A stretch of 64,000 nucleotides of DNA from an uncultured delta proteobacterium (lineage in GTDB: Bacteria > Myxococcota > Myxococcia > Myxococcales > Myxococcaceae), in the NCBI GenBank assembly GCA_963796055.1, contig CAWCKH010000004.1:2400001-2464000 (forward strand), given 5' to 3'. The notes beneath the pieces are model-generated. The model did not search any database and had not been told where the DNA came from. It saw only the letters and a program-made list of their open reading frames with translations. The position numbers and the translations under genes are program-made. Positions within the stretch are counted from its first letter, which is position 1. Each line of letters opens with the position of its first letter. Of this stretch, positions 1 to 64,000 are shown piece after piece.

Positions 1-1116
1 GAAGACCGGCTGACCCACGCCCTGGTAGCGCGCCGGCAGCTCGGGGTTGCCCGGCCCGAAGGCGCGGGTGGCTCCCTTCCTGTGGACGCAGAGACGCCGG
101 CCGGCGTGCTCCTCGAGCTTGGCGATGTTGTGCGCCACGTCGTAGACGAGCTCCATCCGGGCGTCTCCACAGCCGCCGAGGATCCGCTCGGCGACCGTCC
201 GCGCTCGGTGGCTGAGCACCTGGCGATTGGACCAGGCGAAGTTGGCCGCGGCGCACATCGCCGCGAAGTAGCTCTGCCCTTCCGGAGAGGAGAGCGGCGC
301 GCACGCCAGCTGACGATCCGGCAGCTCGATGCCGAACCGCGCGAGCGAGGCGTCCATCGTGCGCACCGCGTCGGTGCAGACCTGATGCCCGAGACCTCGG
401 GAGCCGGTGTGGATGAGGATCGTCATCTGGCCCGCGAAGAGGCCGAGGGCCGCGGCCGCTTTGTCGTCGAACACCGTCTCCACCTCCTCGACCTCGAGGA
501 AGTGGTTGCCGCCTCCCAGGGTTCCCAGCTGGTCACGCCCGCGCTCCCTGGCCCGGGCAGAGACGGCGGAAGGATCTGCAGCGGCCAGCCGGCCTCCGGA
601 TTCGATCCGCTCCAGGTCCTCCCGCGTCCCCAGGCCGAGCGAGCCGACGACGTACGGACAACCGTCGCTGAGGACCCGATCGAGCTCCTGGTCCGACAGG
701 GAGAGCCGTCCATGCCGGCCGTAGCCAGTGGGAATGCTCCTGCTCAGCTCGTGGACGAACGTCTCCAGCCGGGCGCCGATCTGCGCCCGGGTCAGCCGGG
801 AGGCCAGGAGACGGACGCCGCAGTTGATGTCGAAGCCGATGCCTCCAGGAGAGATGACCCCATCGGGGATCAAGGTGGCCGCGACGCCTCCGACCGGGAA
901 GCCGTACCCCTCGTGCATGTCCGGCATGCCGACCGCTCGGCCCCAGGTCCCGGGCAAGGTGGTGACGTTGATGAGCTGGTGCAGGCTCTGGTCGCGCGCG
1001 ATCTGGGTCATCAGCTCCCGGTCGGCGATGATCCGCGCCGGAACGTGCATCCCCGGAGCGGCCCCCTTGGGGATCTCGAAGACCACCTCGGAGATCTGAA
1101 CGGGGAGCGGATCCAT
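1..1116 (-). CDS. rtcB: RtcB family RNA 3'-phosphate/5'-OH ligase (3' end runs off the window)
   Basis: Not in the ORF track. Manual translation from ATG at 1116 gives MDPLPVQISEVVFEIPKG...GMPDMHEGYGFPVGGVAAT...ISPGGIGFDINCGVRLL...QLGTLGGGNHFLEV, which are RtcB motifs. Adjacent to archease. Confidence 0.95.
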   Translation of the reverse strand, partial: MDPLPVQISEVVFEIPKGAAPGMHVPARIIADRELMTQIARDQSLHQLINVTTLPGTWGRAVGMPDMHEGYGFPVGGVAATLIPDGVISPGGIGFDINCGVRLLASRLTRAQIGARLETFVHELSRSIPTGYGRHGRLSLSDQELDRVLSDGCPYVVGSLGLGTREDLERIESGGRLAAADPSAVSARARERGRDQLGTLGGGNHFLEVEEVETVFDDKAAAALGLFAGQMTILIHTGSRGLGHQVCTDAVRTMDASLARFGIELPDRQLACAPLSSPEGQSYFAAMCAAANFAWSNRQVLSHRARTVAERILGGCGDARMELVYDVAHNIAKLEEHAGRRLCVHRKGATRAFGPGNPELPARYQGVGQPVF

Positions 1117-1126
1117 CGGTCGTTCC

Positions 1127-1540
1127 TCACACGTCGAGCACGACGCTCGCCTGCCAGGTGCCGCCGCGGTTCTCCACGAAGAGGCCGTGGAGCGTCGCGG
1201 CCTTCACCTGAGTCCGGAGCCCCTCGGGAGACACGCCGGCGACCGCCGCCTGCATCTCGTCTTTGCCGACCCGCTCCACGCGAAAGCGGGTGAAGACCTG
1301 CTTCGAGGTTTCCGAGAGGAAGATGAGCTCGTTGAGCCACTCCACCAGGAGCGCCGCTCGATCTCGCGCCCGCACCGAGAGCCGCTGCTCGGCCCCCGGG
1401 GTGGTCGTGGCCGGGAGCTCTCCCAGCATGATCTCCGCCAGAGCCCGTCCGGCCTCGACGAAGAGCTCCTCGAGGGACGACGCGCTCAGCACCAGCCGGA
1501 CCTCGCCGGTGTGCTCCTCGAAGCGATGGTCCGCGGCCAT
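1127..1540 (-). CDS. Archease (RtcB activator)
   Basis: MAADHRFEEHTGEV...VKAATLHGL...ASVVLDV matches the archease H-T-x-D/E N-terminal motif and the KAxTxH / terminal DV motifs. Directly upstream of rtcB. Confidence 0.92.
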   Translation of the reverse strand: MAADHRFEEHTGEVRLVLSASSLEELFVEAGRALAEIMLGELPATTTPGAEQRLSVRARDRAALLVEWLNELIFLSETSKQVFTRFRVERVGKDEMQAAVAGVSPEGLRTQVKAATLHGLFVENRGGTWQASVVLDV

Positions 1541-1544
1541 GGGC

Positions 1545-2363
1545 TCAGCCCCACCGGAAGGTCGCGTAGAGGAGCACCAGCGGCCCGGTGAAGAGCACCG
1601 AGTCCACCCGGTCGAGCACTCCTCCATGCCCCGGGATGAGATGGCCGGAGGTCTTCACGCCCCGCGCGCGCTTGAGCAGTGACTTGCTCAGGTCTCCCAG
1701 TGGACCGAACACGGAGGTGAGGATGGCCACGACCGCGGCGTCCTTCCAGGAGAGTTGCACCAGGCGGGCAAGACACGCGGCCTCGGCGACGGCCAGCGCC
1801 CCGACGAAACCGCACCACCAGCCTTCCCAGGTCTTGCCAGGGCTGACCCGCGGTGCGAGGTGGTGCCGCCCGAAGCGGCGCCCTCCGAAATAGGCAGCGG
1901 CATCGTTGGTCGCCGCTGCCGCCAGCAGGCAGAGCACCCACCCCCGCCCTTGCTCCAGCTCGCGCAGTGCAGGCAGCGCCAGCAGAGACCCACCGCAGAA
2001 CACCGTCCCCGAGACCAGGGCCGATGCTCTCTGCGCGCCCTGGGCCGCATCGCCGCGCAGGACGTTCCAGGACCAGCTCAGGATCGAGATGCCCAGGACC
2101 AGCGCCGCGGCGATGCCCCAGCGTGGAGCAGAGGAGGGGAGCACCGGGAGGGCGGCGCTGGCGATGACGGCGAGCCACGCGTCGGGCCCGAGCCGTCCAA
2201 GCGCGAGCCGGAAGAACTCGAAGGACGCCAGAGCGGCGACAATCGCCACGCCGATTGCGAAGGGAAGACCTCCCAGCCAGACCAGCCCGATGACCGGAGG
2301 GATCAGGACCGCGGCGGCCAGAAGTCTCCGTCCGAGCTCGCGGTCTCGCGGCGCGGTCTCCAC
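1545..2363 (-). CDS. cdsA: Phosphatidate cytidylyltransferase (CTP_transf_1 family)
   Basis: Hydrophobic protein with SPGKTWEG and GDLSKSLLKRARGVKTSGHLIPGHGGVLDRVDS signature. Start taken at GTG 2363 and uncertain. Confidence 0.9.
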   Translation of the reverse strand: METAPRDRELGRRLLAAAVLIPPVIGLVWLGGLPFAIGVAIVAALASFEFFRLALGRLGPDAWLAVIASAALPVLPSSAPRWGIAAALVLGISILSWSWNVLRGDAAQGAQRASALVSGTVFCGGSLLALPALRELEQGRGWVLCLLAAAATNDAAAYFGGRRFGRHHLAPRVSPGKTWEGWWCGFVGALAVAEAACLARLVQLSWKDAAVVAILTSVFGPLGDLSKSLLKRARGVKTSGHLIPGHGGVLDRVDSVLFTGPLVLLYATFRWG

Positions 2364-2383
2364 GCTCGCTTCCGTCTCCGATG

Positions 2384-2614
2384 TCAGTCCCCGAGAGACC
2401 ACGGTTCCGTCGTGGGTCCGGTCCTCGGCACCCACGCCCCGTCGCTCTTGACGTAGGAACGCTTCACCGCCGCCCAGGCGATGCGGTGCGACATCGCGTC
2501 CTCGCCCCACCGCTCCCAGGCGTGGTTGAACGCGGCCCGGTAGATGTCCTGAGCATGCTCCGGGAGATGAGCTCGGACCCCGGCCGGGAGATCTTCGTTG
2601 CTGGCATAGGGCAT
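2384..2614 (-). CDS. chaB: ChaB family protein
   Basis: MPYASNEDLPAGVRAHLPEHAQDIYRAAFNHAW...AWAAVKRSY matches the ChaB family pattern. Confidence 0.9.
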   Translation of the reverse strand: MPYASNEDLPAGVRAHLPEHAQDIYRAAFNHAWERWGEDAMSHRIAWAAVKRSYVKSDGAWVPRTGPTTEPWSLGD

Positions 2615-2641
2615 CGGCGCGCCTCCGTGCCGGAGCAAACG

Positions 2642-2657
2642 TGCATCGCGCGAGCCA
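2642..2657 (-). promoter_or_regulatory. Putative sigma54 (-24/-12) promoter for chaB-cdsA-archease-rtcB
   Basis: Minus strand TGGCTCGCGCGATGCA has GG-N10-GC spacing, 27 nt upstream of the chaB ATG. Confidence 0.55.
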
Positions 2658-2948
2658 TGCCGATGGCTGGAGACTCCTGCTTCGGCAGCCCGCGTCCGAG
2701 GTGAGCGCATTTCTTGCGCGCATTCCATGCTCCGGCGTTTCCAGCCCCAGCTGGTCTGACCGAGTCTCTCGCTCTCTCCGTGCACGTGAGCGACAAGCGG
2801 AATTGCTGCGATGGCTGTGCCAGAGCTGTCGGATCCATGGCCACGCAATGAAGGACAGGTCATGCGACGGAGCGGGAGGGCAATGGTGCCTCCGGCTTCC
2901 TGATTGCTCATTTGCAACCTCGTCACCGAGCGCGGTCCTCGTCGCAAG

Positions 2949-2964
2949 CGGCACGGCCAGTGCA
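2949..2964 (+). promoter_or_regulatory. Putative sigma54 (-24/-12) promoter for the acetoacetate-decarboxylase-family gene
   Basis: CGGCACGGCCAGTGCA is close to TGGCACG-N4-TTGCW with exact GG-N10-GC spacing, about 50 nt upstream of ATG 3016. Confidence 0.6.
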
Positions 2965-3015
2965 GCCCCTCTTCATGCGTCCTCGCGAGCGCAACGCCTG
3001 AACAAGGAGAAGGCC

Positions 3016-3903
3016 ATGCGTCCATTCTTCGAAGGAACCCGGCCCGGGCGCGTCGTCGGTGCTGGCACCGCCGAGTTCGAGCTGCCCGTCCTGTATTTCC
3101 GCGATGACTCGTTTGGTGCCCTGTTCACCGCCGACCTCGCGCGGCTCCGGGCGGCGATGCCGAGCCAGAAGCTGTACCCCGTGCCACATTCCACGCCGGG
3201 TCGCGGGCTGGTCTACATCGGCTGCTACGACTACCTCGACACGAGCGTCGGTCCCTACGGGGAGGTGGCGGTGGCCGTCCCGGCGGTGTACGGGCGGCGT
3301 CCTCCGCCGCTGCTTCCCTCGGTGTTCGAGGGCCGGTGGCCAGGCTTCGGAGCCGTGATCCTGCATTTGCCGGTGACCACCCGCCTGACGCGAGACGGCG
3401 GGCGTGCCTACTGGGGCTACGCCAAGTTCGTCGCCGACATGCGGTTCCAGAGCAACCCCGAGTTCCAGGAGTGCCGTCTGGATGAGGGCGGAAAGCACAT
3501 CCTCACGCTTCGGGTGGTGAAGCGCGGGCCCCCGCTGCCGGACAGACGCCCGCTCATCACCTACTCGGTGAAGGACGGGGCGCTTCTCCGGACCACGATC
3601 CCCCAGTCAACCATCGTCCGCACGGCGCTCGGTACCGGTGGGTCGTCCTTGCAGCTCGGTGACTCCCATCCGGTCGCGTCCTCGATCCACGAGCTGGGGA
3701 TCGATCCCCGTCCAGTGATGACCCGCTCCTACCTCGACCGGAGCGCGATTCTTCCGGAGGGGGAGGTCGTGGAGCAGAGCGTCCGGCCCCTGGAGGGTTA
3801 CCTGGGCGCGGAGAGGGAGGAGGGCGAGTTGCTGACCACGCACTTGCCCACGGCGGTTCCTCCGCCCAGCGCGCCCGAGATGCGCGCGGGAGCGAGCGAC
3901 TGA
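3016..3903 (+). CDS. Acetoacetate decarboxylase family protein
   Basis: AAGGAG RBS then MRPFFEG. Contains YLDTSVGPYGEVAVAVP and LHLPVTT...GRAYWGYAKF (ADC-like Schiff-base Lys region). Confidence 0.75.
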   Translation: MRPFFEGTRPGRVVGAGTAEFELPVLYFRDDSFGALFTADLARLRAAMPSQKLYPVPHSTPGRGLVYIGCYDYLDTSVGPYGEVAVAVPAVYGRRPPPLLPSVFEGRWPGFGAVILHLPVTTRLTRDGGRAYWGYAKFVADMRFQSNPEFQECRLDEGGKHILTLRVVKRGPPLPDRRPLITYSVKDGALLRTTIPQSTIVRTALGTGGSSLQLGDSHPVASSIHELGIDPRPVMTRSYLDRSAILPEGEVVEQSVRPLEGYLGAEREEGELLTTHLPTAVPPPSAPEMRAGASD

Positions 3904-3980
3904 TTGGGGGTGCCGCGCAATGCTCCGCGTGCGTCACGCCTGGCGAGCAGCACACCAGGAGCACAACGATCCGTGACGGC

Positions 3981-5531
3981 TCAGTCTTGGGAGGGAGGAA
4001 GCCGACGCAAGTTCAGCTTCTTCATCTTGCTCTGCAGGGTGGACGGCTTCAGCCCGAGGACCTCCGCCGCACCGCCCGGCCCGTAGATCCGCCCCCGCGT
4101 CGCCTGGAGCACGCGGGTGATGTGCTGGCGGGTGGCCTCCGCCAGGGTGGGCAAGTCGCCGTCCCGCGGCCGGCCCTCGCGGCGCCTCCGTCCCGGCAGG
4201 TCGATGACCTCGGGGCCGAGCTCCTCACCCGCGGCAAGGATCAGCGCGCGCTCGAGGACGTTGGCCAGCTCGCGCACGTTCCCCGGCCAGTCATGGGCCT
4301 CGAGCCGCGCCAGCGCCTCGGGGGTGAGCCGCCGCACCGTCTTCCCGGTGCGCCGGGCCAGACCCTCGAGCAATCCCTCGGCGAGCGGCGCCACGTCCTC
4401 GCGGCGCTCGCGCAAGGGCGGCAGCTCCAGTGGAAACACGTCGAGCAGGTAGAAGAGGTCCTCGCGGAACCGCCCGGCTGCCACCGCGGCCTCGAGGTCG
4501 GCATGGGTCGCGGCCAGCACGCGCACGTCCACCCGGACGGCGCGGTCGCTCCCCACCGGCTCGAACTCGCCGTCCTGCAGCACCCGGAGCAGCCGGGTCT
4601 GGAGGGCCGGGGGCAGCTCCGAGACCTCGTCGAGGAACAGCGTGCCGCCATTGGCCACCACCAGCCGTCCAGGACGGGCGCGGCCGGCGCCGGCGAACGC
4701 TCCCTCCACGTGGCCGAACAGCTCGAGCTCCAGCGCGCCCTCCGGGACCGGGGCGCAGCTCAGGGAGACGAAGGGGTGGTCGGCCCGGGCCGACCAGGCG
4801 TGGATGGCGCGGGCCAGGCGCTCCTTGCCGCTCCCCGGCTCGCCGCGGATGAGCACCGGGGTCTGCGCCCGGGCCACCTGGCGCGCGCGGCGCAGCAGAG
4901 CGTGCATCGCAGGGCTGCGCAGCCTGGCATCCAGCTCCCGTCGGCCGCCGAGCTCCTCCTCGAGCAGCTTGGCGTGGGCGTGGTCCTGCTGGTGGAGCCG
5001 CTCCAGGGTGACCGTCTTGCCCGCCCCCTGGATGGCCATCGCCAGGAGCTGCGCGTAGACCTCGACCAGGTTGACCACCGGCGGCGGGTAGACCTCGCAC
5101 ACGCTGCGGTCCAGGGTGAGCACGCCCAGCGTCTGATCTCCGGCCACGAGGGGAGCCACCAGGCAGGCGTGTCCCGGCGGAAGGTCCAGCACGTGGTCGA
5201 ACGGGTCTCCATCGCCGTGGCGATGGTCTGCCTCGAGAAACGTGCGCGCCCGTCTCGTCTCCAGCGCCTCGCGGATCGAAGGGAACTCCTCGAGCTGGAG
5301 CGCGTGGTGGCGGACGCGATCGTCGGCGAGGGGACCACGGGCGGCCCGCACCACCAGCCGGCCCTGCTCGAGCACGAACACCGTTGCCAGATCGTACGGT
5401 GCCACACGGGCCAGCCAGTCGAGGCCGCGGCGGAGCACCTCGTCCACGGCCTGCTCGGAGCCCACCAGCGTGGCCAGCTCCTGGAGGTCGCGGGCGAGAT
5501 CCACCGGCTGAAGGGAAGCGGCCGCGGTCAT
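3981..5531 (-). CDS. GAF-domain sigma54-type (Fis/FhlA-like) transcriptional regulator with degenerate AAA+ motifs
   Basis: N-terminal GAF, Walker A GEPGSGKE, Walker B LFLDE, WPGNVREL, FhlA-like HTH (GRIYGPGGAAEVLGLKPSTLQSKMKKL). GAFTGA is GAFAGA. Confidence 0.9.
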   Translation of the reverse strand: MTAAASLQPVDLARDLQELATLVGSEQAVDEVLRRGLDWLARVAPYDLATVFVLEQGRLVVRAARGPLADDRVRHHALQLEEFPSIREALETRRARTFLEADHRHGDGDPFDHVLDLPPGHACLVAPLVAGDQTLGVLTLDRSVCEVYPPPVVNLVEVYAQLLAMAIQGAGKTVTLERLHQQDHAHAKLLEEELGGRRELDARLRSPAMHALLRRARQVARAQTPVLIRGEPGSGKERLARAIHAWSARADHPFVSLSCAPVPEGALELELFGHVEGAFAGAGRARPGRLVVANGGTLFLDEVSELPPALQTRLLRVLQDGEFEPVGSDRAVRVDVRVLAATHADLEAAVAAGRFREDLFYLLDVFPLELPPLRERREDVAPLAEGLLEGLARRTGKTVRRLTPEALARLEAHDWPGNVRELANVLERALILAAGEELGPEVIDLPGRRRREGRPRDGDLPTLAEATRQHITRVLQATRGRIYGPGGAAEVLGLKPSTLQSKMKKLNLRRLPPSQD

Positions 5532-5553
5532 GGGCCGACTCTAACCGGTCGAC

Positions 5554-5612
5554 CACCGATGTGCCGGTGAATTCGCCCCTCTGCCGCCGCCGTCGGTACC
5601 GATATTACGGTG
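5554..5612. promoter_or_regulatory. Two palindromic operator-like sites, (C/T)ACCG-N6-CGGTG
   Basis: CACCGATGTGCCGGTG at 5554-5569 and TACCGATATTACGGTG at 5597-5612, 43 bp apart, in the divergent regulator/ahpC intergenic region. Confidence 0.6.
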
Positions 5613-5753
5613 GTCATGGGCCTTAGTAAAGTGGGCAAGTAGATGATTTGCTTGCGTTTTGACATCACGCACCGCATCAAGATGGGGTTGGCTGGCGCCA
5701 GCCGGCTTCCAGGCCATCGAACAACCGAAAGACCACGAAGGAGCACAAGGACA

Positions 5754-6308
5754 ATGCTGACCGTTGGAGACAAGTTTCCCGAGTACAACCTCAAGGCGGT
5801 GGTGAGCCTGGAGAAGGGGAAGGAGTTCAAGGACATCACCCACAAGGACTCCCCGGGCAAGTGGAAGGTCGTCTTCTTCTGGCCGATGGACTTCACGTTC
5901 ATCTGTCCGACGGAGATCGCCGAGTTCGGAAAGCAGAACGGCCAGTTCCTCGAGCGCGACGCTCAGGTCCTCGGCGCGAGCACCGACACCCACTTCGTCC
6001 ACCTCGCCTGGCGGAAGGACCATCCGGATCTCCGGAACCTCCCCTTCCCGATGCTGGCGGACACCAGGCGCGAGCTGTCGACCCAGCTGGGCATCCTCCA
6101 CAAGACCGACGGCGTGCCGCTCCGGGCGACCTTCATCGTCGATCCCGAGGGCATCATCCGCTGGGCGAGCGTGAACGACCTCAGCGTGGGCCGGAGCGTC
6201 CCCGAGGTGCTCCGCGTGCTCGACGGCCTGCAGACCGACGAGCTCTGCCCCTGCAACTGGAAGCAGGGCGACGAGACCCTCAGCCAGAAGCTGAAGAAGG
6301 CCAGCTGA
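5754..6308 (+). CDS. ahpC: Peroxiredoxin (alkyl hydroperoxide reductase C)
   Basis: FFWPMDFTFICPTEI peroxidatic Cys motif and C-terminal ELCPCNW. RBS upstream of ATG 5754. Confidence 0.96.
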   Translation: MLTVGDKFPEYNLKAVVSLEKGKEFKDITHKDSPGKWKVVFFWPMDFTFICPTEIAEFGKQNGQFLERDAQVLGASTDTHFVHLAWRKDHPDLRNLPFPMLADTRRELSTQLGILHKTDGVPLRATFIVDPEGIIRWASVNDLSVGRSVPEVLRVLDGLQTDELCPCNWKQGDETLSQKLKKAS

Positions 6309-6826
6309 TGAATGCGCTGGAGTCCCTCCGCAACGCCATCCCCGACGCGGCGAAGGATCTCCGGCTGAACCTGGGCGGCGTCCTGCAGCCGGGGACGCTG
6401 ACCAAGGAGCAGATCTGGGGCACGGCGGTGGCCTGCGCCATCGCCAGCCGGAATCCGCAGCTGCGCCAGGCCACGCTGGAGGATGCGCTGACCCACGTCT
6501 CCGCCGAGGTGGTGGAGGACGGGAAGGCCGCCGCGGCGCTGATGGGGATGAACAACGTGTACTACCGCTTCCGGCACATGGTGGGCCGGGACGAGTACGC
6601 CCAGAAGCCTGCCCGGCTGCGGATGCAGCGGCTGGCGCAGGTGGCCACCAACAAGACCGACTTCGAGCTCTTCTGCCTCGCGGTGAGCGCGATCAACGGC
6701 TGCGAGAGCTGCATCCGCTCGCACGAGCGGGTGGTCCTCGAGGGCGGGTTGACCGAGGACCACGTCAACGACGCGGTCCGCATCGCCGCCACCTTCCACG
6801 GGGCGGCGGTCGCGCTGGAGATGTGA
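6308..6826 (+). CDS. ahpD: Alkyl hydroperoxide reductase AhpD
   Basis: MGMNNVYYR and SAINGCESCIRSH (CxxC) motifs. TGATG overlap with ahpC. Confidence 0.95.
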   Translation: MNALESLRNAIPDAAKDLRLNLGGVLQPGTLTKEQIWGTAVACAIASRNPQLRQATLEDALTHVSAEVVEDGKAAAALMGMNNVYYRFRHMVGRDEYAQKPARLRMQRLAQVATNKTDFELFCLAVSAINGCESCIRSHERVVLEGGLTEDHVNDAVRIAATFHGAAVALEM

Positions 6827-6889
6827 CGCGGAAACGGGGCGCGGCATGCGAGGCTGTCCCGGATGCCTGCCCGGGACTCGATGCGATCC

Positions 6890-7615
6890 ATGCGGCCCGT
6901 CCTCGCCCTGCTCGTCCTCGCCCTGGTGGGCGGCGCCCTGGCCCGGTATGTCGCGGGCGTGGGCGCCGGAGCACGCAGCACTGCCGCGGTGGTGGTCACC
7001 TTCGGTGACTCGCTGACCGAGGGCTCCGGGTTCACCCATCCCTGGCCGGAGGTGCTCGCCCGGCGGCTACGGGCCCGCGGTGGCCAGCGCCCGGTCACGG
7101 TGGTCAACGCCGGGATCGGTGGCAACCGTCTCCTCCGCGACGGCTACGGCGAGAGCGGGCTCGCCCGGTTCGAGCGCGACGTCCTGGCCCGCCCGGGCGT
7201 GCGCTGGGTCACGGTTCTCGCCGGCATCAACGACCTCGGCTTTCCTGGCGGCGTCGAGCCGGACGCCCCCCGGGTGACCGCGGAGGAGCTCATCGCTGCC
7301 CATCGCCAGCTCATCGCCCGTGCCCACGCGGTCGGGGTGAAGGTCTACGTCGGCACGCTTCTTCCGTTCGAGGGTACCGACAGCCCGGGGTTTTTCGCTC
7401 CGGACAAGGAGCGAGCACGGCAGGCGGTGAACGCCTGGATCCGGACCTCCGGCGAGCCCGACGCGGTCATCGACTTCGAGGCCATCACCCGGGACCCGGA
7501 CCATCCGACGCGGCTCCGCCCCGCCCACGACAGCGGCGACCACCTGCACCCCAACGCCGCCGGGCACCGCGCGATGGGCGAGGCCGTCGATCTCGGTCTG
7601 TTCAGGGACGAGTGA
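6890..7615 (+). CDS. SGNH/GDSL hydrolase, probably exported
   Basis: FGDSLT, NAGIGGN, GIND and DHLHPN blocks, with a signal-like N-terminus. Start uncertain (6863-6890). Confidence 0.9.
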   Translation: MRPVLALLVLALVGGALARYVAGVGAGARSTAAVVVTFGDSLTEGSGFTHPWPEVLARRLRARGGQRPVTVVNAGIGGNRLLRDGYGESGLARFERDVLARPGVRWVTVLAGINDLGFPGGVEPDAPRVTAEELIAAHRQLIARAHAVGVKVYVGTLLPFEGTDSPGFFAPDKERARQAVNAWIRTSGEPDAVIDFEAITRDPDHPTRLRPAHDSGDHLHPNAAGHRAMGEAVDLGLFRDE

Positions 7616-7643
7616 CGGATGGCGCCAGGCCCTGGGTCCCCGC

Positions 7644-9170
7644 TCACGGTTTCCGTCCGCTCCCCGGGAAGAAGAGCTCGACCCGCGTGCCCTGACCCGC
7701 GCGGCTGTGGAGGTGGACGGTCCCGTGATGGGCCTCGACCGCCTGGCGCACGAACGCCAGGCCCAGCCCGGTCCCTCCGGGCTTGGTCGTGAAGTGCTCC
7801 TCGAAGGCCCGGTCGAGGACCCGGGCCTCCATGCCGTGCCCGGTATCCTCGATCTGGATGCGCACGCCCGGAGCCGGGGTCTGGACCGCCTCGTTCCGGA
7901 TGGTGAGCGTGCCGCCTCCGGGCATCGCCTCGATCGCGTTCCGGACGAGGTTGTGCACGATGACCGAGAAGACCTCCTCGTCCAGCAGGGCCTCGAACGG
8001 GCCGGCGCCGAGCAGGGTCCGCAGCTCGATCTGCTGTCTCGCGAGATGGTCGGCTGGCAGCTCCCGCTCGAGGAGCGCGCGGGTGTCGACCAGCCTCGGC
8101 TCGAGCTTCATCCCCCCCAGCCGTCGGTAGCGACCGATCACCGCCTTCATTCGCTGCACTTGAAGCCCCAGCCGCTCGAGCTGCTGGCTGTGGCGCTCGA
8201 GGACCACCGCTCCCGGAGCCAGGTCGTGGCGGAGGAGGTCCACCGTGCCGTCCAGCGCTGCCAGCGGATTCAGGAGGTCGTGCGCGAGCTGATCCGACAT
8301 CCGCCCCAGGGTGACGAGCGGGACGAGCTGCCGGGCCGCGCGCTGCCCCCTGCGCCAGAGCGGGAGAGCGAGGCCCAGGATCAAGGTGATGGCGGCGAGC
8401 GAGGCGAAGAGCTGTACCGCCGGACGGGGCGGGAGCGCGCGGAAGGCGGAGACGAGCACCGCGGTCGCCACCAGCGCGAGAACGATCGCGACCAGGGTTC
8501 GCTGGGTGGGCGGGGCCTCGTCCAGCAGGCGGAGCCGGAGCGCCACCACCAGCAGCACGCCATTCCCGGCGAGCATCCCCAGCGTCGCCAGGCGCGGCAT
8601 CGTTGCGCCCGCCCCGGCGAGCAGACCGGTGAGACCTCCCGCGCAGGCCACGCCGAGTCCGGCGGTGAGCATGAGCGTCCGGTCCCGTTCCACGCCGCGC
8701 GGCAGGCGCCGCAGGTAGGTGAGGAGCAGCCCGAGGAGGGCGGCGATGGCCGGCACGAGGAGGACCAGGAAGGTCGCCGACCACCACGGACCGAGCACCA
8801 GGATGCGCACCGGCTGGAGGAAGAAGGCCAGGACGCCCAGGGAGGAGAGCAGGCCGGAGCCGGCGTAGGCCACGCGCAGCCAGCGACGGAGCCTCCTCCG
8901 CTGGCCGACGAAGGTGACCACGAACGCCAGCGCCAGGGCAGCCGTCCAGGGAGAGGCGCTGGCACCGAGCCAGTGCCAGGTGAGCTGGCCCGAGACCGAG
9001 TACGCGAACTCGGCGAACGTCCAGGTGCCGAGGCCGAGGCTGAGCACCCCGGCGAGCGTGGCAAGCCGATCCGGATCGCGCCGGGTCAGCGCCACGCCGG
9101 CGGCCAGGAACTCGCCGGTGCACGCCACGAGGGCGATCCACTGGTCGGCCGTCCAGGCAGGAATAGGCAT
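7644..9170 (-). CDS. Membrane-bound sensor histidine kinase
   Basis: About 7 TM segments, H-box LAHDLLNPL, N-box NLVRNAIEAM, DTGHGM, FTTKPGGTGLGL. Confidence 0.92.
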   Translation of the reverse strand: MPIPAWTADQWIALVACTGEFLAAGVALTRRDPDRLATLAGVLSLGLGTWTFAEFAYSVSGQLTWHWLGASASPWTAALALAFVVTFVGQRRRLRRWLRVAYAGSGLLSSLGVLAFFLQPVRILVLGPWWSATFLVLLVPAIAALLGLLLTYLRRLPRGVERDRTLMLTAGLGVACAGGLTGLLAGAGATMPRLATLGMLAGNGVLLVVALRLRLLDEAPPTQRTLVAIVLALVATAVLVSAFRALPPRPAVQLFASLAAITLILGLALPLWRRGQRAARQLVPLVTLGRMSDQLAHDLLNPLAALDGTVDLLRHDLAPGAVVLERHSQQLERLGLQVQRMKAVIGRYRRLGGMKLEPRLVDTRALLERELPADHLARQQIELRTLLGAGPFEALLDEEVFSVIVHNLVRNAIEAMPGGGTLTIRNEAVQTPAPGVRIQIEDTGHGMEARVLDRAFEEHFTTKPGGTGLGLAFVRQAVEAHHGTVHLHSRAGQGTRVELFFPGSGRKP

Positions 9171-9314
9171 GCGCCGTCCGAGGCCCCGAAACCCGAAAAG
9201 CCGGACACCCGTCTCGAGGTCCGGCGGAGCATCTCACTCCGGCGACGTTCCCGCCGCGGCCGTCACAGCCGGGAGTTGTCGCTCCCCCCTCGGGGCCCGG
9301 CCGGGCCCGGGTGC

Positions 9315-9821
9315 TCAGCGCTTGCGGAAGCCGACGGCGAGGAACCGACAACCCTCGGCGCCGGCGCGTCCCCAGTGTGCCTCGCCGAGCCGCACCCCAT
9401 GGGCATCCCCGGGGAGGAGCGTGGCGGTGACCTCGCGACCATCCCCCAGCACCGTGGTCATCCTCAGTTGCCCCTCGAGCACGTAGTAGACCTCCTCGGT
9501 CGCCGCGTGCCGGTGAAGCCCGATGGCCGCACCGGGCTCGAGCCGGGCGTCGATCATCAGCTCCAGGCCGCCGTGGAACAGGCCCTCCTCGAGCCCAGCC
9601 TCCTCCGAGAACACCCAGGTGGCGTGGTCTCTGCCGTGCCCCCGCCGCTCCTCACCCTCGGGGAAAGCGCGGTTCTCGTGCACCGCGTTGTACACCACGC
9701 GGGCCATCGCTCCGGAGCGCTTGTTGATCGCCGGCCCGAGCGGCTCGGCGTAGACCCGGGCGCCCGGGACGTGGAACTGCTCGCCGGTGGGGATCTCCGG
9801 CGGCGGGGGGCGGCGGGCCAT
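9315..9821 (-). CDS. Cupin domain protein
   Basis: GLHRHAATEEVYYVLEG...PGDAHG cupin motifs. True start may be further downstream (MARVVYN). Confidence 0.8.
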   Translation of the reverse strand: MARRPPPPEIPTGEQFHVPGARVYAEPLGPAINKRSGAMARVVYNAVHENRAFPEGEERRGHGRDHATWVFSEEAGLEEGLFHGGLELMIDARLEPGAAIGLHRHAATEEVYYVLEGQLRMTTVLGDGREVTATLLPGDAHGVRLGEAHWGRAGAEGCRFLAVGFRKR

Positions 9822-9847
9822 CGAGGCTCCAGCTTAGCCGGGGCGGG

Positions 9848-10675
9848 TCAAGGCAGCAGTTCGTCGGTGTATACGCCGGCGATCCCCTCGGCCCCCAGGG
9901 CCGCCGCTTCGGCGGGATCGTTGATGGTGTGGGTGAGGAGCGGGACTTGTCCGCACAACGCGGCGCAGGCTTCCATCACCTCGGCCCGGGTGACGGTCAG
10001 GGCAAGCAGCGAGGCGCGGCCGGCGAACCGGCGCAGAATCCACCAGGGGTAGCCGCTCCGATAGGTGGTGAAGATGGGCGCGGCAAATCCGCCTGCCCGT
10101 GCCGGCCCGTACTCGTCGAGCCGGTAGATCTGAGGATGGATATGCTCTCGCAGCGGCTGCGGAGCCGCTCCGAGCCGCCGGAGGAGGATGGCGTTCTCTC
10201 CCTTGGTGTCGGTGATCAGCCGGGCGTCGCCGTGACGACCGAACCAGACCAGCACCTGGTCGAGGGTCGGCACGCGGAAGGGCGTGTCCGCCGGCTGGCC
10301 TCGCGGGAGGCCGCGGCCGATCGCGTCCAGGGGGACGCCCGCGACTTGGTGGGCCTGCTGCCAGTCGTGGACCGCCCACCACTCGCCGTCGGAGTCCGGG
10401 AGGAAGTCCATCTCGAACCAGCGAACGCCGCGGGCGTAGTTCTGATCTAGCGCCTCCAGGGCATTGGTGTAGCGCAGAGCGCCGAGGGCTCCGCCGGCGT
10501 GTGCGATGCGGGCGGGCGCTGCGATGTGCAGTGCCGGGGGTGCGGGGGGGAGCCTGGTGAGCTCCCAGGTGCCCTGGACCATCCACCGCGCGCTCCGCAG
10601 GGCCGGCCTCAGCGCCCAGCCGGTCGCGACCACCAGGATGGCGAGGAGAAGCGCGCGCTCAACGCGCCGACGCAT
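9848..10675 (-). CDS. Glycerophosphodiester phosphodiesterase-like protein
   Basis: IAHAGG, YTNALEAL, FEMDF, AVHDW, ITDTK, HTIND, GVYTD pattern of the GDPD TIM barrel. Confidence 0.75.
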   Translation of the reverse strand: MRRRVERALLLAILVVATGWALRPALRSARWMVQGTWELTRLPPAPPALHIAAPARIAHAGGALGALRYTNALEALDQNYARGVRWFEMDFLPDSDGEWWAVHDWQQAHQVAGVPLDAIGRGLPRGQPADTPFRVPTLDQVLVWFGRHGDARLITDTKGENAILLRRLGAAPQPLREHIHPQIYRLDEYGPARAGGFAAPIFTTYRSGYPWWILRRFAGRASLLALTVTRAEVMEACAALCGQVPLLTHTINDPAEAAALGAEGIAGVYTDELLP

Positions 10676-12173
10676 CGAGGCAGTCCTCGAGGAACCGGTG
10701 CAGCGCCGGGAGTTCGTAGGTGCCGGGCAGCGCCTGCACCGGACGGCCTTCCCGGGTGAGCGGCGCGAGGGCCCCGTCCGCAGCGAGCACGCCGAGGAGC
10801 ATCGGGACCGCGTGTTCCTCCGCGCCGTCGCCCGAGTCGAACAGGTCCGAGGGATGGTCGCTGTAGAGCGCCACCAGGGTCGTCGCGTCGCGGGGCAACG
10901 CCCGGAGGAACGTGCCCAGGGCGGCGTCGGCGTAGCCCACCGAGTGGAGGTACCGTGTCATCACCGGCGCGCTTTCCAATGGCCCGCCGGGGATGACCAG
11001 ATCGTAGGGCGCGTGGGTGGACAGGGTGATGAGGAAGTGCACCGCCCTCCGCTCCGCCGGGATGCGCGCGGCGACGTAGCGAAAGAGGTCGCCGTCGGCC
11101 CGTCCCCAGCGAGAGAACTCCGTCTCGGGAATGGATTCGGAGGTATGGAAGTCCGCCCCGAGTGAGGAGAAGAAGGGTCCCCGGTTCCAGAAGTTGGGGT
11201 CGTTGCCGTGGTAGGCGTGGAAGGCGAAGCCCCGCGCGGCAGCGTGCACCGGCAGGGTCTCCGAGCGGTGGTCCCAGCCGACCCGGTAGACCGGGGCGCC
11301 GGAGAGTGGACGCAGCCCGGTGAGGAGCTGGAAGTCGGCGCTCGAGCTCCCGGACACCGACGTGCGCTGGGAGTTGAGCCGACCGCGGGTGGTCGTCTCC
11401 CACAGCCGGAGGAGCACCGGAGCGACCTCTGGCCGGAGGGCCTCCACGTCCAGGCTCTCCATCTGGATGATGAGCAGCCGGTCGACGACCACGGGGTCCA
11501 GCGGGATCGCCGCGGCAGCGTTCTCCGCCGCGTCCCGGCGCAGCTCGGCGAGCACGGCTGCCCTGTTGCCTCCGCGCAGCAGCTCCAGCCCGTCGAGCGT
11601 GGCCGCGGTCTCCAGGCCGTGGGTCCGGACCAGGTCGCGATACTCGGAGAAGCGGAGCATGTCCCGGGTCTGGTAACGGAGGAACGACCGGCCCTGGAGC
11701 AGGGCGAAGAGCCCGGCGGCGGCCAGCGTCGCCAGGCGCAGGTCACGCCCTCGAGGCGAGGGCCCGCGGGCCAGCCAGCCGAGGGCGAACACCGCCGCCG
11801 CAATGCCCCAGGGGACCTCGTGCCAGCCCGGCAGCGGGACCTCGGAGATCTCCTCGAGGTTCATGAAGAGCGCCCCGGGGCGCGGAGGGAGATGGAAGTG
11901 CGAGCCGTGCCAGGCCACGACGGTCCAGGTGAGGCCGTACAGCCCCCAGACCACCAGGAAGCTCCGTCCGCGGAGCGCCTCGCGGGCGACCGAGACGATC
12001 AGCATCGCGCTGCTGAAGCCCATCGCCAGGGGCACCACCCAGGAGCCGGCACCGTGCCCGAGCACCGGTTGGAGGTGAAACACCAGCACCAGGCAGGGCA
12101 GCAGCGCGAGCGTCGAGCGGAGGACGACCTCCCGCCACCACTCCGGTCGGGCGGCGGTGACGAGGGAGAGCAT
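10659..12173 (-). CDS. LTA synthase / sulfatase-family membrane protein
   Basis: N-terminal TMs, IIQMESL, SSSADFQLLTG, HGNDPNFWNR, ITLSTHAPY, YSDH. Overlaps the next gene. Confidence 0.8.
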   Translation of the reverse strand: MLSLVTAARPEWWREVVLRSTLALLPCLVLVFHLQPVLGHGAGSWVVPLAMGFSSAMLIVSVAREALRGRSFLVVWGLYGLTWTVVAWHGSHFHLPPRPGALFMNLEEISEVPLPGWHEVPWGIAAAVFALGWLARGPSPRGRDLRLATLAAAGLFALLQGRSFLRYQTRDMLRFSEYRDLVRTHGLETAATLDGLELLRGGNRAAVLAELRRDAAENAAAAIPLDPVVVDRLLIIQMESLDVEALRPEVAPVLLRLWETTTRGRLNSQRTSVSGSSSADFQLLTGLRPLSGAPVYRVGWDHRSETLPVHAAARGFAFHAYHGNDPNFWNRGPFFSSLGADFHTSESIPETEFSRWGRADGDLFRYVAARIPAERRAVHFLITLSTHAPYDLVIPGGPLESAPVMTRYLHSVGYADAALGTFLRALPRDATTLVALYSDHPSDLFDSGDGAEEHAVPMLLGVLAADGALAPLTREGRPVQALPGTYELPALHRFLEDCLDASAR

Positions 12174-12405
12174 CGTCGAAGCCTGGGCAGCGGGGCCCGG
12201 CTCCCCTTGACCGGCGAGGTGATGGGCAGGACGGATGGGGTCTTCCTCCGGCGAGAGGCGGGACACTAGTGGGAAGCCCGGAGGAGGCCAACGCGCCTCC
12301 CCCCGGGTCGGGCCGTCACCACGCCGACCGCGCGGGAGCCCTGGTGCGCGGGGCGGCCGGCGGTGTTTCATCCCCCGCTGCGGGCTCCTCCCGCCAGGAG
12401 ACGAC

Positions 12406-12942
12406 ATGGGAATTCTCCGCCGGCTCCTTCGGGGCCGCGGCAGCTCGCCCGGGTCCGGTCCGGCTGCTCAGTTCACCGGGGCCGAGGCGGTCGCCAGGTG
12501 GCGGTACCTGCTCGCCACCACGCCTCCGGAGGCGCTGTCGGCTGCCCACGCCGATGGGCTGGCTGCGGTCGGGGACAATCCCCGGGCCGAGGTGCTGCAG
12601 CGGCTGCGCGCGGCGCTCTCGGTGCTCGAGCCAGGGGAGGTCGTCCCTGCCGACCCGGCGGTGCTGATGCGCGCGGCGACACGCGCTGAACGACGTGTTC
12701 CCGGGTTCCTCGAACGCGCGCTGGCCACCGATGCGCGGGGGCGGCAGCTGCTCGCCGGGCTCGCCGCAGCGGTGGTGGGCAGTTCCGCCGGGGCGCCCTT
12801 CCTCCGCGGCTACGAGCCCGGGCTCGGCGGCGAAGCGCTCGCCGACCGGCGGGCGCCCGACTTCGACGTCGAGACTCCGGACCCGTCCGGACAGGGGACG
12901 GCGCACGACGACCTGCACGACGACCTGGACGACGAGGACTGA
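12406..12942 (+). CDS. Hypothetical protein with acidic C-terminal tail
   Basis: AGGAG RBS and GC-rich third positions. Contains AVARWRYLLATTPPE; ends HDDLHDDLDDED. Confidence 0.65.
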   Translation: MGILRRLLRGRGSSPGSGPAAQFTGAEAVARWRYLLATTPPEALSAAHADGLAAVGDNPRAEVLQRLRAALSVLEPGEVVPADPAVLMRAATRAERRVPGFLERALATDARGRQLLAGLAAAVVGSSAGAPFLRGYEPGLGGEALADRRAPDFDVETPDPSGQGTAHDDLHDDLDDED

Positions 12943-12955
12943 GACGGTCGGCCGG

Positions 12956-13423
12956 TTAGGGTGCCGTCGACTCGGCGGGGCGCACCTCGGACACGGCCGG
13001 CCGGTACGGGCGGAGGATGGCATCCCCCACCGGCGCTCCGGCGCGCGTCTCGATCCGGAAACGGTGGGGCTCTCCTCTCCAGAGGAGGTTGTGGAGCCCG
13101 CCGATGAAACGAAATCCCTCCGAGGCCAGGTCGATGTCCACCCGCCCCGTACGCCAGGACACGCGTCGCGTTCCGCGGACCGGGGAGGTCAGACCATCGA
13201 GCGATACCTCGCCCTCGGTCTCCATCGCGCCCGACTCGAGCAGCCGGCGCGCGCTGGCTGCGGTGTGCCGCAACACCAGCTCGATCGGCCGATCCAGCGC
13301 CTCGCCATCGCGGCGCCAGGTGCCCTGCAGGGTCTCGGTGAAATCCACCGCCCCCTTCGCGGAGAGCCGTCGGGCCCAGTCCGGCAGGAGCATCAGCGCC
13401 TCGGCGCGCGACGATGTCATCAC
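12956..13423 (-). CDS. Hypothetical protein
   Basis: GGAGG upstream and plausible codon usage; fills the gap between neighbours. No family recognised. Confidence 0.55.
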   Translation of the reverse strand: MMTSSRAEALMLLPDWARRLSAKGAVDFTETLQGTWRRDGEALDRPIELVLRHTAASARRLLESGAMETEGEVSLDGLTSPVRGTRRVSWRTGRVDIDLASEGFRFIGGLHNLLWRGEPHRFRIETRAGAPVGDAILRPYRPAVSEVRPAESTAP

Positions 13424-13624
13424 GACAGGAACCTCCCCTTGGGCACAGCAGGGGAGAGCAGACCACTTCGGGGGCGTGGGTTGTCAACGGACGTACCCCC
13501 AGTGAACCACTCCTGCAGTGCGGCGTGCGGCAGGGACGCGCGGAATGTCAGTGAGTCCCAAGTGTTGCGGGGCCCGAGGCGAGGAACTTAGAGTCCGCCG
13601 CCCGCACAAGCCCAGGAGCGACTT

Positions 13625-14614
<990 letters not shown>

Positions 14615-14622
14615 AGCAGCCG

Positions 14623-14864
14623 AGTGCCTCGACCCGGCTGTAGTGAGCACAGCGAGATGGCAGAGACCGAAGCGAGACGGCGCACACGAGGCATGAGCAG
14701 CGGAGGCGTGCCTCGTGGCAGTGAGCCTGGACGCGCCGCGCCCCTGCGCGGCCCCGCGAGCCTCCCCCTGGTGCCGGGGACGTCGAGCAGCGCAGAGCCG
14801 AGTCTGCGCGTCGAAGCGAGAGGATCGGCCATCGCCGCGGTCAGTACGGCCGGGTCGAGGCACT
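14623..14864. mobile_element. MITE-like / REP-type non-autonomous element with 24-bp terminal inverted repeats
   Basis: AGTGCCTCGACCCGGCTGTAGTGA (14623-14646) matches the reverse complement of 14841-14864 at 22 of 24 positions. Internal hairpins present, CGAG/CTAG ends, no transposase. Confidence 0.65.
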
Positions 14865-14866
14865 AG

Positions 14867-15748
14867 ATGCTTCCCCGGGAGCTCATCCGGCGGATCCGCC
14901 GCCTGGAGATCGCCACCCGCCAGGTCGTCTCCGCGCTCCTGGCCGGCCAGTACCACTCCGTCTTCAAGGGGCGGGGGATGGCGTTCAGCGAGGTGAGGCC
15001 CTACCAGCCGGGCGACGACATCCGATCGATCGACTGGAACGTGACCGCGCGCACCAGCGCCCCGCACGTGAAGGTCTTCACCGAGGAGCGCGAGCTCACC
15101 GTGGTCCTCCTGGTCGACGTGTCGGCCTCGGAGGAGTTCGGCTCGCGGGGGACGCGCAAGTCGGAGATGGCGGCCGAGGTCGCGGCCCAGATCGCCTTCT
15201 CGGCCATCGCCAACAACGACCGGGTGGGCCTGCTGCTCTTCAGCGACCGGGTGGAGAAGGTGATTCCCCCGCGCAAGGGCAGAAAGCACGTGCTGCGGCT
15301 GGTGAGCGACATCCTCTCCTTCCGGCCCGAGGGGAAGGGGACCGACCTGTCGCTGGCCCTGGGCTGGCTGTCGCGGGTGACGAAACGGCGGACGGTGCTC
15401 TTCGTCGTCTCCGACTTCCTGCTCGAGGGCGTAGAGGCCCCGCTGCGCACCGCGCGGATGAAGCACGACGTGGTCCCGGTGGTGTTGCGCGACCCGATGG
15501 AGGAGGCCTTCCCCGCGCTGGGGCTGGTGGAGGTGGAGGACCCCGAGACGGGCGAGCGCGCGCTGGTGGACAGCGCCTCTCCCGCAGTCCAGAGGGCGTT
15601 CCAGGCGGCGGTGGCCCACGCCCGGGCCGAGCGCACCCGGGTGTTCCGCAAGCTCGAGCTGGACTCGGTGGAGCTCCGCGCCGGCGAGGACCACGGGGAG
15701 GCGCTGGTCCGCTTCTTCCGCGCCCGGGCCCGGAGGCTGGCGGCGTGA
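14867..15748 (+). CDS. DUF58 family protein (MoxR-associated, vWA-like)
   Basis: GQYHSVFKGRGMAFSEVRPYQPGDDIRSIDWNVTAR, VDVSAS, VVSDF. Confidence 0.93.
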   Translation: MLPRELIRRIRRLEIATRQVVSALLAGQYHSVFKGRGMAFSEVRPYQPGDDIRSIDWNVTARTSAPHVKVFTEERELTVVLLVDVSASEEFGSRGTRKSEMAAEVAAQIAFSAIANNDRVGLLLFSDRVEKVIPPRKGRKHVLRLVSDILSFRPEGKGTDLSLALGWLSRVTKRRTVLFVVSDFLLEGVEAPLRTARMKHDVVPVVLRDPMEEAFPALGLVEVEDPETGERALVDSASPAVQRAFQAAVAHARAERTRVFRKLELDSVELRAGEDHGEALVRFFRARARRLAA

Positions 15749-16827
15749 GCGCGGGGCGACGTTCCGGGGCACGCCATCCGGGCGCGAGCGCTCCGGCCCC
15801 GGCCGCTCTGCGCGGGGCGATGGGCCTCGGCGCGCTGCTCCTCCTCGCCGCTCCGCTGCCGCTGCTGGCACAGCCGGCGCCGGGCGCTCCCGTCGCCGGG
15901 GCGCAGGACGCCGGCCCGGAGCGCACGGTGCAGCCGCTCTCGGTGGACCGCCAGGTCATCCCCGAGACGGTGCGGCTGGGCGAGCCGTTCGTCTACCGGC
16001 TCACCGTTCACCATCCACCCGGGCAGCGCTGGGAATTGCGGACCCCGCGCGACCTCGGCGGCTACGAGGTCCTGGAGCAGAGCCGCACGCGCTCCGACGC
16101 CAAGACCGAGAGCACCACCACCTACTTGCTGAAGATGGCGCTCTTCGAGCTCGGCAGCCACGTGCTCCCCACCCTGACCTTCGACGTGGTGGACGCCTCG
16201 GGCGCCGGGGTCGCCCGTATCGACGGCCCGGACATCGAGGGGAAGAGCAGCCTTCCCAAGGACGCCGACCAGCTCGGCGCGAAGCTGGAGGACATCAAGC
16301 CCAACGAGGACGTGCCGGTCCGCAGTCTGCGACTGCTGTGGTGGCTCGCCGGCGCAGCGGCGCTCGCCGCCCTCCTCTGGTTTGCCCGCCGCGCCTGGCT
16401 CTCCCGGCCGAGGCGGGCCGCTCCCGCCGCGCCGCTGCTCCCGCTGGAGGAGCGGACGCTGCAGGCGCTGGGCGCGCTGGAGGCGGAGGGGCTTCCCCAG
16501 CGCGGGCTGCAGCGGGAGTTCCACTTCCGGCTCAACGCGCTGGTCCGTGCCTACCTCGGCGAACGCTTCGCCTTCGACGCGCTGGAGTGCACCAGCGGCG
16601 AGCTGCTCCGTGAGGTGGAGCGGCGCGGGCTGCCCGGCGTGGACCCGGATGGGCTCCGGCGCTTCGTGGATCAGTGCGACGTCGCCCGGTACGCGCGGGG
16701 GGAGGTCCCGGTCCCGGCCTGCGCCGGCGCGCTGGCGTTCGCCCGGGCGCTGGTCGAGGCCACCCGCCTGCGGCCCCCGCCCACGGCTCCCGGCCCGCCG
16801 CCAGCGCCGGAGGTCGCGCCGGCGTGA
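15745..16827 (+). CDS. Bat-operon membrane protein (BatD-like/DUF4381-like)
   Basis: Signal-like segment, single TM, C-terminal RAYLGERF...ECTSGELL...DVARYA typical of the gene between DUF58 and batA. Start uncertain. Confidence 0.7.
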   Translation: MSAGRRSGARHPGASAPAPAALRGAMGLGALLLLAAPLPLLAQPAPGAPVAGAQDAGPERTVQPLSVDRQVIPETVRLGEPFVYRLTVHHPPGQRWELRTPRDLGGYEVLEQSRTRSDAKTESTTTYLLKMALFELGSHVLPTLTFDVVDASGAGVARIDGPDIEGKSSLPKDADQLGAKLEDIKPNEDVPVRSLRLLWWLAGAAALAALLWFARRAWLSRPRRAAPAAPLLPLEERTLQALGALEAEGLPQRGLQREFHFRLNALVRAYLGERFAFDALECTSGELLREVERRGLPGVDPDGLRRFVDQCDVARYARGEVPVPACAGALAFARALVEATRLRPPPTAPGPPPAPEVAPA

Positions 16828-17834
16828 CGGCGTTCACCTGGAAGAGCCCGGAGGCGTTCTGGCTCCTGCTGCTGGTGCCGCTGGTGGGCGCCTGCTCGGT
16901 GTGGGCCGCCCGGCAGCGTCTGGCGGCGCTGCGCTACCCGGTCGCCCGGGCCCTGGCCGCGGGAGGCCCGGGGTTCCGGGGCATCCTCCGCCAGGGCCTC
17001 CCGCTCCTCCGGATGGCGGCGGTCGCCCTGGCCGTGGTCGCGCTGGCCAGACCGCAGTCGGTGGGGGCCCGGGTGAGGGACCTCTCGGTGGAGGGCATCG
17101 ACATCATGATCGCCCTCGACCTCTCCACCTCGATGGAGGCCGCCGACTTCCGGCCGAACAACCGGATCTTCGTGGCCAAGGAGACCTTGAACGAGGTCCT
17201 CTCCAGGCGGGTGAACGACCGCATCGGCCTGGTGGTCTTCGCCGGCGCGGCTTACACCCAGGCGCCGCTCACCCTCGACTACGGCGTGCTCCGCGAGGTG
17301 GTGAAGCAGCTCCGGACCCGGGTCCTCGAGGACGGAACGGCGATCGGCGACGCGCTGGCGGTCTCGCTCAACCGCCTCCGCGACTCGGATGCGAAGAGCA
17401 AGGTGGTGATTCTCATCACCGACGGCGACAACAACGCCGGGCGCATCTCTCCGCTCGACGCCGCGGGGATGGCCAGGGCGCTGCACATCCCGGTGTTCAC
17501 CATCCTGGTGGGCAAGGGCGGAAAGGTGCCCTTCCCCGACGGCACCGACCTGTTCGGGAACACCAGCTACCGGGAGCTGGAGATCGCCATCAACCCCAGG
17601 CTGCTCCAGCAGATCTCCAGAACCACCGGCGCCGAGTACTACCGGGCGACCGACCGTGAATCGCTCCGCGCTGGCCTGAGCGCCGTCCTCGACCGGCTGG
17701 ACAAGAGCAAGCTCCTCGAGGGCGGAGCGTCCGCCAACTCCAAGGAGGAGTTCCCCCCCTTCCTGCTCGCCGCCTTCGTCTGCGCGGGGCTGGAGCTGCT
17801 GCTGCGTTCCACCGTGCTCCGGGTGTTCCCGTGA
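16824..17834 (+). CDS. batA: BatA-like vWA domain membrane protein
   Basis: ALARPQ, MIDAS DLSTSM, DRIGLVVFAG, TAIGDAL, ILITDGDNNAG. GTGA overlap with the upstream gene. Confidence 0.9.
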   Translation: MTAFTWKSPEAFWLLLLVPLVGACSVWAARQRLAALRYPVARALAAGGPGFRGILRQGLPLLRMAAVALAVVALARPQSVGARVRDLSVEGIDIMIALDLSTSMEAADFRPNNRIFVAKETLNEVLSRRVNDRIGLVVFAGAAYTQAPLTLDYGVLREVVKQLRTRVLEDGTAIGDALAVSLNRLRDSDAKSKVVILITDGDNNAGRISPLDAAGMARALHIPVFTILVGKGGKVPFPDGTDLFGNTSYRELEIAINPRLLQQISRTTGAEYYRATDRESLRAGLSAVLDRLDKSKLLEGGASANSKEEFPPFLLAAFVCAGLELLLRSTVLRVFP

Positions 17835-19750
17835 GCGCACCCACCGCCTGGCACCTCACCGTGCTCGGGTACCCGGTGGGGCTGGGCGCCCCGGAGTGGC
17901 TCCTGCTCGGCCTGGTGGCACTGGTGGTGGGAGGGCTGGCGGCGGCGGCGGCCGTCCGGCGGCGCGCGCGGGTGCGGCGGCTCCTCGGCGAGCGGCTGGG
18001 GGACAGCCTCGCCCCCGGGGTGGAGGTGGCCCGGCCGGTGGTGCGGGCGCTCTCCACCGGCCTGTCGCTCCTCCTCTTCTCCCTGGCGCTGGCCCAGCCG
18101 CAGTGCGGGAGCCGCGCCGAGCTGACCAGGAAGCGGGGCATCGACGTGGTGGTGGCGCTCGACGCCAGCAAGTCGATGCGCGCGCGCGACGTGCTCCCCA
18201 GCCGGCTGGAGCGGGCCAAGCTGGAGCTGTCCACCCTGCTCGACGAGCTGAAGGGCGACCGGGTGGCCATCGTGGCCTTCGCCGGGGACGCCTTCGTGCA
18301 GTGTCCGCTCACCTCGGACTACGCCGCGGCCAAGCTCTTTCTCAAGGCCATCGACCCCGAGCAGATGCAGGAGGGCGGGACCAACATCGGGGCAGCGCTG
18401 CTCACCGCGCTGCGTGTCTTGGAAGGCGCCGACCGGGGGGCGAAGGACCGGGTGGTGGTGCTGCTCTCGGACGGCGAGGACCTCTCGGGCGAGGTGGGCG
18501 AGGCCATCGAGGCCCTCAAGGCGGCGGGGATCAAGGTCTTCACCGTCGGCATCGGAAGCACCACCGGCGAGCCCATCCCGGTGCTCGACAAGCAGGGCGA
18601 GCGCGCGGGGTACATGAAGGACCCGACGACGGGTCAGACGGTGCTGAGCAAGCTGGACGAGGCCGGCCTCGAGTCCATCGCCCAGGCCACCGGCGGCGAG
18701 TACTTCCACCGGAGCGGCGCGGTGGCCGTCCCCGAGGTCGCCGCCCGCATCGACCGGCTCCAGAAGACCGAGCTCGAGAGCCGAATCACCATCCGCTACG
18801 ACGAGCGGTTCCAGGCATTCCTCCTCCCCGGGCTGGTGCTCCTGGTCCTGGCCATGCTCGCGGGCGCACCGTGGCGGCGGCGTGGCACGGGCGGGCTGCT
18901 CGGCGCAGCGCTGTTGCTTCTCGCCCCGCCGGCGCGGGCGCTCGGCCCGTTCGAGGCCAACCCCCCCGGGGTGGAGCGGGGGCTCAAGGCCTACGACGAC
19001 GGCCGCTTCGAGGACGCGCTGCGCGCGTTCACCGCTGCCGAACAGGAGGCGCCCGGGCACCCCGCGCTGGAGTACAACCGGGGCAACGCGCTGTACCGGC
19101 TGGGGCGGTACGACGAGGCGAGAGAGGCGTACCGGCGGGCGGCCGAGGCCGCGGGTACGTCGCTCAAGGAACGAGACCTGTACAACATGGGCAACGCCCT
19201 GGCGCAGCTCGGTGACACCCAGGGCGCCATCACCGCCTACCGGAAGGCGCTGGTGCTCGAGCCGCGCGACGAGGCGGCCCGGCACAACCTCGAGGTGCTG
19301 CTCCGGAAGATTCCGCCACCGAAGTCACAGTCCGGTGATGGAGGGACGGACGGCGGGCGTCCGGATGGTGGGCCCCAGGACGGAGGCTCGGACGGCGGAC
19401 AGGGCGACGGAGGGCAGAGCGGGGACGGCGGGACGCAGCGCGGTGATGCCGGGACGCGCGGGGGTGGCGACGGCGGGCAGGCCGATGGCGGCTCCCGGGC
19501 GGAGCAGCAGCGCGCCCGAGGCGGCGGGCAGGATGGGGGACCGGACGCGGGCCAGCGCCCGGAGGAGCCCGACGGCGGCGCGCCGGAGCCGGAGGCGCTC
19601 CGGGACGGTGGGGTGGGCAGGGCCGGAGGGTTCGACCGGAGCGAGGCCGAGCGGCTGCTCGATGCCATGCGACAGAACGAAAGGAATCTGCAGCTCTGGC
19701 GGTTCCAGCAGAAGAAGAGGCAAAGAAAGCCCAATGAGAAGGACTGGTAG
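17831..19750 (+). CDS. BatB-BatC fusion (vWA + TPR + low-complexity DGG linker)
   Basis: DASKSM MIDAS, LLSDGED, TPRs (YNRGNALY, YNMGNALA, ARHNLE), C-terminal AERLLDAM...EKDW as in BatC. Confidence 0.88.
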   Translation: MSAPTAWHLTVLGYPVGLGAPEWLLLGLVALVVGGLAAAAAVRRRARVRRLLGERLGDSLAPGVEVARPVVRALSTGLSLLLFSLALAQPQCGSRAELTRKRGIDVVVALDASKSMRARDVLPSRLERAKLELSTLLDELKGDRVAIVAFAGDAFVQCPLTSDYAAAKLFLKAIDPEQMQEGGTNIGAALLTALRVLEGADRGAKDRVVVLLSDGEDLSGEVGEAIEALKAAGIKVFTVGIGSTTGEPIPVLDKQGERAGYMKDPTTGQTVLSKLDEAGLESIAQATGGEYFHRSGAVAVPEVAARIDRLQKTELESRITIRYDERFQAFLLPGLVLLVLAMLAGAPWRRRGTGGLLGAALLLLAPPARALGPFEANPPGVERGLKAYDDGRFEDALRAFTAAEQEAPGHPALEYNRGNALYRLGRYDEAREAYRRAAEAAGTSLKERDLYNMGNALAQLGDTQGAITAYRKALVLEPRDEAARHNLEVLLRKIPPPKSQSGDGGTDGGRPDGGPQDGGSDGGQGDGGQSGDGGTQRGDAGTRGGGDGGQADGGSRAEQQRARGGGQDGGPDAGQRPEEPDGGAPEPEALRDGGVGRAGGFDRSEAERLLDAMRQNERNLQLWRFQQKKRQRKPNEKDW

Positions 19751-21572
19751 CCACCTCGCCACCGCCGTCGCCCTGCTGCTCGCCGGCTCCGCCCTGGCTG
19801 CGGACGCGCCGGTGGTCACCCAGGAGGTGGACCGCACCGAGGTGGGGACCGACGACATCTTCGTCCTCACCGTGCGGGCCGTCGACGCGCCCTCGGGCTC
19901 CTCGCTCCAGCTGCCGGACACCCCGTCGGTGGAGACCATCGGTACCAGCCGGGGCGTGGAGAGCAGCGTCCGGTTCGGCGGCGGAGGCCCCCGGGTGCAG
20001 CAGATCTCCACGCTCCGGGTCCGGATGCGCGCGCTCAAGCCCGGCAAGCTGGTGCTTCCTCCGGCGGAGCTCCACGCCTCCAGCGGGGTGTTCAAGTCGC
20101 AGTCCGTCACGATGCAGGTCAAGGCCGGCCATGTGCCGGATCCGAACGGTGGGGCGCGGCCGCGGCCGGACCCGCTGGGGATGAGCCCCTTCGGTGGAAG
20201 CGACGACGACAACCCATTCGACGTGTTCCGTCGACGCCAGCAGGCCGCAGGCGAGCGAGACCTCTTCCTCCGCGGCGAGCTGGACAAGAAGGAGGTCTAC
20301 CAGGGCGAGCAGGCCACCTTGTCCCTGTGGATCTACGCCCGCGTCGACCTGAGCCGGGTGGACGCGGTCACCATGCCCAGGCTGGACGGGTTCTGGACCG
20401 AGGACGTGGACACGCCGAAGGAGCTCACCGGCGAGACCCGCACCGTGGACGGGGTGGCCTACCGCGCCTATCTCCTGAGGCGGCTGGCCCTGTTCCCGGT
20501 GAAATCCGGTGCGCGGGAGATCGGCCCGGTCGAGGCGGACATCACCACCGGCTTCCTGTTCGCCGGCCGCCGCGAGCACCGTGCCTCGCAGCCGCTCACC
20601 TTGAAGGTGAAGCCGCTGCCTGCAGGCGCGCCGCCCGGGTTCCAGTCCAGCGCGGTGGGGTCCTGGGCGCTCACCGCCGAGCTGACCTCCGGCCGCACCG
20701 AGCTGGGCACGCCGGTGACCCTCCGTCTGACCGTGGAGGGGCGCGGCAACGTGAAGGATCTGGTGTTGCCGCGGCCGGTGCTGCCGCCCGCGCTCAAGCT
20801 CTACGAGCCCACCAGCACCGACAAGACCTCCACCGTCCGGGGGCGGATCCAGGGACGCCGGACGCAGGAGTTTCTCGTCCTGCCGCAGCAGACCGGCACG
20901 TTCGAGATTCCCCCGCTGGAGCTGGCCTACTTCGACCCGGAGAGCCAGCGGTACGAGCGCACCCGGACCGCGCCGCTCACCCTCGCCGTGGTGCCCGGTG
21001 CCGGGGCCAGCGCGGTGGCCGCCACGCCCGGCCGGAGCGACGAGCCCACGGCCCGCAACGTGCTGAACGCGAGCGCGCTGCGGCCGCTTCGCGTCTCGGC
21101 GGTGCTGGACCGGCCGCCGCCGCCATGGCGCGGGGGGTGGTTCCTGGCGCTGCTCGGGCTGCCGCCGCTGGCCCTCGTCGGGGCGCTGGCCGGACAGGCG
21201 GTGCAGCGACACCGGGCGCGATCGGACCCACGCGGAGAGCGACGGCGCCGGGAGCAGCGTGCGCGCGGACGGCTGGCCGCGCTCCGGACGTCGGGACCCG
21301 AGGTGGACGACGCGGCGTTCTCGGCCGAGGTGGACGCGGCGGTGACCGACCTACTCTCGCTGCGGCTGGGGATGCCGGTCACCGGGCTGACGCGGGAGGC
21401 GCTGCGGGCGCGGCTCGCCGGGGCGGGCGCTTCGCCCGAGCTCCAGGCCCGGGTGGCACGGGTCCAGGATGCTTGCGACGAGGTCCGCTTCGCGCCCGGC
21501 GCCGCGCGGATGGACCGCGCGCTGGTGCTCGCCGACACCGAGGCGCTGGCCGGCGGCTGGGAGGAGGCCTGA
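19734..21572 (+). CDS. batD: BatD family protein
   Basis: Signal peptide, repeated Ig-like BatD segments (KEVYQGEQ, AVGSW, VEGRGN, YFDPES), C-terminal TM. Confidence 0.85.
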   Translation: MRRTGSHLATAVALLLAGSALAADAPVVTQEVDRTEVGTDDIFVLTVRAVDAPSGSSLQLPDTPSVETIGTSRGVESSVRFGGGGPRVQQISTLRVRMRALKPGKLVLPPAELHASSGVFKSQSVTMQVKAGHVPDPNGGARPRPDPLGMSPFGGSDDDNPFDVFRRRQQAAGERDLFLRGELDKKEVYQGEQATLSLWIYARVDLSRVDAVTMPRLDGFWTEDVDTPKELTGETRTVDGVAYRAYLLRRLALFPVKSGAREIGPVEADITTGFLFAGRREHRASQPLTLKVKPLPAGAPPGFQSSAVGSWALTAELTSGRTELGTPVTLRLTVEGRGNVKDLVLPRPVLPPALKLYEPTSTDKTSTVRGRIQGRRTQEFLVLPQQTGTFEIPPLELAYFDPESQRYERTRTAPLTLAVVPGAGASAVAATPGRSDEPTARNVLNASALRPLRVSAVLDRPPPPWRGGWFLALLGLPPLALVGALAGQAVQRHRARSDPRGERRRREQRARGRLAALRTSGPEVDDAAFSAEVDAAVTDLLSLRLGMPVTGLTREALRARLAGAGASPELQARVARVQDACDEVRFAPGAARMDRALVLADTEALAGGWEEA

Positions 21573-22264
21573 TGGCCGGCGACTCCCAGCTGCTCTTCCA
21601 GCAGGGTCTGCAGGCCTATGGCCGGGGCGACGTGGCCGCCGCCGAGGACGCATTCCGCACGCTCGTCGAGCGGGGCCACGACGGCCCCGACGTCCTCTAC
21701 AACCTCGGCACCACCGCGCTGGCACAGGGAAAGATCGGGGAGGCGGTGTACGCGCTCGAGCAGGCGCGCCGGGCGGGGGGCGGCTCGGACGTCGATGCCA
21801 ACCTCACCATCGCCCGCGGCAAGCAGCTCGATCAGCTGGTGGGCGCGCAGGGCGAGGAGCCCTTCGTCGAGCGCGTCGCCGTGGCCACCTCTCCGGCCCT
21901 GGCGGGCGGGCTCTTCGCCGGGCTGTGGGCCCTGGGGTTCCTGCTGCTCGCCGCCCGGGTGGTCATGAGGCGCTGGCGGGGCTGGCTGGTCGGTGGGGCA
22001 GTCTCGGCGCTGGCGCTCAGCGCCCCGGCCGGGGCGGTCCTCGCCGCCCACCTCTATACCCAGGAGGCGGTGCGGGAGGGGGTGGTGCTCGCCCGGACGC
22101 TCCCCGTGCACGAGGTCCCCGAGGCGCGGAGCAAGGTGTCCTTCGAGCTCCACCCCGGGGTGAAGCTCCGGATGCTCGACCGCTCGGGGGACTTCGTCCG
22201 CGTGCGCCTCCCCAACGGTCTCGAGGGATGGACGGATCCCGCGGGGGTGTCCCCCCTGCGCTGA
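21572..22264 (+). CDS. BatE-like TPR + SH3 protein
   Basis: TPR (LYNLGT...A...GEA), two TMs, SH3-like ELHPGVKL...VRLPNGLEGW. TGATG overlap. Confidence 0.82.
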   Translation: MAGDSQLLFQQGLQAYGRGDVAAAEDAFRTLVERGHDGPDVLYNLGTTALAQGKIGEAVYALEQARRAGGGSDVDANLTIARGKQLDQLVGAQGEEPFVERVAVATSPALAGGLFAGLWALGFLLLAARVVMRRWRGWLVGGAVSALALSAPAGAVLAAHLYTQEAVREGVVLARTLPVHEVPEARSKVSFELHPGVKLRMLDRSGDFVRVRLPNGLEGWTDPAGVSPLR

Positions 22265-22287
22265 GGGCCCTTGCGGTCGGAGAGGAC

Positions 22288-22701
22288 ATGCTACACCTCC
22301 TCCTCCGACCCCTCGTGGACCCCCGCTCTCCGTTCCGGATCCTGGTCGTGGAGGACGAGCCCGTCATCCGGGAGCTCGTGCGGAGCATGCTCGACGACGG
22401 GCAGGTGGTGGTGGAGACCGCGGGCAACGGCACCGAGGGACTCCGGCGGGCCCGCGAGTCTCGCTTCGACCTGGTGCTGCTGGACGTGGTGCTCCCCGGG
22501 ATGGACGGGCTCACGGTCTGCCGGATGCTCAAGGCGGACCCGACCACCGCCCCGGTTCCGCTCTACATGCTGACCGCCAAGACGCGGCGGAGCGACCTCG
22601 AGGCGGCGCTGGCCGCCGGGGCGAACGGGTACATCCACAAGCCGTTCCGCGGCTCCGAGCTGATGGAGCTGGTGGAGCGGCTGCGGACGGGGGAAGGCTA
22701 G
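22288..22701 (+). CDS. Single-domain response regulator (CheY-like)
   Basis: ILVVEDE, LLDVVLPGMDG, LTA, YIHKPF. Start 22288 or 22315. Confidence 0.92.
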   Translation: MLHLLLRPLVDPRSPFRILVVEDEPVIRELVRSMLDDGQVVVETAGNGTEGLRRARESRFDLVLLDVVLPGMDGLTVCRMLKADPTTAPVPLYMLTAKTRRSDLEAALAAGANGYIHKPFRGSELMELVERLRTGEG

Positions 22702-23024
22702 GGGAGACGGGGGTGGAGGAAGCGGGCGAGGGCGAAGAGGTCGTCCCAGTCCAGCCCGTCGAACTCCAGCGCCACCCCGGTGGAGTCCTGGCGCACCACC
22801 GAGCAGCGCAGCTGCAGCGCCCGGTCACCGGGGAGTGGTAGGGCCACGATCAGCGACTGGCCCACCGGCGCCCGGAGCCCGAGAACGCGGAGGCCCGCGA
22901 GCGAGATGTCCTCGGCCACCGCCTGACGGAGCAGACCCGGCCCGCGGACCTCGACCGGCAGGTGGGCGGCGACGCGCGGATGCTGGCGTTCGCGGATGGA
23001 TCCGAGATCGGGTGTGTCCGGCAT
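22698..23024 (-). CDS. PilZ domain protein
   Basis: RQHPR (RxxxR) and DISLAG (DxSxxG) c-di-GMP-binding motifs. Confidence 0.85.
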   Translation of the reverse strand: MPDTPDLGSIRERQHPRVAAHLPVEVRGPGLLRQAVAEDISLAGLRVLGLRAPVGQSLIVALPLPGDRALQLRCSVVRQDSTGVALEFDGLDWDDLFALARFLHPRLP

Positions 23025-23263
23025 CGCGTGGCTCGGAGCGTGGACGTCCTTCAGGGCCCGAGTGTGAGGGAGGTTCGGCGGCCGGGCAACTTCCTGGGGG
23101 ACCCTCGTGCGGACCCGACCGCGCGTCGCCTCGGCGCGTCTCGCGTGCCGGGCGGTCCGTCCCGGGTCCCGGAGCCTCGGCCGGCCCGTTCTCCCCCGGG
23201 CCCGTGCCGGGCACGATCCGTGAATCGGCCGGGGTCAGGTCCCCACCGGGGGAGGAGGACGGG

Positions 23264-23656
23264 ATGGACACGCCAGTCATCACGGGAGCTGTGGGCGCGC
23301 AGCCGCCACAGAAGAAGGGCTTCGGGGACATCCTCGGGTCGGCGCTGGGCGGGTTCGCCCGTGGGGCCGGCAGCGCGATCTCGGTGCTCTCGCCGCCGGC
23401 GGCGCTGGTGGGGGGCATCGTCTCGGGGCTCGCCTCGGCGGTCTCCGCCATCGCCGGCGGCGGGAGTGCGCCACAGCCCATCCGCTCCGACGCCGATCTC
23501 CTGGCGCTCCTGTCGCAGCCCGGGGAGTTGAGCAGCCAGGACTACCTGCGCATCCAGCAGTACATGCAGGCGGAGGCGCAACAGTTCACCGCCGTGTCCA
23601 ACATCCTCAAGGTCAGGTCGGACTCGGCGAAGGCAGCGATCAACAACATCCGCTAG
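23264..23656 (+). CDS. Putative T3SS needle/filament-like subunit (SctF-like C-terminus)
   Basis: GGAGGAGG RBS. C-terminus YLRIQQYMQAEAQQFTAVSNILKVRSDSAKAAINNIR resembles needle-protein C-terminal helices. First gene of the cluster. Confidence 0.55.
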   Translation: MDTPVITGAVGAQPPQKKGFGDILGSALGGFARGAGSAISVLSPPAALVGGIVSGLASAVSAIAGGGSAPQPIRSDADLLALLSQPGELSSQDYLRIQQYMQAEAQQFTAVSNILKVRSDSAKAAINNIR

Positions 23657-23658
23657 CC

Positions 23659-24036
23659 ATGGCCATCGAGCGCATCGGGACAGCGGGGGTCGTGCCCTCG
23701 CCGGAGCGGACGCGGGGTGCCGCGCCGGTCCGGTTCGAGGCGCGGCTCCGGGAGCGTCCGGCCTCGGTGCCCCGACTGGAGATCCAGCCGCGCCGGCTGG
23801 TCCCGGCCCAGCCGCCCCGGGTGGACCCCGGTGCCTGGCTGGGCCGGGTCGCCGCGGCGCAGGCCCGGATGGACCGCATCCTCGCCCTGGCCGCGTCCGG
23901 GCGGACCTTCTCGCCCGCGGAGCTCCTTTCGCTGCAGGCCGGCGTGGCCGAGGCCAGCCAGACGGTGGACCTCGCGGGCAAGCTGCTCGACCGGATCAGC
24001 GGCGGAGTGAAGGCGCTGCTCCAGACGCAGGTGTGA
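23659..24036 (+). CDS. sctI: T3SS inner-rod protein (SctI/HrpB2-like)
   Basis: SPAELLSLQ...VDLAGKLLDRISGGVKALLQTQ C-terminal motif. Immediately before sctJ. Confidence 0.75.
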   Translation: MAIERIGTAGVVPSPERTRGAAPVRFEARLRERPASVPRLEIQPRRLVPAQPPRVDPGAWLGRVAAAQARMDRILALAASGRTFSPAELLSLQAGVAEASQTVDLAGKLLDRISGGVKALLQTQV

Positions 24037-24827
24037 CGGTGCGCCGGCCACTGCTCGCGGTGCTGCTGCTGCTGCCGGAGATGGGCTGCTCCACGCGGGT
24101 GCAGCACGGGCTCGACGAGCGGCAGGCCAACGAGATTCAGACCGTGCTGGTGGAGCGCGGCTTCCGGGCGCGGAAGGTGGTGGAGGATGGCCGGCCTCCG
24201 ACCTGGGCGGTGGAGGTGGAGGCGGCCGACGCTGCCGACGCGGTGCGGGTGCTCGCCGAGCAGGGGCTGCCGCGCGCCCGGCCTGCAGGAGTGCGCGAGC
24301 TCCTGAAGCCGGGGCTCGTCCCGGACCCGGTGGAGCAGCACGCGCTGCTCCTCGAGGCGCAGTCCGGCGAGCTGGAGCGGACGCTCGAGGCCGTGGACGG
24401 GGTGGTGTCCGCCCGGGTGCATCTGGTCCGTCCTCAGCTTTCTCGAAATGGGGTGCCCAGCGCGCCGACCAAGGCGGCGGTCTACCTCCGGGCCCAGCCC
24501 GTGGCGACGGCGAAGATCGAGTCGATGAAGGACGAGCTCCGGGCGCTGGTGGCCGGCTCGGTCGAGGCGCTCGAGCCGGCGGCGGTGACCCTGGTCGTCT
24601 CCGAGGTCGTCTCCACCGTGCCGCGGCGCGCGCCAGCGCCGGTGCGGTCGGCGTGGGCGCCGGCCCTGCTCGGCGCCGGCGTGCTCGTGCTCGGTGGAGC
24701 GGCCGGCGGAGGCGCGCTCTGGTTGCGGCGTCGCGCCCGGCGCCGGGGCGTGCAGCCGCCCGGGCCCACGGGGCTTGCGCTCCGGCCGGTGGTCCAGGCG
24801 CCGCTCGTGCGCCGGGAGGCCGGTTGA
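24033..24827 (+). CDS. sctJ: T3SS inner-membrane ring lipoprotein (SctJ/YscJ)
   Basis: GC lipobox-like site, HGLDERQANEI, GLPR, GELERTLEAVDGVVSARVHLV, C-terminal TM. Confidence 0.9.
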   Translation: MTVRRPLLAVLLLLPEMGCSTRVQHGLDERQANEIQTVLVERGFRARKVVEDGRPPTWAVEVEAADAADAVRVLAEQGLPRARPAGVRELLKPGLVPDPVEQHALLLEAQSGELERTLEAVDGVVSARVHLVRPQLSRNGVPSAPTKAAVYLRAQPVATAKIESMKDELRALVAGSVEALEPAAVTLVVSEVVSTVPRRAPAPVRSAWAPALLGAGVLVLGGAAGGGALWLRRRARRRGVQPPGPTGLALRPVVQAPLVRREAG

Positions 24828-24838
24828 GCCGTCGGGGG

Positions 24839-25357
24839 ATGCAGGTCGAGGGTCGGCGCTCGCCGGGTGCCGCTGCCGCGGAGAGTCGGGGGCGTGCCGG
24901 GAGCGAGTCCCGGGCGGGAGCCCCGGCCGGGGCTGACGGACTGGAGGACCTGGTGCGGATGGTCTCAGCGCTCGACGCTGAACGAGCCACTGCCCTGCTC
25001 TCGGGCCTCGCCGAGACGCTCCGCCCGCAGGCGCTCAGGCTGCTGGCGTGCATCGAGCGGAGCAGTCGGGCCGACCGTCACGCCGCCCTGGCGAGCGCCT
25101 TTGTGCCCCGGTGCACGGGACGCGCGCCGGTCGACGCCATCCCCGGTCTGCTCGGAGCCGAGGTGCGGAACCAGCTCGCTCCCGGAGCCGCTCCCACCGC
25201 GGCCTCCGGTCCGGAGGCCATGGTGCGCTGGTCCCGGCGCGTGGCGCTCGAGCTGGAGCGTGCCCCGACGATGCCGGGTCGAGCTGCGCTCCCGCCGGGC
25301 CGGCGCGAGTCGGGGGTCACTCCAGCGCCGGGGATGCGCTGTGGACGCAGGCGCTGA
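24839..25357 (+). CDS. Hypothetical T3SS protein (SctK position; FliG/SctK-like?)
   Basis: Helical ORF directly after sctJ. Function inferred from position only. Confidence 0.45.
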   Translation: MQVEGRRSPGAAAAESRGRAGSESRAGAPAGADGLEDLVRMVSALDAERATALLSGLAETLRPQALRLLACIERSSRADRHAALASAFVPRCTGRAPVDAIPGLLGAEVRNQLAPGAAPTAASGPEAMVRWSRRVALELERAPTMPGRAALPPGRRESGVTPAPGMRCGRRR

Positions 25358-25580
25358 CCCAACGATGCGCGCACGGGGGTGACCCCCGAGCGCGGGCTGC
25401 ATGTACGCCGACGCCCGATGCAGGACGCGAGCGGCGACGCGTTCCGGCGACGCGAGAGCACGGTCCGGAGCCACCGGTGGATGCGCACCTCGACCGTCCC
25501 GGGGTATCGCCGGTCAGTCTCGCGGCCCGGACCCGAGCGCCGGAGCGCTCCCTCTCGCCGCGTCTGGCCCGTGACTCGCA

Positions 25581-26708
25581 ATGGCGGCGGGTTCGATGCG
25601 CGCGCTCTCCGCCCCGAGCACCCGCTGGCCGCTCGTCCGGCTCACCACCCGGAAGCTGGGCCGCGCACGTCTGCTCGTCGACCGACGCCCCGCGCTGCTG
25701 GCCGAGCTCGAGGCGCTCCGGGCGGCGGCCGCCCACGCCGTGACCGACGCGCTGGGCACCGAGGTCCAGCTCACCGCGCGGATGGCGGACACGCCGGTGG
25801 TGCCCGCGCGTGCGCTCGGACACGCGGCGCTCTTCTGCGTGGTGGCGCTCGGGGGGCCCGGCGTCGAGGCGGTGCTGGAGCTGGACCCCAGGCTCGCCGC
25901 CGGGCTCGCGGCCCGGCGCACCGGGGCCCCGGCTCCCGAGGTCCCGGTGCTCGCGGCGACGCGCTTCGAGCGCGCGCTCCTGGCGGAGCTGCTGCTCCGG
26001 CTGCTCGCGGCGCTGCGGGAGGTCCGGGAGCCGGAGTCCCGGTGGCGCCCGCGTCTGGTCGAGGTCGGCGCGGCCCGCGCCGAGGCCGAGCGGCGCCTGG
26101 GCTCCGGTCCGTCGCTCGTCGTCGAGCTGGGAGTGGAGTGTGCCGCGCTTCGCGGGCGCGCCGTGCTCCTCCTCTCCGAGCTGGCCCTGCGTGCCGTGGC
26201 CCTGGCGGTCCCCGGGCCTGTCGCCCCGCCGGGTCCGGTCGCCTCGCGGGTGCGCATCCTGTTCTCGCCGCGCGCTCGCTGCGGGGTGGTCTGGGCGCAC
26301 CAGCTCGCTTCCCTCGCCGGCTCGGCGGTGGTGCTCCCCGGCGCGCGGCTGGTGGACGGAGCGTTGCACGGGCCGCTGGCGCTGGTGCGGCCCGGAGCCG
26401 TCCTCCGCGGCGCGCTCTCCGGCGAGGGCTTTCGCCACTCCGGCGCCGAGCTGCTCCCGCCTTCTCTGGAGGTCACCCACGTGGATCCCGCACTGTCCGA
26501 ACTGCCGGTCGAGCTCGAGGTGGAGCTCGCGCGCGTTGCGCTGTCCCTCGCCGAGGTCTCTGCCCTCCAGCCCGGTGCGGTGGTCCCGCTCCGGGTGAGC
26601 GCCGGCGATCCGGTGTTCCTCCGCGCCGGAGACCGCCGTATCGCCCGGGCCGAGCTGGTGGAGGTGGAGGGCGAGGTCGCCGCCCGCGTCCTGGAGCTCG
26701 TGCCTTGA
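25581..26708 (+). CDS. sctQ: C-ring protein with SPOA domain (SctQ/FliM-FliN)
   Basis: C-terminal ELPVELEVELARVALSLAEVSALQPGAVVPL...IARAELVEVEGEVAARV. Confidence 0.85.
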   Translation: MAAGSMRALSAPSTRWPLVRLTTRKLGRARLLVDRRPALLAELEALRAAAAHAVTDALGTEVQLTARMADTPVVPARALGHAALFCVVALGGPGVEAVLELDPRLAAGLAARRTGAPAPEVPVLAATRFERALLAELLLRLLAALREVREPESRWRPRLVEVGAARAEAERRLGSGPSLVVELGVECAALRGRAVLLLSELALRAVALAVPGPVAPPGPVASRVRILFSPRARCGVVWAHQLASLAGSAVVLPGARLVDGALHGPLALVRPGAVLRGALSGEGFRHSGAELLPPSLEVTHVDPALSELPVELEVELARVALSLAEVSALQPGAVVPLRVSAGDPVFLRAGDRRIARAELVEVEGEVAARVLELVP

Positions 26709-27016
26709 GTCTGGCCGTCCATGTCCGCCGCCCCATCGCGCTGCTCGCCCCCCTCGGTGGCGCGGCCCTCATGCTCCTGGTGCTGGGGCCGAACCTCCGC
26801 GGTGGCGCGGCCGCGCTGCTCGCTGCTTCGGCGACCCTGGCGATGCGGCTTCGGCCCGGCGTGTCCTCCCCCGCGGAGCCCCGACCGTTGCGCGTCCTCG
26901 AGCGGCTGCAGCTCGGACCACGCCTCACGGTGGTGCTGGTCGAGACCGCAGGGCGCCGTTACCTCGTCACCACCGGAGCCACGGTGACCCCGCTGCCGCT
27001 GGAGGGGCCGCCGTGA
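26705..27016 (+). CDS. FliO-like small membrane protein
   Basis: N-terminal hydrophobic segments then LRVLERLQLGPRLTVVLVETAGRRYLV (FliO-type beta domain). Overlaps both neighbours. Confidence 0.7.
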   Translation: MSLAVHVRRPIALLAPLGGAALMLLVLGPNLRGGAAALLAASATLAMRLRPGVSSPAEPRPLRVLERLQLGPRLTVVLVETAGRRYLVTTGATVTPLPLEGPP

Positions 27017-27690
27017 GCCCGCTCCTCGCCGCGCCCATCCCGCTTCCCGAGCCGGGGGCGAACCCGGTGTCGCTGCTGCTGCTGCTCGCGGGGATGAGCC
27101 TCCTCCCCTTCCTGATGGTGATGGCCACCAGCTTCACCAAGATCAGCGTCGTTCTCTCGCTCACCCGCTCGGCGCTGGGGACGCAGCAGGCCCCGCCCAC
27201 GGTGGTGCTGACCGGGCTCGCCGCGGTGCTCTCGCTGGTGGTGATGAGCCCCGTCGCCGAGGCGATGCTCGCCCGCATTCACGGCGAGCGGCTGCCCTCG
27301 GTCCCGGGCCCGGAGCTGCTCCGGGTCGTCCAGAGCGCCGCCGAGCCGCTGCGTGCCTTCCTCGTCGAGCAGGGCAGCCCCGAGCTCCGGGCCGAGTTCG
27401 CCGCGCTCTCCCGTGAGCTCCACGGCGGCGCGGAGGTGTCGGAGAGCGACCTGGCGGTGGTGGCTCCGGCCTTCGTGCTCTCCGAGCTCAAGCAAGCCTT
27501 CCAGATCGGCTTCCTGGTCTTCCTTCCGTTCCTGGTGGTGGACATGGTGGTGGCCAACGTCCTGCTCGCGCTGGGGATGCAGTCGCTGTCGCCGTCGCAG
27601 GTGAGCCTCCCGTTCAAGGTCCTCCTCTTCGTTGCCGTGGACGGCTGGGCGCTGCTGGCCCGGAGCCTCGTCCAGGGGTACCGGGGATGA
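27013..27690 (+). CDS. sctR: Export gate SctR/FliP
   Basis: TSFTKISVVLSLTRSALGTQQAPP, PAFVLSELKQAFQIGFLVFLPFLVVDMVVANVLLALGM, LPFKVLLFVAVDGW. Confidence 0.95.
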   Translation: MSPLLAAPIPLPEPGANPVSLLLLLAGMSLLPFLMVMATSFTKISVVLSLTRSALGTQQAPPTVVLTGLAAVLSLVVMSPVAEAMLARIHGERLPSVPGPELLRVVQSAAEPLRAFLVEQGSPELRAEFAALSRELHGGAEVSESDLAVVAPAFVLSELKQAFQIGFLVFLPFLVVDMVVANVLLALGMQSLSPSQVSLPFKVLLFVAVDGWALLARSLVQGYRG

Positions 27691-27953
27691 GCATCGAGGC
27701 GCTCCTGGCCGTCGGGCGCGAGGCGCTGGTCCTGATGGTCCTCGCCTCCCTGCCGCCGGTGCTCGCGGGGCTGGTGGTGGGTGTTGGCATGGGGCTGCTC
27801 CAGGCGGTCACCCAGGTGCAGGAGGCGACGCTCTCGGTCGTTCCGCGCCTCTGCGCGGCGCTGCTCGCGCTGGCCGTCGCCTTCCCCTGGATCGGCGGAC
27901 AGCTGCTCCGCTTCACCGCCGCTCTCCTCCAGGCGGCGGGGTCCGTCCGGTGA
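27687..27953 (+). CDS. sctS: Export gate SctS/FliQ
   Basis: GLLQAVTQVQEATLSVVPRL. Confidence 0.93.
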   Translation: MSIEALLAVGREALVLMVLASLPPVLAGLVVGVGMGLLQAVTQVQEATLSVVPRLCAALLALAVAFPWIGGQLLRFTAALLQAAGSVR

Positions 27954-28717
27954 TCCGCGCCCTCGCCGCGCTGGCGGAGGCAGCCAGGCCCGAGCTGCTG
28001 GGCTGGGCGCTGGCGTCGATGCGGGTGCTGCCGGTGACACTGTTCTGCCCGGTGCTCGGCGGACAGCTGGTCTCCGCCCCGGTGCGGCTTGCCGTGGCGG
28101 GCTCCCTCGCGCTCACGCTCCGCCCGCTCGCCGGCCCGGTCACGGAGGCCTCGCTCGACTTCTTCGCCCGCTGTGGTCGGGAGGCCGCAGTGGGTCTCCT
28201 CGTCGGCCTGGGGGCCGCGCTCCCCTTCGACGCTGCGCGCATCGGGGGCCGACTGGTCGACCTGGTGCGTGGCACCTCGGCGGAGGCGGCTCTGCCCGTG
28301 GCTGGCCACCGCGAGTCGGCGACGGGCGACGTGCTGCACCAGCTGCTGGTGTCGCTCGCGCTGGCTGCGGGGGTGCTTCCGGTCATGGTCCGGGCGCTCG
28401 CCAGGAGCTACGTCCTCGTCCCGCTCGGCAGCGGCGGCGGGAGAACCGACGGCGCCCTCGCGCTGGCCGGGCTGGTGGGCGCGGCGCTCGCCACCGGGCT
28501 CTCGGTGGCGGCGCCCGTCGTCGCGCTGAGCTGGGCAACGGACGCCGCGGTCGGCCTCGTGCTGCGCGCCGCGCCGGGCCTGCCTGCGACCGAGCTGGCC
28601 ACCCCGGTGCGCATCCTCGGCGGGGCGACGGTGCTCTGGCTCTCGCTCGGGCTGGTGGCGGACCGGCTGCTCGCGCTCGCATCGGACGGCTGGCTCCCGG
28701 GAGTGCTGGGGCGATGA
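27950..28717 (+). CDS. sctT: Export gate SctT/FliR
   Basis: Hydrophobic, with REAAVGLLVG...GGRLVDLVRG and GLVLRAAP. Position between sctS and sctU. Confidence 0.88.
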   Translation: MIRALAALAEAARPELLGWALASMRVLPVTLFCPVLGGQLVSAPVRLAVAGSLALTLRPLAGPVTEASLDFFARCGREAAVGLLVGLGAALPFDAARIGGRLVDLVRGTSAEAALPVAGHRESATGDVLHQLLVSLALAAGVLPVMVRALARSYVLVPLGSGGGRTDGALALAGLVGAALATGLSVAAPVVALSWATDAAVGLVLRAAPGLPATELATPVRILGGATVLWLSLGLVADRLLALASDGWLPGVLGR

Positions 28718-29748
28718 GCGGCGACCGCAGCGAGGAGCCCACCCCGCGCCGGCTCCGCCAGGCCCGGGAGCGGGGCCAGGTGCCACGGAGCCGGCTCTTC
28801 TCGGGGAGCCTGGTGCTCGCCGGGGGAAGCACTGGCGCGGCGATGGGACTGGCCGGCGCCACCGACGCGCTCCGCACCTGGACGGTGCTGCTGCTGGTCC
28901 AGGGCACGGCGGTCCCCGCGGCCCTGCACCAGTCCCTCTGGCTGCTCGTCCGCGCCTGTGCCCCGGCGCTCGCCGGCGCGATGCTCGCCGCGGGCCTGGC
29001 CGGTCTCCTCGTTTCCGGCTGGGCTCCCTCCAGCGCGGTGCTCGTGCCGCGGCTGGAACGGCTCGACCCGCTGGCCGGACTGAAGCGCCTCTTCAGCTGG
29101 CGGACATTCTCCGAGCTCAGCCGGAGCCTGCTGTTCGCTGCGCTGCTCCTCGCCGTGCTCGCCGCCGGGGCCTGGACCCTCCTTCCGTCGGCGTTGCGGC
29201 TGCCGGGCGTCGCGAGACCGGCGGCGGGCCTGGTCCTGCTCCGCCCCGGGGCGCTGCGCGTCTGGACCGAGGCGCTGCTGCTCGCCCTGGCGGTGGGCGT
29301 GCTCGACCTCCTCCTCGCCCGGAGGAGGCATCGCCGTGCGCTGCGGATGAGCCGGGACGAGGTGCGGCGCGAGCACCGCGAGCAGGAGGGAGACCCACGC
29401 CATCGGGCCCACCGGCGGGCCGCGCACCGGCAGCTGCTGCTCGCCGGGCGGGTGCGCGGGGTGAAGGCCGCGTCGGTGGTGGTGGTGAACCCGATCCACG
29501 TCGCCGTCGCTCTGCGCTGGGCCCCGGAGGAGTGCGACGCGCCCTACCTGGTCGCCCGGGGGCGGGCGGACGAGGCGCGCGCCATCCGCGCCGAGGCACT
29601 CGCCCTGGGCATTCCCATCGTCCGTGACCTCGCGCTCGCCCGGGGGCTGGTCCACTACGACGTGGGCGAGGAGGTGCCGGAGGAGCTCTACCGCGCGGCG
29701 GCGGTGGTTCTGCAGCACGCGCTCGATCGCACCGAGGGCACACCATGA
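28714..29748 (+). CDS. sctU: Export switch SctU/FlhB
   Basis: SEEPTPRRLRQARERGQVPRS, MSRDEVRREHREQEGDP, autocleavage loop NPIH. Confidence 0.93.
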   Translation: MSGDRSEEPTPRRLRQARERGQVPRSRLFSGSLVLAGGSTGAAMGLAGATDALRTWTVLLLVQGTAVPAALHQSLWLLVRACAPALAGAMLAAGLAGLLVSGWAPSSAVLVPRLERLDPLAGLKRLFSWRTFSELSRSLLFAALLLAVLAAGAWTLLPSALRLPGVARPAAGLVLLRPGALRVWTEALLLALAVGVLDLLLARRRHRRALRMSRDEVRREHREQEGDPRHRAHRRAAHRQLLLAGRVRGVKAASVVVVNPIHVAVALRWAPEECDAPYLVARGRADEARAIRAEALALGIPIVRDLALARGLVHYDVGEEVPEELYRAAAVVLQHALDRTEGTP

Positions 29749-31784
29749 AGGCGCGCCTCCGGAATGTGCTCGCCGCGGCGCTCCGCCACCGGGCGCTGCT
29801 GCTGCCCTGCCTGGTGGCCGCCATCCTCGGCGCGCTGGTGGTGCCGCTGCCGAGCTGGCTGCTGGACCTGGGCCTGGCGCTGAATCTGGTTGCCGCCGCG
29901 GCGCTGCTGGTGGCGGCGCTGCGCGCCGGGGGGCCGCTGGAGCTGAGCGCCTTTCCCACCCTGCTCCTGGTGACCACGCTCTTCCGGCTGGCGCTGAACG
30001 TCTCCTCCACCCGGCTCGCCCTGGCCGACGGACACGCCGGGGCGGTCATCCAGGCGTTCGGCGAGTTCGTGGTGCAGGGCGACTACGTGGTGGGTGGCGT
30101 GGTGTTCGCCGTGGTGACCCTGGTGCAGTTCCTGGTGGTGGCCAAGGGCGCCGAGCGGGTGAGCGAGGTCGCGGCGCGCTTCACCCTCGATGCCATGCCG
30201 GGCAAGCAGATGGCCATCGACGCCGACCTCCGGGCTGGCCTCATCGACCAGACCGCCGCGCGCGAGCGCCGGCGGAGCCTGGAGCGCGAGTCGCAGATGT
30301 TCGGGGCGATGGACGGGGCGATGAAGTTCGTGAAGGGCGACGTGCTCGCCGGTCTGGTCATCGTGCTGGTGAACCTCGTCGGCGGGGTGCTGGTGGGCGT
30401 GCTCCAGCGCGGGCTCGACGCCCAGGGGGCCCTGGCCCGCTACGCGCTCATCGCCATCGGCGACGGGCTGGCGAGCCAGGTGCCCTCGCTCTGCATCGCG
30501 GTGGCCGCAGGGCTGGTGGTGACCCGCGTCGCGCCGGGCGAGGAGGGGCAGGGGCTCGGCGAGGACATCGGGCTGCAGCTCCTCGGTAGCCCGGGCGCGC
30601 CCTGGCTCCTGGCCGGGGTCGCCGGTGCGCTCTCGCTGGTGCCAGGGATGCCGCATCTCACATTCCTCGGCCTCGCCGGCGCGCTGCTCGTGCTCGGGCG
30701 CTGGTGGCGGCCCGGCGAGGCGTCTTCTCCCGAGGCTCCCGGGGAGCCGGTGGGCCCGCCCGCGACTCCGGGGAGCCCGGCCGAACAGGCCGAGCCCGCA
30801 ATGGGCGTGTCGCCGCTCGCGCTCGAGCTCGCGCCGGGATGGACCGAGGGGTCGTCGGGCGCGCGCCCGTTCCAGGACGCGCTCCGGCGGATGCGCGCGG
30901 CGCTCGAGGCCGAGCTCGGATTCCGGATGCCCGGGGTCCACGTCCGCGCCGGCGCCGCACTCCCCGAGGGGGCCTACCGCATCCTGGTGGACGAGGTTCC
31001 TGCCGCCGCCGGCCGTCTCCCCACCTCGGGGGTGCTGGTCCGGAGCGCCGCGGCAGAGCTGGGCTTCCTCTCGGTCGAGGCGGAGCCGCTGGAGGACCCG
31101 CTCACCGGCCGGCCGCTGGCGCGGGTGCCTGAGCCGGCGCGGGAGCGGCTGGAGCTCGCCGGGCTCGCGCCGCGCGCTCCGGCCGAGGTGGTGGTCGAAC
31201 ACCTGGCGAGCGTGGCCCGTCGCCACGCACCGGCGCTGCTGGGGCTCCAGGACGTGCAGCTGCTGCTCGACGGGCTCGAGGCTCGGTGCCCGGCGCTGGT
31301 CCACCCGGTGCTGGAGAAGGTGACCTTGCCCGTGCTGACGGACGTGCTCCGCCGCCTCCTGCACGAGGGGGTCAGCGTCCGGAACCTCCGGGGGGTGCTG
31401 GAGACGCTCGCCTCGCCGGGCATCGACGGCGACGCCGCGACCCTGGCCGAGCGGTGCCGCCAGGCGCTGGCGCGGTGGATCAGCCACCGGCACGCTCCCT
31501 CGGGAGCGCTCTTCGCCTGGCTGGTGGACCCGGCGCTCGAGGAAACCCTCCGCACCCGCACCGTGGACGGCGCGCCGGCGCTCGAGCCCGAACGGGTCCA
31601 GGCGCTGCTCGAGGCGGTGGCGGGGCTGGTCGAGGACGGCCGAGCGGTGCTCCTCGCCTCGGGCGACGTCCGCCGCCCGCTCCGGGCGCTGTGCGAGGGC
31701 GCGTTTCCGGAGGTCGCGGTGCTGGCCTATGCCGAGCTCGACCCGGCGCTCCGGGTCAAGCCGCTGGGAAGGCTCTCTGCCTAG
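29745..31784 (+). CDS. sctV: Export apparatus SctV/FlhA
   Basis: AKGAERVSEVAARFTLDAMPGKQMAIDADL, FGAMDGAMKFVKGD, IGDGLASQVP. Confidence 0.96.
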   Translation: MKARLRNVLAAALRHRALLLPCLVAAILGALVVPLPSWLLDLGLALNLVAAAALLVAALRAGGPLELSAFPTLLLVTTLFRLALNVSSTRLALADGHAGAVIQAFGEFVVQGDYVVGGVVFAVVTLVQFLVVAKGAERVSEVAARFTLDAMPGKQMAIDADLRAGLIDQTAARERRRSLERESQMFGAMDGAMKFVKGDVLAGLVIVLVNLVGGVLVGVLQRGLDAQGALARYALIAIGDGLASQVPSLCIAVAAGLVVTRVAPGEEGQGLGEDIGLQLLGSPGAPWLLAGVAGALSLVPGMPHLTFLGLAGALLVLGRWWRPGEASSPEAPGEPVGPPATPGSPAEQAEPAMGVSPLALELAPGWTEGSSGARPFQDALRRMRAALEAELGFRMPGVHVRAGAALPEGAYRILVDEVPAAAGRLPTSGVLVRSAAAELGFLSVEAEPLEDPLTGRPLARVPEPARERLELAGLAPRAPAEVVVEHLASVARRHAPALLGLQDVQLLLDGLEARCPALVHPVLEKVTLPVLTDVLRRLLHEGVSVRNLRGVLETLASPGIDGDAATLAERCRQALARWISHRHAPSGALFAWLVDPALEETLRTRTVDGAPALEPERVQALLEAVAGLVEDGRAVLLASGDVRRPLRALCEGAFPEVAVLAYAELDPALRVKPLGRLSA

Positions 31785-31787
31785 CCC

Positions 31788-32123
31788 TCAGGCCGCGTCC
31801 TCGTCCGTCGACGAGCTCGAGCCGTCCACGCGGGTCGTGGTGGGCGTTGCCCGGTTCACGCGGTCGCGGAGCTCCTTGCCGGTCCGGAAGAGCAGCCCGC
31901 GCTTCGGCTTCACCGGGATGACCTGTCCCGTCTTGGGATTGCGGCCCTGGTACCCGTCGTAGTGCTTCACATGAAAGGCGCCAAGCCCGCGGATCTCGAT
32001 GTTTTCCCCACGGCAGAGAGCGTCCTTCATCGCTTCGAAGATCGTCTCGACGGTCGCCTCAGCCTGCTTCTGGGTGATTCCGCGCTTCGACACGAGGATG
32101 TTGATGAGGTCGCTCTTCAGCAT
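31788..32123 (-). CDS. HU/IHF family DNA-binding protein (IHF-beta-like)
   Basis: MLKSDLI...IEIRGLGAF...GRNPKTG...FRTGKELRDRVN. Confidence 0.93.
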   Translation of the reverse strand: MLKSDLINILVSKRGITQKQAEATVETIFEAMKDALCRGENIEIRGLGAFHVKHYDGYQGRNPKTGQVIPVKPKRGLLFRTGKELRDRVNRATPTTTRVDGSSSSTDEDAA

Positions 32124-32231
32124 CGCCGGGACGCTCCCTTGGCAGGTCGGCGAACCCACCAGTGGTTCTGGACACTTGCAGAATCCTGGGCCGCATGCAA
32201 GCGGACGGCTGCGACAAGCTGCGGCAATGCC

Positions 32232-33512
32232 TCAGGAATTTGGTGTAGGTGGCCGGCGCTCGAGGTCGGCCAGCTCGACCCAGCTCCACTTCTCCAGCCG
32301 CTGCGAGGCCTCGGCGTCTGCGGCCATGAGCACGGCGTCGATCTCCGCCAGGTCCGGGGCAGGGAGCGAGGGGTCGAGTCCGGACGGAGCGCCGAGGCCG
32401 TGCCCGCCGAGCGCCGCGGTCACCTGCCCCAGGGTCAGGTAGGTCGGGTCCCGGGCCGGGCTCCACCCCGAGTGCCGCCCCTCGTGGACGAGGTCCGCGT
32501 CGCGGAGCGCCTCGAGGATGGGCTGGACCACGTCCTCGGGCAGCTCGATCTCCCGGGCGAGCGAGGCCTGGTCGGGCGCCCGTTGCTGCTCGACCCACGC
32601 CCGGGTGAGGTGCTGGACGATGCGCACCGCCGCCAGCTCGCGGCCCCGCGGATGCCCCACCAGCGCGGGCCACACCGACTGGAACCGGGCGTTCTGGAGC
32701 GCGTAGGCCAGCCGGGCCCCGGCCAGCACGATGAACCAGCTCACGTAGAGCCAGAGCAGGAAGAGCGGGATGGCGCCGAGCGAGCCGTAGAGCACGCCAT
32801 AGCGGAAGGTCTGGGCGGCGAAGCTCGCGTATCCCGCCCGGAGCAACGTCCACAACAGGCCGGCCACCGCCGCCCCGACGAAGGCAAACACCCAGCGAAC
32901 CCGACAGTTGGGGGTGACGACGTAGAGCAGGGTGAGCGAACCGATGGCGGTGAGAATGGCGACGACGGAGAGGATCTCTCCGCTGAACGGCATGCCCGAC
33001 TCCTGGAGGAGCCGCCGGAGCATCGAGTTCGCCGAGACCGCGGTGCCGAGTAGGAGCGGCACCGCCACCAGCGCCGCCAGCCAGACCAGGATCCGCACCG
33101 GCCAGGGCCGGTTCTCGCGGACGTTCCAGACCTCGTTCAGCGCATGGTCGAGCATCCGGACGAGGGGAATGGCCGCGATGACCAGGGCCGCGAAGCCCAG
33201 GCCGCCGGCCACCTTGGAGGAGGCGTCGGTGAGGATGCCGCGGAGCGTGGCCAGGGCGCTCTCGGCCAGCCCCGGGGCGAGGAGCCGCAGTACCAAGACT
33301 TCCATCCGCCGCTCGAAGGTCTCCTCCCCGAGCTGGTGGAGCAGGAACAGGCCCACCACCGCCAGGGGGACGAGCGAGAAGATGCTGACGTAGGTGAGCG
33401 CGGCGGCGCGCAGACTGAGCTGCTCGCCGCGGTATCCCGAGAAGACCCACCGGATGCGCCGGGCGGCCTCGCCGGACCGGCGGGTGGTGAGGGCCGCGGC
33501 CGTCACCCCCAT
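32232..33512 (-). CDS. YihY/BrkB family membrane protein with C-terminal Rrf2-like wHTH
   Basis: AAALTYVSIFSLVP, YGSLGAIPLFLLWLYVSWFIVLAGA, C-terminal helix-turn-helix-like segment. Confidence 0.88.
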   Translation of the reverse strand: MGVTAAALTTRRSGEAARRIRWVFSGYRGEQLSLRAAALTYVSIFSLVPLAVVGLFLLHQLGEETFERRMEVLVLRLLAPGLAESALATLRGILTDASSKVAGGLGFAALVIAAIPLVRMLDHALNEVWNVRENRPWPVRILVWLAALVAVPLLLGTAVSANSMLRRLLQESGMPFSGEILSVVAILTAIGSLTLLYVVTPNCRVRWVFAFVGAAVAGLLWTLLRAGYASFAAQTFRYGVLYGSLGAIPLFLLWLYVSWFIVLAGARLAYALQNARFQSVWPALVGHPRGRELAAVRIVQHLTRAWVEQQRAPDQASLAREIELPEDVVQPILEALRDADLVHEGRHSGWSPARDPTYLTLGQVTAALGGHGLGAPSGLDPSLPAPDLAEIDAVLMAADAEASQRLEKWSWVELADLERRPPTPNS

Positions 33513-33517
33513 GGTCC

Positions 33518-35989
33518 CTAGGCCCCCGGCACCTTGTCCGCGCCCGCGCTCGGCGGCGGGGTGGGCGTGCCCTGGGCGCCACCTCCACCCTCGCGGCGGT
33601 CACGGTCACGGTCACGGTCGCGGTCCCGGTCGCGTCCGCCGCGGCGGTTGCGCCCGCCCCGGTGCCCGCGATCGCGGTCGCGATCCCGTTCGCGCGCCAC
33701 TGGCTCGCTCCGCTCCATCGGCAGACCGACCCCCTCCGGGGCGCGGAGGGTGGAGGACGAGGTGGCGACCTTGTGGTCCTCGCCGTGCGCGCTGCGGCCG
33801 TAGAGGTCGTACTGCTCGCGGTGGTAGTTGTTCTGTGGCCGGACCTGGATGGTCTTGTTGTAGCGGTCCATCAGATGGCGCAGCTCCTGGCGCTCCTCGG
33901 TCTGGAGGAGCCGGGCCACCTCGACGTTGCAGTTCACCACCAGGGTCGGGTCCTTGAAGTTCGGCGCCTCGCGGCGCACCTCGCGGAAGATCTCGTAGGC
34001 CACGGTGGTGGCGGTCTTCACGAAGCCCTGCCCGCCGCAATATCCACAGTCCTCGTGCAGCATCCGCCCGATGGACTCGCGCACCCGCTTGCGGGTCATC
34101 TCCACCAGGCCCAGCTCGCTGATCCGCAGCACGTTGGTCTTGGCCTTGTCGCGTCCCAGGGCTTCCTGCAGCGCCTTGAAGACCTTGTCCCGGTTCTGCG
34201 GCTTCTCCATGTCGATGAAGTCGCAGATGATGATCCCGCCGATGTTGCGCAGCCGGAGCTGGTAGACGATCTCCTTGGCCGCCTCCATGTTGATCTTGGT
34301 GATCGTCTCCTCGAGGCTCTTCTTCCCCACGTAGCGCCCGGAGTTGACGTCGATGGCGACGAGCGCCTCGGCCTGGTCGATGATCAGGTAGCCACCGCTC
34401 TTCAGCCACACCTTGCGCTGGGTGGCCCGTCGGATCTCCTGCTCGATGCCGTAGCTGTCGAAGATGGGCTCGTCGGTGTCGTGGAGCACCACCCGCTGGG
34501 CGAGCGCCGGATCCTGGGCGGTGACGAAGCCGAGGATCCGCTCGTACTCCTCGCGGTCGTCCACCACCAGCTTCTCCACGTCGGCGGCGAAGAGGTCGCG
34601 GGTGGCGCGGAGGATGAGGTCCAGGTCGGGGTGCATCAGCCCGGGCCCCCCGCGCTTCTCGTTCTTTCGTACCACCTGGTTCCAGATCTCGATCAGGAAC
34701 CGGATGTCGCTCTCCAGCTTGGCCTGGGGGACGTTCTCGGCGACCGTGCGGACGATGAACCCGGTGCCGGGCGGCCGGAGCCGGTCGACAATCTCCCGGA
34801 GGCGCCGCCGCTCCTTCTCGTTGGAGATGCGACGGCTGATGCCCACGTGGTCGACGGTGGGCATGAACACCAGATGCCGGCCGGGAATGCTGATGTGCGA
34901 GGTGAGCCGGGCGCCCTTGCTGCCGATGGGGTCCTTGGAGATCTGCACCACGACCTCCTGGCCCACCTTCAGGAGGTCCTCGATGCGGACCTCCTTGCGC
35001 GGCCTGGGCCGGTCCTCGCGGCGGTCTCCCTTGCCGTGCCCGTTCCGTCCCCGGCCACGTTCTTGTTGCTGCCGCTCACGGAGCTCGCGCGGGGCGCGGC
35101 GGGCGCCCTGCTCGCCCCGGCGCTCCCGGGCCGGGGCGGCTGCTCCGGCGGAGGTCGGCGCCGCGGACCCATCGGGCGCTGCGACGGAGGCCGTGCTCGA
35201 GACCGGGGGCGGACCGTCGAGAGGTGCCGCGGAAGGGAGCACCGCCAGCTCGGGCGCGGCCGGCGAGACCGGGGCCGCCATCGACGACTCGATCGGCGCG
35301 CCAGGAGCGGTGGCCTCTCCGGAGAGCGAGAGGGGTTCCTGCGCATCCTCCGGCCCGGGGCGTTGTGACTCCTGCTCCGCCGCAGCGTCTGTGCCGGACA
35401 CGCTGGTGGGCACCGACGCCTCGCCGGCGCCGAGCACGTCGGATGCATCGTCGACCGTCAGCCCGTCGGTCTCGTCCGCGGAGGCGTCCATCGCGCCCGC
35501 GAGGTCGGGCAGCTCGTCGTCGGTGCCATCGTCGGCCGGGTCCAGTCCCCCGGCGCCGCCCTCGCTGAAGGCCTCGGCGTGCGCCGCCTCGTGCAGGGCG
35601 TCGGCATGGGCGTCGACGTGCTCGACCTCGGCGTGGAGCGAGGGCAGCTCGGGCGCGGTCCCGGCGACGGCGACCCCCGTCTCCTCGAGCTCGTCCGGGA
35701 CCTCCGGGGCGTCCTCGTGCTCGCCCTCGGTCAGCTCGAACTGGGCGCGGGCGAAGTCGGGGTCGTAGACGACGTCTGAGACGTAGAGGAAGGCCGCCTT
35801 GTCCAGCCCGATGTCCACGAAGGCCGCCTGCATGCCCGGGAGCACCCGGACCACCCGGCCCTTGTAGATGTTGCCGACGACGCCCTTGTCCTTCTTACGC
35901 TCGAGATAGAACTCCGCGATGTGGCCCTGCTCCACGAGCGCCACGCGCGTCTCGCGGCCGGCCGCGTTGATCAAGAGGATGCTGCCCAT
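33518..35989 (-). CDS. rne: Ribonuclease E/G family endoribonuclease
   Basis: GNIYKGRVVRVLPGMQAAFVDIG, KDPIGSKGARLT, IDVNSG, QLRLRNIGGIIICDFIDM, CGYCGGQG Zn-link. Confidence 0.95.
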   Translation of the reverse strand: MGSILLINAAGRETRVALVEQGHIAEFYLERKKDKGVVGNIYKGRVVRVLPGMQAAFVDIGLDKAAFLYVSDVVYDPDFARAQFELTEGEHEDAPEVPDELEETGVAVAGTAPELPSLHAEVEHVDAHADALHEAAHAEAFSEGGAGGLDPADDGTDDELPDLAGAMDASADETDGLTVDDASDVLGAGEASVPTSVSGTDAAAEQESQRPGPEDAQEPLSLSGEATAPGAPIESSMAAPVSPAAPELAVLPSAAPLDGPPPVSSTASVAAPDGSAAPTSAGAAAPARERRGEQGARRAPRELRERQQQERGRGRNGHGKGDRREDRPRPRKEVRIEDLLKVGQEVVVQISKDPIGSKGARLTSHISIPGRHLVFMPTVDHVGISRRISNEKERRRLREIVDRLRPPGTGFIVRTVAENVPQAKLESDIRFLIEIWNQVVRKNEKRGGPGLMHPDLDLILRATRDLFAADVEKLVVDDREEYERILGFVTAQDPALAQRVVLHDTDEPIFDSYGIEQEIRRATQRKVWLKSGGYLIIDQAEALVAIDVNSGRYVGKKSLEETITKINMEAAKEIVYQLRLRNIGGIIICDFIDMEKPQNRDKVFKALQEALGRDKAKTNVLRISELGLVEMTRKRVRESIGRMLHEDCGYCGGQGFVKTATTVAYEIFREVRREAPNFKDPTLVVNCNVEVARLLQTEERQELRHLMDRYNKTIQVRPQNNYHREQYDLYGRSAHGEDHKVATSSSTLRAPEGVGLPMERSEPVARERDRDRDRGHRGGRNRRGGRDRDRDRDRDRDRREGGGGAQGTPTPPPSAGADKVPGA
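33595..33692 (-). repeat. Coding hexamer repeats (Arg-Asp dipeptide runs) in the RNase E/G tail
   Basis: Plus strand CACGGT/CGCGGT/CCCGGT units encode RDRDRDRD on the minus strand. Confidence 0.8.
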
Positions 35990-36483
35990 GGGGAAACCCC
36001 GTGCGCGCGCATCCGGACTCGCCGTCCGCCGGACGGGTGGCGGCGGAATCGAGCGGTTCAGGAGCGCGCGTGAAGGAGAGGGTCCCGGGTGAGCCGACCG
36101 GCGCAGACCGGGGGCCGCCTGGGCGGTGCTCGGTCATCAAACGCAGGGGGTTCACGAGAGTCAGGACTCCCTCGAAGTGCTCTGGTGCTGCTTTCCTGCG
36201 GCCAGTCGCCCCGGGTTGGGGGTCGCCGGGGCCGGTGGGGTGGCTCCTGGTGTGGAGTCGCCGGCGGCCTCGAGCGCCCGGGGTGGTGCGCCGCACGCTT
36301 GCGGCGTCCCAGGGACGCAGGTCCCGTCAAAAAATCCCTTTCAGTCCTTATACTTGCAGAGAAGGGGGCCGCGGCGCAAGGGATCCCGCAAAGTGTGCGG
36401 AACCCTGAGCTGGCGCGCGCCAGGCGACCACTTTCCGGGGCGAGTGGGCGGAGTGAGCCTCGGGCCGCTCTCCGGGCTGCTCG

Positions 36484-36900
36484 TCAGGCGTCGGCGATCG
36501 ACGGCTGGCGGCTTCCCGGTCGGCTGGGCCGGGCCCGCGACTCGCGCTTGAGGCGCAGCCCCGTCCAGCCCTCCCCGAGGTTCGCCCGCTTGTCGTCGAC
36601 CAGTCCGAGGTCGAGCCCTGCCTGGCGGACCATGTCCTCGTCCAGGGCGGTGGTGCCCTGCTCCCAGGCCACCCAGATGCGGCCGGGGAGGGCGATGGAG
36701 CGCGCCAGCGCCGGGAGCCGGGTGAGCAGCTCCCCCGCCGTCCGGGTGAAGAAGAGCACCACGTCGAGCCCGGTCTGGGCGGTGACCAGGAACTCCACCC
36801 CGACCGGGAGCGGGTTCAGGAGGGCGACGAAGCCGGGCGGCGGGTTCACGACCGACACCTTGGAGCCCGCCCGGATGCCGAGCACGTTGGAGAGGCTCAC
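36484..36900 (-). CDS. DUF3052-like hypothetical protein
   Basis: LGIRAGSKV...LDVVLFF...IWVAW...VRQAGLDLGLVDDK. GTGA overlap with acylphosphatase. Confidence 0.7.
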   Translation of the reverse strand: MSLSNVLGIRAGSKVSVVNPPPGFVALLNPLPVGVEFLVTAQTGLDVVLFFTRTAGELLTRLPALARSIALPGRIWVAWEQGTTALDEDMVRQAGLDLGLVDDKRANLGEGWTGLRLKRESRARPSRPGSRQPSIADA

Positions 36901-37181
36901 CCGGTGGTCCCCACCTGAAAGCCTCGGTCCAGCCCGTTCGCGGACACCGCCATCACCTGGACTTCCTCCACCCTGGCCGCCGGCGGGCCTCTCTTGCACC
37001 AGGCGACGAACGTCTCCACCGCCTCCGGCCTGCCCTCGGCACGCGCCTCCACCGTCCCGTCCATCCGGTTCCGGACCCAGCCCGAGAGGCCGAGCCGGTT
37101 GGCCTCCTCCACGGCCCGGGCGCGGAAGGCCACGCCCTGCACGCGTCCCACGACGACCAGGTGTACGGCGGAGCGCTCCAT
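36897..37181 (-). CDS. acyP: Acylphosphatase
   Basis: GRVQGVAFR and GWVRNRMDGTVE signatures. Confidence 0.95.
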   Translation of the reverse strand: MERSAVHLVVVGRVQGVAFRARAVEEANRLGLSGWVRNRMDGTVEARAEGRPEAVETFVAWCKRGPPAARVEEVQVMAVSANGLDRGFQVGTTG

Positions 37182-37196
37182 CCCGAGAACGCTCCT

Positions 37197-39257
<2,061 letters not shown>

Positions 39258-39267
39258 TCAGGTCTTC

Positions 39268-39296
39268 TTGACACTGGAGGAGTCGGTCAATAACGT
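39268..39296 (+). promoter_or_regulatory. Putative sigma70 promoter for rho
   Basis: TTGACA (39268-39273), 17 nt spacer, TAACGT (39291-39296). Confidence 0.65.
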
Positions 39297-39466
39297 CCTT
39301 CTCATCCGTGGGTGACGTGGAAGTCCACCGCCCATCGGACCCTCAACTCCGCACCGGCCACCGCACCTTGAAGTGAGCGCCTCTCGCTGCTGCCGAGGCG
39401 CCGAGCGGCTGCCGGGTCGGCTCAGGTCCCCTGTCCCCTCTCCGTGGGGCGGGGTGCACGTTCCCC

Positions 39467-41053
39467 ATGCGCAAAGCCCGTTCCAGCAAAGAGAAGCCCG
39501 CGGACCTCGAGGTGGCTCCCGAGGAGTCCACCGAGTCCGCCCCCCGCCGAAAGGGTGGCCGCCGCCGGCGGGACCCCGAGGCCACCGACGGCGAGAGCAA
39601 TGGCGTCGAGGCCGCCGAGGAGGGGCAGACCCCGCTCCGGCCGGTGCTCACCGCCATCTCCCGCCCGGTCCGGGACGACGAGCTGAACGCCGTCCCCGAG
39701 GACCCGTCCGCCCCGCCGGTGGTCGCCGAGCGCCCCGAGCCGGTCTCCGAGGCCGGGCCCACGGTGGTCACTGGCGCGGACGGAACGCCGATGCAGGTGC
39801 TCCGCCTCAACGACCTGAAGCGGATGAAGATCACCGAGCTGTCCCACATGGCCCAGGACTTCGGGGTCGAGGGGACGCAGGGGCTCAAGAAGCAGGACCT
39901 CATCTTCGCCCTGCTGTCCGGGATCGCGGACAAGAAGTTCGAGGTGCACGCCGAGGGAGTGATGGAGCTGCAGTCCGACGGCTTCGGCTTCCTCCGCAGC
40001 GCCGACAGCGACTACCAGCCCAGCCCGGACGACATCTACGTCAGCCCCAGCCAGGTGCGGCGCTTCAACCTCCGCCCCGGTGACACGGTCTACGGGCCCA
40101 TCCGCCAGCCCCGCGAGGGCGAGCGGTTCTTCGCCCTGCAGAAGGTCGACAAGGTCAACTTCGTCGACCCCACCAGCAGCGAGGCGAAGGAGCGGATCCT
40201 CTTCGACAACCTCACCCCCCTCTACCCCACCCGGAAGCTGAACCTCGAGTTCGACGGGTCGGAGATGACGACCCGCATCATCGACCTCTTCACCCCCATC
40301 GGCCTCGGCCAGCGCTGCCTGATCGTCGCCCCGCCCAAGGCGGGCAAGACGGTGCTCCTCCAGAACATCGCCCACGCCATCGCCCAGAACCACCCGGACA
40401 TCTTCCTCATCGTGCTCCTCGTCGACGAGCGGCCGGAGGAGGTGACGGACATGGAGCGCAGCGTCCGGGGCGAGGTGGTGAGCAGCACCTTCGACGAGCC
40501 GGCCACCCGTCACGTGCAGGTGGCGGAGATGGTCATCGACAAGGCCAAGCGCCTGGTCGAGCAGAAGCACGACGTGTGCATCCTGCTCGACTCCATCACC
40601 CGTCTGGCCCGGGCCTACAACACCGTGGTTCCGCCCTCGGGGAAGATCCTTTCGGGTGGTGTCGATTCCAACGCGCTCCACAAGCCCAAGCGGTTCTTCG
40701 GTGCGGCCCGGAACATCGAGGAGGGCGGGAGCCTGACCATCATCGGCACCGCGCTCATCGACACCGGCAGCCGCATGGACGAGGTCATCTTCGAGGAGTT
40801 CAAGGGCACCGGAAACTCGGAGATCGTCCTCGACCGGAAGCTGATGGAGAAGCGCATCTTCCCCTGTCTCGACATCAACAAGTCCGGGACGCGGAAGGAG
40901 GAGCTCCTCCTCAAGCCCGAGGACCTCATCCGGGTCACGGCGCTCCGGCAAGTGTTGCATCCCTTCACGCCGATCGACGCGATGGAGTTCGTTCTCAAGC
41001 ACATGCGGCCCACCAAGTCGAACGCGGACTTCCTCGGCTCGATGAACCGGTGA
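39467..41053 (+). CDS. rho: Transcription termination factor Rho with N-terminal extension
   Basis: [56 protein letters not shown]. Confidence 0.98.
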
Positions 41054-41114
41054 AGATTCGGGGGACGCATCCGTCCATGGGAGGGCGGGTCGACCAGCAC
41101 CGGGAGTGACGAGG

Positions 41115-41420
41115 ATGATGCGGACAGTCGGGGGAGCCCTTGCCGGAGCGCTGCTCGCGCTCGCCGCCTGCGGCCCGATGGACGACGGCGGTGGTGGAGT
41201 GGTGGGCGCGCCCTGCACCAGCGATGCGGACTGCGCGTCGGACGGCTGCTGCGGGACTGGAGTGAACGCGGTCGCGGCCAGCCAGCGCCCGAGCTGTCCT
41301 GCCACCTGCAGCAATGGCCAGGATCCCTACAGCCTCTACGTCCGGAACGGGTGCGGACTGGTGACCTGCGACTCCAGCTTCCACTGCGCGGTGGCGGTGA
41401 CCTCCGGGATGGGTTGCTGA
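41115..41420 (+). CDS. Small Cys-rich lipoprotein
   Basis: Lipobox LAAC followed by 10 further Cys. Confidence 0.75.
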   Translation: MMRTVGGALAGALLALAACGPMDDGGGGVVGAPCTSDADCASDGCCGTGVNAVAASQRPSCPATCSNGQDPYSLYVRNGCGLVTCDSSFHCAVAVTSGMGC

Positions 41421-41442
41421 GCCGCACCGGGCCCCTGGGGAT

Positions 41443-42624
41443 TTAGCGCTCGGCGACCTCCAGCGGCACGGGCTGCGCCTTGCGGCGGACGAACTCGAAG
41501 CAGGCCACCAGCACGGCCGCCACCGGCACGGCGAACAGCGCCCCCAGCAGCCCGTAGGTACGCTCGCCGGCGATGAGGGCGAACACCACCACCACCGGGT
41601 GCATCCGCGCCGCGTTGCCCATGATCTTCGGATTGAGGAAGTACGCCTCCAGCGCGTGGATGCCGATGATCCAGAACAGCATCCCCAGGCCGGCCCGCCA
41701 GCTCTGCGCCAGGCCCATGATGACGATGGGGAACGAGCTGATGAAGGTCCCGAAGATGGGGATGAGGCTGAAGAAGGTGGCGATGGTGGCGAGCAGGAAG
41801 GCGAACTTCACCCCGAAGAGCACCAGCCCGGCGAAGGTGAGCACCCCGTTCACGATGCAGATGGTGACCTGCCCGCGAACCACGCCGGCCAGCGAGCGGT
41901 CGATCCGGCGGACCAGCGCCGAGGCGTCGGCAGCCCACTCGGGAGGAACCAGCGACCGGAAGTAGCCCCGGATGCCCGAGGCGTCGATGGAGATGAACGC
42001 CGCCACCATCAGCATCAGGAAGAGGGTGAAGACGCCCTTGAGCACCCCGGTGATGAGCTCCCGGGTGAAGGTCACCAGGCGGGTGACGTTGGCGGTGGCG
42101 ATGCCCGAGAAGCGACCCGCGGCGTCGTGGATCAGCCGCTCCAGGTCCATCGACAGGCTCCAGCTGGGCCGGCCGGTGTAGGCCTCGACCGCGTCCGAGC
42201 CCTCGAGCGAGCGGGAGGAGAGGGCGACCGGGACCCCATGCGAATTGAGCCAGTCCTCCATCTGGCGGGCGATCTCCTGCACCCGCTCGGGGGTGAGCGA
42301 GCGGGCGAAGGTGAAGGCGTTGGACGAGATCCGCACCAGCTCCCGGTACAGCTGCGGGACGATGCCGATGATGAACAGGTAGCTGAGCAGGAAGAAGACG
42401 GCGTAGAGCAGGAGGATCGCCACCCAGCGGGGGATGGCGCGCCCGGCGACCTTCTGCCCGGTCAGCCAGTCGAGGATGGGCGCGACCAGGTAGGCGATGA
42501 GCGCCGAGCCGGCGAAGGGGAGGATCGCCGCCGGAAAGACGATCGGAACCAGCGCCAGCGCCACCCAGAGCAGGACCAGGACGGTGGCGCGGCGGCGGAA
42601 GGAGAGTGGGGGAGCGTCCGGCAT
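41443..42624 (-). CDS. AI-2E family (PerM-like) transporter
   Basis: AYLVAP, VVRGQV, LIPIFG, EAYFLNPKIMG, GALFAVPVAA. Confidence 0.9.
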   Translation of the reverse strand: MPDAPPLSFRRRATVLVLLWVALALVPIVFPAAILPFAGSALIAYLVAPILDWLTGQKVAGRAIPRWVAILLLYAVFFLLSYLFIIGIVPQLYRELVRISSNAFTFARSLTPERVQEIARQMEDWLNSHGVPVALSSRSLEGSDAVEAYTGRPSWSLSMDLERLIHDAAGRFSGIATANVTRLVTFTRELITGVLKGVFTLFLMLMVAAFISIDASGIRGYFRSLVPPEWAADASALVRRIDRSLAGVVRGQVTICIVNGVLTFAGLVLFGVKFAFLLATIATFFSLIPIFGTFISSFPIVIMGLAQSWRAGLGMLFWIIGIHALEAYFLNPKIMGNAARMHPVVVVFALIAGERTYGLLGALFAVPVAAVLVACFEFVRRKAQPVPLEVAER

Positions 42625-42740
42625 CCGGGCCCGGGCACGCTTGCCACAGCGTTGCCGGCCGTTCAATCCCGGAGCGAGCGGCAGCCCGGGCGGCCGGGTC
42701 CGCTGGCGACCCGGACGCCAGAGGAGTACGTCGCTTGCGC

Positions 42741-44159
42741 ATGGCGGACGGACGGCTGTGGATCGACGGGACCTGGGTACACGGTGAGCACCAGTCCGAG
42801 GTGCGCGCGCCCTGGGACAGCCGACTCCTCCGCCGGGTGGCGCAGGCCTCCGCCGCGCAGGCGGAGCAGGCGGTGTCCGTCGCCTTCGGTGCCCGGGAGC
42901 GGCTGCAGCGGCAGAGCACGGGGAAGCGGCGCGAGGTGCTCGAGGGCATCGGGACCGGGCTGCGGGCCCGGGGCGAGGAGATGGCGCAGTGCATCTGCCA
43001 CGAGGCGGGGAAGCCCATCACCCTGGCCCGGGTGGAGGTCCGGCGCGCCATCGAGGTGTTCCGGCTCGCCGCGGCCGAGCTCGGTCGATTCGGAGGATCC
43101 GCCATTCCGGTGGACCTGGACGCCGGCACCGAGGGCGTGGAGTGCGAGGTCCGCCGCTTCCCGGCCGGGGTGGTGGTGGGGATCGTCCCCTTCAACTTTC
43201 CCTTGAACCTCGGGGCCCACAAGGTCGCTCCGGCGCTCGCGGTGGGCGCGCCGATCGTGGTCAAGCCGCCGCCGCAGGCGCCCAGCGCGCAGCTGCTCCT
43301 GGCGGAGATCGCCCAGCAGGCCGGCGCGGACCCCGCGGCGCTGCAAGTCGTCACCTGCGACAACGCCGTCGCCGAGCGGCTGGCCACCGATCCGCGGGTG
43401 CGGATCCTCTCCTTCACCGGGAGCGCCGCAGTGGGCTGGGCGCTGAAGCAGAAGGCGCCGGGCCAGGTGCTGCTCGAGCTCGGGGGCAACGCGGCGGCGC
43501 TGGTCGGTGCGGACGCCGACCTGGACTGGGCCGCCGAGCGCTGCGTGGCCGCGGGATTCGGCTACGCGGGACAGGTCTGCATCAAGGTGCAGCGGGTCTA
43601 CGTCGAGGCGGTGGCACATGCGGCCTTCCTGGACAGGTTCCTCGCCCGGACGAGGTCCGTTCCCACTGGAGATCCCGCCGACGAGCGCACCGTGAGCGGG
43701 CCGGTGATCGACGACCGTTCCGCCGAGCGCATCACCGCGTGGGTCGACGAGGCGGTGGCCGGTGGGGCGCGCGTCCTCACCGGGCACCGGCGCGAGGGAC
43801 GGCTCTTGCAGCCCACCGTGCTCGCCGGCGTCCCCGAGGAATCGAAGGCGGCCCGGGAGGAGATCTTCGGCCCGGTGGTCGCCGTGTGGCCGGTGCCGGA
43901 CTGGGAGGCGGGCCTCCGCGCGGTGAACTCCGGGCAGTACGGGCTGCAGGCGGGCGTGTTCACCCGTGACCTCGCCCGCGTACGGCAGGCGTTCCATGGG
44001 CTCGAGGTGGGCGGGGTCATCGTCAACGACGCGCCCAACCTCCGGAGCGACAACATGCCCTACGGGGGCGTGAAGCGCAGCGGACTCGGCCGCGAGGGGG
44101 TGCGGTACGCGATGGACGAGCTGACCGAGGAGCGGGTGCTGGTCACCCGCCTGCGCTGA
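42741..44159 (+). CDS. Aldehyde dehydrogenase family protein
   Basis: PFNFPLNL, FTGS, LELGGN, catalytic GQVC, EEIFGP, YGGVKRSGLGREG. Confidence 0.93.
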   Translation: MADGRLWIDGTWVHGEHQSEVRAPWDSRLLRRVAQASAAQAEQAVSVAFGARERLQRQSTGKRREVLEGIGTGLRARGEEMAQCICHEAGKPITLARVEVRRAIEVFRLAAAELGRFGGSAIPVDLDAGTEGVECEVRRFPAGVVVGIVPFNFPLNLGAHKVAPALAVGAPIVVKPPPQAPSAQLLLAEIAQQAGADPAALQVVTCDNAVAERLATDPRVRILSFTGSAAVGWALKQKAPGQVLLELGGNAAALVGADADLDWAAERCVAAGFGYAGQVCIKVQRVYVEAVAHAAFLDRFLARTRSVPTGDPADERTVSGPVIDDRSAERITAWVDEAVAGGARVLTGHRREGRLLQPTVLAGVPEESKAAREEIFGPVVAVWPVPDWEAGLRAVNSGQYGLQAGVFTRDLARVRQAFHGLEVGGVIVNDAPNLRSDNMPYGGVKRSGLGREGVRYAMDELTEERVLVTRLR

Positions 44160-44169
44160 GGAGCGAGTC

Positions 44170-44619
44170 ATGGCCACCTACCGATGTCCGAGCTGTGGGG
44201 CCTTCAACCGGGTCGGGTCCGGGAGCGGGACGCCGGTGTGCGGCCGCTGCAAGCAGCCGATTCCCACCACCGGCGCTCCCCAGGATGTGGACAGCGCGGG
44301 GCTCGCCCGGGCCATCGCCGCCTCACCGGTCCCGCTGCTGGTCGACTTCTGGGCGCCGTGGTGCGGGCCGTGCAAGGTGGCGGCGCCGATCTTCGACCAG
44401 GTCGCCCACAAGCTCGCGGGCGAGGCGGTGGTGCTGAAGGTCGACACCGAGGCCAACCCGGACGCCGCAGCACAGCATCAGATCCGCGCCATCCCCACCG
44501 CGGTGCTCTTCCTCGGGGGAAAGGAGAAGGAGCGACGGATGGGCGTGCAACCGGCGCCCGCGCTCGAAGCATGGCTGCGGAGCGTGGGGGCGGAGGCCTC
44601 CACCCCCCGGGTGGCGTAG
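44170..44619 (+). CDS. trxC: Thioredoxin 2 (TrxC-type, N-terminal Zn finger)
   Basis: CPSC...CGRC Zn finger and WAPWCGPC active site. Confidence 0.92.
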   Translation: MATYRCPSCGAFNRVGSGSGTPVCGRCKQPIPTTGAPQDVDSAGLARAIAASPVPLLVDFWAPWCGPCKVAAPIFDQVAHKLAGEAVVLKVDTEANPDAAAQHQIRAIPTAVLFLGGKEKERRMGVQPAPALEAWLRSVGAEASTPRVA

Positions 44620-44638
44620 CAGCGACGAGAGCCGGGGC

Positions 44639-44866
44639 TCAGCTCCTGGGAAGCGTCCTCGTCCCGCCCTTCAGCGGCGCGCCGATCAGAGGGCCGATCA
44701 GGCAGACGTTCACGAGGCCGGTGGCGATGGGAACCACACCCACCGCGGCGAGGATCGTCCCGGCAAGCCCCTGCACCACAGAGAGTCCCAGGTAGATCAG
44801 CGCTCCCCCTGCCACCACGCGCAGCACGCGTCCGAGCGGCGTGGCCATCCATTCGGCGAAGCACAT
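44639..44866 (-). CDS. DUF2892 / YgaP-like small membrane protein
   Basis: GRVLRVVAG...two TMs...GLVNVCLIGPLIG. GGAGGA RBS. Confidence 0.8.
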   Translation of the reverse strand: MCFAEWMATPLGRVLRVVAGGALIYLGLSVVQGLAGTILAAVGVVPIATGLVNVCLIGPLIGAPLKGGTRTLPRS

Positions 44867-44894
44867 GGAATCCTCCGCGAACACCCTTTCGGGC

Positions 44895-44923
44895 TGAGAG
44901 CCAGGGTGTCACGTCCAGGGTTC
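44895..44923 (-). promoter_or_regulatory. ECF-type promoter motif copy 1 (GAAC-N17-GGCTCTCA)
   Basis: Minus strand GAAC-cctggacgtgacaccct-GGCTCTCA upstream of the DUF2892 gene. Confidence 0.7.
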
Positions 44924-44940
44924 GGTTACATTGCTCATGC

Positions 44941-45744
44941 ATGGCGCGCACCGACGAGGAGCTGCTGCAGGCGGCGCGGGCGGGCGACGACGAGGCGCTG
45001 GAGGCGCTGCTTGCCCGGCACGAACGTCAGATCTTCCGCTTCGGGCTACGGATGTGCGGCAACGAGGAGGACGCCCGCGACGTCCTTCAAGAAACGTTGC
45101 TCGCCGCGTTCAAGGGCGTCCGGCAGTTCCGGGGTGACGCCCAGCTCTCGACCTGGCTCTACCAGGTGGCGCGGAGCTTCTGCACCAAGGCGCGCCGGCG
45201 AGGGGCTGGTGAGCCCGCACGACACGAGCCGATCGAGGGCGCAGCGGCGCGCGCGGTGAGTGTCCCGGCCTCGGGGCCCGACGATCGCGCGCACGCCCGT
45301 GAGATGGCCCGGGTGCTCCAGGAGGCGCTGCTGGCGCTCCCCGATTCGCAACGGGAGGTGGTGCTCCTCCGGGACGTGGAGGGGCTCACCGCCGAGGAGG
45401 CCGCCCGGGTGGTGGGCATCGACGTCCCGGCGCTCAAGAGCCGGCTCCACCGGGCGCGCCTGGGACTTCAAGATCGGATCGCCGGGCTGCTCGGTGCCGA
45501 CTCCGGACACCCGGCGGCGTGCCCCGACCTGGCCCGCGAGCTGCTCGCCCACGACGAGGAGGAGCTTGACCAGGCAGCCTGTGCGCGGCTGCAGCAGCAC
45601 CTCGAGCGGTGTCCGCGCTGCGGCCCGGCCTGCGAGGAGCTGAAGCGGTCGGTGTCACTCTGCCGGGCGATCCCCGGGGGCGGCGTCCCCCCCGAGGTCC
45701 GGGCCCGGGTGCGACACGCGCTCCGGGTGGCGGTGCACGGCTGA
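44941..45744 (+). CDS. ECF sigma factor fused to a C-terminal zinc-binding anti-sigma (zf-HC2/ZAS-like) domain
   Basis: Region 2 (DARDVLQETLL...STWLYQVA), region 4 (LPDSQREVVLLRDVEGL...KSRLHRAR), then C...HLERCPRC (Hx3Cx2C) with extra Cys. Confidence 0.9.
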   Translation: MARTDEELLQAARAGDDEALEALLARHERQIFRFGLRMCGNEEDARDVLQETLLAAFKGVRQFRGDAQLSTWLYQVARSFCTKARRRGAGEPARHEPIEGAAARAVSVPASGPDDRAHAREMARVLQEALLALPDSQREVVLLRDVEGLTAEEAARVVGIDVPALKSRLHRARLGLQDRIAGLLGADSGHPAACPDLARELLAHDEEELDQAACARLQQHLERCPRCGPACEELKRSVSLCRAIPGGGVPPEVRARVRHALRVAVHG

Positions 45745-45819
45745 GCGGGGCTGGAAGCCTTTCCCGGACCGGCGTAAGCCACACCTCGGGCAGACCGGTC
45801 GGGGGGAAGGAGGAGAGGG

Positions 45820-47676
45820 GTGACCGCGGAAACGATGGAGCCGAGGACCTCGGTCCGGGGAGTCGGGACCCGTGCGGCCCATACGATTCCCGAGCTGCTT
45901 CTGGAGCGGGTGGCCGCAACGCCCACGGCGAGGGCGTTTCTCTACCCCCAGGGGGATTCCTGGAGCACCCTCTCCTGGGCCGAGCTCGGGGAACGGGTAC
46001 GGGCCGTGGCATGCGGGCTCCGGGCGCTGGGGCTCCGGATGGAGGAGCGCTGCGCCCTGCTCTCCGGAACCCGGCTGGACTGGATCGTGGCGGACCTGGC
46101 GACCCTCTGCGCCGGTGGGGCGACCACCACCATCTATCCGTCCAACACCGCAGACGACTGCGTCTACATCATCAACAACTCGGAGGCGGTCTTCCTGTTC
46201 GCCGAGAACGAGGAACAGGTGCAGAAGCTGTCCCCTCGCAGGAGCGAGCTCAAGACGGTGAAGAAGGTCATCGTCTTCGACGGAGCATCCTCGGCCGATG
46301 GTTGGGTGATGAGCCTTCAGCAATTGATCGACCTCGGACGGGCGAGCGATGCCCGCGAGCCGGCCTCGTTCGAGGCCATCGCCCGGGCGGTGCGGCCGGG
46401 GGACCTGGCGACGCTGATCTACACCTCCGGCACAACTGGTAGACCCAAGGGAGTGGAGCTGACCCACGACGCGTGGATCTCCCAGGCGGAGGCGATCGAC
46501 GCCCTGGAGATTCTGAGCGTCGACGACCTCCAGTACCTCTGGCTGCCCCTGGCGCACATCTTCGGCAAGGTGCTCGAGGTGGCGCAGCTCCGGATCGGCT
46601 TCCCCACGGCGATCGAAGGGAGGGTGGACCGGCTGGTGGACAACCTCCCGAAGATCCGCCCAACCTTCATCGCCGCCGTCCCTCGCATCTTCGAGAAGAT
46701 CTACAACCGGGTGATCGGCACCGGCCGGGACGCGGGCGGGGTGACCTACGCCATCTTCAAGTGGGCGTTCGGAGTCGGGGCCGAGGTCTCCCGGCTGCGC
46801 CAGGCGGGCCAGGCCCCAAGGGGACTGCTGGCGGCGAAGCACGCCGTCGCCAGCCGGCTGGTCTTCTCCAAGCTCCAGGCGCGCTTCGGCGGGCGGCTGC
46901 GGTTCTTCGTTTCCGGCAGCGCCCCCCTCTCCCGGACGGTTGCCGAGTTCTTCCACGCGGCCGACATCCTGATCCTCGAGGGCTACGGGTTGACCGAGAG
47001 CAGCGCCGCCAACTGCGTGAACCTCCCCACGCGGTACCGGTTCGGAACGGTGGGCCCCCCCTTGCCGGGAACCGAGCTGAAGATCGGCGAGGACGGGGAG
47101 ATCCTCATCCGGGGACGAGGGGTGATGCGGGGATACCACCGACTCCCCGAGGCGACGGCGGAGGCCCTGGATCCGGACGGATGGCTCCACAGCGGAGACC
47201 TCGGGCAGATCGACGATGGCTTCCTGGTGGTGACCGGGCGCAAGAAAGACCTCCTCAAGACTTCCAACGGCAAGTACATCGCACCGGCGGAGCTGGAGCT
47301 GAAGCTGAGGATCGCCTGCCCGCATGCGAGCCAGGTCCTGGTGCACGGGAACAACCGTCACTTCGTCTCCGCGCTCATCTCCCTCGACCCCGAGGCGCTT
47401 CGCGCCTGGGCCGGCGCGCACGGACACGAGCAGAAGAGTTACGAGGAGCTGGTGCGCTTGCCGGAGGTCTTCTCGCTGGTCGAGCAGTGCGTGACCGCGC
47501 TCAACGGCCAGCTGGCGAGCTTCGAGACCATCAAGAAGTTCATCATCCTTCCCCAGGACCTGACGGTAGAGACAGGGGAGCTGACCCCGAGCCTGAAGCT
47601 CAAGCGCCAGATGGTGGAGCGCAAGTATCAGGCCCTCCTCGACGAGCTCTACAAGGACGCGGTGGCCCAGCTGTAG
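45820..47676 (+). CDS. Long-chain fatty acid-CoA ligase (AMP-dependent synthetase)
   Basis: YTSGTTGRPKG, EGYGLTE, GWLHSGDLG, GRKKDL, ELTPSLKLKR. Confidence 0.93.
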   Translation: MTAETMEPRTSVRGVGTRAAHTIPELLLERVAATPTARAFLYPQGDSWSTLSWAELGERVRAVACGLRALGLRMEERCALLSGTRLDWIVADLATLCAGGATTTIYPSNTADDCVYIINNSEAVFLFAENEEQVQKLSPRRSELKTVKKVIVFDGASSADGWVMSLQQLIDLGRASDAREPASFEAIARAVRPGDLATLIYTSGTTGRPKGVELTHDAWISQAEAIDALEILSVDDLQYLWLPLAHIFGKVLEVAQLRIGFPTAIEGRVDRLVDNLPKIRPTFIAAVPRIFEKIYNRVIGTGRDAGGVTYAIFKWAFGVGAEVSRLRQAGQAPRGLLAAKHAVASRLVFSKLQARFGGRLRFFVSGSAPLSRTVAEFFHAADILILEGYGLTESSAANCVNLPTRYRFGTVGPPLPGTELKIGEDGEILIRGRGVMRGYHRLPEATAEALDPDGWLHSGDLGQIDDGFLVVTGRKKDLLKTSNGKYIAPAELELKLRIACPHASQVLVHGNNRHFVSALISLDPEALRAWAGAHGHEQKSYEELVRLPEVFSLVEQCVTALNGQLASFETIKKFIILPQDLTVETGELTPSLKLKRQMVERKYQALLDELYKDAVAQL

Positions 47677-47679
47677 CCC

Positions 47680-47708
47680 GAACCTCTGGCGCCGCCGCGA
47701 GGCTCTCA
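47680..47708 (+). promoter_or_regulatory. ECF-type promoter motif copy 2 (GAAC-N17-GGCTCTCA)
   Basis: GAAC-ctctggcgccgccgcga-GGCTCTCA upstream of the second thioredoxin. Confidence 0.7.
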
Positions 47709-47728
47709 TCGGCCGGAGGTGATGGCCC

Positions 47729-48202
47729 CTGGACGTCTTCCGCTGCTCGGGCTGCGGCCTGTTCCTCAGGCTGGAGGTCGAAGCCCCCAATGTTCACGGC
47801 TGCGCCCGATGCGGGGGAGCGGTGTCCGAGCAGGGAGCACCCCAGCCGGTCGCGCTGTCCTCCCTCCGTGAGGCGGTCCGCTCGGCTCCGGTCCCGCTGC
47901 TGGTCGAGTTCTGGGCGCCGGAGTGCGAGCCGTGCCTCACCTCGGCAGTGGTGGTGGACGCGGTGAGCCACCGGCTCGCGGGCGAGGCCGTGGTTCTGCG
48001 GCTCGACGTCGAGGAGAACCCCGAGGCCTGCGAGGCCTACGGGGTCCTCGCGGTCCCCACCCTCGTGCTCTTCGCCGCGGGCCAGGAGCGGGGACGGCGG
48101 GTCGGGCGGGTGCAGGCCCGCCAGATCGAGGCGTGGGTTCGTGGCCGCGACGGCATGGACCTGGCTCCGCTCCCTCGTGCGGCGATCGGCCGCCAGGGCT
48201 AG
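47729..48202 (+). CDS. Second Zn-finger thioredoxin (TrxC paralogue, CEPC active site); start anomalous
   Basis: The frame of ORF 47822 extends upstream as LDVFRCSGCGLFLRL...GCARCGG before WAPECEPC. Start is either CTG 47729 or ATG 47722 with a 1-nt frameshift. Confidence 0.8.
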   Translation: MDVFRCSGCGLFLRLEVEAPNVHGCARCGGAVSEQGAPQPVALSSLREAVRSAPVPLLVEFWAPECEPCLTSAVVVDAVSHRLAGEAVVLRLDVEENPEACEAYGVLAVPTLVLFAAGQERGRRVGRVQARQIEAWVRGRDGMDLAPLPRAAIGRQG

Positions 48203-48235
48203 CGAGGACCGTTCACCCCGGGGTGGTTTCGGCCA

Positions 48236-51200
48236 TCAGGTCGGCTTCGCGGTCAGCGCTCCGTGCCCGGGGGGAGCGGGCGGGGATTCCATCACCGCCA
48301 CCGGTGCGCCCGGTCCCACGGCGAACCTGCGCGCCAGCACGGTGTACAGGACCGGAACCGCGATGCGTGAGAGCAACGTCGCGGCGACCTCGCCGGCCAT
48401 CATGCTGATCGCCAGGCCCTGGAAGATGGGGTCGGCCAGCATCACCGCGCTCCCCACCACCACCGCCGCGGCAGTGAGCAGCATCGGGCGGAAGCGCACC
48501 ACCCCGGCTTCCTCCACCGCGACCTCCAGCGGCATTCCCTCCGCGACTTTGAGCTGGATGAAGTCCACCAGGATGATGCTGTTGCGCACGATGATGCCCG
48601 CGCCGGCGATGAAGCCGATCATGCTGGTGGCGGTGAAGAAGGCCCCCAGCAGCCCGTGCGCCGGAAGGATGCCGATCAGGCTCAGGGGAATCGGCAGCAG
48701 CACCACCAGGGGGATGATGAAGCTGTCGAACCAGCCCACGACCAGCACGTAGATCAGCACCAGCACCGCGGCGAAGGCGAGCCCCAGGTCCCGGAACACC
48801 TCGAGCGTGATGTGCCACTCGCCGTCCCACTTCATCGCCAGCCGCTCGGTGTCGGCGGGCATGGACAGGCCGAACCGCGGCACCCCCTCGCCGTGCGGCC
48901 GGAGCGCGTCCAGCTTCCGGTTCAGCGCCATCAGCGCGTAGACCGGGCTCTCCTCGCTGCCGGACAGCTCGCCGAAGACGTAGCTCACCGGCTCGAGGTT
49001 CTTGTGGAAGATGGGGGGGCCTCCCACCTCCGCCGGACGGACCAGCGTCTCCAGCGGCACGGCTCCCCGCTCGCCCTGGACCGGGATCTGGAGGAGGTCG
49101 GTGAGCCGGTCGCGCTGCGCCGGCGCGAGCCCGAGCACGATGGGCACCCGGGTCGTCCCCCGATCGAGGCGCAGCGTGCCCAGCTCGGTCGCGGGCTGGG
49201 TGAGCGCCAGCGCCTGCACGACGCTGGCCGGGCTCACCCCCTGCAGCGCCGCCCGCTCCCGGTCGACCTGGAGCACCGTCCTCGGGGTCACCGGCTCGAG
49301 CGAGGAGTCGATGTCCACCACCCCCGGGGTGGTGCGGAAGGCCTGGCGCACCTGGCCGGCGTAGCCGTCGCGCTCGGCAGCGGTCGGCCCGTAGATCTCC
49401 GCCACCAGTGTGGCGAGCACCGGCGGACCGGGCGGGATCTCCACCAGCCGCAGCCGCGCCCCGAGCGGCGCGGTGATCTTCGTGAGCTTCGGCCGGAGCG
49501 TGGTGGCGATCTGATGGCTCGATCGCTTTCGCGCGTGCTTGCTCACCAGCTGGACCGCGAGGTCCACCTGCTCGGGCGCACCGCGGAGGAAGGTGTGCCG
49601 CACCATGCCGACGAAGGTCATCGGGACCGGGGCGAGCGAGTGCACCTGGACGGCTTGCACGTCCGGATCCTCGAGCAACGCGTGCCCCAGCTGCTGACCC
49701 ACCGCCAGCGACTGCTCCCGGGTGGCCCCGGCAGGGAGATCCACGAACACCTGGAACTCCGACTTGTTGTCGAAGGGAAGCATCTTCACCCGCACGAACC
49801 CGGTTCCGACCAGCGCCACCGCTCCGGCGAAGAGCGCCACGATCAGCGCCAGGAATCGGAGCCGAGCCCGACCGGAGTGCAGGAGGGTACGGATGATCCG
49901 CCGGTACGTCCGCGTGGACCAGGTCTCCCGGCTCTCGTCCGCGGCGACCTTGTGGTCGTGGCCGAGCAGCCGCATCGCCGCCCAGGGCGCGACCACGAAG
50001 GCCACCGCCAGCGAGAACAGCATCGCCAGGCTCCCGCCGACGGGGATGGGCCGCATGTACGGCCCCATCAGCCCGCGGACGAAGGCCATGGGGAGGATGG
50101 CGGCGATGACCGCGAAGGTGGCGAGGATGGTGGGGTTTCCCACCTCGTCCACCGCATCGAGCACCGTCCGCGCCAGACCCGTCTTCCGCCCGGGGGCGTG
50201 CAGGTGGCGGTGGACGTTCTCCATCACCACGATCGCGTCGTCCACCAGGATGCCGATGGAGAAGATGAGCGCGAAGAGGGTGATGCGGTTCAGGGTGTTG
50301 CCCAGCAGCTGGTTGATGAGCAGGGTCAGCGACAGGGTCACCGGGACGGCGATCCCCACCACCAGCGCCGAGCGCCAGCCCATCGCCAGACCCACCAGCG
50401 CCACCACCGAGAGCGTGGCGATGAGGAGGTGGCGGATGAGCTCGTCCGACCGCTCGCGCGCGGTCTCGCCCGAGTTCCGGGTCAGCTCGACCTGGACCGT
50501 GGAAGGGGTGAGCCCCCCGCGGAGCGTGGCCAGCTTGGCCTTCACCCGATCGGCCAGCACGGTGGCATTGGCGCCCCGCCGCTTGGCCACGTCCACCGAG
50601 ACCGCCTGCTCGAACTCCGGGTGCTCCTTGCTCGCGGTGAGGACGACTGCCGGGTCCCGCTCGGGCCCGTCGGCGACCTGCGCCACGTCCCCGAGCAGGA
50701 TGGGCCTTCCCCCGCGCCGGGCGACCACCAGGCGCCGGAGGGCATCGGGGCCAGTGACCGCGCTGCTCGCCGAGAGCTCCACCCGCCGGTTCTGGTCCAC
50801 CAGGTCCCCGGCGGGTGCCTCGGCGTCGGCGGACAGGAGCGCCTGGCGGATCTCCCCCAGCGAGAGGTCCAGCTCGCGGAGCCGGCGGGGATCCGGCTCG
50901 ACGCGGACCACCCGTCGCGCGCCACCGAGGACCTGCACCTGCGCGGCCTCGGGGATGCTCGACAGCTCCCGCGCCACCTCCTGGCCGAGCTGCCGTAGCA
51001 CCCCCGGCGCCAGCCCGCCGCCGTGGAGCGTGACCGTCACCACCGGCACGTCGTCGATGGCGACCAGCGACACCGTCGGGCGCCCGGCGCGGCGAGACAA
51101 GAGCTCCGGATGGGCCTCGATCTCCTGGCGCACCTTCACCAGGCTGGGCTCGAGCGGCTCGTTCACCCGGAAACGGGCGGTGAGCAACGCCCCGTCGCGG

Positions 51201-51478
51201 GCGCTGCTCGAGTAGACGTACTCCACCCCGGGGATGCCCCAGAGCCGGTGCTCGAGCCCGGTGGTGACCTCGGCCTCCACCTCCTGCGGCGAGGCGCCGG
51301 GCAGGGGAACGAAGACGTCGACCATCGGGACGATGATCTGCGGCTCCTCCTCGCGCGGGGTGGTGAGCACCGACACCACGCCCACGACCAGCGCGGCGGC
51401 GATGCCGAGGACCGTCAATCTCGAGTGGATGGTCCTCGCGGCCAGCCGGCCGGCCAGACCCGCCCGAGGCTCACTCAC
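48236..51478 (-). CDS. RND efflux transporter permease
   Basis: 1080 aa. TPREEEPQI, GILVDDAIVVMEN, GIIVRNSIILVDF, RFRPMLLT. Confidence 0.95.
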   Translation of the reverse strand: MSEPRAGLAGRLAARTIHSRLTVLGIAAALVVGVVSVLTTPREEEPQIIVPMVDVFVPLPGASPQEVEAEVTTGLEHRLWGIPGVEYVYSSSARDGALLTARFRVNEPLEPSLVKVRQEIEAHPELLSRRAGRPTVSLVAIDDVPVVTVTLHGGGLAPGVLRQLGQEVARELSSIPEAAQVQVLGGARRVVRVEPDPRRLRELDLSLGEIRQALLSADAEAPAGDLVDQNRRVELSASSAVTGPDALRRLVVARRGGRPILLGDVAQVADGPERDPAVVLTASKEHPEFEQAVSVDVAKRRGANATVLADRVKAKLATLRGGLTPSTVQVELTRNSGETARERSDELIRHLLIATLSVVALVGLAMGWRSALVVGIAVPVTLSLTLLINQLLGNTLNRITLFALIFSIGILVDDAIVVMENVHRHLHAPGRKTGLARTVLDAVDEVGNPTILATFAVIAAILPMAFVRGLMGPYMRPIPVGGSLAMLFSLAVAFVVAPWAAMRLLGHDHKVAADESRETWSTRTYRRIIRTLLHSGRARLRFLALIVALFAGAVALVGTGFVRVKMLPFDNKSEFQVFVDLPAGATREQSLAVGQQLGHALLEDPDVQAVQVHSLAPVPMTFVGMVRHTFLRGAPEQVDLAVQLVSKHARKRSSHQIATTLRPKLTKITAPLGARLRLVEIPPGPPVLATLVAEIYGPTAAERDGYAGQVRQAFRTTPGVVDIDSSLEPVTPRTVLQVDRERAALQGVSPASVVQALALTQPATELGTLRLDRGTTRVPIVLGLAPAQRDRLTDLLQIPVQGERGAVPLETLVRPAEVGGPPIFHKNLEPVSYVFGELSGSEESPVYALMALNRKLDALRPHGEGVPRFGLSMPADTERLAMKWDGEWHITLEVFRDLGLAFAAVLVLIYVLVVGWFDSFIIPLVVLLPIPLSLIGILPAHGLLGAFFTATSMIGFIAGAGIIVRNSIILVDFIQLKVAEGMPLEVAVEEAGVVRFRPMLLTAAAVVVGSAVMLADPIFQGLAISMMAGEVAATLLSRIAVPVLYTVLARRFAVGPGAPVAVMESPPAPPGHGALTAKPT

Positions 51479-52460
51479 CGGCCACCTCCACCCGCTCTCC
51501 GTCCCGGAGGCTCGCTGGAGCGTCGATGACCCGCTCCCCTGGTCCGAGCCCGGCGAGTACGGGAATCCGGTCCCCCTCCTGCTCTCCGAACCGGAGCCAG
51601 CGGAGCGTCGCTCGCCCGTCGGCGAGGACGAAGACGCCGCTCAGGTCTCCCCGCTGCACCACCGCGGTGCGCGGTACCGCCTGCCGCGGACCGCCCGCCC
51701 CCTTCACCCCGATGCGCGCGAAGTCCCCGCTCCGCAGCGCGGGCGCGTCCTTGGTCGGACGGGCCCGGAAGGCGCTCCGGTGGGAGAGGGGGTCCCCGCC
51801 GGACGAGAGCGCCACCAGCGTCGCCGAGCCCTGAACGGCGCCGACCCGGAATGGGACCTCGGCCCCGACCGCCAGCCCGGCTGCCTCGCCCTCGGAGAAG
51901 GTCCCGGTGAGCTCGAGCGCGGTGCCGTCCAGCTCGAGCAGCGGGGCGCCCGGGCCGACCAGCTGCCCCCGGCTCACCCACTTGCGTTGCACCGCCGCGT
52001 CGAACGGTGCGCGGATGACCGTGTCCGCCAGCGTGGCCCGCGCGGCCTCCACCCGGGCCATCGCCTCCGCACGGGCGGTCATCGCCGCGTCGAGCTCGGT
52101 GGCGGTCGCGGCGTTCGCCGCCCGGAGCGCCTGGATGCGCCGCACCTGGGACTCGGCCACCTCCCGCTGGCTCTCGGCGGCCCGGAGCGTGGCCTGGACG
52201 TCGTCGCCCGACAGGCGGACCAGCACCTCGCCGCGCTTCACCCGGGCACCCTCGGCCACCGACAGCTCGGTCACCCGGGCCGACACGCGGGTGGCGAGCA
52301 CCGCGTGGTCCACCGCGCTCACCGTGGCCGGCACCCAGGCCCGCTCGCCGACCTCCTCGGCCGGAACCAGTCGCACCCTGGCGGGCGGAGCCTCGGGTGC
52401 AGCGGGCGAATGGCTCGCGCTGCAGCCGGCGACGAGGAGAAGGACGACGCTGCGCTTCAC
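51471..52460 (-). CDS. RND periplasmic adaptor (membrane fusion protein), lipoprotein
   Basis: VAGC lipobox, VAEGARVKRGEVLV, IRAPFDA, GLGPGERV. Confidence 0.92.
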   Translation of the reverse strand: MKRSVVLLLVAGCSASHSPAAPEAPPARVRLVPAEEVGERAWVPATVSAVDHAVLATRVSARVTELSVAEGARVKRGEVLVRLSGDDVQATLRAAESQREVAESQVRRIQALRAANAATATELDAAMTARAEAMARVEAARATLADTVIRAPFDAAVQRKWVSRGQLVGPGAPLLELDGTALELTGTFSEGEAAGLAVGAEVPFRVGAVQGSATLVALSSGGDPLSHRSAFRARPTKDAPALRSGDFARIGVKGAGGPRQAVPRTAVVQRGDLSGVFVLADGRATLRWLRFGEQEGDRIPVLAGLGPGERVIDAPASLRDGERVEVAGE

Positions 52461-53770
52461 GGATGGACTCCTTCCACGGGTTGTCCCGAGGCATGCTCCA
52501 GCTCGGCGCGGGCGAAGCGGGCCTGGAGCGCGCTCCGGAGCAGCAGGGCTCGTGCCGAGGTCAGGCCGGTCTCGGCGTCGAGCAGCTCGGTGAGGGGGAT
52601 GAGGCCCTGGCGGTGGCGGGCCTGACGAAGGGTGCGGGTCTGCTCGGAGGCGGAGACCGCGGTGCGCGCCGCCTCCAGCGCAGCGGCCGACGCGGTCAGC
52701 GAGGCCCGGGCCTGCTGCAGCTCGGCGGCGAGGATCCGGTCCTGCTCGAGGCGGCGGGCCTCGGCGGCCACCCGGGTGGACTCGGCGGCGTCGGCGGCCT
52801 TGAATCCGGCGACCGAGCCGCGCCACCGGAAGATCAGGAAACCCATTCCCCAGGTGGTCCCCTCCGAGAGACTGGCGCGCTCGGTCGCCACGCCGCCCTG
52901 CAACAGCAGGGTTGGCCAGAGCCGCCCGTGCGCCTCGTCCGCCGCGGCGACCTGAGCGTCCACCGCGGCCCGCGCGGCCCGGGCCTCGGGGCGCTCCTGG
53001 ACCTCCGTGCTCACCTCGCCCTCGGGCTGCAGGAGCGGGGTGACGAGCATCCCGGGCGCCGGCTCCTGACCGACGAGGAGCGCGAAGCCGGTCCTGGCCA
53101 GGGCGAGCTGCCGCACCGCCGCCGCCCGCTCGGCCTCGGCCTGGGCGCGGTAGGCCGTGCTCCGGGAGCCCTCGGAGGCGAGGAGCAACTGTTGCGCCAC
53201 CCGGGCGTGGACGAAGACCTCGGTGTCGCGGGCCACCCGGAGCGCATCCTCGGCGTAGACCAGCGCCTCCTCGGCGGCGCGGACCGAGAAGTAGGCGCGC
53301 ACCGTTTCCAGCGCCACCTGCGTCTGCATCACCGCCCGGCCGGCGTCCTCAGCCTCGGCGCCGGCGTGGGCCCTCCGCCGCGCAGCCCAGAGCGCCGGGT
53401 CGATGAGCGGCTGCTCCAGCACCGCGGAGAGGCCGAGGCTGCCGCGGGCCGAGGGCGTGTTCAGCCGCGCCGGGTCGAAGTCGGCCGTGGTCAGCTGGCC
53501 CTGGTCGAGCAGCAACGCGAAGTGGTGCGAGGGCTGCGAGGTGACGGTGCCCTGGGCGCCGAGGACGACGGTGGGGCCGAGGGCCCAGTCTGCGGCCTCG
53601 GCGCTGCGAGAGGCGGAGTTGGCCTGGGCCGAGGATGCCTGCAGACGGGCATCGTGGGTCCAGGCGGTACGGATGGCCTCGGTGATGGTCATCTCGGGCG
53701 CCGCGAGGACGACCGGCGAGCAGAGCAGCCCTGCGAGGAGGAGCCCGGACGCGGGTGTGCGAGGAGTCAT
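52457..53770 (-). CDS. TolC family outer-membrane efflux protein
   Basis: Signal peptide, helical OEP repeats (TVRAYF, ELLDAE). First gene of the tripartite pump. Confidence 0.88.
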   Translation of the reverse strand: MTPRTPASGLLLAGLLCSPVVLAAPEMTITEAIRTAWTHDARLQASSAQANSASRSAEAADWALGPTVVLGAQGTVTSQPSHHFALLLDQGQLTTADFDPARLNTPSARGSLGLSAVLEQPLIDPALWAARRRAHAGAEAEDAGRAVMQTQVALETVRAYFSVRAAEEALVYAEDALRVARDTEVFVHARVAQQLLLASEGSRSTAYRAQAEAERAAAVRQLALARTGFALLVGQEPAPGMLVTPLLQPEGEVSTEVQERPEARAARAAVDAQVAAADEAHGRLWPTLLLQGGVATERASLSEGTTWGMGFLIFRWRGSVAGFKAADAAESTRVAAEARRLEQDRILAAELQQARASLTASAAALEAARTAVSASEQTRTLRQARHRQGLIPLTELLDAETGLTSARALLLRSALQARFARAELEHASGQPVEGVHP

Positions 53771-53780
53771 GGACGTGGCC

Positions 53781-53809
53781 TGAGAGCCTCGCCCTCCGCC
53801 GAGCGATTC
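53781..53809 (-). promoter_or_regulatory. ECF-type promoter motif copy 3 (GAAT-N17-GGCTCTCA)
   Basis: Minus strand GAAT-cgctcggcggagggcga-GGCTCTCA, ending 10 nt before the TolC ATG. Confidence 0.68.
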
Positions 53810-53899
53810 ACCAGCCTGGCGTGAACCCTCGCTCGCCCCTCCTGGCTCGAAGGACACGGGATGCCCCGGCGTGCCGGACTGTCCGCGAAACGCTCCCCC

Positions 53900-54095
53900 A
53901 GCTTCGCGAGTCCCCGCGCCGGGCGCGGATGCCACCAGGCGTACAGCCACGCGGGGAGGAAGAGCACGGCCTCGGTCAGCAGCACCGAGAGGCCGACAGT
54001 CCGAGCGCCGTCTCCGCGAACGGGCCCGCCCCCGGCCGCGACTCACGCCAGCGCGCCACGACGACGCCCACCGCCACGTGGCCCAGTGTCGCCAT
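53900..54095 (-). pseudogene. Remnant of a YdjM/DUF457-like membrane metal-dependent hydrolase (internal deletion)
   Basis: N-terminus MATLGHVAVG is joined out of frame near 53990 to a C-terminus GLSVLLTEAVLFLPAWLYAWWHPR. The catalytic middle is absent. The 3' limit is approximate. Confidence 0.55.
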
Positions 54096-54883
54096 CAGCT
54101 CCGGGGACCGGCTCCCGAGCCTCCGGAGCCGAGCGCGCGGTGCCGCTGCACGCGCCATTCCAGGAAGCGCGCCAGCAGTCGCGGTGCGGCGCGGTCCACC
54201 AGCCTCAGCGCGCGGGTCCCGGTGTCGACCAGCAGGAGGAAGCTCCGCGAACGCAGGCTGCGCATCACCGTCTCCACCACCGCCCGCTCGTCGGCGAAGG
54301 CGAAGAGCGAGTACAGCGCCGGGTGGTAGGGGAGGTTTCGCACCATCGGAGTGTCGACCGCGGGTGGGCAGAGCACCGAGAGCGTGATCCCCCGTCGCCG
54401 GAGATCGCCCGCGATGGCCTCGCAGAATCCGAGCACCGCGAACTTCGACGCTCCGTACCCGGCGAACTCCGGCAGTCCCTTGAGCCCGGCCACGCTGGCC
54501 ACGCAGACGAGGTGGCTCCCCGGGCGCAGTCGCGACGCCGCCGCCTTCACCACGTGGACCGTCCCCAGGTAGTTGACCTCCATGTCCAGCCGGCACTCTT
54601 CCACCCGGAGCGCGTCGAGGTCGCCGACGTGGCACACGCCCGCGGAGTGGAAGACCAGCGTCGGCGGTCCGCTCAGGGCATCGAACCCGCGAGCGACCTC
54701 GTCGGCCGAGCGCACGTCCACCACCCCCCGGGTCACTCCCGACCGCCCGGCCAGCGCGGACTCGAGCCGGGGAGCATCGAGGTCCCACAGCTCGACCGAC
54801 CAGCCCTCGTCCAGAAGCCTCGCGGCCACTGCGAGCCCGAGCCCCGATGCACCGCCGGTCACCAGAGCCAGCCGCACCGTCAA
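54095..54883 (-). CDS. Short-chain dehydrogenase/reductase
   Basis: TGGASGLG, SAG, ASVAG, YGASK. Confidence 0.92.
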   Translation of the reverse strand: MTVRLALVTGGASGLGLAVAARLLDEGWSVELWDLDAPRLESALAGRSGVTRGVVDVRSADEVARGFDALSGPPTLVFHSAGVCHVGDLDALRVEECRLDMEVNYLGTVHVVKAAASRLRPGSHLVCVASVAGLKGLPEFAGYGASKFAVLGFCEAIAGDLRRRGITLSVLCPPAVDTPMVRNLPYHPALYSLFAFADERAVVETVMRSLRSRSFLLLVDTGTRALRLVDRAAPRLLARFLEWRVQRHRALGSGGSGAGPRS

Positions 54884-55335
54884 CCCGCCTCTCCGGCGCG
54901 GGCGAGGCCACGTTCCAGCCGTTCGACCACCCCGAGCAGCGCTCGGCGGTCCACCCGACCCTCGGTCGCCTCCGAGAGCGAGAGGAGCTGCTCGAGCACC
55001 CAGCGGGAGACGAGGAGCAGCGCCGGCCGCTCCCGCTCCAGGATGCCCACCTCCTGATAGCGGCGGTTGCGCATGTAGTCGTCGTAGGCCTCGTGCTCCC
55101 GGCCGAGCTCCCAGCGCACCAGCCGGAGGGCCGCGGGGAAGACCGCGGGAGAGGGGCGCGCAGCGTCGGGCGCGAGGAGATCCACCATCTCGCCGCCGGT
55201 GCGAGCGTCAATCTCCTGGACTGGCAGCGGCCAGCGTCCCAGCTCGTCCAGGAGAAGGCGCGCCGCCTCGTCCGCCAGATGCTGCTCCAGCGGCACCGGC
55301 TTCTGGTCGAGGATGCGGTCCCAGCGGCCGCTCAT
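54880..55335 (-). CDS. Hypothetical protein
   Basis: MSGRWDRILDQKP..., with 4-nt overlaps to neighbours and typical codon usage. Confidence 0.7.
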   Translation of the reverse strand: MSGRWDRILDQKPVPLEQHLADEAARLLLDELGRWPLPVQEIDARTGGEMVDLLAPDAARPSPAVFPAALRLVRWELGREHEAYDDYMRNRRYQEVGILERERPALLLVSRWVLEQLLSLSEATEGRVDRRALLGVVERLERGLARAGEAG

Positions 55336-55570
55336 GAGGCCGCCCCCGACGGCTGCTCGATCTGCACGAGGAACGCAAGGAGCAGCGCGGCGCTCACCAC
55401 CGCGACACCCACCATCGTCACGGCCAGACCGATGCCCTGGCCAATCCCACGCGCCTGCATGACCAGCACCATGCCTCCGATCGCCAGCGACATGAAGGTG
55501 GGGGCCAGGGACAACCGAGCGTGACCAGCGCCGCGGCCGGCGTCCAGCCCGGCGAGCCCGTTTCCTGCAC
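55332..55570 (-). CDS. Small hydrophobic membrane protein, possibly frameshifted near 55514
   Basis: GTG 55570 gives MQETGSPGWTPAAALVTLG, which continues naturally into LSLAPTFMSLAIGG... after a 1-nt shift. Alternatively it starts at TTG 55514. Confidence 0.45.
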
Positions 55571-55623
55571 GTCACGCGGGGAGCGCTTGCGCCGGTCGCC
55601 CGTGCGATGGGACAGATCGCCCC

Positions 55624-57111
55624 ATGCCCGATGCCCGCAGCCTGAACCCCCGGCTCCCCGAGCCCAAGCTCCTCGTCGACGGCGAGTCCGTCGCCCCCGC
55701 GGAGGGAGGCACCATCCCGATCACCAACCCCGCCACCGGCGAGACGTTCTTCCATGCGCCGGCGGCCGGGGTGTCCGACGTGGACAAGGCCGTCCACGCT
55801 GCCCGCCGCGCCTTCGAGTCCGGGCCCTGGTCGCGGATGAACCCCAGCGCCCGCGGCAAGCTGGTGCGCACGCTGGCCGAGGCGCTCTGGGAGCGGCGAG
55901 AGGAGTTCGCCCTGGTCGGCTCGCTGGAGAACGGGAAGACCTTCCGCGAGGCCATCCGCGGCGACGTTGCCCCGGGGAGCGCCACCCTCGCCTACGCCTC
56001 GGAGTGGTCCAACAAGCTCGCCGGCGAGGTGCTTCCGGTCGACGGGAGCTTCCTCACCTACGTGCTCCGCGAGCCGGTCGGCGTGGTCGCGGCAATCGTC
56101 CCCTGGAACTACCCGACCTGCCTCGCCTGCTGGAAGCTCGGGCCGGCCCTGGCCACCGGCTGCACCGTCATCCTCAAGCCCAGCGAGCTGACCCCCCTCA
56201 CCGCGATGAAGCTCGGCGAGCTGGCGCGCGAGGTGGGCTTTCCGCCGGGCGTGCTCAGCGTGCTCCCGGGCTACGGCGCGCCCACCGGGGAGGCGCTGGC
56301 CCGGCACCCCGGGGTGGACAAGATTGCCTTCACCGGCTCGATCCGGACCGCGCGGCGGCTCCTGCACGCCTCGGCGGACACCAATCTGAAGAAGCTCACC
56401 CTGGAGCTGGGCGGGAAGAGCCCCCAGGTCGTCTTCGCCGACGCCGACATGGGCCGCGCCGTCGAGGCCTGCTTCTGGGGCATCTTCGGGAACAAAGGCG
56501 AGGTCTGCAACGCCGGAAGCCGGGTCCTGGTGCACGCGCGGGCGCACGACGCCTTCGTGGAGACGCTGGTCAGCCGGGCGCGGCAGATGGTGGTCGGCGA
56601 CCCGCTCGATTCCCGGACCGAGATGGGGGCGCAGGTGAGCACCCACCAGCTGGAGAACATCCTCCGCTACATCGACTCGGGAAAGAGCGAGGGCGCGACC
56701 CTGGCCTGCGGGGGGGAGCGGGACGCCGAGGGGGTGAAGGCGAAGGGCAACTTCCTCAAGCCCACCGTCTTCACCGATGTGCAGCCCCACATGCGCATCG
56801 CCCAGGAGGAGATCTTCGGCCCGGTGCTCTCGGTGATGCGCTTCCAGGACGAGGGGCAGGCGCTGAGGATGGCCAACGGGACCAGCTACGGGCTGGCGGC
56901 GAGCATCTGGACCCGCGACGTGGCCCGCGCGCACGCGCTGGCGAAGAGGATCCAGGCCGGGGTGGTGTGGATCAACTGCTTCAACGAGTTCGACGACGCG
57001 GCGCCCTTCGGCGGCTACAAGGAGTCCGGCTGGGGCCGCGACCTGTCCGCGCACGCACTCGAGAACTACACCCAGCTGAAGACGGTCTGGACCCACCTCC
57101 CGGAGGTCTGA
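55624..57111 (+). CDS. Aldehyde dehydrogenase (gamma-glutamyl-aldehyde dehydrogenase-like)
   Basis: PWNYP, FTGS, LELGGKSP, GEVCNAG, EEIFGPV, FGGYKESGWGR. Confidence 0.93.
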   Translation: MPDARSLNPRLPEPKLLVDGESVAPAEGGTIPITNPATGETFFHAPAAGVSDVDKAVHAARRAFESGPWSRMNPSARGKLVRTLAEALWERREEFALVGSLENGKTFREAIRGDVAPGSATLAYASEWSNKLAGEVLPVDGSFLTYVLREPVGVVAAIVPWNYPTCLACWKLGPALATGCTVILKPSELTPLTAMKLGELAREVGFPPGVLSVLPGYGAPTGEALARHPGVDKIAFTGSIRTARRLLHASADTNLKKLTLELGGKSPQVVFADADMGRAVEACFWGIFGNKGEVCNAGSRVLVHARAHDAFVETLVSRARQMVVGDPLDSRTEMGAQVSTHQLENILRYIDSGKSEGATLACGGERDAEGVKAKGNFLKPTVFTDVQPHMRIAQEEIFGPVLSVMRFQDEGQALRMANGTSYGLAASIWTRDVARAHALAKRIQAGVVWINCFNEFDDAAPFGGYKESGWGRDLSAHALENYTQLKTVWTHLPEV

Positions 57112-57115
57112 AGCC

Positions 57116-58537
57116 ATGCCCCGCGCCGGCGCCCGAGTCACTCGAGCCGCTCCCCGCGCCTCGAAGCAGGTGCGCAGCAAGACCGATCCCGTGGAATCCG
57201 CCCTCCGCTGGCTCTCGGACCACGGGGCGACCCAGGTGAAGATCGCCGGGGTCGACCTCGACGGCGTGCTCCGGGGCAAGTACGTCAGCCTGGACAAGTT
57301 CGCCTCCGCAGCCCGGGGCGGGCTCGGGTTCTGCGACGTGGTCTTCGGCTGGGACCTCGCCGACGAGCTGTACGACAATGCCCGGGTCACCGGCTGGCAC
57401 ACCGGGTACCCGGATCTCCAGGCCCGCGTGGACCTCTCCACGGCGCGGATGATCCCCTGGGAGCCAGCCACCGCCGCCTTCCTCCTCGACTTCGTGATGC
57501 CGGACGGGTCGGACTACGCCCCCAGCCCACGGGCGCTGCTCCGGCGGGTGGGCCAGAAGGCCCGGGCGATGGGCTTCCTCCCCAAGTTCGGAAGCGAGTA
57601 CGAATTCTTCATCTTCAAGGAGACCCCGAGCTCGCTCCGGGCCAAGGGGTTCCAGAACCTCGAGACGCTGGACCCGGGGATGTTCGGCTACTCGTGGCTC
57701 CGCACCTCGCAGAGCTCGGACCTGGTCCACGCGATCCTCGATGGCTGCAACGCCTTCGGGCTGGAGGTGGAGGGCTTCCACACCGAGACCGGGCCCGGGG
57801 TGTACGAGACGGCCATCCGCTACGACGTGCTCGAGCCGGCGGCGGACAAGTCGGTGCTCTTCAAGTCCGCGGTGAAGGAGATCTGCGCCCGCCACGGGCT
57901 CACCGCCTGCTTCATGTCCAAGCCGAGCGCGCGGCTGCCGGGGTGCTCGGGGCACGTCCACCAGTCGCTATGGACGCTCGATGGCGCGAGCAACGGTTTC
58001 CACGACCCGCGCGCCGCGGCCGGGATGTCGAGCACCCTGCGTCGCTACCTCGGGGGCCAGCTCAGGCTGATGCCCGAGATGACCGCGCTCTACTGGCCCA
58101 CCATCAACAGCTACAAGCGCAGTGTGGAGAACACCTGGGCCCCGACCTCGGCGACCTGGGGCCGCGAGAACCGCACCTGCGCGCTCCGGGTCATCGGCAC
58201 CGATCCGAAGAGCATGCGGGTGGAGTTCCGTCTGCTCGGCGCGGACATGAACCCCTACGTGGGGATGGCCGCCTCGCTCGCCGCCGGGCTGTGGGGCATC
58301 GAGCACGAGGTCGAGCCGGGGGATCCGGTGACGGGCAACGCCTACCGGAGCGACGCCGCGCCGCTGCCCCGCAACCTGCGCGACGCCATCGCCCTGATGG
58401 ATCGGAGCACCGTCGTCCGGGAGATCCTCGGCGAGGAGTTCGTCGACCACTATCTCCGCACCCGCACCTGGGAGGTCCGGCAGTACGAGCGGGCCGTCAC
58501 CAGCTGGGAGCTGGAGCGCTACTTCGAGCTGGCCTGA
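57116..58537 (+). CDS. Glutamine synthetase-like gamma-glutamyl-amine ligase (PuuA/GlnA4-like)
   Basis: DLDGVLRGK, GSEYEFF, HTETGPGVYE, GCSGHVHQSL, WGRENRT, RVEFR. Context is catabolic. Confidence 0.88.
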   Translation: MPRAGARVTRAAPRASKQVRSKTDPVESALRWLSDHGATQVKIAGVDLDGVLRGKYVSLDKFASAARGGLGFCDVVFGWDLADELYDNARVTGWHTGYPDLQARVDLSTARMIPWEPATAAFLLDFVMPDGSDYAPSPRALLRRVGQKARAMGFLPKFGSEYEFFIFKETPSSLRAKGFQNLETLDPGMFGYSWLRTSQSSDLVHAILDGCNAFGLEVEGFHTETGPGVYETAIRYDVLEPAADKSVLFKSAVKEICARHGLTACFMSKPSARLPGCSGHVHQSLWTLDGASNGFHDPRAAAGMSSTLRRYLGGQLRLMPEMTALYWPTINSYKRSVENTWAPTSATWGRENRTCALRVIGTDPKSMRVEFRLLGADMNPYVGMAASLAAGLWGIEHEVEPGDPVTGNAYRSDAAPLPRNLRDAIALMDRSTVVREILGEEFVDHYLRTRTWEVRQYERAVTSWELERYFELA

Positions 58538-58540
58538 CCC

Positions 58541-59732
58541 ATGGACAACCCCTTCTTCGACCTGCCCGCCACGCCTCGCATCACCGTGCTCTCCTGGCCC
58601 ACCCGGGTCCTCCTCGGGCCGGGTGCGCTGAAACGGCTGCCGGAGGAGGTGGGCCGGCTCGGGCTGCAGCGCCCGTTGCTGGTGACCGACGCCGGGGTGG
58701 TGAAGGCCGGGCTCGCCGACCGGGTGATGGCGGTGCTCGGCGAGGCAGGGATCGTCCACGTCCTCTTCGAGCGGGTGACGCCCGATCCCACGGAGCGCGA
58801 CGTGTTCGCCGGCCTCGAGGCATACCGGGCGGCCGGCTGCGACGGCATCATCGCGCTGGGCGGCGGCAGTCCCCTGGACGCGGCGAAGCTGGTGCAGCTG
58901 CTCACCAGCCACGCGCCGCCGCTGAGCCAGTACGACGACGCGACCGGCGGAGACCGGTTCGTCACCCATCCGCTTCCGCCCCTCATCGCCATTCCCACCA
59001 CCGCCGGGACCGGCAGCGAGGTGAGCCGGAGCGGCGTGGCCTTCCTCCAGGACACCGGACGGAAGACGGTCATCTTCGCCCCGGCCCTCCTTCCCCGGGC
59101 CGCAATCTGCGACCCCGAGCTGACCTACGGCCTTCCACCGCGTGCCACCGCGGCCACGGGTCTCGACGCCTTCACCCACTGCCTCGAGGCGTACCTGAGC
59201 AACGGCTTTCATCCCCTCGCCGACGCGGTCGCCATCGACGGCATCGGGCGGGTGGCGCGCTCGCTGCCCGTGGTGATGCAGGAGGCCACCCACATGCAAG
59301 GCCGTCTGGACATGATGATCGCCGCCATGGAGGGGGCGATGGCGTTCCAGAAGGGGCTGGGCAACGCCCACGCGCTGGCCCACGCGCTCACTCCGGTCGC
59401 CGGGCTCCACCACGGGCTGGCCAACGCGGTGGTGCTGCCCTCGGTGATGGCCTTCAACCGGGGCGCGGCGCGGGCCAGGCTCGCCCGGGTGGCGGTGGCG
59501 ATGGGAGAGCCCTCCGGGGCGTCGGAGGAGGTGCTCGCCGGGCTGGCCATCGAGCGCGTGCGCGCGCTGGTGGCGGAGGTGGGGTTGCCCACGACGTTGT
59601 CGGCTGCCGGGGGTGAAGGCAGCGGACCTGGAGCGCGTCGCCGCGCTCGCCTTCCGGGACGCCTCACACCAGGGAAACCCCCGGCCGACCACCGAGGTGG
59701 ACCTGCTGGAGATCGCCCGCGCGGCGCTCTGA
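58541..59732 (+). CDS. Iron-containing alcohol dehydrogenase, frameshifted at the G5 run 59609-59613
   Basis: GGGSPLD, PTTAGTGSE, DAFTHCLE, HALAH, HHGLAN. Removing one G restores GVKAADLERVAALAFRDASHQGNPRPTT...AAL, with stop at 59730-59732. Confidence 0.9.
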
Positions 59733-59765
59733 GGGCCAGCCCGTGGATGCTTGGTCGGGTTGCCC

Positions 59766-60275
59766 TCACCCCCCGGGCCGGCTGGTTGCCGCCGGTGCCG
59801 AGGGCCCCGGGACCAGCGTCCCCGGCGTGGGCTCGTTGGTCTCACTGGGGATGAAGTCGATCGTCTCCACGACCACGTTGCCCGGCAATCGGAAGTCGAT
59901 CGGACTGAAGCTCGGGTTCGCCATCTCATTGAGCTGGTTGGCCACGCTGGCCGCCTCGAGCCGCTGGTCCGAGAAGAAGATGTGAATCTTCACCGGGCCC
60001 TCCTCGGCGGGGATCCGGTACGCCTGTCCGAGCACCGGCTCGCCGGCTGGACACTTCACCGAGACGTTGTTCTTGCTCATCGTGAGCTGTCGGACGACGC
60101 CCTTCTCGGAGTGGGTGAGCGCCAGGCAGTACGGCATCTGCCCTTCGCTGGGGACGAGCTGGACGGTGTCCCCGGAGATCCGCCTGAGCTCCACACGGTG
60201 CGCGGGCGCACTGGAGCGGGTACACCCGGCGAGCAGCGCCAGCGCCACCCCGGCCAGGACCTGACGACTGTTCAC
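59766..60275 (-). CDS. Hypothetical lipoprotein
   Basis: LAGC lipobox, two further Cys, Pro-rich tail. Confidence 0.75.
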   Translation of the reverse strand: MNSRQVLAGVALALLAGCTRSSAPAHRVELRRISGDTVQLVPSEGQMPYCLALTHSEKGVVRQLTMSKNNVSVKCPAGEPVLGQAYRIPAEEGPVKIHIFFSDQRLEAASVANQLNEMANPSFSPIDFRLPGNVVVETIDFIPSETNEPTPGTLVPGPSAPAATSRPGG

Positions 60276-60292
60276 GGCTCTCCCCTTTCCCG

Positions 60293-62128
60293 TCAGGGGC
60301 CGCCCTGGCGCGTGGAGCGCCGGTAGACGACCACCTGCGGTGTCTCGTCGAGGTACAGGCCAGTGGCGGGAACCTGGGTCCCGAAGGCCTGCCAGACAAG
60401 GACCTCCTGCTCGCGGAACTCCTGGTGGTACTGGATGGCAGCGAGGTCCGCGTCCTCGGGGCCGCCCACCGGTGTGACGTCCTTTCTCAGCATGTCATTG
60501 CGCTGGTAGTCCCGGAAGGAGAGTCCGTTCACTTCGTGCAGCCACAGCCGCGTCCCCGGCTGGGCGTTGGCGTCGATCCACGGCAGCACGCCGGTGACAT
60601 TGTTGCTCCAGTACTGACGCTGGAGCCCGAGGCTGGCGGCCCCCGGGATGCCACCAGCCAGCTCCCCGTAAGCAGACGTGCCGTAAGGGTGCACATGGAC
60701 GGTGAGCGTGAGCGCAGGGAGAAGCACCACTGTACCGAGCGCCACGCTCGCGCTGATGCCGCGCCGCGGCGCGAGCGCGAGTGCCGAGCTCAGCCCGGCG
60801 GCCGCACGGTCGAACTCCCGGCCGGCGAGCAGCGCGAGGAACGGCATCGAGGGCAGCCAGTGCTTGACCCCGCCGAAGTGCGGCACGTCGGGGAGGCTGA
60901 TGAGGAGGATGGAAAAGAGCGCGTTCACTCCCAGCAGCCACTCCGTCTCGCCGCCGCGACCGAAGCGTCGGCCGAGCACGGGTATCAGATCTCCGAGCGT
61001 CCGCGCGCCGGCACGCAGCAGGCCCACGCCCATCGGAAGGAGCAGCGAGACGGGCAGGGTGAGCGCAGTGACGACGAAGACGTAGGCCAAGGGGAACGGC
61101 GGGGCACGCAGCACCTCGCCGAAGTACGTCCAGGCGTAGTGGACATGCGTCAGCTGGAATTCGAAGTACCAGGCCAGCCGGTCCACCGGGTGGTACCAGA
61201 GGTACGGCCAGTGGACGTAGAAGACGAGCGGACCGAGGAGCCCCATCGCCACCAGCGGCGCGAGTCGGACGAACGCCGCCGCATCACGCCGGCGCAGCTG
61301 CACTGCGAGCCCGGTCAGGGCGACCACCAGCGCCACCATCCCAAACGTCTGGGGTGAGAGCAGCTGCCACGAACGCACCAGGCCATCCCGGCCGTTCACC
61401 GCGAGCAGCAACCCGAGGTAGGCGACGAACGCGAGCGCCACCTGGCCCATGCGCACCAGTATCCGGCGGCCCTCCCCGGCAGCCGCGCGCCAGGAGGCGA
61501 GCACTCCGAAGGGGGTCAGCACCAGCGGGAGGAAGAAGGCGTTGTGCTTGGTGGCGAGGGCCAGACCGAAGGCCAGGCCGGTCCACGGCGCGAGCCGCAC
61601 GTCCTCCTGCGCCCGCCAGAACAGGTAGACCACCAGGACCCACATCGCGGCCACCGGCATGTCGAAGCAGCTGAGGTGGGCATGGAAGAAGTGCCGGGGG
61701 ACCACGAAGAAGCACAGCGCGGCGAACAGCCCGGCCCGGCGGCCCCAGAGCGCCGAACCCCAGGCGTGCAGCAGCGCAGGGATGAGCGCCGCCACCGCGA
61801 ACGCCGGGAGGCGGAAGCCGGCGGCGGGACGGACCCACCCCAGCGTCGAGTGGAAGAGCAGGTGCGACCACCCGAACAGCGACTTCATCAGCATCGGGTG
61901 CTCGTGGTTGAAGTCGAACGCCTGGGTGATGACCGCATCGCTCAGCGCCGTTGCCGGGCGATGGAAGAGCAGGGCCCACCAGCGCGAGAACTGCTCGGCC
62001 GCGGCGAAGTAGACGCTCTCGTCGCGAACGAAGCCCACCGGGCGCTCCGTGGCCCAGAGCACCAAGAAGGTCAGCAGCCCCAGCCCGAGCGCGATGCGCC
62101 GGTCCGTCGGGGTAGGCGCGCGGCTCAC
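60293..62128 (-). CDS. ArnT/PMT-like (GT-C fold, family 39/83) glycosyltransferase
   Basis: VRDESVY, EHPMLMK, multiple TMs, GLALATKHN. Confidence 0.85.
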   Translation of the reverse strand: MSRAPTPTDRRIALGLGLLTFLVLWATERPVGFVRDESVYFAAAEQFSRWWALLFHRPATALSDAVITQAFDFNHEHPMLMKSLFGWSHLLFHSTLGWVRPAAGFRLPAFAVAALIPALLHAWGSALWGRRAGLFAALCFFVVPRHFFHAHLSCFDMPVAAMWVLVVYLFWRAQEDVRLAPWTGLAFGLALATKHNAFFLPLVLTPFGVLASWRAAAGEGRRILVRMGQVALAFVAYLGLLLAVNGRDGLVRSWQLLSPQTFGMVALVVALTGLAVQLRRRDAAAFVRLAPLVAMGLLGPLVFYVHWPYLWYHPVDRLAWYFEFQLTHVHYAWTYFGEVLRAPPFPLAYVFVVTALTLPVSLLLPMGVGLLRAGARTLGDLIPVLGRRFGRGGETEWLLGVNALFSILLISLPDVPHFGGVKHWLPSMPFLALLAGREFDRAAAGLSSALALAPRRGISASVALGTVVLLPALTLTVHVHPYGTSAYGELAGGIPGAASLGLQRQYWSNNVTGVLPWIDANAQPGTRLWLHEVNGLSFRDYQRNDMLRKDVTPVGGPEDADLAAIQYHQEFREQEVLVWQAFGTQVPATGLYLDETPQVVVYRRSTRQGGP

Positions 62129-63033
62129 GGGGACGCCCCCAGTCCCCGCAGCCGGACGCAGATCTGGCGGTCCTGGGGATTGGAGGTCTTGACTTGAAGG
62201 CTCCAGGGTCCGGGCGCGGCAGAGGGTGACTCACCGTGGACGAACCCCTCGTGCGCCGCCGGGATGCGGAGGTGGAGCGCGCCCGCCGGACTGTCCAGCC
62301 GGAGCTGTACGTCGGAGCGATCCGCGATCCAGGCGTGCTCCCAGGTGATGCCGGCCTCGAGCAACAACGCGTCGGCGGCGGGCGCATCGGGCAGCCGGAT
62401 GGAGAGCGTGCGTCCGCCGCTCGGGGGGATGAGGAACAAGCAGCGCACCGGCTGGTACAGGACCTCGTGCCAGGCCACCTCCACCGAGGCATCGAATGGG
62501 CAGAGCACCCGCGCCCCGCTGCGCCGGCAGGGCTGCGGGGGCGTGCCCGCTCCCTCGACCGAGACCTCCAGCCGGTCGAACGCGTCCACGGCGGAGAGGA
62601 CGACGGTACGCGCCCGGCCGTTGCGGTACGGGGTGAGGGTGAGCGGCCCGAAGTCGCGCGCCTCGCCGACTGGAGTGCGGTCGGGCAGGAAGTGCTCGCG
62701 AAAGTCCCGGTCGGGCGTCCGGGGAAGCCGCTCGTTCGCCAGCACCCAGATGCGCGGGTGGGCGACCAGGTCGTCGGCGGTGTCTCCGAGGTAGCCCACC
62801 ACCGGGAGCTCGGCGGGGAGGAACAGCCGGGCGCGCTCCGTCCACCAGGGATGCAGCAGCACCACGTCCGCCGGCGCGCGTTCCTTCGCCAGGATGGCCG
62901 CCACCGCGCGGTAGTCGGCGTCGGAGGGGAAGGCAGCGGGCAGTCGGAGCTGGAACCCGAGGCCGAGCAGCGCCACGAGCACCAGGGCCAGCGCGGGCGC
63001 GGCGGTGCGCAATCTGTGGACCGTCTCGTTCAC
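62125..63033 (-). CDS. Hypothetical membrane-anchored protein
   Basis: N-terminal TM and GTGA overlap with the GT-C gene. Start GTG 63033 is uncertain. Confidence 0.65.
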   Translation of the reverse strand: MNETVHRLRTAAPALALVLVALLGLGFQLRLPAAFPSDADYRAVAAILAKERAPADVVLLHPWWTERARLFLPAELPVVGYLGDTADDLVAHPRIWVLANERLPRTPDRDFREHFLPDRTPVGEARDFGPLTLTPYRNGRARTVVLSAVDAFDRLEVSVEGAGTPPQPCRRSGARVLCPFDASVEVAWHEVLYQPVRCLFLIPPSGGRTLSIRLPDAPAADALLLEAGITWEHAWIADRSDVQLRLDSPAGALHLRIPAAHEGFVHGESPSAAPGPWSLQVKTSNPQDRQICVRLRGLGASP

Positions 63034-63079
63034 TCCGGCGGCAGACGCTTTAGCATCCCGGGCCTGGGAGGTCTGTTCC

Positions 63080-64000
63080 GTGCTCGCTCTGATCATCGCT
63101 GGAGTGCTGATCGCCGAGCCGGTGACCGTTCCCCTCCCGGGCGGGGAAGGGGGAATCGGGTTCGACGACCTGCTTTACTCAACGCCGCTGCGACGGTTCA
63201 TCGTCCCGGGTGGCCGCACCGGACGCGTCTTTCTCCTCGATCCGGCCACACGACGGCTGGAAGCGGTGGGCACGCTGAGCAAGCTCCCCTCGTGGAGCGG
63301 CGGGCACGGGCAGAGTGCGACTTCGGCCGATGCCCGAGCGGACACGGTCTTCGCCGGTGACCGGACCGCGAGACGCCTGGTGGCCGTCGCACTCGGCGGG
63401 AAGGGAACGGCCGCGGAAGCGGTGCTCGAATCGGGTCCTGACTACGTGCGCTGGGTGGAGACCACCAGCGAGGTGTGGGTCACCGAGCCGGACGCCGCGG
63501 CGATCAAGATCTTCAAGTTTGACCCGCGGGGGAATCCAGCCCTGGTCCGCGCCGGACGAATCGCCGTGCCCGACGGCCCCGAATCGCTGGTGATCGACGC
63601 GGCGCACGGCCGTGCCTTCACCAGCACCTGGCACGACCGGACACTGGCGATCGGCCTCCGGGAGCGTGCCGTCCTCGGGCAGTGGAGCAACGGCTGCACG
63701 GATGCCCGGGGTCTCGACGCCGACCCCGCCCGCGGCCTCCTCTTCGTCGGCTGCGCGGAGGGGCGGGTGACGGTGATCGACACCTCCGGGAAGGGGCGGC
63801 TCGCCGGCCAGGCGACCACCGGGGCGGGTGTGGACATCATCGCCTACCAGAGGGCGACGCGACGGCTCTACGTCCCGGCGGGCAAGGCTGCGACACTCGA
63901 GGCATATGAGGTCACGGCAGACGGCTCGCTCCGGCGTCTCTGGCGCGCTGCTGCGCCCAAGGAGGCGCACTGCGTGGCGGCTGACGATGCTGGCCACATG
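63080..64000 (+). CDS. YncE/YVTN-type beta-propeller protein (3' end runs off the window)
   Basis: Not in the ORF track. GGAGG RBS, then MLALIIAG...PLPGGEGGIGFDDL...GPDYVRW...EVWVTEP...GPESLVID...; open to the window end. Confidence 0.75.
   Translation, partial: MLALIIAGVLIAEPVTVPLPGGEGGIGFDDLLYSTPLRRFIVPGGRTGRVFLLDPATRRLEAVGTLSKLPSWSGGHGQSATSADARADTVFAGDRTARRLVAVALGGKGTAAEAVLESGPDYVRWVETTSEVWVTEPDAAAIKIFKFDPRGNPALVRAGRIAVPDGPESLVIDAAHGRAFTSTWHDRTLAIGLRERAVLGQWSNGCTDARGLDADPARGLLFVGCAEGRVTVIDTSGKGRLAGQATTGAGVDIIAYQRATRRLYVPAGKAATLEAYEVTADGSLRRLWRAAAPKEAHCVAADDAGHM

Follow-up and report, generated by a model that had tools for sequence, protein, structure and literature searches.

Soluble zinc anti-sigma (ZAS) domains of the SigR-RsrA type carry the motif C-x23..26-H-x3-C-x2-C. 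The locus studied here shares a soluble ZAS of the form C-x25-H-x3-C-x2-C, thioredoxin and thioredoxin reductase targets and a GAAY-type −35 element with SigR-RsrA of Streptomyces and SigH-RshA of mycobacteria (ECF12). The anti-sigma protein is separate in these ECF12 systems, whereas here it is fused to the sigma factor. The present system further differs from SigR-RsrA and SigH-RshA in additional conserved cysteines in the ZAS and sigma2, a putative −10 element of the form GGCTCTCA, a regulon rich in persulfide-handling genes, and scores below the RsrA and SigH cut-offs. A ZAS-like zinc finger is also fused behind the sigma core in ECF48, ECF52 and ECF53 (e.g., SCO4117), but there the extension is long and includes transmembrane helices, and proteolysis is the presumed means of release; our protein is soluble and does not continue past the ZAS. 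ECF216 and ECF284 were dropped from the comparison because their anti-sigmas are membrane proteins.

In group ECF270 s2, an ECF sigma factor is accompanied by a soluble ZAS, either fused or separate (Casas-Pastor et al. 2021, PMC7826278 Supplementary Text S2). The group is reported to have no conserved promoter, no conserved context and no studied member (PMC7826278). It is listed with an Anaeromyxobacter dehalogenans example (PMC8999054), and WP_011419852.1 is a listed member. The preliminary description did not recognize the locus as a described system. However, the supplement of PMC7826278 already lists the combination of sigma factor and fused soluble ZAS as ECF270s2, though it gives no promoter, regulon or signal, and our literature search found none of these three for the group. 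Compared by description, the two are alike in a soluble ZAS behind the sigma factor, fused in part (split in G109), and in their occurrence in Deltaproteobacteria/Myxococcota, Anaeromyxobacter included. An Anaeromyxobacteraceae member of our family (P0136) is 46% identical over its full length, and the name A. dehalogenans does not occur among the 120 matches listed. The differences are a conserved promoter before sulfur and thiol targets and the existence of ZAS-less orthologues.

In reviews, primary persulfide sensors fall into three classes (CsoR, ArsR and Fis), and ECF sigma factors do not figure among them (PMC13467558). We propose that the present locus, from a soil myxobacterium, probably encodes a one-protein switch for reactive-sulfur stress, because a putative zinc-cysteine brake is part of its sigma factor and one promoter sequence stands before genes for thiol and sulfide detoxification, both in this genome and in its relatives. 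If this is true, a zinc-thiol lock built into a sigma factor would make a further sensor class over the gene set of the known sensors, and an orphan ECF group would gain a promoter, a regulon and a signal.

The sigma factor and its fused anti-sigma domain

The features of the window, by which we mean the whole 64-kb stretch of DNA analyzed, are collected in Table 1. A six-frame profile search detected 27 ECF-like sigma factors in the genome, only one of them in the window, in line with the preliminary description. Its ECF core comprises sigma2 and sigma4 without sigma3, core and ZAS form one single reading frame, and an atlas search returned only ECF clusters. TIGR02947 (SigH/SigR) was not among the best 25 models for the sigma factor. 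Orthologues are found among named Myxococcota records.

Table 1. Features of the locus, in window coordinates
Feature	Position	Strand	Basis and remarks
YgaP-like (DUF2892) membrane protein, 75 aa	44639..44866	minus	PF11127 above cut-off; ATG 28 bases behind site 1; start agrees with relatives
Promoter site 1	44895..44923	minus	Pattern and matrix; predicted start site near 44888, from start-codon offsets
TACATT hexamer, candidate housekeeping −10	44927..44932	plus	8 bases before sigma ATG; not picked up by the sigma-70 scan
ECF sigma factor, 267 aa	44941..45744	plus	sigma2 23-87, sigma4 125-176, fused ZAS; Pfam r2, r4 and TIGR02937 above cut-off
Fused soluble ZAS domain	45520..45741	plus	C194-x25-H220-x3-C224-x2-C227, plus C214, C231, C241
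Promoter site 2	47680..47708	plus	Pattern and matrix; predicted start site near 47715
Divergent thioredoxin	47729..48202	plus	PF00085; N-terminal CxxC..CxxC finger, active site CEPC, CTG start
RND permease, 1080 aa	48236..51478	minus	PF00873; no cysteine
RND periplasmic adaptor (MFP), 329 aa	51471..52460	minus	TIGR01730 above cut-off
Outer-membrane efflux protein (OEP, TolC-like), 437 aa	52457..53770	minus	PF02321
Promoter site 3	53781..53809	minus	Pattern and matrix; predicted start near 53774, four bases before ATG
Weaker fourth motif copy	53823..53851	plus	Matrix 19.8 bits; back to back with site 3

The fused C-terminal Cys/His domain noticed earlier can be named more precisely: profile and motif identify the tail as a zinc anti-sigma domain of the RsrA type. 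It matches TIGR03988 (antisig_RsrA) with E 1.4e-7 and 31.5 bits, below the cut-off of 62.5, and by profile RsiW (5wuq_C) with E 2.4e-6. The ZAS motif is present in all 46 aligned proteins, with x25 spacing in 43 of them. C194, C214, H220, C224, C227 and C241 are likewise found in 46/46 aligned orthologues and C231 in 41/46; the same alignment shows the two sigma2 cysteines, C39 and C81, to be invariant. The sigma factor has cysteines only at 39, 81, 194, 214, 224, 227, 231 and 241. No transmembrane segment was detected in the protein (top 19-residue hydropathy 0.77).

A single-chain model (pLDDT 77.8, with a pTM of 0.53 that is too low for placing the ZAS) best matches anti-sigma-bound sigma structures (5wuq, TM 0.81 of target). 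The predicted complex of sigma core and ZAS scored 0.59 against 0.00 for the best control; passes at or below 0.60 comprised 18/157 solved complexes together with both mismatches that passed, and like complexes have already been solved. The contacts agreed between runs to at least 64%, with a partner pLDDT of at least 59. This prediction weakly supports a contact between the sigma core and the ZAS.

The shared motif and its distribution

GAAY-N17-GGCTCTCA occurs three times in the window, at exactly the coordinates and strands first described, and in none of 100 dinucleotide shuffles. All three GGCTCTCA octamers of the window have GAAY exactly 17 bases upstream. Their spacers agree pairwise at just 6, 4 and 8 of 17 bases; the sites are therefore not duplications, in line with the preliminary description. 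The 5.5-Mb genome contains 58 copies of GGCTCTCA, of which four have GAAY at N17, compared with 1/0/0/0 at N15/N16/N18/N19. The fourth strict match (C4:1343023) scores below 16 bits and may be due to chance. A matrix scan revealed two further strong sites outside the window; with N15/N16/N18/N19 spacers it gave 5/1/5/1 hits (reversed control 1/0/2/0), none of which precedes a known target. N16 variants occur in the relatives L194 and L199.

The suggestion that the regulon is self-contained is not supported: it includes two more targets outside the window, and no motif was seen for the sigma gene here, for the acyl-CoA ligase or for the canonical thioredoxin at 44170. By matrix and pattern, no sense-strand site precedes the sigma gene in this genus, and autoregulation was rejected for the window on this ground. 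This absence would fit the description of ECF270 s2, but in L030, L042, L047 and L052 the motif leads operons ending in the sigma gene. TACACT or TACATT stands 9-10 bases before the sigma start in L021-L024 and L026 and is absent in L025, L027 and L028; a scan for sigma-70 promoters and terminators returned none of either. Site 2 has a counterpart upstream of the same thioredoxin gene in L021 and L026, and site 3 before the OEP gene in L023, L128 and L132. No intact gene follows the fourth copy, and L021 has a divergent site at the matching place; this copy is probably the relic of a lost divergent target.

The motif precedes target genes throughout the relatives. The strict form is present at 22/42 orthologue loci (L021-L062) and at 0/9 others (L063-L071), and across 41 genomes it gives 58 matches vs 4 for the reversed pattern. 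Of 152 sites from relatives, 23 have an ATG at a distance of exactly 6 bases downstream (expected 1.5) and only 1 has it at offsets 0-3. The matrix was trained on sites selected by a pattern taken from this window. A refined pattern, chosen after the sites were seen and applied to related genomes that are not independent, was found in 36/42 genomes with the sigma-ZAS fusion (73 sites; control 16), in 7/8 with a ZAS-less orthologue (12 sites; control 0) and in 3/18 without the clade (3 sites; control 3). In these observations the motif resembles a promoter and goes together with this sigma clade, which supports the preliminary description in this respect. Six of the 42 fusion genomes gave no match to the refined pattern, G017, G041 and G060 show no clear regulon, and in G019 and G001 (86-87% complete) sites are present and the sigma orthologue was not found. 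The genome of an acidobacterial relative (L061) has five pattern matches, none before a known target. Published start sites were sought in the Cappable-seq supplements of PMC8844925, in which none of five searched locus tags was present.

A chance or codon-driven pattern in GC-rich DNA might account for the low-scoring fourth strict match, but its probability as an explanation of the motif is negligible given the shuffles, the fixed spacing, the conservation, the start-codon peak and the co-occurrence with the sigma clade. It is also highly improbable that the motif is read by another regulator. Candidates are a conserved split sigma/ZAS paralogue (G000 C4:1577006-1577893), whose sigma4 helix and sigma2 loop are very similar, a second ECF of some Myxococcus clusters, which lies inside the yeeE operon in L033, L035 and L039, or a transcription factor. 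However, the paralogue has no upstream site, the second ECF (matched in 30/161 genomes) was not found in G000 and G007 despite their sites, genomes without the clade stay at background (3/18), and the bipartite shape and start-codon peak fit a sigma promoter rather than an operator.

Targets and the putative signal

The genes behind the three window sites (a YgaP-like transmembrane protein, a thioredoxin and an OEP-MFP-RND system) are those first described, with the thioredoxin start corrected to CTG 47729. A frameshift in this second thioredoxin was considered and rejected: the frame is open from the CTG, GTG occupies the same position in L021 and L026, and an independent contig (from run X2, possibly the source itself or else a sister sample) is identical over 47570-48118. 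Genome-wide, the motif-led set consists of two YgaP-like proteins, the thioredoxin, a small membrane protein with OsmC, and the RND pump. The genome has no persulfide dioxygenase (PDO; best match 31%) and no YeeE family match, and its 7 rhodanese matches have no site among the top matrix hits. The sulfur reading therefore rests on relatives.

In relatives, the motif precedes genes for persulfide dioxygenase, YeeE/YedE, rhodaneses, TauE, YeiH, thioredoxins, OsmC, YgaP-like proteins and an RND pump; no SQR was seen behind it. Sites distant from the sigma gene lead 44 genes, and 25 of these fall into a thiol/sulfur/efflux set. Persulfide dioxygenases of two types, YeeE/YedE, TauE, YeiH, rhodaneses, DsrE and SoxB-/SoxC-like proteins recur across families, as do thioredoxin, thioredoxin reductase (TIGR01292 above cut-off), DsbD and OsmC among the targets. 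Between the motif-led M. xanthus AM003 hydrolase and MxPDO, the type I persulfide dioxygenase of structure 4YSB, 6/233 residues differ. Known persulfide sensors control the same gene set, RND pumps included (PMC13467558, PMC12423496, PMC7315123). The likeness to CstR, SqrR/BigR/YgaV and FisR extends to PDO, rhodaneses, TauE, YeeE/YedE, YgaP-like proteins and RND pumps, with PDO and YeeE found in relatives and not in the window's genome, but the regulator here is a sigma factor rather than a CsoR or ArsR protein or a sigma-54 activator.

We consider it fairly likely that this is a self-inhibited ECF sigma factor released by reactive sulfur. The sites would be promoters with a GAAYC −35 and an extended −10 (GGCTCTCA), from which the neighboring sigma factor would start transcription about seven bases downstream. 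Synthesis of the sigma factor would be constitutive, with the C-terminal ZAS of the same protein keeping it inactive. Sulfane sulfur (persulfides or polysulfides) would modify the cysteines, so that zinc is lost, the ZAS lets go, and the sigma factor transcribes a reactive-sulfur and thiol-repair regulon, of which this genome would keep a reduced version. In this mechanism we infer that the sigma factor binds the motif, that its inhibition acts in cis, what signal releases it and that it controls the targets directly. Among the signals listed in the preliminary description, the targets in relatives favor reactive sulfur, general thiol stress could still apply, and metal is unlikely.

With the same sigma factor and promoters, the system could instead respond, like SigR-RsrA, to thiol/disulfide or electrophile stress in general (diamide, HOCl), and the sulfur-detoxification genes would be one part of a broader thiol regulon. 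The RsrA-type ZAS spacing, the recurring thioredoxin, thioredoxin reductase, DsbD and OsmC targets, and a set in this genome that is not sulfur-specific agree with this possibility. We nevertheless doubt it, since the sulfur genes named above recur across families. In addition, an ahpC mutant of M. xanthus DK1622 with ~5-fold H2O2 shows no raised expression of the targets MXAN_4319, 4318 and 4314, although this stress is chronic and accompanied by catalase induction, and H2O2 is no substitute for diamide.

A third reading takes the cysteine-rich tail, as in CorE/CorE2 of M. xanthus (ECF238, formerly ECF44), as a metal sensor required for activity, and the RND pump as a metal exporter. Like those myxobacterial factors (PMC6851896), ours is a one-component ECF with a cysteine-rich C-terminus (six cysteines and one histidine) and weak or no autoregulation; an RND system is among the targets, and an ArsP permease gene and a cupredoxin-like gene each lie behind one distal site. 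However, CorE-like factors have a CxC in the sigma2-sigma4 linker (PMC6851896) and a short cysteine-rich tail of about 20 aa (PMC7826278), whereas here there is no cysteine between 81 and 194, and the tail is a ZAS of about 80 residues that appears dispensable, as tail-less orthologues keep the promoters. The RND permease is by profile score nearer to multidrug/MdtBC models than to CusA/CzcA (NF033617 403 bits vs TIGR00914 222 bits, both below cut-off), and the 44 distal targets include no copper ATPase or multicopper oxidase. Metal sensing is thus very unlikely.

Returning to release by reactive sulfur, M. xanthus DK1622 would be a direct test bed: the presumed orthologue, MXAN_4309, and its targets are annotated, and one target is the crystallized MxPDO. 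In published RNA-seq of the wild type, MXAN_4309 reaches 189-224 normalized counts, and MXAN_4319, 4318 and 4314 reach 4-13, 7-19 and 4-10; the sigma gene is expressed while its targets are nearly silent. MXAN_0179, a second dioxygenase at another locus that is strongly down in the ahpC mutant, was rejected as a target. At a separate locus the strain has sqr / Fis-type activator / pdo / rhodanese / tauE, which may be its primary sulfide system. The M. xanthus layout combines a Fis-type activator and sqr-pdo-tauE with a second yeeE-yedE/pdo unit and in this is similar to FisR plus BigR in Acinetobacter (PMC7315123). For biosensors, a thiol/sulfur switch consisting of a single gene, with a promoter that is short and rare, would also be a useful building block.

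Orthologues lacking the anti-sigma domain

What is new here are brake-less orthologues that retain the promoters, and a family-specific cysteine pair in sigma2. Nine orthologues have no ZAS and keep both the promoters and the C39/C81 pair; the brake has been lost at least twice, independently. Because no close stand-alone ZAS copy was found for these nine, the ZAS is not the whole story. These natural variants could serve as controls. It is conceivable, if unlikely, that the clade adds one more class to the dedicated persulfide sensors, and the first to be based on a sigma factor, with sensing partly in the sigma core. The fused ZAS would then be a second, expendable lock, and the 185-198-residue sigma factors left after its loss would be switched by their own sigma2 dithiol. 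C39 and C81 occur together in all 46 aligned proteins, 3/3 long-linker forms, 9/9 ZAS-less forms and the one split sigma/ZAS form (G109), and in 0/26 other ECFs of this genome.

The promoter motif in the window and its genome

The motif GAAY-N17-GGCTCTCA is a real feature of the window. Its three copies lie where the preliminary description had placed them, and none occurred in 100 shuffles. The window has no GGCTCTCA octamer besides these, and GAAY stands 17 bases before each of them. The spacers are indeed unlike one another, agreeing at 6, 4 and 8 of 17 positions. Among named records, Myxococcaceae and unclassified deltaproteobacterial assemblies come closest to the whole genome (5.53 Mb, 98.5% complete). 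It contains 58 such octamers, of which four have GAAY at N17, one has it at N15 and none at N16, N18 or N19. A matrix built from 47 sites of other genera gave eight genomic sites of at least 16 bits against one in the reversed genome, a ranking that is partly circular since the training sites were picked with the window-derived pattern. Six of the eight are tabulated; two are weak.

Features of the window and of its genome (contigs C3, C4 and C5)
Feature	Position	Strand	Remarks
Site 1	44895-44923	-	precedes YgaP-like gene
YgaP-like (DUF2892) gene	44639-44866	-	75-aa membrane protein
Canonical thioredoxin	44170		no site before it
ECF sigma with fused ZAS (zinc anti-sigma) domain	44941-45744	+	267 aa
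Acyl-CoA ligase	45820-47676	+	no site before it
Site 2	47680-47708	+	precedes thioredoxin
Thioredoxin, N-terminal cysteine finger	47729-48202	+	starts with CTG at 47729
OEP-MFP-RND operon	48236-53770	-	
Site 3	53781-53809	-	precedes OEP-MFP-RND operon
Matrix site	53823		orphan
Matrix site	C4:228977		precedes small membrane protein and OsmC
Matrix site	C5:99137		precedes second YgaP-like gene
Identical 35-base stretch	C4:29196, C4:3641227, C3:342634		probably a mobile element end
Conserved split ECF and 78-aa ZAS	C4:1577006-1577893		closest paralogue; without C39 and C81
YdjM-family inner-membrane gene remnant	53976-54095	-	39 codons, looks internally deleted; 175 aa in locus L024
rtcB with archease	1-1627	-	
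GAF/sigma-54 activator divergent from AhpC-family gene	3984-6305		layout as PexR-ahpC (PMC12754779)
Type III secretion-like export genes	23659-31781		YscJ/FliF, FliN-like, FliP, FliQ-like, FHIPEP

The site-2 thioredoxin has no in-frame ATG. GTG replaces its CTG in loci L021 and L026, at a like distance from GGAGG, and 47570-48118, spanning this start, is identical in a contig of run X2. The acyl-CoA ligase lies directly 3' of the sigma gene in five of eight loci of the genus, and a thioredoxin takes its place in two. Loci L021-L023 have about 27 more bases between site 1 and a TACATT hexamer than the window, where this shorter stretch (44924-44940) sets the two putative divergent promoters back to back.

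Promoter function and the sigma clade

Several observations identify the motif as a promoter. Of the 42 orthologue loci, 22 have a strict match no more than 10 kb from the sigma gene; the nine remaining loci have none. In 41 genomes, partly the same as those of the nearest named records, the pattern is matched strictly 58 times and its reversed form 4 times. Among 152 distinct sites of at least 18 bits from all loci examined, ATG starts exactly 6 bases past the motif's final A in 23 and 5 bases past it in 8 (expectation 1.5 per position), but only once within offsets 0-3; 106 of the sites have a purine at offset 6. A peak at 5-6 bases characterizes leaderless messages, and its maximum at offset 6 predicts a start site at the seventh base behind the motif. 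At least eight different gene families have sites at this distance, though kin share sites. The -35 and -10 elements presumably resemble those of RpoE-type promoters.

The motif belongs to this sigma clade. In 69 genomes of the family (at least 95% complete, excluding the window's genome and G151), the fusion is held by 42; of the other 27, eight have a close tail-less orthologue, one has a split sigma and ZAS in a ygaP operon, and 18 have none. The proposed co-occurrence was borne out with a refined pattern, chosen after the sites had been seen: it was found in 36/42 fusion genomes (73 sites, control 16), 7/8 tail-less genomes (12 sites, control 0), the split genome, and 3/18 genomes without the clade (3 sites, control 3). 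However, the pattern is missing from six of the 42 fusion genomes, G017, G041 and G060 have no clear regulon, and two incomplete genomes have sites with no orthologue detected, all of which count against the link. That another regulator reads the motif is very improbable: neither the window's genome nor G007 yielded the second ECF seen in some Myxococcus clusters, and no motif lies upstream of the conserved split paralogue.

The ZAS tail and orthologues without it

The fused sigma comprises sigma2 and sigma4 domains and a tail that matches the RsrA model below cut-off and RsiW by profile. In 46 aligned orthologues C194, C214, H220, C224, C227 and C241 are invariant, 25 residues separate C194 from H220 in 43, the sigma4-to-ZAS linker has 17-27 residues, and hydrophobicity nowhere reaches the level of a membrane helix. 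Judging from RsrA and RsiW, which it resembles, the tail would bind zinc as well as the sigma core, and modification of its cysteines would end this. A complex prediction lends weak support to binding of the core (0.59 versus 0.00 for the best control; shared contacts at least 64%; partner pLDDT at least 59). Such a score was also obtained for 18 of 157 solved complexes and for both false passes, and like complexes have been solved.

The protein likely belongs to ECF270, which Supplementary Text S2 of PMC7826278 describes as ZAS-regulated, fused in 60% of ECF270s2, and with no conserved promoter or context; an Anaeromyxobacter example is listed in PMC8999054. CorE-like identity (by comparison with PMC6851896) and ECF48/52/53 identity were rejected.

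Nine orthologues, 185-198 aa long, stop after sigma4, and sites are kept beside them or elsewhere. These nine genomes contain no close stand-alone ZAS (best 29-34% identity; control G102, E 1.8e-36). On a tree of 26 rows including five of the nine, a single origin of ZAS loss is rejected (p-AU 0.00025); at least two changes are forced, and the tree has three. The sigma2 cysteines C39 and C81 are kept in all nine, in all fused members and in the split member; among the 26 other ECFs of the window's genome, C39 occurs in one, C81 in ten and both in none. The tail-less members may be constitutive, transcriptionally controlled, or switched by the C39/C81 pair. In the ZAS-less lineage (L185-L187, L210-L213) GACTCTCA replaces GGCTCTCA at most sites, and the sigma2 loop has FREQ in place of FRGD. 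Site and loop possibly co-vary, although GAC sites also accompany fused sigmas (L197).

The proposed regulon and its probable signal

Near the sigma gene, the genes behind the motif encode persulfide dioxygenase-like hydrolases, YeeE/YedE, rhodaneses, TauE, OsmC, thioredoxin, DUF302, DUF6132, YgaP-like proteins and the RND pump. Of 107 relaxed matches, 60 were picked for lying away from the sigma gene; 44 have a coding-like frame behind them (25 from the thiol/sulfur/efflux set, 7 from other families, 12 without a Pfam hit). Motif-led operons also contain YeiH, DsrE and SoxB-/SoxC-like genes (best models, below cut-off). The motif-led hydrolase of M. xanthus AM003 differs at 6 of 233 residues from 4YSB, the type I persulfide dioxygenase MxPDO (PMC6060420). 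The genome search found no persulfide dioxygenase and no YeeE match in the window's genome, whose regulon looks reduced. A 60-68-aa cysteine-rich protein (MCxRxxCxxCGKPTWxGCGxH, no Pfam hit) recurs behind the motif in L049 (18015-18197), L081, L090 and L155.

Targets of known persulfide sensors include RND pumps and YgaP (PMC13467558, PMC9774590, PMC12423496, PMC9774250). Since the targets here match them, we favor reactive sulfur as the signal with moderate confidence, and the motif-led regulon is a probable reactive-sulfur regulon; a metal signal appears improbable. We see the system as a variant of the ECF/ZAS thiol switch whose promoter is newly defined here. The literature covered, which leaves out most subscription journals, gave no account of this promoter, regulon or signal under ECF270, the octamer, the M. 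xanthus dioxygenase or sigma, or fused anti-sigma and sulfide, and no mention of MXAN_4309/4319.

MXAN_4309 (810 bp) is the presumed orthologue in DK1622, assigned by gene order and lengths matching L035 and not by sequence; the first genes behind sites there are MXAN_4319, 4318 and 4314. In wild type the sigma has 189-224 counts and these targets have 4-13, 7-19 and 4-10 (Table S4, PMC12754779). An expressed sigma with silent targets is compatible with a post-translational lock. In an ahpC mutant, where H2O2 was about fivefold higher, the log2 changes were +0.11 for the sigma and -1.15, -0.27 and -1.57 for the targets, none significant (PMC12754779). The lack of induction argues against a peroxide signal, although the stress was chronic and the counts are low. 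General thiol stress is a less likely signal than reactive sulfur, though one we take seriously. DK1622 has a separate sqr/Fis-type activator/pdo/rhodanese/tauE locus, MXAN_0177-0181 (PMC12754779), an arrangement that recalls the FisR and BigR pair of Acinetobacter (PMC7315123). The ahpC mutant expresses this locus at much lower levels (log2 -1.8 to -4.0), with the activator unchanged (Table S4, PMC12754779).
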